NCBI GenBank assembly: GCA_011682535.1
Contig: JAACEL010000002.1
Coordinates: forward strand, 1 to 35,372
DNA: 35,372 nt
Reading direction: 5' to 3'
DNA from: Nitrospiraceae bacterium
Lineage (GTDB): Bacteria > Hydrogenedentota > Hydrogenedentia > Hydrogenedentales > SLHB01
Notes under the pieces: model-generated
What the model saw: the letters and a program-made list of their open reading frames with translations, nothing else
Database searches by the model: none
What the model was told of the DNA's origin: nothing
Program-made: the position numbers and the translations under genes
Part shown: one piece after another, positions 1 through 35,372 of the stretch
How positions within the stretch are numbered: position 1 is the first letter of the stretch
Layout of the letters: every line of letters starts with the position of its first letter

Positions 1-4
1 CCCT

Positions 5-118
5 GCGGTCGAGATGACAAGTGGGCGGTCGAGATGACAAGTGGGCGGTCGAGATGACAAGTGGGCGGTCGAGATGACAAGTGGGCGGTCGAGACGACAA
101 GTGGGCGGTCGAGATGAC
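5..118. repeat. 20-bp tandem repeat (GCGGTCGAGATGACAAGTGG) x ~5.7, likely derived from the end of a REP-like palindrome
   Basis: Units start at 5, 25, 45, 65, 85 (one T>C) and 105 (partial), with no spacers. Window start CCCTGCGGTCGAGATGAC is the reverse complement of GTCATCTCGACCGCAGGG, a REP-like arm. Confidence 0.95.
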
Positions 119-177
119 TGGTGCATGATGTCCCGCCTGATGAACCGGATTTTCACACAATCGCCGTTCACGACTCA

Positions 178-202
178 ATCCTGTTTATCCTGTTATCCCG
201 TC
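178..202. repeat. Short triple repeat ATCCTGTTT-ATCCTGTT-ATCCCGTC (intergenic repeat remnant)
   Basis: Three near-identical 8-9-mers seen directly downstream of menD. Confidence 0.5.
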
Positions 203-302
203 AAGAAGAGATTCGGAAGCAAGCCTCCAAGAAGACTGAAGTACGCTCTTTCCGGATGAACCTCTTTTGGTATCGGTTTCTTCTTCGAGGGGGGTGTCGC
301 GC

Positions 303-2099
303 TTAGGCGCTGCAAGCGGAGGTAATGGCGATCCGCAGCGCTTGGTGGACGCGGAGGTTGTCTTCGCGGTTGGTGCGGACTTCGATGAGGGTGGAGGCGG
401 TCTGGGCGGCCGCGGCGCGGTAGGCGGCCTTGAATTCGGGGAGGGACTCGGGGGCCGCGTATTGCAGGCCGAACAACTCCGCCGCCTTTGCGAAGGTAAG
501 CGCGTGGGGCGTGCCGAAGAGTTCTTCGAAGTGTTCGGGGAAACCGGCGACGGGCAGGAATGAGAAAATGCCGCCGCCGTCATTGTTGACGACGACGAGG
601 GTGACGGGCTGGGGCAACTCGCGCAGCATGGCGAGCGCGTTGAGGTCGTGGAGCAGGGCCAAGTCGCCGAGCAGGGCGGTGACGGGTGTCTGTGCGCCCC
701 GGGCGAATCCCGCGGCGGTAGCGATGTTGCCGTCAATGCCGCTGGCCCCGCGATTGACGGCGACGCGCACCGGCGCGCCATGGGGCGAGGCGAACCGGTC
801 CATGTCGCGTATGGGCATGCTGTTACCGAGGAACAGGGTGTGCCCGGCGGGGATATCGCCAGCCACCGCGCGGGCCACGGTGGGCTCCGTCAGATAGTCG
901 TATTGCGTGAGGGTCTCCGCCACCACGCCGTTCACCGTTTCCGAGAGCCCATACAGGTGGCCGGCCCAGGCCGGATCTTGGGCGGGGGCCATGCCGGATG
1001 CGATGCCGCGGCAAATGCCGGCGCAGAATCGCGCGGGAGACGCTTCGACGCGCAGCGATACCCGATGCGCCGGATCCAGGCGATCGGGATTCTCGTCGAC
1101 GAGGATGTAGTGGCCGGGCGGGCTGTGGTCGAGGAACTGCAGCAGGCGCTTCGATACGAACGCGCCGCCCAGTTGCAGGATCACGTCGGGACGGCAGTCC
1201 TTGGGAATGGCGCCGGTCGAGAGCAGCAGGTCGTAGTGGTGGACAACCGGCGGGGCGGGCGAGCCGAGCCGGAGGCCGGAGGCGATGTCGGCGAACACCG
1301 GCCAGTTGAGCGTCTGGGCGAGTTCGCGCACGGCGGGGCCGGCATCGCCCGGCAGCGCGCCCGCGATGATGAGCCCGTGCCGCGCTCCTCGCAGCAGCTC
1401 GAGGACGCGCTCGTGCGATTCGGTGTCCGCCACGGGATGGGACGGTGCGTATGCCGTGTACGGCGTCTGCGCCGCTTCCCACTTCGCGAGGGGGGCCACG
1501 TAGGGTGCGAAGTCGCGGTCCGTTGCGGTCGGGGCGAGGGGTTCCCGGAACATCGCGTTGACGTGGACGGGGCCGGCGGGGACCCCCGTGGCGCGATGGA
1601 CGGCGTAGTCGATGGTGGTCAACAGGGTCTGGGGGGGCACCGCTTCATCGGGGCACGGCAGCGTGACGTCCCAACGCGTGTAGTGCGAAAAGATGCCCGG
1701 CTGATGGATGGTCTGGTTGGCGCCCGTATCGAGGAGTTCCGGCGGGCGGTCGGCGGTGAGCACGATGAGGGGCACGCGGCTCATGGCCGCTTCGACGATG
1801 GCGGGCAGATAGTTGGCGGCGGCGGTGCCGGAGGTGCATACCAGTGCGGCGGGGCGCTGTGTGGCTTTGGTGTAACCGAGCGCGTGGAACGCGGCGCCGC
1901 GTTCGTCGAAGTGCATGGCGTGGCGCGCGCCCGGGCGCCCGGCGACCGCCAATGCGAGCGGTGCGGAGCGTGAACCGGGGGAGAGACAGAAGAAGCGGAC
2001 TCCGTTCCGGGCCAGTTCTTCGACGATCAAGGCGCTCCAGAGGGCGTTGATGTTGGGTGAGTCGCTGAGGGTCGCTCGCTTTGCCGATTGATCAGTCAT
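303..2099 (-). CDS. menD: 2-succinyl-5-enolpyruvyl-6-hydroxy-3-cyclohexene-1-carboxylate (SEPHCHC) synthase
   Basis: Motifs SPGSRSAPL, HFDERGAAF, CTSGTAAAN, TADRPPEL, GNSMPIRD, NRGASGIDG and TPP-binding GDLALLHD...NNDGGGIF. Overlaps the menF stop. Confidence 0.96.
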   Translation of the reverse strand: MTDQSAKRATLSDSPNINALWSALIVEELARNGVRFFCLSPGSRSAPLALAVAGRPGARHAMHFDERGAAFHALGYTKATQRPAALVCTSGTAAANYLPAIVEAAMSRVPLIVLTADRPPELLDTGANQTIHQPGIFSHYTRWDVTLPCPDEAVPPQTLLTTIDYAVHRATGVPAGPVHVNAMFREPLAPTATDRDFAPYVAPLAKWEAAQTPYTAYAPSHPVADTESHERVLELLRGARHGLIIAGALPGDAGPAVRELAQTLNWPVFADIASGLRLGSPAPPVVHHYDLLLSTGAIPKDCRPDVILQLGGAFVSKRLLQFLDHSPPGHYILVDENPDRLDPAHRVSLRVEASPARFCAGICRGIASGMAPAQDPAWAGHLYGLSETVNGVVAETLTQYDYLTEPTVARAVAGDIPAGHTLFLGNSMPIRDMDRFASPHGAPVRVAVNRGASGIDGNIATAAGFARGAQTPVTALLGDLALLHDLNALAMLRELPQPVTLVVVNNDGGGIFSFLPVAGFPEHFEELFGTPHALTFAKAAELFGLQYAAPESLPEFKAAYRAAAAQTASTLIEVRTNREDNLRVHQALRIAITSACSA

Positions 2100-3462
2100 C
2101 GTTCGCCACCACGCGTTGGAAAGCTCTCATCTTCGTTTCGATCTCGCGCCATTCCTGTTCGGCCGTTGCCCCGGCGACGATCCCCGCGCCGGAATAGCAA
2201 TACAGACCCAGTCCGTCGACGAGTCCAGAGCGGATCGCGATGGCGAACTCCGAGGAATCCGCGCCGACCCAACCGACGGGTCCGGCGTACCAGCCGCGGT
2301 CGAAGGGCTCCAACTCGCGTATGCACGTCAGCGCTGCTTGAACCGAGTGGCCGCCTACGGCTGGCGTGGGGTGGAGGGCTTCCAGGACGTCGGCATCGCA
2401 ACGGCCTTCGGCCAGCGTGCCTTCGTAGTGGCAGACGAGATGCTGGCAGCTTGACAGTTTCACCAGCGAGAGCGCGTCGTCGGTGTGCACGTCCGTACAC
2501 AGCGCGGAGAACGCGCGGGCGATGCAGTCCATCACGAAGCGATGCTCGCGGAGGTCCTTGTCGCTGTGGAGGAGTTCGTCGGAAAGCTCGGCATCCTCTT
2601 GTTCGGAGTTACCGCGGGGCCGTGTCCCCGCGAGGGCTTCGCTCAGGATCCGGGCGCCGGTCCGCTTGAAGAGGCGCTCGGGCGATGCCCCGAGGAACGC
2701 CGGGCCGCCGTTTGGCTGGAAACAGAACAAAAACGCATCGGCCGCATTCTCCGCGAGCCGGGCGAGCAAATCGATGGGGTCCAGGTCTCCGGAGAACTGG
2801 AACTCAGACTGACGCGCGAGCACGACTTTCTCCATTTCGCCGGCCTCGATCCCGTCGAGCACATGCGCGACGAGGCGGTCCCATTCCTCACGGCCCGGTG
2901 AGTCGGAGCGCGAGTCGAGAGCGGGGAGGGCGATGGGAGCCGGCGGGGGCGGAAGCGCCAGTGTCTCGAAGGCCCGCTGGATCTCGCCGAGTTCGGCTTC
3001 GATTGCCTCGCCACCGCGCCAATAGGCGTTGCAGGCCAACACACACTCACCGCCCTGGGTAAGCACTTCGAATCGGGGTGCGACGAAACGATGGGCGCCG
3101 AACATACGCCATCGGGGATCGGCGGGGGCCAGGTCGTCGAAGCGCATGCCGCCGTAGTAGCGGGCTTCTGGGTGCGCATGGGACAAAGCGGCACGGAGTT
3201 CGCCGAACAGAGCGGCGTAGTCGAGGCGGCCGGCCCCGGTAACGCAGTGGGCCGCCCCAATCCCGGCCATTTCGAACGAGCGCTCGCGATCGAACCAGTA
3301 CGTCTTCTCACCGCCGCGCTGGGCGCGCAGCCAAGCCACTGCGTTCATGCGCGGGATGGGGGCCTCCGCCCGCACCAGGCACGGCGCCGGGTGTTCCGCT
3401 TCGAGCGCCTGCGTGATACTGCCCATGAGCGCATCTCTTGGGAAAGCGGCGGAGTTACTCAT
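2092..3462 (-). CDS. menF: Isochorismate synthase (menaquinone-specific)
   Basis: Chorismate-binding motifs KVVLAR, FLGASPERL, ALAGT, KDLREH, LHPTPAVGG, DRGWYAGPVG, AIAIRS, GAGIV. Directly upstream of menD. Confidence 0.93.
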   Translation of the reverse strand: MSNSAAFPRDALMGSITQALEAEHPAPCLVRAEAPIPRMNAVAWLRAQRGGEKTYWFDRERSFEMAGIGAAHCVTGAGRLDYAALFGELRAALSHAHPEARYYGGMRFDDLAPADPRWRMFGAHRFVAPRFEVLTQGGECVLACNAYWRGGEAIEAELGEIQRAFETLALPPPPAPIALPALDSRSDSPGREEWDRLVAHVLDGIEAGEMEKVVLARQSEFQFSGDLDPIDLLARLAENAADAFLFCFQPNGGPAFLGASPERLFKRTGARILSEALAGTRPRGNSEQEDAELSDELLHSDKDLREHRFVMDCIARAFSALCTDVHTDDALSLVKLSSCQHLVCHYEGTLAEGRCDADVLEALHPTPAVGGHSVQAALTCIRELEPFDRGWYAGPVGWVGADSSEFAIAIRSGLVDGLGLYCYSGAGIVAGATAEQEWREIETKMRAFQRVVANDD

Positions 3463-4207
3463 GTGCCTTCTCCGCTTCGTAGAGCGTGGCCACGCCGAAG
3501 GTCAGCGGGACGGCGCGTACGGATTCGAATCCCTGACCGCGGAGGATGTCGCAGAAGGCTTCGCCGTACGGGAAAGATTCCACCGTCCGGTTGAGGTAGC
3601 GATAGGCGTGCGGATTCCCCGAGATGACTCCGCCGACGCGCGGCAGCATGTGGCGGAAGTAGAGCAGGTAGGATGCGCGGACGAAGCGGTTGGGCGGCAG
3701 CGAGAATTCGAGGATACGCAACTGGCCGCCGGGCCGCAACACGCGATACATCTCGCGCAAGGCGCCCGCGACGTCGTGGACGTTACGGATGCCGAACGCG
3801 ATGGTGACCGCGTCGAAGGCGGCATCGGCGCAGGGAATGTGCAAAGCGTCGCCCGCCAGCGTCGAGAGTATGCCACGATGTTGGTCGCGATCCATCTTGT
3901 CCCGGCCGACTGCCAGCATCGCGGTCGCCATGTCCAGTCCGATGCCGCATTGCAGCGAGTCCAGTCCGCGCGCAAGCGTGAGCAACACGTCACCCGTGCC
4001 AGTGGCCACGTCGAGCACGCGCCGCGGGTCGTGGGGCGAGAGACTACGCGCCAATCGGGCGCGCCAAGCCGTGTCCCGCCGGAACGAGAGCAGGCGGTTG
4101 AGCAGATCGTACCGGGGGGCAATGGCGTTGAACATGCCATGCACACTGGCATCCGCGTGTCCGGCGGGCCGGTTGTGCACACTGGCTCTTGGCTTATTCA
4201 TACTCAT
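3455..4207 (-). CDS. menG: Demethylmenaquinone methyltransferase (UbiE/MenG)
   Basis: MFNAIAPRYDLLNRLLS, VLDVATGTGD, IAFGIRNV, RVLRPGG, LEFS, AYRYL. Start moved to ATG 4207 (or 4201) after a GGAG; the longer ORF overlaps the upstream gene. Confidence 0.93.
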   Translation of the reverse strand: MSMNKPRASVHNRPAGHADASVHGMFNAIAPRYDLLNRLLSFRRDTAWRARLARSLSPHDPRRVLDVATGTGDVLLTLARGLDSLQCGIGLDMATAMLAVGRDKMDRDQHRGILSTLAGDALHIPCADAAFDAVTIAFGIRNVHDVAGALREMYRVLRPGGQLRILEFSLPPNRFVRASYLLYFRHMLPRVGGVISGNPHAYRYLNRTVESFPYGEAFCDILRGQGFESVRAVPLTFGVATLYEAEKAHE

Positions 4208-4244
4208 TATCTTGAGTTCTCCGCCCCTTGGGGTGAGAGAGTCG

Positions 4245-4273
4245 ATGCTACGTCCCCACGACCGCGAATTCAA
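4245..4273 (-). promoter_or_regulatory. Putative sigma70 promoter for menG-menF-menD (TTGAAT-17-TAGCAT)
   Basis: Minus-strand TTGAAT (4273-4268), 17-nt spacer, TAGCAT (4250-4245). Confidence 0.45.
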
Positions 4274-4278
4274 CCCGG

Positions 4279-5016
4279 TCACCTGCCGCCGCGCTGCGCA
4301 CGCAAGGTCGAGAACAAGACGCGCCACACGCGCCACGAGTCGCGAACCTTTCGAAAGTGCGACGAGGCGTTACCCGGGTCGTAGAGGGTTCGGATCGGGA
4401 GTGAGGCGATGGTGTATCCGCCGCGCACGGCCCGAATCAGGATGGCCATTTCCGTTTCGTAACGGCCGCCCGGAATGTGGGCGATGATGTCTTCCAGGAA
4501 GCGCCGCGAGTGGAGCCGGAAGCCCGATTGGGTATCGGGGATGCGGCAGCGCAAGAGCAGCGCTGAGAGGGCGGCCGTGCAGCGGTTTCCGAACCAACTG
4601 GCCCAAGGAACGTTCTGTTGTCCAAAAGTTCGCATGCCGATCAATAGGTCGGCTTTCTGGCTTCGGAAACCTTCGTATAACGCAGAGAGTTCCGCGGTGT
4701 CGTGCTGACCGTCCGCGTCGACGACGGCGACGCAGTCGATAGCAGGCTCGTTGAGCGCGGTGCGGAACCCCATGATCAGTGCTTCACCTTTGCCACGGTT
4801 CTCGGGCTGGGTTTCGATGCGCGCGGGGAGATCGCGGATCGCGTCCACCCCGCCGTCGGTGCTGCCGTCGTCGACGACGACGACGTGTTCAGTGACACAC
4901 AGTGCGCCTTCAACCACGGGTCTGAGTTTTTCTCCGGCGTTGTAGCAGGGGATTACGACCGCCAAGGTGGTGTTGGACGGCGCCGTGTCGTGTTGGGGCG
5001 ATCGGGACCTGCTCAT
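4279..5016 (-). CDS. Glycosyltransferase family 2 (DPM1-like, polyprenol-phosphate glycosyltransferase-type)
   Basis: VVIPCYNA, VVVVDDGSTDG, NRGKGEAL, VDADGQH, DTQSGFR, YETEM. Start at ATG 5016, 8 nt after the stop of the response regulator. Confidence 0.88.
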   Translation of the reverse strand: MSRSRSPQHDTAPSNTTLAVVIPCYNAGEKLRPVVEGALCVTEHVVVVDDGSTDGGVDAIRDLPARIETQPENRGKGEALIMGFRTALNEPAIDCVAVVDADGQHDTAELSALYEGFRSQKADLLIGMRTFGQQNVPWASWFGNRCTAALSALLLRCRIPDTQSGFRLHSRRFLEDIIAHIPGGRYETEMAILIRAVRGGYTIASLPIRTLYDPGNASSHFRKVRDSWRVWRVLFSTLRAQRGGR

Positions 5017-5024
5017 GGCGGCAA

Positions 5025-5684
5025 CTACCCCGCCTGTTCGCTGGGCGGTTTTGCGAGGAGGCCTTTCGCATGCAGACTGGCCTGAGCGACGAGGTTGGCG
5101 ATCGTCTCGGCATGCTCGAAGATCTCGGTGGACAGTTTGTCCACCTCGGCGTTTTCGGGCAGGCTGAGGGTGAGCATGTCCACGCTGGCGTAAATGGCCT
5201 GAAGCGGGTTGTTGACGGCGTGGGACAGCTTGGCGAAGGTCTTGAGTACCTCTTCCGGGCTGGGCGCGTGGTTGCCTCGGCTTTGGGTCAGTTCCCGTTG
5301 CAGAGCGTTGATGCGTAGCGTAGCACGCACCCAGGCGCGCAGGGCGATGTCTTCGACCGGTTTGAGCAGATAACCTTCGGCGCCGGCCTCGAGGCCGGCC
5401 TGGATACTCGAGTCGTCCTGGCGGATGGCCGACATCAGGATCACGGGGATGTGGGCCGTCTTGGGTTTTTCTTTCAGGTGACGGCACACGCTGATGCCGT
5501 CCATCCCGGTCATGACCACGTCAAGCAGAACCAGATCGAAGGATGGATCGGCTTCGATCGCCTGGATCGCGGCGTCGCCACTCTCGACCAAGAACGGCTC
5601 GTAGCCGTCTTCTTCAAGGAGTGCACGCAGGATGCGCAAGTTGATGCGATCATCGTCTGCTACGAGTACTCTGACGGTAGCCAT
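5025..5684 (-). CDS. Response regulator: receiver domain plus HisKA-like dimerisation helix, no ATPase domain
   Basis: VLVADDD, DLVLLDVVMTGMDG, PVILMSA, YLLKP; C-terminal LSHAVNNPLQAI H-box. Confidence 0.88.
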   Translation of the reverse strand: MATVRVLVADDDRINLRILRALLEEDGYEPFLVESGDAAIQAIEADPSFDLVLLDVVMTGMDGISVCRHLKEKPKTAHIPVILMSAIRQDDSSIQAGLEAGAEGYLLKPVEDIALRAWVRATLRINALQRELTQSRGNHAPSPEEVLKTFAKLSHAVNNPLQAIYASVDMLTLSLPENAEVDKLSTEIFEHAETIANLVAQASLHAKGLLAKPPSEQAG

Positions 5685-5733
5685 TGGGCAACGGTCCCTG
5701 ACGTGCTAAGATCATCGGTACAGCCAAGGCCAT

Positions 5734-5761
5734 ACTATACCACGCGCGCGCGAATGGTCAA
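5734..5761 (-). promoter_or_regulatory. Putative sigma70 promoter TTGACC-16-(TG)-TATAGT
   Basis: Near-consensus -35 and extended -10 about 50 nt upstream of ATG 5684. Confidence 0.6.
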
Positions 5762-5791
5762 TTGTCGTCGTGGGTTCCCCACATAGGCATA

Positions 5792-5820
5792 TTGCACGGC
5801 GTAGGAGGGAGTGACATACT
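5792..5820 (+). promoter_or_regulatory. Putative sigma70 promoter TTGCAC-17-CATACT for the GS-family gene
   Basis: -35 at 5792-5797, -10 at 5815-5820 preceded by TG; divergent from the previous promoter. Confidence 0.4.
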
Positions 5821-5875
5821 ACGCGGCCAAGTGGAACGATTGGGCCGGGCTGAGTGATCGGAGGAGCGCCGTAAC

Positions 5876-7219
5876 GTGGAACGTCTTCGTAAGTGGGTTG
5901 AAGAGGGGCAGGTCGAGACGGTGATCGTGGCCGGGATCGACTTGCAGGGGCGGCTCTATGGCAAGCGCTGTGGGGCGCGTGTGCTTGTGCGTGACCTCAC
6001 CGATGGCGTGCACACGTGCGACTGCAACTTCGGTTGGGACGTCGAGCGGATGCTGATCCCCGGGCTGGACTTCACGGGGTGGCACACGGGTTACGGCGAC
6101 ATGGTGGCCGTGCCGGATTGGGCGACGTTGCGTCTGTGTCCCTGGTTTCCCAAGACGGCCTTGGTGCTGTGCGACACGTGTACAGCCGATGGGGCTCTCA
6201 TCCCTATCGCGCCGCGTTCGATTCTTCGGGGTCAGTTGGACCGCGCGGTCGAGGCCGGGTTCACCGTCAAGGCCGCGTCGGAGCTTGAGTTCTTCCTCTT
6301 TCGCGAGACGCTGGAGAGTTCGCGCGCCAAGGACTATGCCGGACTCGAAACCATCTCCAGTTATATCAGCGATTATTCGATATTCCGCTCCTCGATGGAC
6401 GAGTGGCTGCTGGGCGATCTGCGCCGGAACCTCGATGAAGCCGGGATTGAGATCGAGTGCAGCAAGTCCGAGTGGGGCCATGGCCAACAGGAGATCAACC
6501 TCGTCTATACCGACGCGCTGGAAATGGCCGACCGCCATTGCGTGTTCAAGAACGCCGTGCGCGAGATGGCGGCGCTGAAGGGTGTACAGGCGTCGTTCAT
6601 GGCCAAATGGCACAGCGAGCATTCTTCCAGTGGCTGCCACGTTCACATGAGCCTGTGGAAAGACGGCGCCCCCGCTTTCTTCGATGCGGACGCCGACCAC
6701 CACATGTCGTCCACGATGCGGCATTTCCTGGGTGGCATGATGACGCTGGCGCGCGACCTGCAACTGTTCTACGCGCCGACGATCAACTCGTACAAACGAT
6801 ATGCCGACGAGACCTTCGCGCCCACGACGATTACGTGGGGCGGCGACAACCGCACCGTGGGGTTCCGCACCTGCGGGCATGGCGCGTCCACCCGCGTCGA
6901 AAATCGGATACCGGGCGCCGACGTCAACGGGCCGCTCGCCTATGCGGCCATGCTCGCGTCGGGGTTGTACGGAATCGAGCACGAGTTGGAGCCGGTCGGG
7001 CCTTTCGTGGAAGCGAACGCCTACGCCGAGTCTGACGCACCCCGCGTACACCGTGGTCTGCGGGACGCGGCCGATGCATTGGAGACCAGCGGGGTGGCCC
7101 GCGAGTTGCTCGGCGATGATGTGGTCGATCACTACGTGGCCGTGGCGCGGTGGGAAATCGAGGCGTTTGATTCGTCGGTGACGGACTGGGAGCGCCGTCG
7201 CTATTTCGAATTGATCTGA
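5876..7219 (+). CDS. Glutamine synthetase family protein (gamma-glutamylamine ligase, PuuA/GlnA4-like)
   Basis: GGAGGAG RBS + GTG. DLQGRLYGKR, GYGDMVAVPD, ASELEFF, EWGHGQQEIN, FMAK, SSGCHVHMSLW, PTINSYKR, WGGDNRT, RVENRIPGAD, VTDWE. Confidence 0.9.
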   Translation: MERLRKWVEEGQVETVIVAGIDLQGRLYGKRCGARVLVRDLTDGVHTCDCNFGWDVERMLIPGLDFTGWHTGYGDMVAVPDWATLRLCPWFPKTALVLCDTCTADGALIPIAPRSILRGQLDRAVEAGFTVKAASELEFFLFRETLESSRAKDYAGLETISSYISDYSIFRSSMDEWLLGDLRRNLDEAGIEIECSKSEWGHGQQEINLVYTDALEMADRHCVFKNAVREMAALKGVQASFMAKWHSEHSSSGCHVHMSLWKDGAPAFFDADADHHMSSTMRHFLGGMMTLARDLQLFYAPTINSYKRYADETFAPTTITWGGDNRTVGFRTCGHGASTRVENRIPGADVNGPLAYAAMLASGLYGIEHELEPVGPFVEANAYAESDAPRVHRGLRDAADALETSGVARELLGDDVVDHYVAVARWEIEAFDSSVTDWERRRYFELI

Positions 7220-7220
7220 G

Positions 7221-7467
7221 CCCGAACGTCGGGCGGCGTATTGTGGCGCGCCCGAAGTGCTTGGTCGAGGACTAGAGCGTTTCACGATTGAGATGTCGTC
7301 TATCTGCGACAGTGAGGACAAGGCTGACAAGGAACAAGAACGCAGCCATAGCGAGTTAAGGCGAGTTCTTGTGACGCGGGCGGCCGATGCCGCAACAAGC
7401 AGATTGGCGACAGATGAATCGTGAAACGCTCTAAGCTTGCCGCGCGCGCCACGACGGATCTGTCGGG
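7221..7467 (+). repeat. Dispersed intergenic palindromic repeat, copy 1 (interrupted by a MITE)
   Basis: 7221-7264 is 42/44 identical to 23902-23945. Right arm GCGCGCCACGACGGATCTGTCGGG (7443-7467) resembles 33419-33445 and pairs with the left arm GTGGCGCGC. Confidence 0.8.
7273..7433. mobile_element. Miniature inverted-repeat element (MITE), 161 bp, non-coding
   Basis: Perfect 17-bp inverted repeats TAGAGCGTTTCACGATT (7273-7289) and AATCGTGAAACGCTCTA (7417-7433), extending imperfectly to ~35 bp. TA at both ends; no transposase. Confidence 0.75.
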
Positions 7468-7520
7468 ATTCCCCGGGACAGAACCGATATTGCAGTAGAA
7501 GTCGAAGGGAGGAGTGGAAC

Positions 7521-8279
7521 ATGAGACTGAAAAACAAGGTCGCCATTATTACGGGAGCGGGCATGGGCATGGGGCGCGAAGCCGCCCTGTTGTTCGCCAA
7601 GCAGAAGGCGAAGGTCATCGTTTTCGACATCGACAAGAAGGCCGGTGGCGAGACGGCACGCTTGATTCGCAAGGCGGGCGGCGAGGCGTTGTTCGTGCAG
7701 GGCGACGTGAGCGACGAGGCCGACGTCAAGAAGGCCATTCAGAAGGGCGTGAAGAAGTTTGGCGGCCTTCACATTTTGTATTCCAACGCTGGGGTGCTGT
7801 GGAAAGATCGCGATAAATCCGTCATCGACACGACGGTGGCGAACTGGGATCTCGTCCAGGCGATCAACCTGCGCGGGCCATTTCTGTTGACCAAACACGG
7901 GATCCCCGAACTGCGGAAGTCGGGCGGCGGCTCGATTATCCTGGTGGGTTCGATCTCGGCATTGGCGGGATTCACGTTGGCGCAGGACTCGTATACCTGC
8001 GCAAAAGGCGCGATGCTGTCTTTGGCGAAGTCGCTTGCCGTACAGTTCGGCTCCGACAACATCCGCTGCAACGTGATTCATCCGGGCATGATCGACACGC
8101 CATTGCAGGAGGTCTACTTCACCGAAGCCGAGTTGAAGGAGATCGGCGACTCGATCCCGATCCGCCGGATCGGCAAGGCGCGCGATATTGCCAATGCCGC
8201 GCTCTTTCTGGCCTCCGACGAATCGAGCTTCATGACCGGCGCGGAGATGATCGTGGACGGCGGATTCATCGCCACGTAA
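7521..8279 (+). CDS. Short-chain dehydrogenase/reductase (SDR family oxidoreductase)
   Basis: GGAGGAG RBS + ATG 7521; TGAGMGMG, SNAG, YTCAKG (YxxxK), IHPGMIDT, VDGG. Confidence 0.92.
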   Translation: MRLKNKVAIITGAGMGMGREAALLFAKQKAKVIVFDIDKKAGGETARLIRKAGGEALFVQGDVSDEADVKKAIQKGVKKFGGLHILYSNAGVLWKDRDKSVIDTTVANWDLVQAINLRGPFLLTKHGIPELRKSGGGSIILVGSISALAGFTLAQDSYTCAKGAMLSLAKSLAVQFGSDNIRCNVIHPGMIDTPLQEVYFTEAELKEIGDSIPIRRIGKARDIANAALFLASDESSFMTGAEMIVDGGFIAT

Positions 8280-8301
8280 CCGCCGAAATGTGCTAACAAA
8301 C

Positions 8302-8345
8302 AACTCCCGGGACCGGTATTGGCCAGTCCCGGGAGTTTCGTTTTG
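8302..8345. terminator. Bidirectional rho-independent terminator between convergent genes
   Basis: 12-bp stem AACTCCCGGGAC / GTCCCGGGAGTT, followed by TCGTTTTG and preceded by AACAAAC. Confidence 0.7.
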
Positions 8346-8356
8346 CTGTGCGGCGC

Positions 8357-11300
8357 TCAATTCGCGCGGACGGCCGCCCAGACCTCCTCGATGACGGTGG
8401 CCAGGTTCTGGCGCGTCTGAAGCAGCAGGCCGGCGTCCTCCGTGAAGACCTTATTGTCGTGCACGACGCTGTCGGGCACGTTCGCGGCGGCCAACGCGCG
8501 CTGGCGCAGGCCGTCGGGAAGGCTGTCGCCCGCTTCCGCCAACAGGCGGTCGAGCAGGTGGAAGTACTCGTAGTCTTCAATGCCGTCGCGGACAATATGG
8601 AGGCGGACGGACGGAAGCGGCGTCCCGTCCGGGCCGGGGTAGATGAGGTAGCCGCAACCGTTGTGGCCGGGCTGGGCATTGTGCGTGATCCAGGGCTTGC
8701 CGGGCCAGCGTTCGTCGCCCTCGCAGTTGAAGCCCCAGTGCGTCGTGCCCCAGTAGAGGAAGCCCTCGGCGCCGTACTTGCGGCATTGCCAGAACATGAG
8801 CCGGTAGTCCGTTTGCGGGAACTCGATCATGATCCCGGGGCGTCCCCATACGGTGTAGAACCACAGCCGTTCACCTTTGGCCATGCGCCGCGCGAGTACG
8901 TTCGGGTCGAAGCTATCGATCGTGGGACACCAGATGTCGACGGCGCCGAACAGGGCCTCTTCCGGCGCGCTTGTTTCCAGACGGGGCCACTGCGGGACAA
9001 CGTCCTTGACCCATGTGTTCATCTCGACCATCTTGTCGATCATGTGGCGCTGAACGACGGCGACCTCATCCAGGCTGTAGAACATCACGTAGTCGTTCCA
9101 GCCCTTTTCCTCGAGGAGGTCATAGGTCAGTTTCAGTTTCTCGGCGAAGGCCGGGCGTTCGGATTCTTCAAGGTAGTGGGGCACGGGGATGAACATGCAG
9201 TTCTGTCCGTTTGCCATCAGATAGTCGAAATCTTCGATCATGTCGCCACCGCCGATGGGGAAATCCTTGATGGGGGAGACGCGGTGATCGAGGTGGCAGT
9301 CGTAGAAACGCTTGCGGACGTCGAACGGCGCGCGGCCCTCGAAACCGTAGAAGCGGTTGATGTAGCCCTCGTTCATCCAGAACGACGTCTTCAGATGGGT
9401 CTCGTCCGTGAGACTGAATCCCCAGACGTGTACGTTGAGGGGGATGTTCACCGCGGGGACGCCATCGGCCTCGACCCGGACGACGCCGGCGTAGTCGCCG
9501 GGCGACGTTCCGGCTTCGGTCTTGACGGTGACGAAGAAGGGCTGCGCATCCCGCTCCCCCGCCACGTCGATCGGCGCGTTCGGGAAGAGCACATCGGGGT
9601 ACTCGCCGACCTTCTCGACGAACCACGTATACTCCGGCGGAGAAATCCCGACGTAGCCGACGCGGGTTACTTCGACGTTGGCGGCGGGAATCGCCGCGCC
9701 GTCCGCGGACGTCAGGTCGCCGGCGATCGACACGCGCAGATTGGTCAGGTCGCTCAACTGTGGCACGACGACAATCTGGGACGATTCATACTCGTTGCCG
9801 CACAGCGCGATGGCGGCAGGCCCTGCTTCGCTATCGTAGGCCGTGAAAAGGGGTTCGTCGTTGAAGACTTTGTTGAGCGTCGTGGTTGAGATCACGGCGA
9901 ACTCGAGTCCGGCGCCGGGAGTCAGGCGCAGGGCGTGCGCGCGCGAGACGGCGCGGACGACCTCGTTGCCCGCCGCCGCAAGGGCGTCTACGGCGGCCCG
10001 GCGCTCGTCGAGCGAGGCCTCGGCGTTCAGCGCAGCGGCTTTGGCGGCAGCCAAAGCGCCATCGTAGGCCTGTTTGCTTTGTTCGCAAGCCGCGGCGACG
10101 CGCGCCTGGGCAGGCCCGGCGGGCAAACCGGCGACGAGTTCGGGTCCCGCGGCCAGCGCGTTGGCCGTCTCGGTGTTCATCGGCGCGTCCAGATCCAGTC
10201 CGCTCTCCTTGCGATCCGTGGCGACGGTGCGGCCCTGGCCGACGTCAAGCAAGCTGGCCCCCAGCGCGTAGGCGCCCGCAGTGAGGGCGGGGAACGTTAC
10301 CGTAAACTGCTTCTGCTCGAGCGGCTCGAAGCGTCCGGAAAAGGTGCGGTTGATGACGACGCCATCGGGCAGGCGAACGCCCACGACCGCCTCGAGGTGG
10401 CGCGGCCGCGGCGAGTTGTTGGTGACCTGGACCTCGACCTGGTTCTCGCCGAAATGGATGGGGCCGAACTGGCTCAGCGAGAACTCGGGGGTCTGGGTTG
10501 GCTTGGCGGCGGGCTCGGGCACGAAAGGCTGGTTCGCGTAGTTGGCCGAGAGTTGGGGGTCGTGGCTGAGCATCGGCCAGGGAAGCTTGCTCGGGTCGTA
10601 TGCACCGTCCAGCGTTAGGCAGTAGATGTAGCGGTCCTTGCTGGTGTAGACGATTTCGACCTGGCCGTCGCCGTCGATGTCGCCGAGGGCGGGCGTCGTG
10701 AGCATCTCCGTTTCGGAGGGGTAAGACCACTCCTCGGCGCCATCCGCGATGGAGAGACAGAGGATACGTTTGGAGCGCGAACAGACGAGCACTTCCAACT
10801 CCCCGTCGCCGTCCACGTCGCCGATTGAGGGGCCCTGGACAATGGCGCCGCCCGGATCGATCGTCCATATCCGTTTGCCGTTGCTGAAGCGGTGCAAGTG
10901 GCCGCCGCCGGTTTGTCCGGTGCCGTCGCCACAGAAGATGTCGAGGAGTTCGGGGTTGTCGACGTGGGCCAGGGCGAAACTGTGGGTCTGGTCGGTGCCC
11001 GACTTGCCGGCCCAACGCCATTCCTCGTCACCCGTGAGTGCGTCGCGGACGATAATTTGGAAATCTTCGGTAGCGGTCATCACTTCGAGCGCGCCATCGC
11101 CGTCGACATCGCCCAAGGCGGGGCCTGAGCGCCGGAAACCGCGTGGGGCGGGTTCTTCGTGGGCCCACAGCAGTTTGCCCGCGCTCGACAGGCAGGCGTC
11201 CACACCGTTGCCGAACACGACATAGATGCGCATCGTCGTCTCATCGCCCACGCGGGCCACCGCCGGGATGCCGCGGATCTGCCCGCTGCCCTGGTAATGC

Positions 11301-11818
11301 CAGCGCTTCATGCCACTGTCGTCCAGGCAGTATACCGTGCCGCTGTCCGATCCGATGAGCACTTCGATGCGTCCGTCGCCATCGACGTCGGCCACGACCG
11401 GCCCGTTGTAGTCGATGGTGTCGCCCAGGAAGGTCCGCCATACGGGACGCCCCTGGTAATCGACGCACCCGACCACGCCGCCGCGGCTGGCAAAGAAGAT
11501 TTCTTTCTTGCCGTCGCCGTCGTAGTCGACCACGGATGGGGTGGATTGCAGACCGTCGGCGTCATTGTCTTCCCAACGGTAATCCCAACGCAGTTCGCCG
11601 CGCGAACTCAGGCAGAGGAGGCGTTTGTCGCGCGACGCGGCGACGATGACCTCGACGAGCCCGTCGCCGTCGAGGTCGGCCAAAATGGGCGAAGCATAGA
11701 TCTTGCCTTTTGTTTCAAACGACCACTCCAGGCGCGGTTCCGCGGCGCCGACGGCCATACACCATGCCGCGCATGCACACGCAACTACACAAACTCCCGC
11801 ACGTCGAAATCTCGTCAT
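8357..11818 (-). CDS. Secreted protein: FG-GAP/PQQ-like beta-propeller fused to a DUF4091 (GH123-like) glycoside hydrolase domain
   Basis: Signal peptide; repeated DxDGDGxxE Ca-binding motifs alternating with W-x-[FY] motifs. C-terminal YSLDEV, GAEGFLYW, GYLIYPG, PSVRLHIVRDGIEDYEY. Confidence 0.8.
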   Translation of the reverse strand: MTRFRRAGVCVVACACAAWCMAVGAAEPRLEWSFETKGKIYASPILADLDGDGLVEVIVAASRDKRLLCLSSRGELRWDYRWEDNDADGLQSTPSVVDYDGDGKKEIFFASRGGVVGCVDYQGRPVWRTFLGDTIDYNGPVVADVDGDGRIEVLIGSDSGTVYCLDDSGMKRWHYQGSGQIRGIPAVARVGDETTMRIYVVFGNGVDACLSSAGKLLWAHEEPAPRGFRRSGPALGDVDGDGALEVMTATEDFQIIVRDALTGDEEWRWAGKSGTDQTHSFALAHVDNPELLDIFCGDGTGQTGGGHLHRFSNGKRIWTIDPGGAIVQGPSIGDVDGDGELEVLVCSRSKRILCLSIADGAEEWSYPSETEMLTTPALGDIDGDGQVEIVYTSKDRYIYCLTLDGAYDPSKLPWPMLSHDPQLSANYANQPFVPEPAAKPTQTPEFSLSQFGPIHFGENQVEVQVTNNSPRPRHLEAVVGVRLPDGVVINRTFSGRFEPLEQKQFTVTFPALTAGAYALGASLLDVGQGRTVATDRKESGLDLDAPMNTETANALAAGPELVAGLPAGPAQARVAAACEQSKQAYDGALAAAKAAALNAEASLDERRAAVDALAAAGNEVVRAVSRAHALRLTPGAGLEFAVISTTTLNKVFNDEPLFTAYDSEAGPAAIALCGNEYESSQIVVVPQLSDLTNLRVSIAGDLTSADGAAIPAANVEVTRVGYVGISPPEYTWFVEKVGEYPDVLFPNAPIDVAGERDAQPFFVTVKTEAGTSPGDYAGVVRVEADGVPAVNIPLNVHVWGFSLTDETHLKTSFWMNEGYINRFYGFEGRAPFDVRKRFYDCHLDHRVSPIKDFPIGGGDMIEDFDYLMANGQNCMFIPVPHYLEESERPAFAEKLKLTYDLLEEKGWNDYVMFYSLDEVAVVQRHMIDKMVEMNTWVKDVVPQWPRLETSAPEEALFGAVDIWCPTIDSFDPNVLARRMAKGERLWFYTVWGRPGIMIEFPQTDYRLMFWQCRKYGAEGFLYWGTTHWGFNCEGDERWPGKPWITHNAQPGHNGCGYLIYPGPDGTPLPSVRLHIVRDGIEDYEYFHLLDRLLAEAGDSLPDGLRQRALAAANVPDSVVHDNKVFTEDAGLLLQTRQNLATVIEEVWAAVRAN

Positions 11819-12005
11819 TGCATCAAGCCTTTCGGACTTGTGGACCGTTTCAGGGACAATAATCTCGCGGACACCATACCGGATTTCGGAAGGAAATGCC
11901 TACTGGGGGAACGCAACACGGTGTTTTGCCCATTGCCAAGTCTGTCGTTCCTCGTGAAGCACCGCTTCACGGGCAATTCATTTGCGCTTGGCGGAGGCCT
12001 TCTCC

Positions 12006-12079
12006 AGCCCCGGAGGGGTGGCAGCGAACAAGGCGGGCCACATTGGGAGGCGAGGGCGCTGTCACGCCGCGCGCGGCGT
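12006..12079. repeat. Degenerate REP-like palindromic element
   Basis: AGCCCCGGAGGGGTGGCAGC...GCTGTC followed by the perfect 16-bp palindrome ACGCCGCGCGCGGCGT (12064-12079). Confidence 0.4.
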
Positions 12080-12114
12080 TGCGGTGTAGTACGGGTCAAC
12101 AGTACCTTAAGATG

Positions 12115-12166
12115 TGGGGACAGTCCCGTCTCACGCCCTCCGGTCGCTCGCTTGGTACAGTCCCCA
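12115..12166. repeat. GGGGACAGTCCC-type palindromic (REP-like) element at the 3' end of porB
   Basis: TGGGGAC...GTCCCCA inverted ends with duplicated ACAGTCCC. Confidence 0.5.
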
Positions 12167-12175
12167 TTTCTTGGC

Positions 12176-13084
12176 TCAGCCGCCCAAGGCAGTATCGCGT
12201 TTGACGTAGCTATGCCAACGGTCAGTGACCCACTGCTGGACGACGTCCAGGTGTTCCGGCCCGATCCCCTTGAACCGTTGCTGGGCTCTGACGTAGCCCT
12301 CGATGGGCTTGGGTTCCCCGCGTTGGGCCATGCGGCGGCTGCGTCCGGTCAGCCGGAGTGCGCCGTCCTCGATTTCGAGCAACACGATCATCGCGTTGTC
12401 TACCGCGATACGTCCCATTTTCACCGTATCCCTAGCAGGGAACACCCAGCCGGGCGAACAGGGTGTGGTGATGTGGATGTAGCGCATGCCGGTCCTCGCC
12501 TTGGCCTTGCGGATCTTGTCGTAGAGATCGGCGGGGAACGACGATGTGGCGGTGGCGATGTAGCCGACGTTGTGGGCTTCCATGATACCGATCATATCCT
12601 TGGCGTGTTGCTGTTTGCCAAGGACGGGCGTGGTGGCGGTCTTCGCGCCCAGCGGCGTGGCGCTCGATCGCTGGGTGCCGGTGTTCATGTAGGCTTCGTT
12701 GTCGTAGCAGATGTAGAGCATGTCGACGTTGCGTTCGGCGGCGCCGCTGAGCGCTTGTATGCCGATATCGACGGTGCCGCCGTCGCCCGCGAACGCGACG
12801 ACGGTAGTTCCCGTCTTCCCCAGCGCCTTGAGACCGGCCACCACGCCGTTGGCCGAGGCGGCGGTGCTGGGGAAGGAGACGTTGAGCCAGGGCGCGGCGA
12901 CGGATGACACGGGGTACATGCCGCCGAGCACCGTCAGGCAACTGGCCGGCACGACGAAGATGGCTTCGCCGTCCAGGGCCTTGAGGATGTAGCGAAAGGC
13001 GATGGACAGCCCGCACCCCGCGCACGTCCGGTTACCGGGGAGCAGATACTCTTTTTCGGGCAGTTCGAGCAGTTTCGTTTCCAT
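12176..13084 (-). CDS. porB: Pyruvate/2-oxoacid:ferredoxin oxidoreductase beta subunit (TPP-binding)
   Basis: CAGCG, ASCL, AGDGGTVDIG, YDNEAYMNTGTQRS, TPC. Confidence 0.92.
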   Translation of the reverse strand: METKLLELPEKEYLLPGNRTCAGCGLSIAFRYILKALDGEAIFVVPASCLTVLGGMYPVSSVAAPWLNVSFPSTAASANGVVAGLKALGKTGTTVVAFAGDGGTVDIGIQALSGAAERNVDMLYICYDNEAYMNTGTQRSSATPLGAKTATTPVLGKQQHAKDMIGIMEAHNVGYIATATSSFPADLYDKIRKAKARTGMRYIHITTPCSPGWVFPARDTVKMGRIAVDNAMIVLLEIEDGALRLTGRSRRMAQRGEPKPIEGYVRAQQRFKGIGPEHLDVVQQWVTDRWHSYVKRDTALGG

Positions 13085-13089
13085 AGCCG

Positions 13090-14310
13090 TCAGAACTGGC
13101 AGTTGATCCAGCCCGTCTCCTTATGGGTTTCACCGGCCTCGACACGGCGCACGCTTTCTTGCGTAGCCTCTACCAACTCACGCGTCTTCACGTCGCGTCC
13201 GCCCAGCCCGGCAATGTAACCGTGTACGGCCGGGCCGCCGCCGGTTCCATACAGTGCGGCCTTGACGTCGGCGCAGATCGGGCCCTGATAGCCGTAACTC
13301 AGGCTCTTGTCGAACACGACGACGAGCTTGGCGTTGCGCGTTCCTTCGAGCAATTCCCGCTCGGGGAAGGGACGGTACACGCGCACGGCGAGTACGCCCG
13401 CCTTGCAGCCCGCCTCGCGCAACGCGTCGACCGCCACGGTGGCCTCACTCGCAATGCTGCCCGCTGCCACCAGGAGCACGTCCGCGTCTTCGTTCTTGTA
13501 ACCCCAGGTCATCCCGCCCCAGCTCCGTCCGAAGTGGCGTCCATACTCTTCGTCCACTTCGACGGCCCGGGCGCGCGCGTTGCCGAGGGCCTCCTGGAGT
13601 TGATAGCGCAATTCCATGTAGCCGTGGCAGGTCTCCCCCACTTCGTTCGCGCGGGGGTCGGCCAAGGTGACCTGGTTGATGTTGCGGGGGTCGGCGGGGT
13701 CGAGGATCGTATGCGGAGTATAGGAGGGAAGGAACGCATCGACCTGCTCGGCCGTGGGCACCTCCACCGGCATGACGGTGTGCGACAGGATGTAACCGTC
13801 GTAACACACCATGACCGGCACATGCACCGACTCGGCGATCTTGTAGGCCTGGATGAGGTTGTCGATGATCTCCTGGTTGTTGCGGGCGTAGATCTGAATC
13901 CATCCGGCGTCACGTTGCGACATCGAATCCTGCTGATCGTTCAGCACGCTCCACGGCGCCGCCATGGCGCGATTGACGCAGCCCATCACCAGCGGCAACC
14001 GCGCGCCGGCCGCCCAGTGGATGAGTTCGCACATGTAGGCGAGGCCGTTGGCGCTGGTCGCGGTGAAGGCGCGCGCGCCGACGGTGGATGCGCCGATGCA
14101 GACGGACAGCGCGCTATGCTCACTTTCGACTGTGACGTACTCCGCCTCGAGCTGACCGCTCTCGACAAACCCCGACAGGTTCTCGGTGACCTGAGACTGC
14201 GGGGTGATGGGGTAAGCCGCGATAACCTGGACGCGGCACAGCTTCGCGCCGAGGGCCATGGCCTCGTTTCCAGTAATGATTGACGTCTCAGGCTGTTGCA
14301 CCGTGGCCAC
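13090..14310 (-). CDS. porA: Pyruvate/2-oxoacid:ferredoxin oxidoreductase alpha subunit
   Basis: TGNEAMA, AYPITPQS, VESEHSA, FTATSANGL, CYDGYILSH, RVYRPFP, AGLGGRD. Confidence 0.92.
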   Translation of the reverse strand: MATVQQPETSIITGNEAMALGAKLCRVQVIAAYPITPQSQVTENLSGFVESGQLEAEYVTVESEHSALSVCIGASTVGARAFTATSANGLAYMCELIHWAAGARLPLVMGCVNRAMAAPWSVLNDQQDSMSQRDAGWIQIYARNNQEIIDNLIQAYKIAESVHVPVMVCYDGYILSHTVMPVEVPTAEQVDAFLPSYTPHTILDPADPRNINQVTLADPRANEVGETCHGYMELRYQLQEALGNARARAVEVDEEYGRHFGRSWGGMTWGYKNEDADVLLVAAGSIASEATVAVDALREAGCKAGVLAVRVYRPFPERELLEGTRNAKLVVVFDKSLSYGYQGPICADVKAALYGTGGGPAVHGYIAGLGGRDVKTRELVEATQESVRRVEAGETHKETGWINCQF

Positions 14311-14313
14311 GGC

Positions 14314-14628
14314 TCAGTCCTCCTCCGTGCCGCCATCATCCGCGCTGGCCTCGGATTCCATCGTAATGGCGTCCGTGGGGCACTCCTCGGCGCAGATGCC
14401 GCATCCCTTGCAGTAATCGAGGTCGATGGTGATGGGGGCCTCGCGCGGGATCACGGCTTCGGGACAATAGAGCCAACAGCGGAAACACGCCGCGCCCTCC
14501 GTCTTGGCGGCAGCGCATCTGGCGTCGTCCACGACCGGCCGCTGGGTGCGCCAATCGCCCGTGTGACCTGCTTCCCCGGCGCTCGGCTTCGACATGGCCG
14601 ATTCGTGCCCGCAGTCTCTCGTGCCCAC
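14314..14628 (-). CDS. porD: 2-oxoacid:ferredoxin oxidoreductase delta subunit (2x[4Fe-4S])
   Basis: TGDWRTQRP, C..CFRCWLYCP, DYCKGCGICAEECP. GTG 14628 follows GGAGG (alternative ATG 14595). Confidence 0.88.
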   Translation of the reverse strand: MGTRDCGHESAMSKPSAGEAGHTGDWRTQRPVVDDARCAAAKTEGAACFRCWLYCPEAVIPREAPITIDLDYCKGCGICAEECPTDAITMESEASADDGGTEED

Positions 14629-14672
14629 TCTCCAACCTCCAACAGCCCGGGATGTCGCTCCGGTTTCAGGTT

Positions 14673-15293
14673 TCAGGAGCCGCCCGTTGCCAGCTTTGTG
14701 CGTTCGTAGGTTCGACGTGCCGCTTCGAAATTGCGCCGTGCAAGCTCCGCGGGGAACTTCTCGGCGATGGCTCTCTCTACACTCTCCAGCGTAACCAGTT
14801 CCGTAGCGCGGGCGAAGGCGCCCAGCATGGCAGTATTCACAATCACGGAACCGGCCACGACCAAATCCAATTCCTGTGCGATTCGGGTCGCGTCGGCTGT
14901 GGCGATCCGAAAGCTGCCGCTGCATTCGACCGCGGCGGGGTCGAGCGGGCTGTTGATTACCAGCCAGCCGTCTTCGATGAGGCCCTTGGTTGCGTCAGCC
15001 ACTTCGAGCAGCGTGTCGTCGAGTACGATCACCGCGCTCGGGTGTTCGATCTGTGAGAATGTGCGCAAGGGTTCGCGGGATAGGCGGTTTGATGCGGACA
15101 CCGGCGCGCCGCGCCGTTCCGCTCCGAAAGTAGGCGCTGAAGTCACCCCCTGAAAGCCGTCGTCGAACGCGGCTCGCGCCAGCAACTGCGCCGACGAAAT
15201 CGCCCCCTGGCCGCCCCGGCCGTGCCACCGAATCTCCACAATGCCCTTCAAAGAGCCAATATCCACACTCATTCCATCCATCCCTGGATCCAT
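14673..15293 (-). CDS. porC: 2-oxoacid:ferredoxin oxidoreductase gamma subunit
   Basis: EIRWHGRGGQGA, FGAERRGAPV, VNTAMLGA. Start could instead be 15281 or 15272. Confidence 0.92.
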   Translation of the reverse strand: MDPGMDGMSVDIGSLKGIVEIRWHGRGGQGAISSAQLLARAAFDDGFQGVTSAPTFGAERRGAPVSASNRLSREPLRTFSQIEHPSAVIVLDDTLLEVADATKGLIEDGWLVINSPLDPAAVECSGSFRIATADATRIAQELDLVVAGSVIVNTAMLGAFARATELVTLESVERAIAEKFPAELARRNFEAARRTYERTKLATGGS

Positions 15294-15480
15294 TCAGGCG
15301 GCTTGGCGCTCCCGCCGGGGGCAACCAACAGAAAGCCCATTATGCCATGTGTCGTTCCCCGAGCCAAATTTGGCGGCCTAGTCCCTGACTCCTCCCCAGT
15401 TTGGCGTCCGGTTCCCAGGGAACCGTATCCGCGCTGAGCCCAGTTCCAAGCAGAGCCCTCCCACCAACCTCGTTTTTTGA

Positions 15481-15548
15481 GGGACACGTGGCGACGCCAT
15501 GGGCGGATCGGCGCAGATCCATAGAGATCCGCGCAAATCCGCGTCCCA
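15481..15548. repeat. Degenerate palindromic intergenic repeat (GGGACAC...ATCCGCGCAAATCCGCGTCCC)
   Basis: Tandem ATCCGCG units ending in GTCCC, with a complementary GGGAC at the left end. Confidence 0.35.
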
Positions 15549-15580
15549 TTTTCTCACACCCCAAATCGTCACTTGGAGAG

Positions 15581-18500
15581 CTAGGCGCGGGTCGCGTTTC
15601 TCCGGACGATCAGGCCCAGGGCGAACGAGAGGGCGAACAGCGTCGTGCCTAGTGATAACCACATTGCACGGCCGCCGCCAGCGCCGATCTCGATCGAGAC
15701 CGTGTTGCCCAGCGCGAGTTCGATGGCCTGGCCAAGCTGCATGACGCCGGCGTGGTTGACCTGAATCTCGATGTAGGTCTGGCCGTCTACGTCCACCGTG
15801 CGCCGACTCTCGGGCGCCATCCACCCGACTACGTTATCGGCCGGGTACCAGCCTTGGTGGCTGGTGGTTTCGCTGTAGTAGTAGATGTCGAGGGCGTCCG
15901 CGCTGACACCTGCCGGTACCGGCAGTTGCAAGGTCAACGGTTCGGCGAAGACGCCGGCCGGCTGCACGCGGTATACCGACGACTGCGGCGCGGCGATCAC
16001 TTCGGGAAGAGCCTCAATACTGTCGACCTCGACCAACTCGGGTACGTTGTCCAGCGCCTTGTCCGCGGCGATGAGGAAATCCTTGGACAGCGGGCCGATG
16101 ATGTCGCCATCGACGGTGACGGCGCCTACGGTCAAGGTGACGCTTTCACCCGGTGCAAAGGGTTCCCCGGGCTCGAAGACCACCCAGCCGTCGTTCTCGG
16201 CGTCCGCGGCCAGCCAGGCGCCGCCGGAGGCGAACCAGCCGCCGCCCTCGGCCACGGCCCAGGCGGACTCGGGGTCGATGGCGGCTTCGGCCGTCACACG
16301 CACGGCCAGTGAAGCGGTTGCGGCAGCCTTGGCGAGGGGAGAGTCCTCGACGCTCAACGGCATCGAAGGCTCGGAGATTTTCTCGTCGAGGCGCTTGAAG
16401 AGCTGCCCGCAGATTCCGCCAGGTTCGTCGATGGCCGACTCGAGCAGGAAGGTCACGGCGATCTGTTGGCCGAGGACGGTGGTCACGTTGCGTGTCTGCG
16501 GGGCGTAGTCCTGCGCCGAGACGGTCAGCGTGTAATCGCCCGGCCGCACGTTGGTGAAGGTGTAGAGTCCGTCCACGCTGCTGGTGAGCACCCGGCCCGG
16601 CGGGTCGAGGCGGACCGAGGCGTCGAGAATTGGGTCGAGGGACTCGGAGTCGCGCACGCTGCACACGATTGTGGAGCGCTGCTCGAAGTATTCGAACGCG
16701 TCCACCGCGGTGACCGCGCCACCCAGCGTGGTGACGGTTACGTCGACCCATTCCGCGGTGGTGTGGGCGGGCGTCAGTATTTCGATCTCCGTGTCAGTGA
16801 CATTGACGATCGTAGCGGCTGCGGTGTTGAATTCCACCGATTGCGCCGTTGCGAGCGCAGTGCCCTGGACCAACACGGTGTCGCCGCCGGAGATGTGTCC
16901 TTCGTCTGGCGACAGGGCGCTGATGGTGGGCACGCCCAGGTACTGATAGGCGTCTTCCACCCGGTGTACGCCGGTCGTCGTGGTGACCTCGACGGCTACG
17001 AAGCCCGGAGCGTTGGGCGGCGCAACGACTTGCAGGCGCGTTTCTTCGGCCGACAGGATCTGTGCGGCCACGCCGCCGAAGGTGATGGAGCGGGTGAGGG
17101 CCAGGTTGCGTCCACGCACGGAGAGCACCTCGCCGCCGACGGCCTTACCCACGCTCGGGGTGATGGCGCCCAGTTCGGGCGGTCCCGGCGGTTCGACGAA
17201 CATGAATCCGGCTACGGCGACCACATCGCCCATTGGCGTGGTGACGTGCACGTCGACAACGCCGCGTTCGTGAGGCGGGGTAAGTACCTCGAGCACCGTG
17301 TCGGAGGCACCGACAATCGTGGCCGCTTCGCCGCCGAATGTGACGGCGGTTGCCTCCGCGAGGCGTCCACCGAGGATGTCCACCGCCTCGCCGCCGAGGA
17401 TGGTGCCCTTGGCGGGGCTCAATTCGCCCAGGAACGGGATCTGACGGAAGACGGCCTGCACGTTTTTGTCGTCGTCCATGGTGATGACGGTGGGATTGGC
17501 GCCGCCTTGCAGGTCGCCCTGCCACTGATCGAACACCCAGCCCTCGGCGGGGGTCGCGATCAGGGTGATCTGCTTGCCCTCCGCATAGACGTACGCGCCT
17601 GGCGGCGGGTTGACGGTGTTCACGCCGCCGCCGCCGATGATATTGCCGATCGTGAGCGTATAGGTGACCGGAGCGGCGGCGAACACCGCCGTGATGGTCT
17701 TGTCGCCGTCCATGGTGATGGAGGTCGGGTTGGCTTCTCCGGTGAGGTTTCCCTTCCAGTGGTCGAACACCCATCCGCTTTGCGGTGTTGCCGACAGGGG
17801 CACTGGCGTGCCTTCGAAATAGCGGTAGAAACCGGCGGCGGGTTGAATCGTGCCGTTGCCCTCGACAACCGTGGCCAAGGTGTAGTCGAAACCGTCTTCC
17901 ACGAAGACGGCGACCACGTTCTTCGGTCCGTCCATGACGATGGTGAACGGGTTGGCCGCGCCTGGAGGCACGTCGCCCTCCCAGCGATCGAACACCCAGC
18001 CCAGTTGGGGAATGGCGTCGATGCTGACCGGGGTGTTCTCGGTGTACTCGCCGTTCTCGCCCACCGGATCGACCTGGACGTCACCGCCGCCTATGGTGCT
18101 GGTCGTCAGCGGATAGAGCGGGCCTCGTTCCACGAAGAAGGCCGTGACGGTCTTGTCCGCGTTCATGACCAGTGTGATGGGGTTCAGGCCGGCCTGCGCG
18201 AGGTCGATGTCGCCTTCCCAGTGGTCGAACAGCCATTCGTCGTCCGGGAAGGCCGTGATCAGTACTTCAGCGCCTTCGCTGTAGTCCGTCTCGCCGGTGG
18301 GCGTGGTCGTGCCATTGCCGCTCACATCGACCGTCAGTGTATAGGCGCCGGCTGCTTCGAGGAATACGGCCGTGGCGCGCTTATCCGCGTCCATCGTGAC
18401 CACGACGGGGTTGTCGGTTGCCGTCACATCGCCTTCCCATCGATCGAACACCCAACCTTCCGCCGGGGTGGCCGTCAGCGTGACTTCGGTGCCCTGTGAA

Positions 18501-20128
18501 TAGGCGCGGGTGCCGGCCGGCGGCTCCACGGAGCCTTCGCCGCGTACCGCGGTGGTCAACTGATAGGTTTGCCCGTGCTGATCGCAGGTACCGTCGAATT
18601 CCACGAGCACCTCGCGCTCGATGAGCGAGGGGATGTCGAAGCAGAGATTCTCCTGGCTCAACTGGTTGCCGCGCAGGTCGACGCGATCCTGCACAAGGGG
18701 GCTCCCCGTCGGTCCGAGACCCGTGTTGGCGACCAGCGCGCTGATGTCGCTGATCTTGTTGTTCGTGAGCGACAGCACGGTGAGATCCGGCAGACCCGCC
18801 AGCGGCGACAGGCCCGTGATCAGGTTGTCGCCGAGGATCACCACGGCCAGATCCGTGAGGAACGTCAGCGAGGTGATGTCGCTGACCATGTTGCCCGACG
18901 CGTCCACGAATACCAGGTCCTTCATGCCCTGTACCGGCGTGAGCGACGAGATCTGGTTGTCCCACAGTCCCAGGCGCATGACTTTGGTCAGATTCGTGAC
19001 GGGCGTGATGTCGCTGACCATGTTGCCGCCGATGTCCAGTTCGATCAACTCGCGGAAGTCGTCGACGATCCCGATGTTGGCGATTTGGTTGTTGCTGAGG
19101 GTGAGTCGGCGCAGGTTGCGCATCAACCGGAGATCCTCCAAAGCGGCGTCATCCAGTTGGTTGTCGTGCAGGAACAGGGCCAGCATCCCGCCCAGATTCT
19201 CGATACCGCTGAGGCTCGTCAGCTCATTGTCTTGCAGTTCCAGGTAGCTCAGGCCGTACAACTCGTGGATAGGCGTCAAGTCGCTGATGCGGTTGCCCGC
19301 CAGATACAGGGAAGTGATCTTGCCCAGTCCCGACAGTGCGGTGAGGTCGCTGATGCGGTTGCCGCCCAGCAGCAGCATTTCCAGGTTGATGCACGCTTCC
19401 AGTCCCTTGAGATTCTCGATGCCCTTATCGGAAGCGTCGAACGCTTCCAGCCGCGCCAGGTCGACGTCATAGAGATCATCCAGCGGCGAGAGGCCCAGGA
19501 ACAACAGCAGTTGTTTCTTGAGGTTCGGGTCGGGCACGTCGACCAGCAGGCGGCCGCATTCACCTTCGGAGTACACGGTCACTTCGAGCGCCTCGAGCGC
19601 GGGAATGATGGTGCATAGGCCTTCCTGGTTGATGAGGTTACCCGTGACGTTGAGGATATCGCCTGCGCCCAGCGCCGGGTGGCCCGACAGCGGGGAGAGA
19701 TCAACGAGCTTGTTGTCGTGGAAGAACAGGAAACGTAATTCGAGGAGGCCGGCCAGCGGTGAGAGGTCGGAGATCTGGTTCTCCCACATGTAGATGTCGC
19801 GTAACGCAGGGAGCGAAGCGAGCGGAGCGATGTCGTCGATGGCGTTGCCGTACAGGTACACTTCGACGAGGTCGGTGCAGTACTCGAGCCCGGTGAGGTC
19901 TTCGATGCCCCGGAAAGTCGCGTTGAGCGAAGTGAACCCTACGCCGACGAGATCGGTGTCCTCGATGGGGCCCGATGGCTTTCCGATCGTGGTACGGATG
20001 GCCTGCTCGAGGCTGACATCGGGAAAGGTCACCTCGAACGCTTGCACCTGACTCGGGATCACGATTGCCGCGATGGCCAGCAACACCACGCCCGACAAGC
20101 CTTTACAGTCCATTAACGCTCTGCGCAT
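15581..20128 (-). CDS. Large surface protein: internalin-like LRRs, 5 divergent InlB B-repeat-like domains, 3 IPT/TIG domains, carboxypeptidase-regulatory-like domain, C-terminal TM anchor
   Basis: Signal peptide ending VQA; FPDxxL caps; LxxLxLxxNxIxDLxPL repeats. Five Y-x-L...GW[VL]FDxWxG...NP...MD repeats (~17447-18565); three SPxxGxxxGG..V IPT starts; DGLYTFTNVRPGDYTL; hydrophobic tail followed by RR. Confidence 0.88.
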   Translation of the reverse strand: MRRALMDCKGLSGVVLLAIAAIVIPSQVQAFEVTFPDVSLEQAIRTTIGKPSGPIEDTDLVGVGFTSLNATFRGIEDLTGLEYCTDLVEVYLYGNAIDDIAPLASLPALRDIYMWENQISDLSPLAGLLELRFLFFHDNKLVDLSPLSGHPALGAGDILNVTGNLINQEGLCTIIPALEALEVTVYSEGECGRLLVDVPDPNLKKQLLLFLGLSPLDDLYDVDLARLEAFDASDKGIENLKGLEACINLEMLLLGGNRISDLTALSGLGKITSLYLAGNRISDLTPIHELYGLSYLELQDNELTSLSGIENLGGMLALFLHDNQLDDAALEDLRLMRNLRRLTLSNNQIANIGIVDDFRELIELDIGGNMVSDITPVTNLTKVMRLGLWDNQISSLTPVQGMKDLVFVDASGNMVSDITSLTFLTDLAVVILGDNLITGLSPLAGLPDLTVLSLTNNKISDISALVANTGLGPTGSPLVQDRVDLRGNQLSQENLCFDIPSLIEREVLVEFDGTCDQHGQTYQLTTAVRGEGSVEPPAGTRAYSQGTEVTLTATPAEGWVFDRWEGDVTATDNPVVVTMDADKRATAVFLEAAGAYTLTVDVSGNGTTTPTGETDYSEGAEVLITAFPDDEWLFDHWEGDIDLAQAGLNPITLVMNADKTVTAFFVERGPLYPLTTSTIGGGDVQVDPVGENGEYTENTPVSIDAIPQLGWVFDRWEGDVPPGAANPFTIVMDGPKNVVAVFVEDGFDYTLATVVEGNGTIQPAAGFYRYFEGTPVPLSATPQSGWVFDHWKGNLTGEANPTSITMDGDKTITAVFAAAPVTYTLTIGNIIGGGGVNTVNPPPGAYVYAEGKQITLIATPAEGWVFDQWQGDLQGGANPTVITMDDDKNVQAVFRQIPFLGELSPAKGTILGGEAVDILGGRLAEATAVTFGGEAATIVGASDTVLEVLTPPHERGVVDVHVTTPMGDVVAVAGFMFVEPPGPPELGAITPSVGKAVGGEVLSVRGRNLALTRSITFGGVAAQILSAEETRLQVVAPPNAPGFVAVEVTTTTGVHRVEDAYQYLGVPTISALSPDEGHISGGDTVLVQGTALATAQSVEFNTAAATIVNVTDTEIEILTPAHTTAEWVDVTVTTLGGAVTAVDAFEYFEQRSTIVCSVRDSESLDPILDASVRLDPPGRVLTSSVDGLYTFTNVRPGDYTLTVSAQDYAPQTRNVTTVLGQQIAVTFLLESAIDEPGGICGQLFKRLDEKISEPSMPLSVEDSPLAKAAATASLAVRVTAEAAIDPESAWAVAEGGGWFASGGAWLAADAENDGWVVFEPGEPFAPGESVTLTVGAVTVDGDIIGPLSKDFLIAADKALDNVPELVEVDSIEALPEVIAAPQSSVYRVQPAGVFAEPLTLQLPVPAGVSADALDIYYYSETTSHQGWYPADNVVGWMAPESRRTVDVDGQTYIEIQVNHAGVMQLGQAIELALGNTVSIEIGAGGGRAMWLSLGTTLFALSFALGLIVRRNATRA

Positions 20129-20436
20129 TGCTGTCTCCTCGTTCCTGAACGCCTAGAGCCCCCCGTAGCGTTTCGCGCATTCCTACCAAAGGGTCGGCCT
20201 TACTGCGAGTTTACGTTTTCTGATGTAATTTGTAAAGAGATTTTACCCTAAGTCGCCCTTTCAACACCAGTTAAATCGACGCAATCGGACCCCAACAGAG
20301 ACTGTTTGGTCCCTGTTTTTGGGTTCGGGCCTCTCCGTCGAGGGGGAGCGCAGGGCAGGTTACTGAGGAAACGATCGCCAGGCGGCGCGGTAGGATGAAG
20401 GATGTAGTACACGGCAGTAGTCTGGAGGATTCTTGT

Positions 20437-21075
20437 ATGACAAAGAGCGCAAACGCCCGGAATATGCTGTTGATGACCGCTGTGATCGTTGGTTTTGGAC
20501 TGGCCGGTATGGGATGTTCGCCAACGATCCCGTTCGCGTTCGACATCTCTATCAACTTGGGAACGTATGACTTGAGTGCCCTGCAGGTCTACGCGGGGCT
20601 GTTCGCCGGGGCCGAGATTCCCGAGGATTTCGAGGCGCCTGCGTTACCCGTGTGCAACTTGCCCACACAGGAGGAGATCCGGGAGCTGGTGAGCGAAGCC
20701 GCTGGCGATTGGGTGGCTAACCTCATTCATCTCAAGGCGATGAACCTGGTTGCGACCGAACTCACGGCCATATCGGGCGATTTCGACGACCTCACGTACC
20801 TCTCGTTGCAGTGGCAACCCAAACCGTTGGGTGGTGTGGCCCAGCCCTCCGTGAACCTCGGCACGGCCGATTCGGCGTTGGGGCTTGGCACGCAAATCCT
20901 GTTGGGGCCGCCTGTTCCGGTGGATTTCCTGGCACTGATCGAGGATGACGCCGCCAACCCGGCGACGGAGTGTGCTTCGTTGGGCATCGACGTGGACGGC
21001 GTCGTGCCCAGCACCGTCCCCGTGATGGCGGTGACGGTCACGTTGAACGTCGTTGGCGAGGTCCGGCTGCGCTGA
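20437..21075 (+). CDS. Hypothetical lipoprotein
   Basis: GGAGGA RBS + ATG 20437; basic N-terminus, hydrophobic core, LAGMG-C lipobox-like site; no family recognised. Confidence 0.7.
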   Translation: MTKSANARNMLLMTAVIVGFGLAGMGCSPTIPFAFDISINLGTYDLSALQVYAGLFAGAEIPEDFEAPALPVCNLPTQEEIRELVSEAAGDWVANLIHLKAMNLVATELTAISGDFDDLTYLSLQWQPKPLGGVAQPSVNLGTADSALGLGTQILLGPPVPVDFLALIEDDAANPATECASLGIDVDGVVPSTVPVMAVTVTLNVVGEVRLR

Positions 21076-21104
21076 CCGGCTGCCGCGGCCCATTCTTAGA
21101 TGAC

Positions 21105-21133
21105 TTGACGGTTGGTGCGGGGGGGCGCACAAT
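21105..21133 (+). promoter_or_regulatory. Putative sigma70 promoter TTGACG-17-CACAAT for the amr operon
   Basis: -35 at 21105-21110, -10 at 21128-21133; lies upstream of the GAGGTG Shine-Dalgarno and GTG 21154. Confidence 0.5.
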
Positions 21134-21153
21134 GGGGCGAGAGGTGTTGCTTC

Positions 21154-22125
21154 GTGACCGTCCAATGTGAATTGTGCCCCAAGAACTGCGTGATCGCGCC
21201 TGGCCAGAGCGGTGAGTGCCGGATCCGGGTGAATGTGGACGGGCAACTGCTGGCGGTCACCTGCGGGTACCCGTGCTCCGTGCACGTGGATCCCGTCGAG
21301 AAGAAGCCGCTGTACCATTTCCTGCCCGGGTCGAGCATTCTGTCCATTGCCACCGTTGGCTGCAATCTGCACTGCAAGAATTGTCAGAACTGGGAGATCT
21401 CGCAGGAGGATCCGGAAAATGTGCGGGCACGCGAGTTGCCGCCCGCCCTGTTGCCCGAACTGGCCCGCCAGCAGGACTGTGAATCGGTGGCCTACACCTA
21501 TACTGATCCCTGCGCCTACTATGAGTATGCGCTCGACGGTTCAATCGCCGTGCGCGATGCGGGGCTCCGGAATGTGTTGGTGACGGCGGCCTACTGCAAC
21601 CAGGAGCCCTGGAAACGCTTGTGCGCGTACACGGATGGCGCCAATATCGACATCAAATCGATATCGGACCAGTTTTACCGGGACATCTGCTCGGGCCGCC
21701 TGGCTCCGGTGTTGAATGCGTGCGTGGCGGCGAAGTCGATGGCGGTGATGGTGGAGATTACCAATCTGGTGATCCCAACGCTCAACGATTCGGACGATGA
21801 TCTGCGCGAGTTGTGCCGCTGGATCGTCGAGAATCTAGGCAAGGATACGCCGCTGCACTTCTCGCGGTTTTTCCCCCACTACCAGATGCGCAATCTCCCG
21901 CCGACGCCGCCTGAAACGCTCGACCGTGCCAGGGCCATCGCGCTGGCGGAGGGGTTGTACTACGTTTACATCGGCAACCTGTCGCGGCCGGAGGCCGAGC
22001 ACACGTACTGCCATTCCTGCAAGGCGGTCTTGGTGAAGCGCCGAGGCTACCGGGTACTGGAAAACACGGTTCGCGCGGGGGCCTGTCCCCAATGCGGCAC
22101 GGAGGTCTACGGCGTATGGCAATGA
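21154..22125 (+). CDS. amrS: AmmeMemoRadiSam system radical SAM enzyme
   Basis: N-terminal CELCPKNC...GECR, DPVEKKPLYHFLPG, radical SAM GCNLHCKNCQNWEISQ, AYTY, TNLVIP, TPLHFSRFFP, YVYIGN, C-terminal CHSC/CPQC. GTG 21154 is 7 nt after GAGGTG. Confidence 0.92.
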   Translation: MTVQCELCPKNCVIAPGQSGECRIRVNVDGQLLAVTCGYPCSVHVDPVEKKPLYHFLPGSSILSIATVGCNLHCKNCQNWEISQEDPENVRARELPPALLPELARQQDCESVAYTYTDPCAYYEYALDGSIAVRDAGLRNVLVTAAYCNQEPWKRLCAYTDGANIDIKSISDQFYRDICSGRLAPVLNACVAAKSMAVMVEITNLVIPTLNDSDDDLRELCRWIVENLGKDTPLHFSRFFPHYQMRNLPPTPPETLDRARAIALAEGLYYVYIGNLSRPEAEHTYCHSCKAVLVKRRGYRVLENTVRAGACPQCGTEVYGVWQ

Positions 22126-22292
22126 AACGCAGGAGCTTTATCGAGGCGGTGATCGCCGCCCCATGGGTGTGGCTGGCGGCATGCGTGGCGCCGCGCCGCT
22201 GGCGCGAGGCGGTGCGATCACGGCATTATCCCGGACCGGTGGCGCCGCTCGACCCGGCTGAGATCCGGCGGCGGGGCCGGTGGGCGGGGTGA
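22122..22292 (+). CDS. Small (56 aa) protein with twin-arginine motif and lipobox
   Basis: ATGA overlap with the amrS stop (alternative ATG 22116 after GGAGGT); MKRRSFI...WVWLAAC; fills the gap up to amrB/A. Confidence 0.65.
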   Translation: MKRRSFIEAVIAAPWVWLAACVAPRRWREAVRSRHYPGPVAPLDPAEIRRRGRWAG

Positions 22293-22310
22293 TTGATCGA
22301 GGGTGATGCG

Positions 22311-23885
22311 ATGCGGCGGCAACAGCGGGAGCACAGGGTTGGGGCGGCTAGTGTGGCGCGATTCGTGACGGTTTGGACGTTTATGGCGGTCGCGATCTCT
22401 TGCCGCGAGGAGGTGGCCGCCCGGGAACCGGAGGCCGGACCGGTGAAGCGCGTGCTGACGTCCGCCTTGGCGGGGCGTTGGTATACGGACGACGCGGCGG
22501 AGCTTTCCGAGGAACTGGACGGATACCTGGACTCGGTGGATGCGGAGCCGTTGGCGAACGTCCATGCGCTGATCCTGCCTCACGCGGGATACCGCTACTC
22601 CGGGCAGGTGGCCGCGTACGGTGTCAAACAGTTGGCGGGCCAGTCGTTCAAACGGGTCGTGGTGCTGGGGCCATCGCACCGTTTGCGGATGGCCAACCGG
22701 GCGAGCGTGCCGTCGGCCACGCACTATGCGACGCTGCTCGGCGAGGTCCCTCTCGACCTGGACTTCATCGCCGCTCTCAAACGTCATCCCCAGTTCGTGA
22801 CGGTGCCTGAAGCCCACGATGGCGAGCACAGTGTGCAGATCGAGGTGCCGTTACTGCAACGGGCGCTGGGCGCGTTCACGCTTGTGCCGATTGTGGTCGG
22901 CCAGCTTGACGCGGACACCGCGCGCGCGATGGGCGGGATTGTGAAGGGACTGTTGGGGCCGGACACGCTCGTCGTAGTCAGCAGCGACTTCGTCCACTAT
23001 GGGTCGCGGTTCGACTACGTGCCGTTCAAGGACGACGTGGCGGAGAACCTGAAGAAGCTCGATCTGGGCGCATGGGAGTTTATCGAGCGGCGCGATGTGG
23101 CCGGGTGGTATGACTACATTGACGAGACGGGCGCGACCATATGCGGCAGGCACGCGATTGCCGTGTTGCTGCCCATGTTGCCGGACGACTCATCCGCCCA
23201 TCTGCTCCGCTACGACACGTCGGGCCACATTACCAATGACTGGAGCAACTCGGTAAGCTACCTGAGCATCGCGTTCAGGTGTACGTGGGAAAGGGGAACA
23301 CCGATGGAAGCCGAGAAGCCGGACACCGCCACTCTCTCCGAGGACGAGAAGAAGCAGTTGCTGTCCTTAGCGCGGGGGACGTTGGAGTACTATGTCGAGC
23401 ATGACCGCATGCCCAAGCCGGCGGATCTGGGGGTAGCGATCACGGCGGGAATGGAGCAGGTGATGGGCGCGTTTGTGACGCTGCACGAGCACGGACGGCT
23501 GCGCGGCTGCATCGGCGAGATCTTCCCGCGGCGCCCGTTGTACGAGGCCGTCATGGACCACGCCGTGAATTCCGGCATGCGCGACCATCGGTTCACGCCA
23601 GTTGTGGCCGAAGAACTGCCCTTGCTGCACTACGAGATCTCCGCGTTGACGGTTCCCGAACCTGTCGCTTCCTATGAAGACATCGAGATCGGACGGCACG
23701 GCATGGTGATCGAGAAGAACGGGCGTACGGCGGTGTTCTTGCCCCAAGTCGCCCCGCAACAGGGCTGGGACATCGCCGAAACGCTCACTCAGTTGTCGCG
23801 TAAGGCCGGACTGCCCGGCGATGCCTGGAAGGAGGGGGCGGCGTTCACGGTTTTCGAGGCCATCGTGTTCGAGGAGGCGCAGTAG
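22311..23885 (+). CDS. amrB: AmmeMemoRadiSam protein B (MEMO1-like) fused to protein A (AMMECR1-like), with predicted lipoprotein signal
   Basis: MEMO motifs AGRWY, ILPHAGYRYSG, LGPSH, EHS, SSDFVHYG, TICG. AMMECR1 motifs GAFVTL, LRGCIG, DHRF, EISALT, FLPQV, KAGL. N-terminal basic/hydrophobic segment ending VAIS-C. Confidence 0.92.
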   Translation: MRRQQREHRVGAASVARFVTVWTFMAVAISCREEVAAREPEAGPVKRVLTSALAGRWYTDDAAELSEELDGYLDSVDAEPLANVHALILPHAGYRYSGQVAAYGVKQLAGQSFKRVVVLGPSHRLRMANRASVPSATHYATLLGEVPLDLDFIAALKRHPQFVTVPEAHDGEHSVQIEVPLLQRALGAFTLVPIVVGQLDADTARAMGGIVKGLLGPDTLVVVSSDFVHYGSRFDYVPFKDDVAENLKKLDLGAWEFIERRDVAGWYDYIDETGATICGRHAIAVLLPMLPDDSSAHLLRYDTSGHITNDWSNSVSYLSIAFRCTWERGTPMEAEKPDTATLSEDEKKQLLSLARGTLEYYVEHDRMPKPADLGVAITAGMEQVMGAFVTLHEHGRLRGCIGEIFPRRPLYEAVMDHAVNSGMRDHRFTPVVAEELPLLHYEISALTVPEPVASYEDIEIGRHGMVIEKNGRTAVFLPQVAPQQGWDIAETLTQLSRKAGLPGDAWKEGAAFTVFEAIVFEEAQ

Positions 23886-23901
23886 GACGTGGGCGGAAGA
23901 T

Positions 23902-23945
23902 CCCGAACGCCGGGTGGCGTATTGTGGCGCGCCCGAAGTGCTTGG
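23902..23945 (+). repeat. Dispersed intergenic repeat, copy 2
   Basis: CCCGAACGCCGGGTGGCGTATTGTGGCGCGCCCGAAGTGCTTGG, 42/44 identical to 7221-7264. Confidence 0.85.
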
Positions 23946-24059
23946 GTGCTCGAAAGATACGCTCAGCCACGCCGCCACCAAGCGGGTGAGAAGCGACAAC
24001 GCTATGCGACGTAAATGCTGCCGCCCGAAGGGTTCTGGCCGAACTCCTAGGCCTATCAG

Positions 24060-27000
24060 ATGATTGGGGGAAGGGGAGTCTCGGCGGAACGGCCGGCGGG
24101 CCGGATGATCGCGGTCGCGGGGCTGGGCTTCTTCGCGCTTGTCGCGCAGACGCTGTTGTTCCGCGATTTCTTCACGGTCTTCGAAGGCAGTGAGCTGGGG
24201 GTGGGCGCCTTCTTTGGTTCGTGGTTCATCTGGGTGGCGTTGGGGGCGTTGGCGGGGCGGATACCGTCGCGCTTACACGACGCGGCCGCCGGGCATGTGC
24301 GCGTGTTGGCCTTGCTGTACATTCCCGCCTTCGTCTTGCAGCACAGCGTCGTGTTGCACACGCGCGAACTGGCCGGGGTCGAGGCCTACGAACTGTTTCC
24401 CTTCGCCCCGATGCTGATTGCGTCCTTCGCGGTGAACGCCCCAACCAGTTTTCTCACCGGGTCGTTGTTCGCGCTCGCGTGCCGGTGGGTGGCGGAGCAA
24501 TCGAAGCATGCCGTATCGCGCGTTTATATCAGCGAGACGCTGGGGGCATGCGCGGGTGGAGTGTTCGTGACGGTGCTGCTCGTGTGGGGACTGCCGGGCG
24601 AGGCCGTGTTTGCGGCGGCGGCTTGGGCTCTGTGCGCGGTCCTGGGCGTTTCGGCGATGCTGACCGGTTGCCGCCTCCGCGCGGGGCTGGCGATTATGGC
24701 CGTAGTGGGGATGCTTGGGGCTGGGCTGTTCTGCGGCGGCGTGGGTGCGCGCTGGGCGGACTACGAGCAGCGCGCGGCCTGGTCGCGGTTGTTACCGGCG
24801 GAACAATACGGCGGGAGCTTCTCGACGGCGCAGTCGCGGTATCTGTACGGCTGGCGTGAGAATCAACTCATGGTGATCTCGGGCGGCGGCGTGAGCGAGA
24901 CGTTCCCCGGGGATGATCAGGCGGGGGCGGTCGTCGCGTTGCACATGGCGCAGCGGCCCGAGGCGCGCAACGTGTTGGTGTTCGGCGAAAACGCCCTGGG
25001 CATTTGCGCGGCGTTCAAGATGCTTCCGCAGATCCAGCACGTGACCTGGCTGCATCCGGATCGGGCCTATCCCAGGACGTTGATGGAAGCGTTGGCGGAC
25101 GAGGGAAGATCCGCGGCCGGGCCGGACGAGATTCCCCAAAAGGACATTCGCACGTTTGCGCGTGAAACGCAGCGCCGGTTCGATCTGATTGTCTTGAACT
25201 TGCCCGACATGACGACGCTCGTGCTGAACCGCTACGCCACCGTGGAGTTTTTCACGCTGATGGCGTCGATTCTGGAGACAGATGGACTTGTGTCCGTGCG
25301 GGTGTCGGGGGGCGAGAACTATGTCGGCGGCGAGCTGGCGTTGCTGGGCGCTTCGATGCTCGACACGCTCGATGCGGTGTTTCTGAAGACGATCCTGACG
25401 CCTGGTGAGGACACGTGGTTCCTGGCTGCGAACGGCGGCGGCCTGATGGAGCGCCCGGAGTGGCTGGCGCGGCGCTATGCGGGGATCGAGGGCGCCAGTG
25501 CGGTGTATCCGCCGGAGGGTGTTCGCGGGTTGTACCGGCCGGGCCGGGCGGCGTTCCAGATGGACGCGTACCGCGCGGCGATGGCCGAGACGCCGCGGAA
25601 TCTGCTGCGTAACACTGATCGCTCGCCGAAGGCGCTGGCGTATAACCTGTTGCTGGCTGTTAAGCAGGCCGAGTGGCGGCGGTTGGCCCGGTCGCTGCCT
25701 GCGTTGTGGCGGGTGGGACCCTGGCTGTTGGCTGGGCCGGTACTGCTATACGCCCTGCTGCGTCTGGTGTTTTTGCTCAAGACACGGTGGACGACGGGTG
25801 ACGACGGCGTGACCGATTTGAAGTTCCTGGTGTTTACGATGGGTGTGGCGAGCATCTCGCTGAGCATCGTTCTCATGTTTCTGTATCAAGTGCAGTTCGG
25901 GACGTTGTTCCTGCACATGGGTGTCATTACGGCGCTCTTCATGGCTGGTTCGCTTGTCGGAGCGATGGGAAGCGCGCGCTTCCTCACGCGATGGCCCCGG
26001 GGGCCGCTGTTGGTGTGCCTGACCGGTCACCTGTTGCTGTTTGGGGGCGTGGCCTTGCTGCCCGGCGCCGCTTCGCGCGGGACGTACGCCGGACTGTTCG
26101 CGCTGTGCGGTGCGTTCACCGGCGTGTACTTTCCTATCGCGGCGGCGCGGCTGGCGGCGGCCGGGGCGCCGGTGCGTGCGAGCGGTGCGGGACTCGAGAT
26201 GCTCGACCATCTCGGCGGAGCCGTGGGGGCTTCGCTGACGGGATTGGTCCTGCTGCCGATGTGGGGCGCCACGGCGGCCCTGGGCGTGCTGGCCCTGTTG
26301 GTGGGCGTCAACGGTCCCTTGCTGGCATTGAGCCGGACACCCAAGACGCGGGGAGACGCGTTTGACCGCCTGGTGCGTCCAGCCGCCTACGCGACCGCAG
26401 GGGTGGCCATCTATCTGCTGGGTGTGTCGGCCGCGGTGGCACATGGCGAGCCGGCCACAATGGGCGATCCGGTGGTCGATGCGGCGCGCACCATGGCGGG
26501 GGCCACCGAACTGGAGTCCAAGGAAGCTGTGCTGCCGGATGGGACGGCGGTGGTCTACTTCGCCGTGACCGAGTCCGACGACCGCGCCAAGGGCTATGTG
26601 TTCCCCTGCGACCCGTGGGCGTCGAAGGTGTACGGTTATCTTGGCCCTATTCAACTCGCGGCCTACACCGACGCGCAGGGCGTGCTGCTGGATTATGCGG
26701 TGTTGCGTTCGTATGAGACGCCATCTTATCTGTACCACGTGGAATCGTTTCACGACCGCTTGATGGGAGCGAGTCTGTTCACCGCGGGGCCATTCGACGG
26801 CGTGGACGCCGTCAGCGGGGCAACGATCACCGACGTGGCGATTCGCAGGACGCTTACGTTGGCGGGGCAGGGCTTTGCCCGGGACGTGCTGGGCGTGAAC
26901 GGCGAACTCGAGCCTGCACCCGCGCCAAGCGCGGCCGACTTCTTTGGTAGCACCGGCTTTCGTGATTTCGCCGTGTTGGCCGCACTCACGCTCGCCGCCA

Positions 27001-27935
27001 TACTCCACCGGTATCGGCCCCGTGTGTGGTCGCGGCGCGCGATCCTGCTGACGAGTCTGTTGGCGGCGGGCCTGTGGCTCAACCTGCAGTACTCGACGCA
27101 ACAGGTGATATCCCTGGCGGGATTGACCCTGGGCGGTGTGGTGCTCAATGGCCCCTTCTTTCTATTGGTCGTTGTGCCGGTGGTTGTGGTCCTGTTCGGG
27201 AATGTGTACTGCGGGTACGTGTGTCCCTTTGGCGCGCTGCAGGAGCTTGTGGGCGACCTGGCGCCCAAGCGTCTGCGCGGCGGTGTCGACAAGCAAGCTT
27301 GGCGCTACGGCCGGGCGGTGAAATATGGGCTGCTGTTCCTTGTGTTGGCCGCCTTCGCGCTCACGCGCGACTATGGCCGTCTCGAGGCCGACCCCCTGGT
27401 CAGTGTGTTCGGCATGGCTCGGGAGCGGCCCGTCGTCATCATCGTTGTGTTGAGCGTGGCGCTTTCGCTCTTCTACAAGCGCTTCTGGTGCCGGAATCTG
27501 TGCCCGGCGGGGGCGTTTCTCTCCTGGCTGAACGGCGCGCGGCTCCTGGGGCGCCTGATCCCCCGGCGTTACCCGGAGCGGTGCGACCTGGGCGTGCGGA
27601 GCAATGCCGAACTGGACTGCATCATGTGCGACCGCTGCGGCTGGACGCGCCCGGAGACCTCCCGAAGCAGGCGCGTGCTGATGGTCCATGGCGTGTGCGT
27701 GGCGGCGGCCGCGGCGATCTTCGCGGGCGCGATGTTCTCAGGAGAGCCCCCGGTCGAGGCGGGATCGGCCGTGCCCGGCATCGGCGAAGCCGATGTGCCC
27801 ACGGGGGCCGGTCAAGCGCGTGACGTGGACGCGGAACGTATCCGGACACTGATCGACCAAGGCCACCTGTCCGGCCGCGAGGCCGAGTACTATGGGCCGG
27901 TATCCGCCGACGGCCCGGCGCCGGACATGCCTTGA
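24060..27935 (+). CDS. Polytopic membrane protein: MFS-like TM / spermidine-synthase-like domain / TM / FMN-binding (flavinylation) domain / NosR-NapH-type 4Fe-4S domain
   Basis: QTLLFRDFFTVFEGSEL and VYISETLGA (membrane SpeE-fusion type); FDLIVLNLPD...NRYATVEFF; GYLGPI, ETPSY, DAVSGAT; YCGYVCPFGALQE, FWCRNLCPAGA, CIMCDRC. Start may be 24105. Confidence 0.8.
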   Translation: MIGGRGVSAERPAGRMIAVAGLGFFALVAQTLLFRDFFTVFEGSELGVGAFFGSWFIWVALGALAGRIPSRLHDAAAGHVRVLALLYIPAFVLQHSVVLHTRELAGVEAYELFPFAPMLIASFAVNAPTSFLTGSLFALACRWVAEQSKHAVSRVYISETLGACAGGVFVTVLLVWGLPGEAVFAAAAWALCAVLGVSAMLTGCRLRAGLAIMAVVGMLGAGLFCGGVGARWADYEQRAAWSRLLPAEQYGGSFSTAQSRYLYGWRENQLMVISGGGVSETFPGDDQAGAVVALHMAQRPEARNVLVFGENALGICAAFKMLPQIQHVTWLHPDRAYPRTLMEALADEGRSAAGPDEIPQKDIRTFARETQRRFDLIVLNLPDMTTLVLNRYATVEFFTLMASILETDGLVSVRVSGGENYVGGELALLGASMLDTLDAVFLKTILTPGEDTWFLAANGGGLMERPEWLARRYAGIEGASAVYPPEGVRGLYRPGRAAFQMDAYRAAMAETPRNLLRNTDRSPKALAYNLLLAVKQAEWRRLARSLPALWRVGPWLLAGPVLLYALLRLVFLLKTRWTTGDDGVTDLKFLVFTMGVASISLSIVLMFLYQVQFGTLFLHMGVITALFMAGSLVGAMGSARFLTRWPRGPLLVCLTGHLLLFGGVALLPGAASRGTYAGLFALCGAFTGVYFPIAAARLAAAGAPVRASGAGLEMLDHLGGAVGASLTGLVLLPMWGATAALGVLALLVGVNGPLLALSRTPKTRGDAFDRLVRPAAYATAGVAIYLLGVSAAVAHGEPATMGDPVVDAARTMAGATELESKEAVLPDGTAVVYFAVTESDDRAKGYVFPCDPWASKVYGYLGPIQLAAYTDAQGVLLDYAVLRSYETPSYLYHVESFHDRLMGASLFTAGPFDGVDAVSGATITDVAIRRTLTLAGQGFARDVLGVNGELEPAPAPSAADFFGSTGFRDFAVLAALTLAAILHRYRPRVWSRRAILLTSLLAAGLWLNLQYSTQQVISLAGLTLGGVVLNGPFFLLVVVPVVVVLFGNVYCGYVCPFGALQELVGDLAPKRLRGGVDKQAWRYGRAVKYGLLFLVLAAFALTRDYGRLEADPLVSVFGMARERPVVIIVVLSVALSLFYKRFWCRNLCPAGAFLSWLNGARLLGRLIPRRYPERCDLGVRSNAELDCIMCDRCGWTRPETSRSRRVLMVHGVCVAAAAAIFAGAMFSGEPPVEAGSAVPGIGEADVPTGAGQARDVDAERIRTLIDQGHLSGREAEYYGPVSADGPAPDMP

Positions 27936-27991
27936 TCCAGGCGCCTCCATCGGACTAGACTCTGGCCTTTACGAACCCCGTTGGAGAAACC

Positions 27992-29374
27992 ATGATCGAT
28001 CTGCTCAAGCACGGTGAGAAAATTCTGTCGACGGCGTTGGCCAACGGCGGAGGACTCGCGGAGATATTTCTAGAAGACACGTCGCGCACGTCGATTCGTT
28101 TCGAAGACGGCAAGGCGGAGCGTGTGGTCTCGGGGCGGGATCTCGGCGCGGGCATTCGCATTCTGACGGGCGACCGTACCCTGTTCGCCCACACCAATGA
28201 CGTGTCGCTGGCCGGATTGATCCAAGCCGCGAAGACGGTGGCCGGGGGCGCAAGCGAGGAACGCGGCACGTATTCCTTCGACTTCCAACCCGAGCGTTTT
28301 GAAATGCCGGTGGGCGTGGCGCCAGGAAGCGTGTCCACGCCTCAGAAGCTCGGCCTGATCACGGCGGCCGACAGCGCCGCGCGCGCGTTCGACGGACGCG
28401 TGGTGCAGGTCAAGGTCATGTATGGCGACTCCGTGCGCCGTGTCCTGATTGTCAACTCCGACGGACGTTTCGTGGAAGATGTCCGCCCGCAGATTATCCT
28501 GATGGTCGAGGCCGTGGCCGCCGATGGGAGCGTGATCCAGACCGGCCGTCGCCCGCTGGGGGGCGCTTTGGGTTTTGAACTGTTCGACGAGACCGATCCG
28601 CAGGACATTGCCGAGGCCGCGGCCAGGCAGGCGTGCCTCATGCTCGACGCGCAACCGGCGCCCACGGGACAGATGCCCGTCGTCATCGGCAGCGAAGCGG
28701 GCGGCACGATGATCCACGAAGCGGTCGGCCACGGACTTGAAGCGGATCACATCGACAAGGGCATGTCCAAGTACTGCGGGCGTCTCAACGAGATGATTGC
28801 CGTGCCCGAGGTTACCGTGGTCGACGACGCCACCCTGGCGCGCAAGCGCGGCACGTTCAACGTCGATGACGAAGGCACGCCTGCACAGCGGACGGTGCTG
28901 ATTGACCAGGGCCGCCTCGTGAGTTTCCTGCACGACCTCAAGTCGGCGCGCAAGATGGAGATCGCGCCCACGGGCAACGGCCGGCGGGCGTCCTACCAGG
29001 ACAAGCCGATCCCTCGCATGACGAACACGTTCATTGCGCCCGGCGATGCCGATCCCAAGGAAATACTCGCTTCGACGGACAAGGGGCTGTATGTGCGCAA
29101 GATGGGCGGTGGCCAAGTCGATCCGTTGAACGGCGATTTCGTGTTCGAGGTCAGCGAGGGCTACCTGATCGAGAACGGCGTGGCCGAAACGCCCGTGCGT
29201 GGCGCGACGCTCATCGGTAACGGCCCGGATGTGATTCAGAATATCGAGTTGGTGGGTAACGATCTCGGTTTCGACATAGGCACGTGCGGGAAGGGCGGCC
29301 AAGGCGCGCCCGTCAGCGACGCCCAGCCCACTATCCGCATCCGCGAACTAACCGTCGGCGGCACGGCACAATAA
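27992..29374 (+). CDS. tldD: TldD/PmbA family metalloprotease (catalytic TldD type)
   Basis: GAGIRI, HEAVGHGLEAD (HExxxH), DDEG, TGNGRR, PRMTNT, GGGQV, VRGATLIG, CGKGGQ..PVSDAQPT. Confidence 0.93.
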   Translation: MIDLLKHGEKILSTALANGGGLAEIFLEDTSRTSIRFEDGKAERVVSGRDLGAGIRILTGDRTLFAHTNDVSLAGLIQAAKTVAGGASEERGTYSFDFQPERFEMPVGVAPGSVSTPQKLGLITAADSAARAFDGRVVQVKVMYGDSVRRVLIVNSDGRFVEDVRPQIILMVEAVAADGSVIQTGRRPLGGALGFELFDETDPQDIAEAAARQACLMLDAQPAPTGQMPVVIGSEAGGTMIHEAVGHGLEADHIDKGMSKYCGRLNEMIAVPEVTVVDDATLARKRGTFNVDDEGTPAQRTVLIDQGRLVSFLHDLKSARKMEIAPTGNGRRASYQDKPIPRMTNTFIAPGDADPKEILASTDKGLYVRKMGGGQVDPLNGDFVFEVSEGYLIENGVAETPVRGATLIGNGPDVIQNIELVGNDLGFDIGTCGKGGQGAPVSDAQPTIRIRELTVGGTAQ

Positions 29375-29475
29375 CCTGCTACGAGAAGCCGGCCGTTCCG
29401 GCGAGCGTTCCGGTTTCAACAATCGTGCTTGTCCTGTTATCCTGCCGGAAAAGGACATGAGGAGGGCCCACCACC

Positions 29476-30444
29476 ATGCGCGTTTTCCTGATAGCGTCGT
29501 TGAGCATTGCTGCGCTGATGTCCGTTTCGTCGGCTGAGGAGGTGCAGAAGGAAGACGTTGCCTACGGCGGCTGGCCCCGCTGCATCCGGCTCTCGAACGG
29601 CACGATCGAACTGATCGCTACCACCGACGTCGGCCCGCGCATCATCCGGTTCGGATTCGTCGGCGGGCAGAATCTCTTCAAGGAATATACGGAGATGCTC
29701 GGTAAGACCGGCGGCGACGAATGGCGCATTTATGGCGGCCATCGTCTTTGGCATGCGCCCGAGGTCCAGCCGCGTACGTACTGGCCCGACAACTACCCGG
29801 TGGATGCGAAGTGGGACGGAAAGACGCTCACGCTCACCGCGCCTCCGGAAACGAGCAACGGCGTGGTCAAGGCGATCGAGGTCACCATGGATCCGAACAA
29901 GGCCGAGGTACGGGTGCTGCACCGGATCGAGAACGTGGGCGAGTGGGATATCGAGTTGGCGCCGTGGGCGTTGACGGTGATGGCGCAGGGCGGCGTCGCG
30001 ATCTATCCCCAGGAACCCGCCGGGGACCATAGCGCCAACCTGCTGCCGGCGCGCCCGATGGTGCTGTGGGCTTACACGGACATGGCCGACCCGCGATGGA
30101 CGTGGGGCACGAAGTACATACAACTTCGCCAGGATGCAACGGTCGAAGGGCCGCAGAAGTTCGGTGTGCTCAACAAATGCGGCTGGGTGGCCTATGCATT
30201 GAAGGGCGAGTTGTTCTTGAAGAAGTACGACGTCGATCCCGATGCCCGGTATCCGGACTACGGCTGCAACACGGAATCTTACACCAATGCCGATATGCTC
30301 GAGGTCGAGACGCTCGGCCCGCTGACGACACTCGCCGCCAACGGCGGTCAGACTAAACACACCGAGGTATGGTCGCTTCATCGCGTCGAGGTGGGGACGA
30401 GCGATGAGACGATCGACGCGGCGGTGTTGCCACTCGTTAAGTAG
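29476..30444 (+). CDS. Secreted DUF4380-like / galactose-mutarotase-like fold protein
   Basis: GAGGAGG RBS; signal peptide; DVGPRII, YGGHRLWHAPE, Y.PDN, YPDYGCNTESY, EVETLGPL, HTEVW. Confidence 0.7.
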   Translation: MRVFLIASLSIAALMSVSSAEEVQKEDVAYGGWPRCIRLSNGTIELIATTDVGPRIIRFGFVGGQNLFKEYTEMLGKTGGDEWRIYGGHRLWHAPEVQPRTYWPDNYPVDAKWDGKTLTLTAPPETSNGVVKAIEVTMDPNKAEVRVLHRIENVGEWDIELAPWALTVMAQGGVAIYPQEPAGDHSANLLPARPMVLWAYTDMADPRWTWGTKYIQLRQDATVEGPQKFGVLNKCGWVAYALKGELFLKKYDVDPDARYPDYGCNTESYTNADMLEVETLGPLTTLAANGGQTKHTEVWSLHRVEVGTSDETIDAAVLPLVK

Positions 30445-30470
30445 ACCAACGAAGAAAAGGAAAAGGACTT

Positions 30471-31541
30471 ATGTACAACGGACTGAATCTTAGCCTGGGT
30501 AACCTCTGCCTGCTGTCCGACGCGAAGACGCGCTCGATCTCGCCCGAGAATTTCACGGGTGAAAAGGGCAAGGGCGGCATGGCCACCGAAGGCACCGGCG
30601 CCAAGTGCGCGCGCGACCTTGGGCAAGGCTGGAAGATCTCGCCGAGCGTCGCCGTCAAGGCCGGCGAGGTCTTCGAACTGGCCGTCATCGAAGGCCCGGG
30701 GGCCATCCAGCAGATCTGGATGACGCCCACCGGCAACTGGCGCTTCAGCATCTTGCGCATCTACTGGGACGGCGAAGAAGAGCCGAGCGTGGAATGCCCT
30801 ATCGGCGATTTCTTCGGGATGGGGTGGGGACAGTACGCCCATCTGAACTCGCTGCCCGTCTGTGTCAACCCCGGCAGCGCGTTCAACTGCTATTGGGAGA
30901 TGCCGTTCCGCAAGCACTGCCGCATGACGTTCGAAAACGTGGCCGACGAAGACATGACGCTCTATTACCAGATCAACTATGCCCTTACGGAGGTGGCCCA
31001 AGACGCCGCCTACTTCCACGCGCAGTGGCGGCGCACCAATCCGCTCGAGTACCTGGACGTGTACACTATTGTCGACGGCATCCAGGGTAAGGGCCAGTAC
31101 GTAGGCACCTACATGGCGTGGCAGGTCAACAGCACTGGGTGGTGGGGCGAAGGCGAGATCAAGTTCTTCATGGACGGCGATGACGAGTATCCCACGATCT
31201 GCGGCACGGGTACGGAAGACTACTTCTGCGGCTCCTACAACTTCGACCGCAACGGCCAGTACACCGAGTTCTCGACGCCGTTCGCGGGGCTGCCGCAGGT
31301 CATCCGTCCCGACGGCACCTATCAATCGCAGCAGCGCTTCGGTCTCTACCGCTGGCACATCATGGACCCGGTCCGTTTCGAGAGCGACCTGAAAGTCACC
31401 ATGCAGGCGCTGGGCTGGCGTTCCTACGGCCGCTACCTGCCACTGAAGGACGACATCGCCTCGGTGGCCTACTGGTACCAGGCCGAGCCCCACGGCGCGT
31501 TCCCGAAACTGCCGGAGCGTGACCTCCTGGAGAACATCTAA
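30471..31541 (+). CDS. DUF2961 / glycoside hydrolase family 172 protein (paralog 1)
   Basis: RSISPENFTGEKGKGG, GPGAIQQIW, LRIYWD, PIGDFFG, FNCYWEMPF, YFHAQWRR, WWGEGE, GTGTEDYF, YRWHIMDP, DIASVAYWYQ. Confidence 0.93.
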   Translation: MYNGLNLSLGNLCLLSDAKTRSISPENFTGEKGKGGMATEGTGAKCARDLGQGWKISPSVAVKAGEVFELAVIEGPGAIQQIWMTPTGNWRFSILRIYWDGEEEPSVECPIGDFFGMGWGQYAHLNSLPVCVNPGSAFNCYWEMPFRKHCRMTFENVADEDMTLYYQINYALTEVAQDAAYFHAQWRRTNPLEYLDVYTIVDGIQGKGQYVGTYMAWQVNSTGWWGEGEIKFFMDGDDEYPTICGTGTEDYFCGSYNFDRNGQYTEFSTPFAGLPQVIRPDGTYQSQQRFGLYRWHIMDPVRFESDLKVTMQALGWRSYGRYLPLKDDIASVAYWYQAEPHGAFPKLPERDLLENI

Positions 31542-31544
31542 TGG

Positions 31545-31622
31545 CCCGAACGCCGGAGTCCCGCGGAGCGGGGACGTATTGCGGCGCGCCAGAAATGCCT
31601 GGTTACTGGTAACTTGCGCCAC
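31545..31622 (+). repeat. Dispersed intergenic repeat, copy 3 (with a mini-hairpin insertion)
   Basis: CCCGAACGCCGGA[GTCCCGCGGAGCGGGGAC]GTATTGCGGCGCGCCAGAAATGCCTGG...CTTGCGCCAC. Confidence 0.7.
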
Positions 31623-31648
31623 CAGGAAATTATGGGATGATTTGATCA

Positions 31649-32743
31649 ATGACTAATGGACTGAATATGGGACTCGGCAATCTTTCCCGCCTTTTCGGGG
31701 GGGTCACCCGCTCGCTGTCGGCCGAGAACATCAACGGAGAAAAAGGACGCGGCGGCATGGCCACCGAAGGACGCGGATCTTTCAACGCCCGCGGCCTCGG
31801 CGGGCGTCCGTGGAAAGTGTCCCCTGCCGTCGACATCGAAGCCGGCGACACCTACCTCATGGCCGATGTGGACGGCCCCGGCGCCATCCAGCAAGTCTGG
31901 ATCACGATCACGAAGGCTTGGCGTCACAGCGTTCTCAGAATCTACTGGGACGACGAAGACACGCCCAGCGTCGAAACGCCGATCGGTGATTTCTTCGGCA
32001 TGGGCTGGCAGGAATACGCCCATCTCAACTCCATTCCCGTGACGGTGAACCCCGGCAGCGCCTTCAACTGCAACTGGGTGATGCCGTTCCGCAAACACTG
32101 CAAGATGACCATCGAGAATCTCGGCGACGAGAAGATCACCCTCTTCTATCAGGTGAACTACGCCCTGGCCGAGATCCCCGATCGCGCCGCCTATTTCCAT
32201 GCCCAGTTTCGGCGCACCAACCCGTTGCCCTACAAACAGGACTACACCATCGTCGATGGTATCCAAGGCAAGGGACACTACGTCGGCACGTACATGGCGT
32301 GGCAGGCTAACAACAAGGGCTGGTGGGGCGAAGGCGAGATCAAGTTCTTCATGGACGGTGACCAGGAGTTTCCCACCATCTGCGGCACCGGTACGGAGGA
32401 CTACTTTTGCGGTTCGTATAACTTCGAGCCCAATTGGCAGGTGACGGGTTTCCTCGGGAATTACAAGGAGTTCTCGACGCCCTACGCCGGCCTGCATCAG
32501 GTCATCCGGCCCGACGGCACGTTCAACTCGCAACAGCGTTTCGGCATGTATCGCTGGCACGTCATGGATCCAATCCGTTTCGAGGAGGATCTGCGCGTCA
32601 CGATGCAGGCGTTGGGCTGGCGGTCCAACGGACGCTATCTGCCGTTGCAGGACGACATTGCCTCGGTGGCCTATTGGTATCAGGCCGAGCCGCACGCGCC
32701 GTTCCCCCAGTTTCTCCATCGCGACGACCTGGAAGTGATCTGA
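31649..32743 (+). CDS. DUF2961 / glycoside hydrolase family 172 protein (paralog 2)
   Basis: Same motif set as paralog 1, including WWGEGE and GTGTEDYF. Confidence 0.93.
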   Translation: MTNGLNMGLGNLSRLFGGVTRSLSAENINGEKGRGGMATEGRGSFNARGLGGRPWKVSPAVDIEAGDTYLMADVDGPGAIQQVWITITKAWRHSVLRIYWDDEDTPSVETPIGDFFGMGWQEYAHLNSIPVTVNPGSAFNCNWVMPFRKHCKMTIENLGDEKITLFYQVNYALAEIPDRAAYFHAQFRRTNPLPYKQDYTIVDGIQGKGHYVGTYMAWQANNKGWWGEGEIKFFMDGDQEFPTICGTGTEDYFCGSYNFEPNWQVTGFLGNYKEFSTPYAGLHQVIRPDGTFNSQQRFGMYRWHVMDPIRFEEDLRVTMQALGWRSNGRYLPLQDDIASVAYWYQAEPHAPFPQFLHRDDLEVI

Positions 32744-32744
32744 G

Positions 32745-33392
32745 ATGCCCCAACGCCCGCTCGTCGTATTCGACATCGATGGCACGCTGCTCGAGACGGA
32801 TCGCGTGACGGTGCCCGCTGTGCAGCGCACCTTCGCGGCCTACGGACTGCCCGAGCCCGATGCGGGGAAGATCTGCTCGTTCTTCGGCGCGCCAGTCAAG
32901 GACTACCTGGACTGGCTCGCCGAGCTATGCCCGGAGGGGAAGGTGGACGAGATCGTCGACAAGACCAACCGGCTCGAATTGGACCTGATCGCCGAAGAAG
33001 GCCGGCTGTATCCCGGTGTGGAGGCCATGCTGGCCGGTTTGCGCAGTGATGGCTACACGCTGGCCCTATGCTCCAACGGTCCTGAAGACTACGTGGCCGA
33101 GTTCGTGCGAGCGTATGAAATGGAGCGATTCGTGAGCGTCGTTCAGGCGCGTGGCGACCGGCCCGAGGGCAAGCGCGTGATGCTCGGCGAGATTCTTGAA
33201 GCGCTGCACGAGCGTCCGGTGGTTGTCGTCGGCGATCGTCACGACGACGTCGATGCGGCGCACGCGCATGGCGCCCTGGCGATTGGCGCACGCTATGGGT
33301 TCGGGGCGGACGAAGAACTGCGTGAGACCGATGCCCAGGTTGATGCGGCCGATGAAATCGGCATAGTGGTGGCGCGGTTGGTGAAGGGATAG
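32745..33392 (+). CDS. HAD family hydrolase (phosphoglycolate phosphatase-like)
   Basis: VFDIDGTLL, LYPGV, CSN, K, VGDRHDD, YGFG. Confidence 0.9.
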   Translation: MPQRPLVVFDIDGTLLETDRVTVPAVQRTFAAYGLPEPDAGKICSFFGAPVKDYLDWLAELCPEGKVDEIVDKTNRLELDLIAEEGRLYPGVEAMLAGLRSDGYTLALCSNGPEDYVAEFVRAYEMERFVSVVQARGDRPEGKRVMLGEILEALHERPVVVVGDRHDDVDAAHAHGALAIGARYGFGADEELRETDAQVDAADEIGIVVARLVKG

Positions 33393-33460
33393 CCCGCACG
33401 CCGGGTGGCGCATTGTGGCGCGCGCCACGGCGAAGCTGTTCGGCGATCCGGGAGAACAGC
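33393..33460 (+). repeat. Dispersed intergenic repeat, copy 4 (arms fused)
   Basis: CCCGCACGCCGGGTGGCGCATTGTGGCGCGCGCCAC with perfect 14-bp palindrome at 33415-33428, then hairpin GCTGTTC/GAACAGC. Confidence 0.75.
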
Positions 33461-33563
33461 GCACGGGTCGCGGGGAACGGCCCGGAAGTGCAGGCGGCCA
33501 AGGCAAGTGCCTGAGATGGCGTGAGATTCGCACGCGCAGCAGAAAGCCGGTGAGATATCCGGG

Positions 33564-34142
33564 CTAGCTGACTTCGACGCCTGCTTTGGCGAGGGCGCGG
33601 CGCAGGTCGTCCGGCGTGAAGGGCTTCTGCAGGCACATCATCGCGCCCAACTCCACGACACGCTGGGAGACGTCGCCATCGTAGTAACCCGTCATCGCGA
33701 TGATGCGGGTGCCGGTATGCTGCGGGTCGTTCTTGATGCGGCGGCAGACTTCAAATCCGTCGATGCCGGGCAGTCGCAGGTCGAGGAAGACGACGTCGGG
33801 ACGGAAGGTGGCCACCTGATGGCCTGCGTCGTACCCGTCCATGGCGACTTCGATCTCGAAGGGCGATTGCGAGCGTTCGAGGAAGCGGCGTACGACGGAG
33901 ATGACGGCCTTCTCGTCGTCGACGATGAGAATACGGACGCCGGAGTCGTCGAGGTCTTCGTGAACGGGAATGCTGTTCTCGCGCAGGAAGGCCAGCAAGT
34001 CTTCGCGCCGGATCCGGCGATGTCCGCCGGGGGTCTTGAAAACTCGGATACGTCCCGCCTCGGCCCACTTCCGAATGGTGTCGGCGGTTACGTGGCAATA
34101 TCTTGCGACTTCTGATGTGCTGAACGACTGTTTGGTTTCCAT
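33564..34142 (-). CDS. Response regulator with N-terminal excisionase/MerR-type HTH
   Basis: FSTSEVARYCHVTADTIRKW...KTPGGHRRI; ILIVDDE, DVVFLDLRLPGIDG, AMTG, LQKPF. Confidence 0.9.
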   Translation of the reverse strand: METKQSFSTSEVARYCHVTADTIRKWAEAGRIRVFKTPGGHRRIRREDLLAFLRENSIPVHEDLDDSGVRILIVDDEKAVISVVRRFLERSQSPFEIEVAMDGYDAGHQVATFRPDVVFLDLRLPGIDGFEVCRRIKNDPQHTGTRIIAMTGYYDGDVSQRVVELGAMMCLQKPFTPDDLRRALAKAGVEVS

Positions 34143-34271
34143 CGGAACCAGAACCCTAACCGAATTGTACGTGCGTAAGGTGGCTCGACATCTTCAGGAT
34201 GCAAGCCCTCCTTATCACACTCCCTGGAGGCCCTCCCGATCACGCCCGACGGTCGAGCGCGCCGCATCGCG

Positions 34272-34347
34272 TGGAGCTGGAGCGGGGATTCGAACCCCGG
34301 ACCCCGTCATTACGAGTGACGTGCTCTACCAACTGAGCTACTCCAGC
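34272..34347 (-). tRNA. tRNA-Thr(CGT)
   Basis: 76 nt GCTGGAGTAGCTCAGTTGGTAGAGCACGTCACT-CGT-AATGACGGGGTCCGGGGTTCGAATCCCCGCTCCAGCTCCA; cloverleaf with encoded CCA. Confidence 0.97.
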
Positions 34348-34355
34348 AAAAAGAG

Positions 34356-34431
<76 letters not shown>

Positions 34432-34441
34432 ACACGGCGAT

Positions 34442-34471
34442 AGACTACGAAACTCGTCCACAAGAAGTCAA
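34442..34471 (-). promoter_or_regulatory. Putative sigma70 promoter of the tRNA operon (TTGACT-18-TAGTCT)
   Basis: -35 at 34471-34466, -10 at 34447-34442, 10 nt before tRNA-Phe. Confidence 0.6.
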
Positions 34472-34558
34472 GGACTGGAACTTGCTCCGGCGTCGGCGTG
34501 GTCGCAATGGCCCGCTGCGGCGTGGTAAGATCCGAGTTTCTCGAATTGGAGTCGTACC

Positions 34559-35372
34559 GTGTCTGCAAAACCCTTGGCGCGTCTGGTCCGCAAAGCCCTT
34601 GAGGAAGATGTGGGCCTCGGGGATCTCACCACGAATCTCACGGTCCCGGATGATGCCCGTTGCACCGCCACGCTCGTGGCGAAGGCGGCAGGCGTCCTTA
34701 GCGGCATCGGAGCTTTTCGTGCGGTTTTTGACCGGCTGAAAACCAAGGTTAAAGGCTGGGATGCCATGGCGGATGGCACGGCGTTCCGCGCAGGCGACTC
34801 TATCGCCAGGTTTACCGGTGGCACCCGCGCGGTGCTCACGGGGGAACGCACTGCCATGAACTTTGTGCAGCATTTGTCGGGCGTTGCCACGCTCACGGCC
34901 GAGTTCGTTGCCGCCGTGAAGGGCCTTGACGCCACGATTTGCGATACGCGCAAGACGACGCCCCTTTTGCGCGATTCGGAAAAGGCGGCCGTGTTGCATG
35001 GGGGCGGGTCCAATCATCGCCATGCGCTGTACGACGGCATGCTGATCAAAGAGAATCACATTGCCGCGGCGGGCGGCATCACGGAGGCCATCGAGAAGGT
35101 TTCCCAGGGCGCCCATCATCTTATGAAAATCGAGGTGGAGGTTAGGTCTCTCGATGAGTTGGAGGAAGCGCTGAAGGCCGGGGCGGATGTCATCATGCTT
35201 GACAACATGGGCCTTGACACGATGGCCGCGGCGGTGGACGTGGCCGGCGGCTCGTCCGTGCTGCTCGAGGCGAGTGGAAACATCTCGCTGGACACTGTAA
35301 GGGCCGTGGCGGAGACCGGCGTCCACATCATCTCGGTGGGGGCCTTGACCCATTCCGCGCCCTCGGCGGATC
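34559..35372 (+). CDS. nadC: Nicotinate-nucleotide diphosphorylase (carboxylating) / quinolinate phosphoribosyltransferase, 3' truncated by window edge
   Basis: Not in the ORF track (no stop in window). Read from GTG 34559 after GGAG: ALEEDVGLGDLTT, LTGERTAMN, SGVAT, DTRKTTP, NHR, LIKENHI, IEVEV, IMLDNM, LEASGNI, ISVGALTHS. Confidence 0.95.
   Translation, partial: MSAKPLARLVRKALEEDVGLGDLTTNLTVPDDARCTATLVAKAAGVLSGIGAFRAVFDRLKTKVKGWDAMADGTAFRAGDSIARFTGGTRAVLTGERTAMNFVQHLSGVATLTAEFVAAVKGLDATICDTRKTTPLLRDSEKAAVLHGGGSNHRHALYDGMLIKENHIAAAGGITEAIEKVSQGAHHLMKIEVEVRSLDELEEALKAGADVIMLDNMGLDTMAAAVDVAGGSSVLLEASGNISLDTVRAVAETGVHIISVGALTHSAPSAD

What the first reader, a model, noticed from the sequence alone, without database searches (positions are those of the whole stretch)
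21105..27935. Candidate extracytoplasmic AmmeMemoRadiSam system with a dedicated membrane electron/SAM module
Seen: one co-oriented block amrS - small Tat/lipobox ORF - amrB/amrA fusion with a lipoprotein signal - 1291-aa membrane protein carrying a SpeE-like domain, a DAVSGAT flavinylation motif and CxxxCP Fe-S motifs. Established: the AMMECR1/MEMO/radical SAM trio has no defined substrate and is usually assumed cytoplasmic (RNA modification has been proposed). Radical SAM enzymes need SAM and a one-electron donor. FMN-bind plus CxxxCP membrane proteins (NosR/RdhC type) pass electrons to extracytoplasmic enzymes. Inference: this variant works outside the inner membrane. The membrane protein would supply electrons through covalent FMN and handle SAM or its products, and the substrate would be an envelope or exported molecule rather than RNA.
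Basis: partly seen in the sequence, partly recalled or inferred. Interest (0 to 1): 0.85.

Follow-up and report, generated by a model that had tools for sequence, protein, structure and literature searches.

The report
Exported AmmeMemoRadiSam system with membrane module
A conserved four-gene block encodes a radical SAM enzyme, its Memo/AMMECR1 partner and a large membrane protein that all appear to work outside the cytoplasmic membrane, which would put radical SAM chemistry in a compartment where it is not known to occur.

Summary
The block holds amrS (21154-22125), a 56-aa twin-arginine ORF (22122-22292), a signal-bearing amrB/amrA fusion (22311-23885) and a 1291-aa membrane protein (24060-27935).

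The membrane protein reads MFS-like half, SpeE fold, MFS-like half, FMN_bind with DAVSGAT, then a NapH/NosR-type 2x CX3CP module.

The block is conserved across many phyla. Of 35 assessable loci encoding the membrane protein, 30 have amrS and 27 have amrS, Memo and AMMECR1 directly upstream. Generic NapH loci have them in 1 of 23.

Of 42 AmrB/A orthologues, 41 carry an N-terminal hydrophobic signal.

New here: in a sister class (Acidobacteria-type) AmrS carries its own Tat signal (9 of 9). In the window's class, a translationally coupled small Tat protein (RR-x-F and C-terminal W-x-G invariant, 31 of 31) is predicted to bind AmrS. The ipSAE is 0.87 against a best control of 0.02.

Positive-inside counts and MFS homology place the SpeE-like and FMN domains outside.

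Best reading (about 0.55): a periplasmic AmmeMemoRadiSam system. AmrS is exported folded by Tat hitchhiking, receives electrons through a NosR-like FMN conduit, and may receive SAM through the MFS/SpeE part.

The substrate is unknown, and every localisation is inferred in silico.

The parts
21105..21133 (+). Promoter-like site (TTGACG, 17 nt, CACAAT) just upstream of amrS
   Evidence: It matches 9 of 12 positions, but the scan found 2 sites against 1.1 expected, so it is not above chance.
21154..22125 (+). amrS, the AmmeMemoRadiSam radical SAM enzyme (323 aa from GTG 21154; the longest ORF starts at 21112). CNLHCKNC cluster motif, N-terminal C-x2-C-x3-C-x9-C, C-terminal four-Cys ribbon, no signal peptide
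   Evidence: TIGR04337, 366.6 bits against 220. Start inferred from 30 orthologues.
22122..22292 (+). 56-aa twin-arginine-signal protein, the proposed Tat escort subunit of AmrS. ATGA overlap with the amrS stop. RR-x-F and C-terminal W-x-G
   Evidence: R3, R4, F6, W54 and G56 invariant in 31 of 31. Predicted to bind AmrS. 405 cluster representatives, and all 150 listed are 56-96 aa. NCBI names three orthologue-cluster members 'hypothetical protein'.
22311..22403 (+). Signal peptide of AmrB/A, lipoprotein type: basic n-region, hydrophobic stretch, A-I-S-C
   Evidence: 41 of 42 orthologues have a hydrophobic N-terminal segment.
22464..23270 (+). Memo (AmrB) domain of the fusion
   Evidence: PF01875, 7.2e-57, residues 58-326. 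(TIGR04336).
23364..23870 (+). AMMECR1 (AmrA) domain of the fusion, with the LRGCIG motif
   Evidence: PF01871, 1.8e-49, residues 358-526. (TIGR04335)..
24060..27935 (+). 1291-aa multi-domain membrane protein (alternative start ATG 24105)
   Evidence: 273 relatives. AF2 model of residues 1-1200: pLDDT 83.8, pTM 0.81.
24093..24737 (+). TM1-TM7. TM1-6 form an MFS-like half, and TM7 leads outwards
   Evidence: Helices. Positive-inside counts. Internal repeat with TM9-14.
24792..25619 (+). SpeE-like (aminopropyltransferase-fold) domain, predicted periplasmic. The glycine loop is altered (GENALG) and D334 is invariant
   Evidence: fold. (conservation). (sidedness, inferred).
25716..26450 (+). TM8 (inwards), TM9-14 (second MFS-like half) and TM15 (outwards)
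   Evidence: MFS_1 profile positions 2 to about 190 match this block in 6 of 7 homologues tested. DSSP shows residues 705-749 as one helix, which conflicts.
26457..26894 (+). FMN_bind domain, predicted periplasmic. Flavinylation motif DAVSGAT lies at 26805-26825 (T922)
   Evidence: (RnfG 1.9e-8; flavinylated FMN4 domain 1.7e-8). G920, A921 and T922 invariant in 38 of 38. ApbE is present in the genome.
26937..27638 (+). NapH/NosR-type membrane Fe-S module: CX3CP at 27210-27227 and 27489-27506, four-Cys group at 27582-27638, all on the predicted cytoplasmic face
   Evidence: Fer4_5. (NosR and NapH partial matches). (Cys invariant)..
27660..27935 (+). Extra C-terminal TM helix (about residues 1208-1230) and tail. 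The listed relatives that cover only about 91% of the query (about 1170-1260 aa) may lack it
   Evidence: Hydrophobic peak at residue 1218. Coverage classes. Where the shorter relatives' alignments end was not checked.

Best explanation
The block is an extracytoplasmic variant of the AmmeMemoRadiSam system with its own membrane supply module.

Proposed mechanism, with each step marked shown or inferred:

(1) AmrS folds and receives its Fe-S clusters in the cytoplasm (established for Fe-S proteins in general). It binds the 56-aa protein made by coupled translation from the overlapping ATGA (binding predicted, not shown).

(2) The pair is exported by the Tat pathway through the small protein's RR-x-F signal, as a 'hitchhiker'. 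It probably stays tethered at the outer face of the membrane (inferred). In the sister class the Tat signal is fused to AmrS itself.

(3) The AmrB/AmrA (Memo-AMMECR1) fusion is exported by its own lipoprotein-type signal (inferred from sequence).

(4) The 1291-aa protein supplies electrons. Its NapH/NosR-type module takes electrons at the cytoplasmic face (four-Cys group and two CX3CP sites). It passes them to FMN bound covalently at T922 of the periplasmic FMN_bind domain. From there they reach the radical SAM cluster of AmrS, or the metal site of Memo (inferred from the known role of NosR/RdhC/Rnf-type modules).

(5) The same protein may handle SAM. Its MFS-like 6+6 helix core carries a periplasmic SpeE-fold domain inserted between TM7 and TM8. 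This part would export or hold SAM, or remove its cleavage products (the most speculative step).

(6) The enzymes then modify an envelope or exported molecule that remains unidentified.
For: Conserved linkage:
- Of 35 assessable loci with a relative of at least 35% identity to the membrane protein, 30 have amrS upstream on the same strand. 29 have Memo plus AMMECR1, 27 have all three and 3 have none.
- These loci come from Hydrogenedentota, Planctomycetota, Nitrospirota, Desulfobacterota, Lentisphaerae, Kiritimatiellia, Verrucomicrobiota and others.
- The five genomes lacking amrS next to the membrane gene all have a TIGR04337 match above cut-off elsewhere. In four it resembles the window's type (58-67% identity), and three of those have a strict-motif small ORF after it.
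- Control: loci that match only the NapH part have amr genes in 1 of 23.
- No other flanking gene of the window is conserved.

Second class with the same modules as separate genes. The order is NapH-like polyferredoxin, lipoprotein DUF6599, Tat-signal DUF362, Tat-signal AmrS and signal-bearing AmrB/A. A 790-aa membrane SpeE (PF01564, 9.7e-29) lies adjacent.

Export signals:
- AmrB/A has a hydrophobic N-terminal segment in 41 of 42 orthologues.
- Class II AmrS has RR-x-F invariant in 9 of 9, followed by a hydrophobic stretch. In L048 the TIGR04337 match starts at residue 51, and TAT_signal_seq scores 17.2 bits against a cut-off of 16.7.
- The long forms, with the N-terminal extension, are on record as called proteins in public collections.
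- The small protein has R3, R4, F6, W54 and G56 invariant in 31 of 31. It follows amrS in 33 of 36 window-type cases by a strict motif. This holds even where amrB/A is absent (L025, L029, L053).
- TatC is present in the genome.

Binding of AmrS and the small protein:
- ipSAE 0.87; the best of 3 controls was 0.02.
- In the tool's calibration this mark was reached by 58 of 80 solved complexes and by 2 of 110 mismatched pairs. These counts hold only roughly, because my own alignments were used.
- The runs agree in at least 98% of contacts, and the partner's pLDDT is at least 83.
- This supports binding but does not show it.

Topology:
- K+R density is 0.19 per residue in predicted inside loops against 0.09 outside for the MFS/SpeE part. 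For the NapH part it is 0.19 against 0.06.
- An internal repeat aligns TM1-6 with TM9-14 over 173 collinear columns, E = 6e-4.
- MFS_1 profile positions 2 to about 190 match the block after TM8 in 6 of 7 homologues tested. One of them scores over the cut-off.
- The free-standing class II protein shows the same charge pattern.

Cofactor sites: G920, A921, T922 and all ten Cys are invariant in 38 of 38. ApbE is present.
Against: - No experiment of any kind, and no dedicated signal or topology predictor was available.
- AmrS in the window has no signal of its own.
- SAM is not known to be available in the periplasm.
- Quinol is too weak a reductant for a radical SAM cluster, so a low-potential cytoplasmic donor must be assumed.
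- The TAT_signal_seq model matches only 9 of 31 small proteins at E <= 1, and not the window's own.
- The mature part of the small protein showed no detectable homology to AmrS. hhalign aligned only the signal, with probability 13%.
- DSSP on both AF2 models draws one continuous helix where my topology needs a TM13/TM14 hairpin (residues 705-749, 734-785). If that is a single pass, the SpeE-like domain would lie on the other side from the FMN domain.
- The SpeE glycine loop is altered (GENALG), and Pfam's Spermine_synth model does not match the window's protein.
- The only ApbE found has no recognisable signal peptide in its reading frame.
- A 175-nt gap separates amrB/A from the membrane gene in the window.
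- Three of 35 loci have no amr genes beside the membrane gene.
Confidence: 0.55

Rival explanations
1. AmrS stays in the cytoplasm, and the small Tat protein is its substrate rather than its escort. AmrS modifies the peptide, for example near the invariant C-terminal W-x-G. The Tat pathway then exports the modified peptide. The periplasmic AmrB/A fusion and the membrane protein process or use it further, as a peptide-derived cofactor or an envelope factor.
For: - AmrS in the window has no signal.
- SAM and low-potential reductants are cytoplasmic (established knowledge).
- A predicted tight AmrS-peptide complex would also be expected for an enzyme with its substrate.
- The invariant C-terminal W and G could mark a modification site.
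Against: - In the sister class the Tat signal sits on AmrS itself and no small ORF exists. There the enzyme, not a peptide, is the Tat cargo.
- The small gene lies downstream and overlaps the amrS stop as ATGA. That fits a stoichiometric subunit better than a precursor peptide (inference).
- The predicted interface covers nearly the whole mature peptide, residues 25-56 with about 119 contacts. It is not one residue placed in an active site.
- The mature part is poorly conserved apart from A30, W54 and G56. Mean column identity is 30%.
Confidence: 0.2
2. The system is extracytoplasmic, but the membrane protein serves AmrB (Memo) or an unrelated envelope reaction, not AmrS. The FMN conduit would reduce the Memo metal centre or a substrate. 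The SpeE-like domain would be a true alkyl-transferase acting on the same envelope molecule, or only a structural domain. AmrS would carry its SAM out bound and reuse it as a cofactor.
For: - Memo is related to metal-dependent extradiol dioxygenases. A LigB match of 9.5e-6 was seen in a class II orthologue.
- NosR- and RdhC-type modules serve non-radical-SAM periplasmic enzymes (established; the RdhC/PceC paper PMC5928378 was seen as a search listing only).
- In L026 and L037 amrB/A sits next to the membrane gene without amrS.
- The class II membrane SpeE scores strongly for Spermine_synth, 9.7e-29.
Against: - In L025, L029 and L053, amrS plus the small gene sit directly before the membrane gene without amrB/A. 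The linkage is therefore not specific to AmrB/A.
- A radical SAM enzyme outside the cell needs a reductant, and this is the only redox module in the block (inference).
Confidence: 0.15
3. The signals are annotation artefacts or inactive remnants, and the system is an ordinary cytoplasmic AmmeMemoRadiSam set. It would sit next to an unrelated membrane oxidoreductase.
For: - All localisation is inferred from sequence.
- The window's small protein fails the TAT_signal_seq model.
- A 175-nt gap precedes the membrane gene.
Against: - The N-terminal signals are conserved at the protein level across phyla: 41 of 42 for AmrB/A, 31 of 31 for RR-x-F in the small protein and 9 of 9 in class II AmrS.
- The forms with the N-terminal extension are on record as called proteins in public collections.
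- Gene linkage holds in 27 to 30 of 35 loci, against 1 of 23 in controls.
- The same modules are linked in a different gene order in class II.
- Several of these genomes also hold a separate canonical set without signals. One example is a 1076-aa open frame in L085 that carries the AmrS match, with AMMECR1 and Memo matches downstream on the same strand.
Confidence: 0.05

Closest known systems
AmmeMemoRadiSam system (NCBIfam TIGR04335 AmrA, TIGR04336 AmrB, TIGR04337 AmrS)
   Same: All three families are present above their curated cut-offs and are adjacent. The radical SAM CX3CX2C motif and the AMMECR1 LRGCIG motif are intact.
   Different: - AmrB/A carries an export signal.
- AmrS lacks about the first 10 profile positions and is paired with a small Tat-signal protein. 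In the sister class it has its own Tat signal.
- A 1291-aa membrane protein is linked to the set.
- The canonical system has no such parts and is taken to be cytoplasmic (recalled). Its function is unknown.
NosR / NapH / RdhC (PceC)-type membrane proteins: periplasmic FMN_bind plus CX3CP Fe-S helices
   Same: - The domain order is TM, FMN_bind with an S/T-G-A-T flavinylation motif, then helices each followed by CX3CP, then a cytoplasmic Cys group.
- Matches: Fer4_5 7.4e-18; NosR partial match 1.7e-16; RnfG and flavinylated FMN domain hits.
   Different: - It scores far below the equivalog cut-offs: NosR 59.7 against 1000, NapH 40.1 against 213.
- It is fused to an MFS/SpeE module.
- It has only one four-Cys group in place of the C-terminal polyferredoxin.
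- Its partner is an amr set, not NosZ, Nap or a dehalogenase.
- The main text of the flavinylation survey (PMC8238504) contains none of 'radical SAM', 'Memo', 'AMMECR1', 'spermidine' or 'MFS'. Its supplements were not seen.
Membrane-bound spermidine-synthase-like proteins (PRK03612 type; NCBI's 'fused MFS/spermidine synthase' name is recalled)
   Same: N-terminal helices followed by a SpeE fold. MFS_1 matches appear in homologues. JGI names some relatives 'spermidine synthase'.
   Different: - The SpeE glycine loop is altered.
- The domain sits between TM7 and TM8 and is predicted to face outwards.
- No aminopropyltransferase activity can be assumed.
Tat 'hitchhiker' export (hydrogenase small/large subunits, DmsAB; small 'formate dehydrogenase region TAT target' proteins, TIGR02811)
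   Same: A signal-less cofactor-bearing protein is paired with a partner that carries the twin-arginine signal. The concept is stated in the abstract of PMC10924467. One small-protein orthologue weakly matches TIGR02811.
   Different: The escort is only 56 aa and belongs to no described family. Three members of two orthologue clusters are named 'hypothetical protein' by NCBI. The cargo would be a radical SAM enzyme.
Radical SAM maturation of an exported protein (HXS system)
   Same: It combines a radical SAM enzyme with a periplasm-bound protein (PMC13128918).
   Different: There the enzymes act in the cytoplasm and only the product is exported. Here a sister class puts the Tat signal on the enzyme itself.

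Membership tests
AmmeMemoRadiSam system | AmrS: TIGR04337 above its cut-off, and a CX3CX2C radical SAM motif | tested here: met
   366.6 bits against 220. CNLHCKNC is present and its Cys are invariant in 31 sequences.
AmmeMemoRadiSam system | AmrB (Memo, TIGR04336) and AmrA (AMMECR1, TIGR04335) above cut-off and encoded beside AmrS | tested here: met
   207 against 26 and 153.7 against 99. They are fused in one ORF about 190 nt after amrS.
AmmeMemoRadiSam system | Soluble cytoplasmic proteins without export signals (the usual, implicit assumption; recalled) | tested here: not met
   Signals on AmrB/A in 41 of 42 orthologues. A Tat escort or a Tat signal for AmrS.
NosR/NapH-type Fe-S membrane protein | Two CX3CP motifs, each after a TM helix (Fer4_5) | tested here: met
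   Fer4_5 scores 64.7 bits against 22, in two stretches. C1051, C1055, P1056, C1144 and C1148 are invariant, and P1149 is nearly invariant.
NosR/NapH-type Fe-S membrane protein | Equivalog score for NosR or NapH | tested here: not met
   NosR 59.7 against 1000. NapH 40.1 against 213, and 34.6 against 234.
ApbE-flavinylated FMN_bind domain | An FMN_bind domain with D-x-x-[ST]-G-A-[ST], and ApbE in the genome | tested here: met
   PF04205 scores 23.5 against 22. DAVSGAT is present, with G920, A921 and T922 invariant in 38 of 38. ApbE matches at 9e-60.
ApbE-flavinylated FMN_bind domain | Extracytoplasmic position of the domain, and covalent FMN | not testable with these tools
   There is only the positive-inside inference. 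The ApbE ORF shows no clear signal.
Spermidine synthase (SpeE) | SpeE fold | tested here: met
   Foldseek hit 1uir at 2.9e-8, TMt 0.54-0.68. Profile against PDB, 2e-9.
Spermidine synthase (SpeE) | Family score and the G-G-G-[DE]-G cofactor loop | tested here: not met
   No PF01564 match for the window's protein. PRK03612 scores 25.2 against 472. The loop reads GENALG.
Tat signal peptide (small protein) | A twin-arginine motif followed by a hydrophobic stretch | tested here: inconclusive
   RR-x-F is invariant in 31 of 31. TIGR01409 matches only 9 of 31 at E <= 1, and not the window's copy. TatP and SignalP were not available.
Major facilitator superfamily | Two homologous six-helix halves | tested here: inconclusive
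   MFS_1 matches 7 of 7 homologues at E <= 2e-5, but only one is over the cut-off. The window's own protein did not match. Internal repeat at E = 6e-4, probability 28%. DSSP merges TM13 and TM14 into one helix.

The most novel reading that the evidence does not exclude
Radical SAM catalysis takes place in the periplasm. AmrS would be exported fully folded with its Fe-S clusters by Tat. It would use its own signal in one class and a dedicated 56-aa escort subunit in the other. It would be kept working outside the cell by a single membrane protein. That protein would export or present SAM through an MFS core with a periplasmic SpeE-fold domain, and would deliver low-potential electrons through Fe-S sites to covalent FMN. 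Together with lipoprotein Memo-AMMECR1, AmrS would modify an envelope lipid, glycan or protein. This would reveal the native chemistry of the long-enigmatic Memo and AMMECR1 families.
Probability: 0.35. Interest if true: 0.95.

Novelty: new variant of a known kind. Interest (0 to 1): 0.85.

Why it matters
Memo and AMMECR1 are conserved from archaea to humans and are linked to disease, yet they have no defined substrate. Their bacterial partner AmrS is an orphan radical SAM enzyme.

This variant fixes the place of action at the outer face of the cytoplasmic membrane. It also names the required helpers: a Tat escort, an FMN/Fe-S conduit and an MFS/SpeE module. That narrows the substrate search to envelope or exported molecules and gives testable handles.

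A Tat-exported radical SAM enzyme would also be new cell biology. It implies that SAM and low-potential electrons are supplied across the membrane. My full-text searches found no paper on this.

The 56-aa escort family has 405 cluster representatives. It has no Pfam or NCBIfam family, and the three named members I looked up are called 'hypothetical protein'.

Tried and rejected
- Homology of the small protein's mature part to the N-terminal strand of canonical AmrS. hhalign aligned only the Tat signals, with probability 13%. The idea of a 'detached N-terminus' is therefore not shown.
- Single-sequence PDB search with the SpeE-like domain found nothing meaningful. A profile was needed.
- The word-indexed search with the small-protein profile found only 11 proteins. 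The exhaustive search was needed.
- A search for a riboswitch or other RNA family in 20100-24200 gave 0 matches at E <= 1.
- Promoter and terminator scans were not above chance, and no terminator lies between the genes.
- The window's flanking genes were tested for conservation in the related loci: the 226-aa ORF, TldD/PmbA, DUF2961, PFOR and the LRR protein. None is conserved, so the module is the four genes only.
- Hydrophobicity alone (Hessa-type scale) could not decide whether residues 705-757 hold one or two membrane helices. The two AF2 models give only secondary structure here, not coordinates. The two sides of the membrane therefore could not be read off the model.
- Burroughs et al. 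2019 (J Biol Chem 294:10211), the main comparative study of Memo contexts, is not held. I know only its abstract, from memory. It may describe membrane-linked Memo contexts.
- Expression data (sequencing runs) were not examined.

Full report
**1. What is in the window**

Four co-oriented ORFs fill 21112-27935.

- **ORF 1 is AmrS.** TIGR04337 scores 366.6 bits against a cut-off of 220, and Radical_SAM matches at 1.5e-14. It has CNLHCKNC, an N-terminal C-x2-C-x3-C-x9-C group and a C-terminal four-Cys ribbon. Thirty orthologues start within a few residues of the first Cys. The likely start is therefore GTG 21154, with GAGAGG eight bases upstream, and not TTG 21112. It has no signal peptide.
- **ORF 2 is a small ORF of 56 aa.** Its ATG at 22122 overlaps the amrS stop as ATGA. 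It reads MKRRSF, then a hydrophobic stretch, and ends in WAG.
- **ORF 3 fuses Memo and AMMECR1.** Memo matches at 7.2e-57 and AMMECR1 at 1.8e-49; TIGR04336 and TIGR04335 are both above cut-off. From ATG 22311 it begins with a basic stretch, a hydrophobic stretch and A-I-S-C.
- **ORF 4 follows after a 175-nt gap** and encodes 1291 aa. It matches Fer4_5 (7.4e-18, two stretches) and FMN_bind (23.5 bits against 22). It also gives partial NosR, NapH and RnfG matches and a weak PRK03612 (membrane SpeE) match. DAVSGAT lies at residues 916-922, CX3CP at 1051-1056 and 1144-1149, and four further Cys at 1175-1193.

**2. The membrane protein is a conserved family**

The word-indexed search found 273 relatives. 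The best 120 are 1017-1399 aa long, 40-55% identical and cover 75-100% of the query. Their names include Hydrogenedentes, Planctomycetota and Pseudomonadota, or simply '4Fe-4S binding protein' or 'spermidine synthase'.

In 38 aligned sequences G920, A921, T922 and all ten Cys named above are invariant. So are charged residues inside helices: E159, D716 and R35.

A profile of the family matches three kinds of solved structure: polyamine aminopropyltransferases (1uir, 2e-9), RnfG (1.9e-8) and a flavinylated FMN domain (8p2b, 1.7e-8).

An AF2 model of residues 1-1200 has pLDDT 83.8 and pTM 0.81. Its best Foldseek matches are all spermidine or thermospermine synthases (2.9e-8, TMt 0.54-0.68, about 270-310 columns). 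The SpeE fold is real. The cofactor loop, however, reads GENALG in place of G-G-G-[DE]-G, and Pfam's family model does not match the window's copy.

**3. Gene linkage**

A scan of one genome per species gave 77 loci. I searched them with the window's proteins.

- 39 loci encode a relative of at least 35% identity that includes the SpeE part.
- 35 of these have the N-terminus and at least 3.2 kb upstream, so they can be assessed.
- Of the 35, 30 have amrS upstream on the same strand, 29 have Memo plus AMMECR1, 27 have all three and 3 have none (L002, L021, L031). Three have amrS only (L025, L029, L053) and two have Memo/AMMECR1 only (L026, L037).
- The four loci dropped from the count lie at contig ends (L016, L018, L024, L030). 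L016 and L024 still show the amr genes as far as they reach.
- More distant full-length relatives (L034, L035, L039, L045; 26-32% identity) have all three as well.
- As a control, loci that match only the NapH-like part have amr genes in 1 of 23. That one (L073) belongs to the second class described in section 5.

The five genomes that lack amrS beside the membrane gene all have a TIGR04337 match above cut-off elsewhere. In four of them it resembles the window's type (58-67% identity). Three of those four have a strict-motif small ORF after it, and two show Memo within the flank fetched.

None of the window's other neighbours is conserved in these loci. The unit is therefore exactly these four genes.

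**4. Export signals on AmrB/A and the small protein**

*AmrB/A.* Upstream of the Memo domain, 41 of 42 orthologues have a hydrophobic segment (15-residue Kyte-Doolittle mean of at least 1.6). Twenty have a lipobox-like Cys. Two loci were skipped because the Memo N-terminus was not aligned. The lipobox pattern I used is loose.

*The small ORF.*
- It sits at the amrS stop in 33 of 36 window-type cases by a strict motif. The other three have variant ORFs at the same place.
- In 31 aligned copies R3, R4, F6, W54 and the terminal G56 are invariant and A30 is nearly so. The rest varies, with mean column identity of 30%.
- The lipobox-like LAAC of the window's copy is not conserved.
- An exhaustive profile search found 405 cluster representatives at E <= 0.001 and 144 at E <= 1e-10. 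All 150 listed are 56-96 aa long and match to their last residue.
- The family has no Pfam or NCBIfam model. NCBI names three members of two orthologue clusters 'hypothetical protein'.
- The generic TAT_signal_seq model matches only 9 of 31 copies at E <= 1, and not the window's copy.

**5. A second class with the Tat signal on AmrS itself**

Ten loci behave differently: L046-L052, L054 and L073, mostly Acidobacteria. Their AmrS is 366-398 aa long and no small ORF follows it. Nine of them were aligned. The extra N-terminal part reads, for example, D-R-R-S-F-L, then a hydrophobic stretch, then A-x-A.

- RR-x-F is invariant in 9 of 9.
- In L048 the TIGR04337 match begins at residue 51, and TAT_signal_seq scores 17.2 bits against 16.7.
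- The same long proteins are on record in public collections. Some are named 'AmmeMemoRadiSam system radical SAM enzyme' or 'pyruvate formate lyase activating enzyme'.

The operon in L048 and L073 reads:
1. a NapH-like polyferredoxin membrane protein;
2. DUF6599, with a lipoprotein signal;
3. DUF362, with S-R-R-D-F-L;
4. Tat-signal AmrS;
5. signal-bearing AmrB/A.

In L047-L052 and L054 a free-standing membrane SpeE lies next to them on the other strand. In L048 it is 790 aa and matches Spermine_synth at 9.7e-29.

The same functional modules are thus linked to the amr genes in two different gene arrangements: a NapH-type conduit, a membrane MFS/SpeE protein and exported amr proteins. This is strong evidence that they work together, and that AmrS is a Tat cargo.

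**6. Does the small protein bind AmrS?**

I sent the AmrS alignment and residues 22-56 of the small-protein alignment to the complex predictor.

- ipSAE was 0.87, 0.87 and 0.86. The best of three controls was 0.02.
- In the tool's calibration the mark was reached by 58 of 80 solved complexes and by 2 of 110 mismatched pairs. These counts hold only roughly, because my own alignments were used.
- The runs agree in at least 98% of contacts, and the partner's pLDDT is at least 83.
- The interface covers residues 25-56 of the small protein. On AmrS it includes residues 31-39, 42-47, 86-95 and 123-125, and positions 78-79 next to the cluster motif.

This supports binding but does not show it. A substrate peptide could score the same way.

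**7. Topology of the membrane protein**

FMN_bind domains with the S/T-G-A-T motif are flavinylated by ApbE and face outwards in Rnf, Nqr, NosR and RdhC (established; survey PMC8238504, abstract and term search only).

With the FMN domain outside, the NapH block fits the known pattern. Each CX3CP follows a helix on the cytoplasmic face, and inside loops are basic. L16-17 has 3.3 K+R, against 0.4 for L17-18.

For the N-terminal 800 residues I counted charges over 38 sequences under this model: N-terminus in, TM1-7, SpeE out, TM8-15, FMN out. Inside loops have 0.19 K+R per residue and outside loops 0.09. The alternation is clean: L1-2 0.0, L2-3 2.9, L5-6 0.2, L6-7 1.5, L9-10 0.8, L10-11 3.3, L13-14 0.0, L14-15 4.6. 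The free-standing class II protein shows the same pattern and ends in a basic tail.

Two further lines of evidence agree:
- An internal repeat aligns TM1-6 with TM9-14 over 173 collinear columns (E = 6e-4, probability 28%).
- Pfam MFS_1 positions 2 to about 190 (one six-helix half) match the block after TM8 in 6 of 7 homologues tested. The seventh matched other positions, and one match was over the cut-off.

The core therefore looks like an MFS 6+6 bundle, with TM7, the SpeE-like domain and TM8 inserted in the central loop. That puts the SpeE-like domain outside.

Against this, DSSP on both AF2 models draws residues 705-749 (734-785 in class II) as one helix where the model needs a hairpin. 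Hydrophobicity alone cannot decide, and I could not see coordinates. I put the outward-facing SpeE-like domain at about 0.7.

**8. Genome background**

The assembly is 93% complete. It has TatC and one ApbE. The reading frame of that ApbE shows no clear signal peptide.

There are two further FMN_bind proteins. A second AmrS paralogue without a signal lies at a contig end. Only one AMMECR1 was found.

Pyruvate:ferredoxin oxidoreductase genes lie in the window. This suggests an anaerobe with reduced ferredoxin available.

**9. Explanation and rivals**

The simplest account that covers both classes is that the whole system works at the outer face of the cytoplasmic membrane.

- AmrS is exported folded by Tat, through its own signal or through the escort.
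- AmrB/A is exported by its own signal.
- The NosR-like part delivers electrons to covalent FMN outside.
- The MFS/SpeE part deals with SAM or its products.

The last step is the weakest.

The main rival is that the small protein is a substrate that is modified inside the cell and then exported, as in the HXS system (PMC13128918, passages read). It explains the window's class but not the class with Tat-signal AmrS.

A second rival keeps the location but gives the electrons to Memo.

**10. What is known**

Full-text searches found no paper describing an exported AmmeMemoRadiSam set, a Tat-signal radical SAM enzyme or this membrane fusion. The searches were:
- 'AmmeMemoRadiSam';
- 'radical SAM' with twin-arginine and periplasmic;
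- AMMECR1 with radical SAM and Memo;
- 'radical SAM' with 'Tat signal' and exported;
- 'periplasmic radical SAM';
- AMMECR1 with Memo and 'signal peptide'.

The main text of the flavinylation survey mentions none of the relevant terms. Its supplements are closed. The key comparative paper on Memo contexts (Burroughs et al. 2019) could not be read. It may contain related observations.

I therefore rate this a new variant of a known, functionally orphan, kind. It has high interest because it makes the Memo/AMMECR1 question experimentally approachable and predicts radical SAM chemistry outside the cytoplasm.

Noticed in passing
G000:C345:1-1023 (locus L081), minus strand: A second AmrS paralogue (TIGR04337, 268 bits) without any signal. 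It is cut by the contig end and lies next to a large ORF that looks like a prolyl-tRNA synthetase (recalled from the sequence, not tested). The assembly shows only one AMMECR1 gene, the one in the window.
   Followed up: partly
L085 (G001:C99), minus strand: The open frame carrying the AmrS match is 1076 aa long. AMMECR1 and Memo matches lie downstream on the same strand. It looks like a canonical set without export signals, possibly a triple fusion. It occurs in a genome that also has the exported set.
   Followed up: partly
window 27660-27935 (residues 1200-1291 of the membrane protein): An extra TM helix plus a tail of about 60 aa ending in a conserved-looking acidic/aromatic stretch. Roughly half of the listed relatives cover only about 91% of the query (about 1170-1260 aa) and may lack it. 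Where their alignments end was not checked. No family match.
   Followed up: no
L001 (G000:C379), ORF 1447-2571, minus strand: The genome's only detected ApbE has about 85 residues before the domain with no hydrophobic signal-like stretch. Yet the genome has three FMN_bind proteins that should be flavinylated outside the cell.
   Followed up: partly
window 15581-20128, minus strand: A 1515-aa protein with LRR repeats, five InlB B-repeat-like (Flg_new_2) domains, three IPT/TIG domains and a CarboxypepD_reg domain. It is probably a surface protein. It is not conserved next to the amr block, apart from a distant match in L023.
   Followed up: partly
window 27992-29374, plus strand: A TldD/PmbA-family metallopeptidase gene 57 nt after the membrane gene. 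It is not found in any related locus, so it is probably unrelated.
   Followed up: yes
window 30471-31541 and 31649-32743, plus strand: Two tandem DUF2961 paralogues (about 1e-98 each), followed by a HAD-family hydrolase at 32745-33392.
   Followed up: no
window 13090-14925, minus strand: Pyruvate:ferredoxin oxidoreductase alpha-like subunit and a ferredoxin-domain subunit. They suggest an anaerobic lifestyle and a source of low-potential electrons.
   Followed up: no
L048 15185-16945 and L073 11512-13118: In the Acidobacteria-type operon, a Tat-signal DUF362 protein and a lipoprotein DUF6599 sit between the NapH-like gene and Tat-signal amrS. They may replace the FMN_bind domain as the periplasmic electron carrier.
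   Followed up: partly
window 20395-21075, plus strand: A 226-aa ORF just upstream of amrS with no Pfam or NCBIfam match. It is not conserved in related loci.
   Followed up: yes

Follow-up and report, generated by a model that had tools for sequence, protein, structure and literature searches.

The window, i.e. the whole 35,372-nucleotide stretch of DNA analysed here, encodes together all three components of the AmmeMemoRadiSam system (TIGR04335, TIGR04336 and TIGR04337), each scoring above its curated cut-off. A small open reading frame (ORF) follows the gene for the radical SAM component, amrS, and precedes the gene in which the other two components are fused. The features referred to below are:

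21154..22125, + strand: amrS, leaderless "type-1" AmmeMemoRadiSam radical SAM enzyme (start codon GTG 21154; alternative TTG at 21112)
22101..22105, + strand: GGAGG, Shine-Dalgarno-like, within the last amrS codons (10 nt before ATG 22116, 16 nt before ATG 22122)
22122..22292, + strand: small ORF, 56 aa (58 aa if ATG 22116 is used), proposed Tat-signal carrier subunit of AmrS
22128..22139, + strand: twin-arginine motif R3-R4-S5-F6 (R3, R4 and F6 invariant in 9/9 sequences)
22140..22184, + strand: hydrophobic h-region, residues 7-21, ending LAAC (this lipobox-like end is not common to the family)
22197..22289, + strand: basic conserved tail, residues 26-56 (YPG ... G-R-W-A-G), predicted AmrS-binding part
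22311..23885, + strand: fusion of AmrB and AmrA (Memo + AMMECR1); N-terminal signal, lipobox-like leader (AISC)
24060..27935, + strand: 1291-aa membrane protein, fourth of the conserved cassette genes (spermidine-synthase-like part, FMN-binding domain, NapH/NosR-like Fer4_5)

As read from the sequence, the ATG of the small ORF (22122-22124) overlaps the amrS stop codon TGA (22123-22125). The translation quoted in the first-pass annotation was reproduced exactly, with RRSF, LAAC and Cys21 all present. The second in-frame ATG, at 22116, gives a product beginning MAMKRR and is at least as good a start, judging from the distance to GGAGG; many database relatives of the peptide start two residues ahead of K/T-RR.

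The small ORF is a real, conserved gene. A profile built from nine peptide sequences retrieved 296 protein clusters (E≤1e-3) among the 1.84 billion proteins searched, and the 150 matches listed are all 52-96 aa long, with the match ending at the C-terminus or one residue short of it. A tblastn search of 40 related genomes gave homologues in eight of them (E 1.6e-12 to 7.4e-4). Codon comparison gave a median dN/dS of 0.21, with values <0.5 in 21/22 pairs. That the ORF is an untranslated chance reading frame might be suspected from the G+C content of the region (69-72%), where chance ORFs are many, and from the fact that no family model matches the window peptide. Against this stand the number of clusters, the purifying selection in this frame, the syntenic position (among 80 loci chosen by AmrS similarity, which represent several phyla and include Planctomycetota and Verrucomicrobiota records, 78 have the peptide on the same strand) and the occurrence of the family in two low-G+C relatives (L120 and L121), in which the other frames are closed; we regard a chance frame as extremely improbable. 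None of the 10 peptide clusters for which names were looked up carries one. The view that gene callers would easily miss the peptide did not hold, since all 150 listed matches, the window's own included, are called small proteins.

Three features are fixed in the family: the N-terminal RRxF, a hydrophobic stretch, and a basic YPG tail ending in W-x-G. In the peptide alignment G38, W54 and G56 are invariant, and W-x-G forms the C-terminal end in 148 of the 150 listed members. Within the same set RRxF is present in 135, RRx[FLIVMW] in 147 and x-RRxF-[LIVMF] in 112 members; the window peptide begins M-K-R-R-S-F-I, to be compared with the Tat consensus S/T-R-R-x-F-L-K. Its h-region (residues 7-21) reads IEAVIAAPWVWLAAC, and in the relatives this place is taken by 13-22 residues rich in Ala, Gly and Leu. 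Known Tat-signal models recognise part of the family, the Pfam model TAT_signal (PF10518) matching 15 and TIGR01409 matching 17 of 69 peptide members, while the window's own peptide matches neither of the two at E≤0.01, nor at E≤1. The genome from which the window derives encodes TatC (TIGR00945, 162.7 bits summed; cut-off 132.7). A conserved signal-peptidase site was sought in the peptide alignments and no clear one was seen. The first-pass annotation had described the product as a lipopeptide; the window does have LAAC, but a lipobox-like site occurs in only 4/150 listed members, which rules out lipidation as a trait of the family. Fused forms of the peptide were sought among proteins of 113-2000 residues and none was found, a null result of little weight.

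The window AmrS scores 366.6 bits against TIGR04337 (cut-off 220), with the match running from profile position 11. Its N-terminus MTVQC requires the GTG at 21154 rather than the TTG at 21112, and this choice is supported by 50/50 AmrS relatives, in which the match starts at M-x-V/I/L-Q/R-C or within it. In these 50 relatives type-1 AmrS starts 3-4 residues ahead of its first Cys. The profile match of type-1 AmrS begins at positions 9-12. The only Pfam domain in the window AmrS is Radical_SAM; a peptide-recognition (RRE) or SPASM part is absent, and NCBIfam groups the protein with the glycyl-radical activases. Within the class, 28/28 matches of the peptide profile have a type-1 amrS match immediately on their 5' side, and at two loci (L003 and L008) the peptide is kept beside amrS where amrBA does not adjoin. 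The earlier description, a peptide with a Tat motif coupled to an AmrS that lacks a leader, is upheld.

The usual order of the cassette is amrS, peptide, Memo-AMMECR1 fusion and large membrane protein. In the window the fusion matches Pfam Memo (E 7e-57) and AMMECR1 (E 1.8e-49) as well as TIGR04336 and TIGR04335, the scores being 207 for AmrB (cut-off 26) and 153.7 for AmrA (cut-off 99). All 49 proteins examined downstream of the peptide are Memo+AMMECR1 fusions; 48 of them have an N-terminal hydrophobic leader (signal or lipoprotein), and at least 15 a lipobox-like Cys. The FMN_bind/Fer4_5 membrane protein comes next in 9/10 longer operons, and its domains were confirmed in 5/5 proteins scanned. 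A PmbA/TldD gene adjoins the cassette in the window and follows none of the nine other cassettes examined; TldD, which had been suggested as a maturase of the peptide, does not, on this count, belong to the conserved system and was dismissed in that role.

A second form of AmrS carries a Tat leader of its own. In five sister genomes AmrS has a TKRxFLK leader (KR, not RR), and these genomes have neither a match to the peptide nor a type-1 AmrS. Of the leader-bearing proteins scanned, 18/18 exceed the TIGR04337 cut-off and most have [ST]RRxFLK; TIGR01409 is listed for five of the 18, in four cases above its cut-off. Some leader-bearing AmrS come from the same bacterial class and adjoin a related membrane spermidine-synthase-like gene. 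We compared the occurrence of the peptide and of the fused leader across 133 genomes, and the mutual exclusivity of the peptide and an AmrS with its own Tat leader, raised earlier as a question, holds in the genomes searched. The two forms belong to the same TIGR04337 enzyme family, but in the fused form the signal stands in cis and the enzyme retains its N-terminal strand (profile positions 1-3), whereas type-1 AmrS, with its later profile start, would have the signal in trans.

Separately, we considered whether the peptide tail is homologous to the linker of the fused-leader form, given a likeness seen by eye ('EIRRPGRW' and 'LIRHARSPW'). No homology was detected: hhalign aligned only the 12-column Tat motif of the two forms (probability 23%, E 8.7e-4), and the tail profile scored the five real fused-leader N-termini no better than 2000 shuffles of them.

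The complex of AmrS and the peptide was modelled; a solved structure related to AmrS was sought by sequence and none was found. The three values of ipSAE were 0.92, 0.92 and 0.93, and the best control reached 0.01. The ipSAE mark is reached by 116/157 solved complexes and 2/215 mismatched pairs, a calibration that holds only roughly here because the complex was modelled from alignments of our own and with ligands included. Contacts agree between runs to 96% or better, and the partner has a pLDDT of at least 67. The modelled interface is limited to the tail (residues 26-27, 29-33, 35-44, 47-52 and 54-56; 115-118 contacts) and leaves the signal free, and W54 and A55 touch N79 and Y116 of AmrS, beside its CxxxCxxC motif. 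The tail might conceivably stand in for the first strand that type-1 AmrS lacks, an idea on which the listed contacts are neutral. Taken as a prediction, the model supports binding of the peptide to AmrS.

The contacts of W54 and A55 near CxxxCxxC would also fit a substrate, and the first-pass annotation had named a substrate as one of two options. According to this reading the peptide serves as a substrate or as the precursor of a cofactor: AmrS would modify a tail residue (e.g. Y36, W54 or G56) in the cytoplasm, and after export by Tat the modified peptide would be processed or used by the Memo-AMMECR1 lipoprotein. In favour of this, a short peptide with a conserved C-terminus lies beside a radical SAM gene, the C-terminus is modelled near the radical SAM cluster motif, and the peptide is the only obvious molecule linking a cytoplasmic AmrS to the exported AmrBA. 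HxsA, a radical-SAM-matured periplasmic effector, provides a precedent (PMC13128918). The HXS system resembles the present one in that the target of a radical SAM enzyme ends up in the periplasm (PMC13128918), but this target, HxsA, is a substrate that contains HxS repeats, and the enzymes belong to other families. HXS is a model for a substrate role only. The absence of a peptide-recognition or SPASM part from the window AmrS speaks against a substrate, as does the want of a conserved protease or exporter, TldD included. Moreover, an interface that covers nearly all 31 tail residues is more subunit-like; in the sister genomes and in many database members the peptide is replaced by an enzyme-fused Tat leader, in a way that a substrate could not be; and the canonical systems function without such a peptide. 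We therefore consider a substrate role unlikely.

A different reading keeps AmrS inside the cell. SAM and reductants are cytoplasmic, and the peptide could be a membrane tether, its hydrophobic N-terminus lying in the membrane and its strongly basic tail holding AmrS at the cytoplasmic face, beside the cytoplasmic NapH/NosR-like iron-sulfur part. The net charge over the last 36 residues (median +5.5 among the 150 listed members) would, by the positive-inside rule, also fit a cytoplasmic tail, and the modelled binding to AmrS fits a tether equally well. Such a role leaves unexplained the near-invariant RRxF, the frequent RRxFLK, the TAT_signal matches and the AmrS members with fused, model-recognised Tat signals, and it would require a charged N-terminus to cross the membrane; we judge it quite improbable, more so than a substrate role.

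The reading that we favour, at a little better than an even chance, is that the peptide is the signal-bearing small subunit, a Tat carrier, of the leaderless type-1 AmrS and takes AmrS along by hitch-hiking. The basic tail (residues ~26-56, with YPG and the terminal G-x-W-x-G) would wrap onto the folded, iron-sulfur-loaded AmrS in the cytoplasm, and the free N-terminal twin-arginine signal (RRxF and hydrophobic stretch) would present the pair to the Tat translocase. Hitch-hiking would then take AmrS across the cytoplasmic membrane to its outer face, where it would meet the Memo-AMMECR1 fusion, a lipoprotein or signal-anchored protein, and the FMN-binding, NapH/NosR-like iron-sulfur membrane protein, which could supply electrons. 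The conserved RRxF, the exported partners, the fused-leader sisters, the mutual exclusivity and the strong complex model all fit the detached Tat carrier of the first-pass annotation; the export itself we infer. Tat dependence and co-export of AmrS appear plausible, and its location outside the cytoplasm is suggested by the exported partners together with the AmrS relatives that have a fused leader. The signal may be cleaved or kept as an anchor, and some route of SAM to the enzyme has to be presumed. Points that weigh against this reading are the failure of the window peptide, and of most of the 69 members, to reach the Tat-signal models, the want of a clear conserved signal-peptidase site, the KR of the five sister-genome leaders, the basic tail and the substrate-like contacts of W54 and A55. 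We know of no radical SAM enzyme that acts outside the cytoplasm, and to our knowledge SAM is not available there, so that an exported AmrS needs an as yet unexplained supply of SAM.

Several known systems share parts of this arrangement. MelC1 is a Tat-signal chaperone that carries the tyrosinase MelC2 and is alike in that a signal-bearing helper exports a signal-less metalloenzyme, but it is a folded copper chaperone, and it gave a weak match in 1/69 peptide members (E 0.029). TIGR02811, the 'formate dehydrogenase region TAT target', covers proteins of at most 70 residues in which a Tat signal is joined to a short conserved motif at the C-terminus, and whose genes adjoin that of a redox enzyme exported by Tat. 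It matches 5/69 peptide members weakly (best E 0.0025, far below the cut-off), the matches probably cover only the signal, and its C-terminal motif and partner enzyme differ from those of the peptide. The Rieske protein PetC illustrates that a Tat signal can remain as an N-terminal anchor (PF25471 matches 5/69 members weakly), but there the anchor belongs to the iron-sulfur protein itself. In periplasmic hydrogenases the signal-bearing small subunits HyaA and HybO carry their signal-less partner by Tat hitch-hiking (PMC10924467). The likeness to what we propose for the peptide and AmrS is that only one polypeptide has a twin-arginine signal, and that a metalloprotein partner with no signal travels with it as a complex (PMC10924467). 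However, HyaA and HybO are folded iron-sulfur subunits (100 to >300 residues) that act in catalysis or electron transfer, whereas the peptide has ~35 residues past its signal, no cofactor motif and a radical SAM enzyme as cargo, and no sequence relation was found. As a side observation, and no more than a lead, the ESM Atlas pointed at 0.79 to a cluster of periplasmic [Fe] hydrogenase small subunits.

In a search of literature titles and abstracts, whose scope did not extend to Burroughs et al. 2019 (JBC), reportedly the main comparative paper on Memo-AMMECR1 systems, we found neither a Tat-exported radical SAM enzyme nor a description of such a peptide. Because of their need for SAM and a low-potential reductant, radical SAM enzymes are regarded as strictly cytoplasmic, and a conserved export route for one of them, if true, would surprise specialists. 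The wider claim, that a whole branch of the radical SAM/Memo/AMMECR1 system works outside the cytoplasm, with a Tat-signal clamp carrying folded AmrS through the Tat pore to a lipoprotein partner and a NosR-like transmembrane electron conduit, we put forward tentatively, as falling somewhat short of an even chance. The unnamed family of ~300 clusters, whose conserved tail has no Pfam or NCBIfam model, is a compact and testable handle, in that a clamp of ~35 residues could be used to probe Tat carriage of a radical SAM enzyme, and annotation pipelines could adopt it to flag systems of the exported form. If the wider claim is true, radical SAM chemistry would proceed on the outer side of the membrane, to which the cell would have to deliver SAM. 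Memo and AMMECR1 are conserved up to humans and their biochemical function is still unknown; for these two proteins an exported system would indicate a substrate in the cell envelope.

The small ORF at 22122-22292 (+), predicted to encode a 56-residue peptide, has exactly the sequence described in the first-pass annotation, and its ATG at 22122 overlaps the amrS stop codon TGA (22123-22125). The window features referred to here are as follows:

15581-20128 (-): predicted surface protein, 1515 aa, with leucine-rich repeats, five InlB-type B-repeats, three IPT/TIG domains and a CarboxypepD_reg domain
20395-21075 (+): 226-aa ORF directly 5' of amrS; no Pfam or NCBIfam match; N-terminus resembling a lipoprotein signal (...GLAGMGC)
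21154-22125 (+): amrS (TIGR04337, 366.6 bits versus a cut-off of 220)
22122-22292 (+): peptide ORF
22311-23885 (+): AmrB-AmrA (Memo-AMMECR1) fusion gene (Memo E 7e-57, AMMECR1 E 1.8e-49)
24060-27935 (+): large membrane protein, 1291 aa, with an MFS-like membrane part besides the spermidine-synthase-like (SAM-fold), FMN-binding and Fer4_5 parts described below
27992-29374 (+): PmbA/TldD metallopeptidase
30471-31541 and 31649-32743 (+): tandem DUF2961 paralogues (E 8.6e-99 and 2.5e-98)
32745-33392: HAD hydrolase following the DUF2961 pair

A second in-frame ATG at 22116, 10 nt downstream of a GGAGG (22101-22105), gives a 58-residue product (MAMKRR...) and is no worse a start than ATG 22122; about half of the database relatives start two residues ahead of K/T-RR. 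Both ATGs fall within codons of the conserved AmrS ending V-W-Q-stop, and in the window the final amrS codons G-V-W-Q-stop (GGCGTATGGCAATGA, 22110-22125, +) contain both start candidates (M-A-M). The start of the peptide gene is thus constrained, and the MAM, MEL and MEM starts in relatives follow from the conserved AmrS ending Y-G-V/I-W-x.

Pfam and NCBIfam models gave no match to the window peptide, and a word-based search matched nothing besides the peptide itself. With tblastn, matches were obtained in 8 of the 40 related genomes searched (E 1.6e-12 to 7.4e-4), all eight located at the 3' end of amrS. A profile built from nine sequences and searched against 1.84 billion cluster representatives matched 296 proteins at E<=1e-3, of which 56 reached E<=1e-10; the best 150 of these 296 are all 52-96 residues long with the match reaching the last or penultimate residue, and none of the ten clusters looked up carries a name. 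Across 22 pairs of orthologous ORFs, codon comparison put the median dN/dS at 0.21, and 21 of the pairs lie below 0.5 (the pairs are not independent). The family occurs as well in low-G+C relatives, whose alternative frames are closed (loci L120 and L121).

Within the class to which the window belongs, AmrS is present in 112 of 133 genomes and a peptide match in 28, one each; all 28 abut a high-scoring AmrS match, here referred to as type-1, with the alignment starting at profile positions 7-12. Of the further genomes having type-1 AmrS and no profile match, three were examined, and a divergent peptide (RRxF ... P-x-x-W-x-G-stop) was found in all three. Most genomes of the class, including that of the window (contig C345), also encode a lower-scoring "housekeeping" AmrS with 25-40 residues ahead of its first Cys; this copy lacks a leader and has neither amrA nor amrB beside it. 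The C345 paralogue (1-1023, -; locus L116) adjoins a prolyl-tRNA-synthetase-like ORF. A scan of named genome records yielded 80 loci encoding an AmrS 57-73% identical to that of the window, with labels spanning Hydrogenedentota (the closest), Planctomycetota, Verrucomicrobiota, Lentisphaerota, Kiritimatiellia, Desulfobulbales and others. In 78 of these 80 loci, selected by AmrS similarity, the peptide ORF lies just 3' of amrS on the same strand, while one of the other two has a doubtful divergent ORF and one has none; counts across relatives of the peptide, AmrS and the cassette are not independent. At L113 (3930-4300, labelled Myxococcota) a short ORF behind a type-1-like amrS has RRR, a hydrophobic stretch and the ending ...PGNHLAG, lacks the invariant Trp, is directly followed by the large membrane protein gene, and may be a divergent peptide; no peptide is seen at L102 (labelled Margulisiibacteriota).

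The Memo-AMMECR1 fusion is the next gene in all 48 aligned loci (49/49 including the window). Of 10 longer operons, nine continue with a gene for a membrane protein of 1178-1307 residues, which completes a four-gene cassette; all five of these proteins scanned combine a spermidine-synthase-like part with an FMN-binding domain and a Fer4_5 part of the NapH/NosR-like kind. Genes further downstream vary: PmbA/TldD, suggested in the first-pass annotation as a maturase, follows the cassette in the window only (0/9 other cassettes) and is hence not a conserved part of it. That the peptide ORF arose by chance, to which we assign a probability close to nil, is contradicted by the profile matches, the low-G+C relatives and the dN/dS values as well as by the AmrS linkage and the conserved cassette position across loci; judged by this conservation the ORF is a real gene.

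In the best 150 of the 296 family members, RRxF is present in 135 (RRx[FLIVMW] in 147), [YFW]PG in 135 and a C-terminal W-x-G in 148, and the last 36 residues have a median net charge of +5.5; R4, G38, W54 and G56 are invariant in an alignment of 69 peptides. A lipobox-like site after RR occurs in just four of the same 150, therefore the LAAC of the window peptide is not a family trait, and the lipopeptide reading of the first-pass annotation is ruled out for the family. The Tat models PF10518 and TIGR01409 recognise 15 and 17 of the 69 members, respectively, with the window peptide itself below detection by both, and no model match covers the tail in any of the 69. TatC is encoded in the same genome as the window.

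Ahead of the Memo domain, 48 of 49 fusions have an N-terminus with positive charges and then a hydrophobic segment, with a lipobox-like Cys in at least 15 of the 49; the window leader reads ...FMAVAISC. FMN-binding domains of the NosR, RnfG and NqrC type lie outside the membrane, and NapH-type iron-sulfur parts face the cytoplasm. This topology together with the partner leaders would put the greater part of the cassette on the outer side of the membrane. The 1291-aa protein might supply electrons and possibly SAM. AmrS is the sole cassette member without a signal, the type-1 enzymes starting with M-x-V-Q-C or inside it (50/50).

Fifteen of the AmrS matches with a full N-terminus were inspected for leaders. 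In five genomes of the class (G001, G022, G063, G123 and G127) AmrS carries an N-terminal ...T-K-R-x-F-L-K leader, which a hydrophobic segment and then a linker of some 35 residues connect to the enzyme. In G022, G063 and G001, where upstream DNA was examined, this amrS lies right behind a membrane spermidine-synthase-like gene, the start of which resembles, by eye, that of the large membrane protein of the window; its product is a shorter relative limited to the membrane and spermidine-synthase-like parts. A search with the N-terminal 100 residues of one leader-bearing AmrS retrieved 19 proteins of 382-441 residues, most with a textbook [ST]RRxFLK leader. All 18 scanned passed the TIGR04337 cut-off (328-388 bits), the profile starting at positions 1-3 after an extension of 50-90 residues, and TIGR01409 matched five, four above its cut-off. 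Some AmrS thus carry their own Tat leader, as anticipated in the first-pass annotation. Profile searches detected neither a peptide match nor type-1 AmrS in the five genomes, such that peptide and fused leader are mutually exclusive in this sample, as a detached Tat carrier predicts. A peptide acting as a cytoplasmic membrane tether would suit a basic tail and an enzyme that needs SAM, but it does not explain the Tat consensus or the fused-leader relatives, and we consider it quite improbable.

The modelled AmrS-peptide complex included two 4Fe-4S clusters and SAM alongside AmrS (51-row alignment) and the peptide (69-row alignment). It scored 0.92, 0.92 and 0.93 (best of three controls, 0.01), with at least 96% of contacts in common between runs and a partner pLDDT of at least 67. 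In the calibration, 116 of 157 solved complexes and 2 of 215 mismatched pairs attained the mark, counts that are only rough here given the custom alignments and riding ligands. Sequence search found no solved relative of AmrS, which makes recall of a similar complex unlikely. The model supports binding of the peptide to AmrS through the conserved tail (residues 26-27, 29-33, 35-44, 47-52 and 54-56), leaving the signal (residues 1-25) free. On AmrS the predicted interface comprises the N-terminal Cys-cluster region (5-7), 25-52, 63-66, 78-82 and 86-95, with further patches up to residue 164, and W54 and A55 of the peptide contact N79 and Y116, which neighbour the C70/C74/C77 motif.

The closeness of the modelled C-terminus to the AmrS cluster would also fit modification of the tail by AmrS ahead of Tat export, for which a radical-SAM-matured periplasmic effector (PMC13128918) is a precedent. 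Against this substrate role, AmrS has no recognition domain, neither protease nor exporter is conserved in the cassette, the modelled interface is subunit-sized and an enzyme-fused leader takes the place of the peptide in other genomes; we regard it as unlikely.

The most economical reading, which we hold at slightly better than even, is that the peptide is a carrier subunit combining a detached Tat signal and a clamp. Its tail would bind folded AmrS and the free signal would bring the pair to Tat; in this scheme the export of AmrS, the cleavage or anchoring of the signal and a source of SAM are all presumed. Signal-bearing hydrogenase subunits take their partner to Tat (PMC10924467), and the peptide carrier would be alike in that the signal of one polypeptide serves the pair. 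The whole analysis of the peptide is based on sequence and one model.

A family name for the peptide is absent from the sources searched, and the tail has no Pfam or NCBIfam model. Among the literature titles and abstracts searched, none described the peptide or a Tat-exported radical SAM enzyme. Burroughs et al. 2019, the key comparative paper on Memo-AMMECR1 systems, reportedly connects Memo with the modification of nucleotide bases and isoprenoids. As a Tat hitch-hiker carrier, the peptide would be reduced to a signal and a clamp of 35 residues that works for a radical SAM enzyme.
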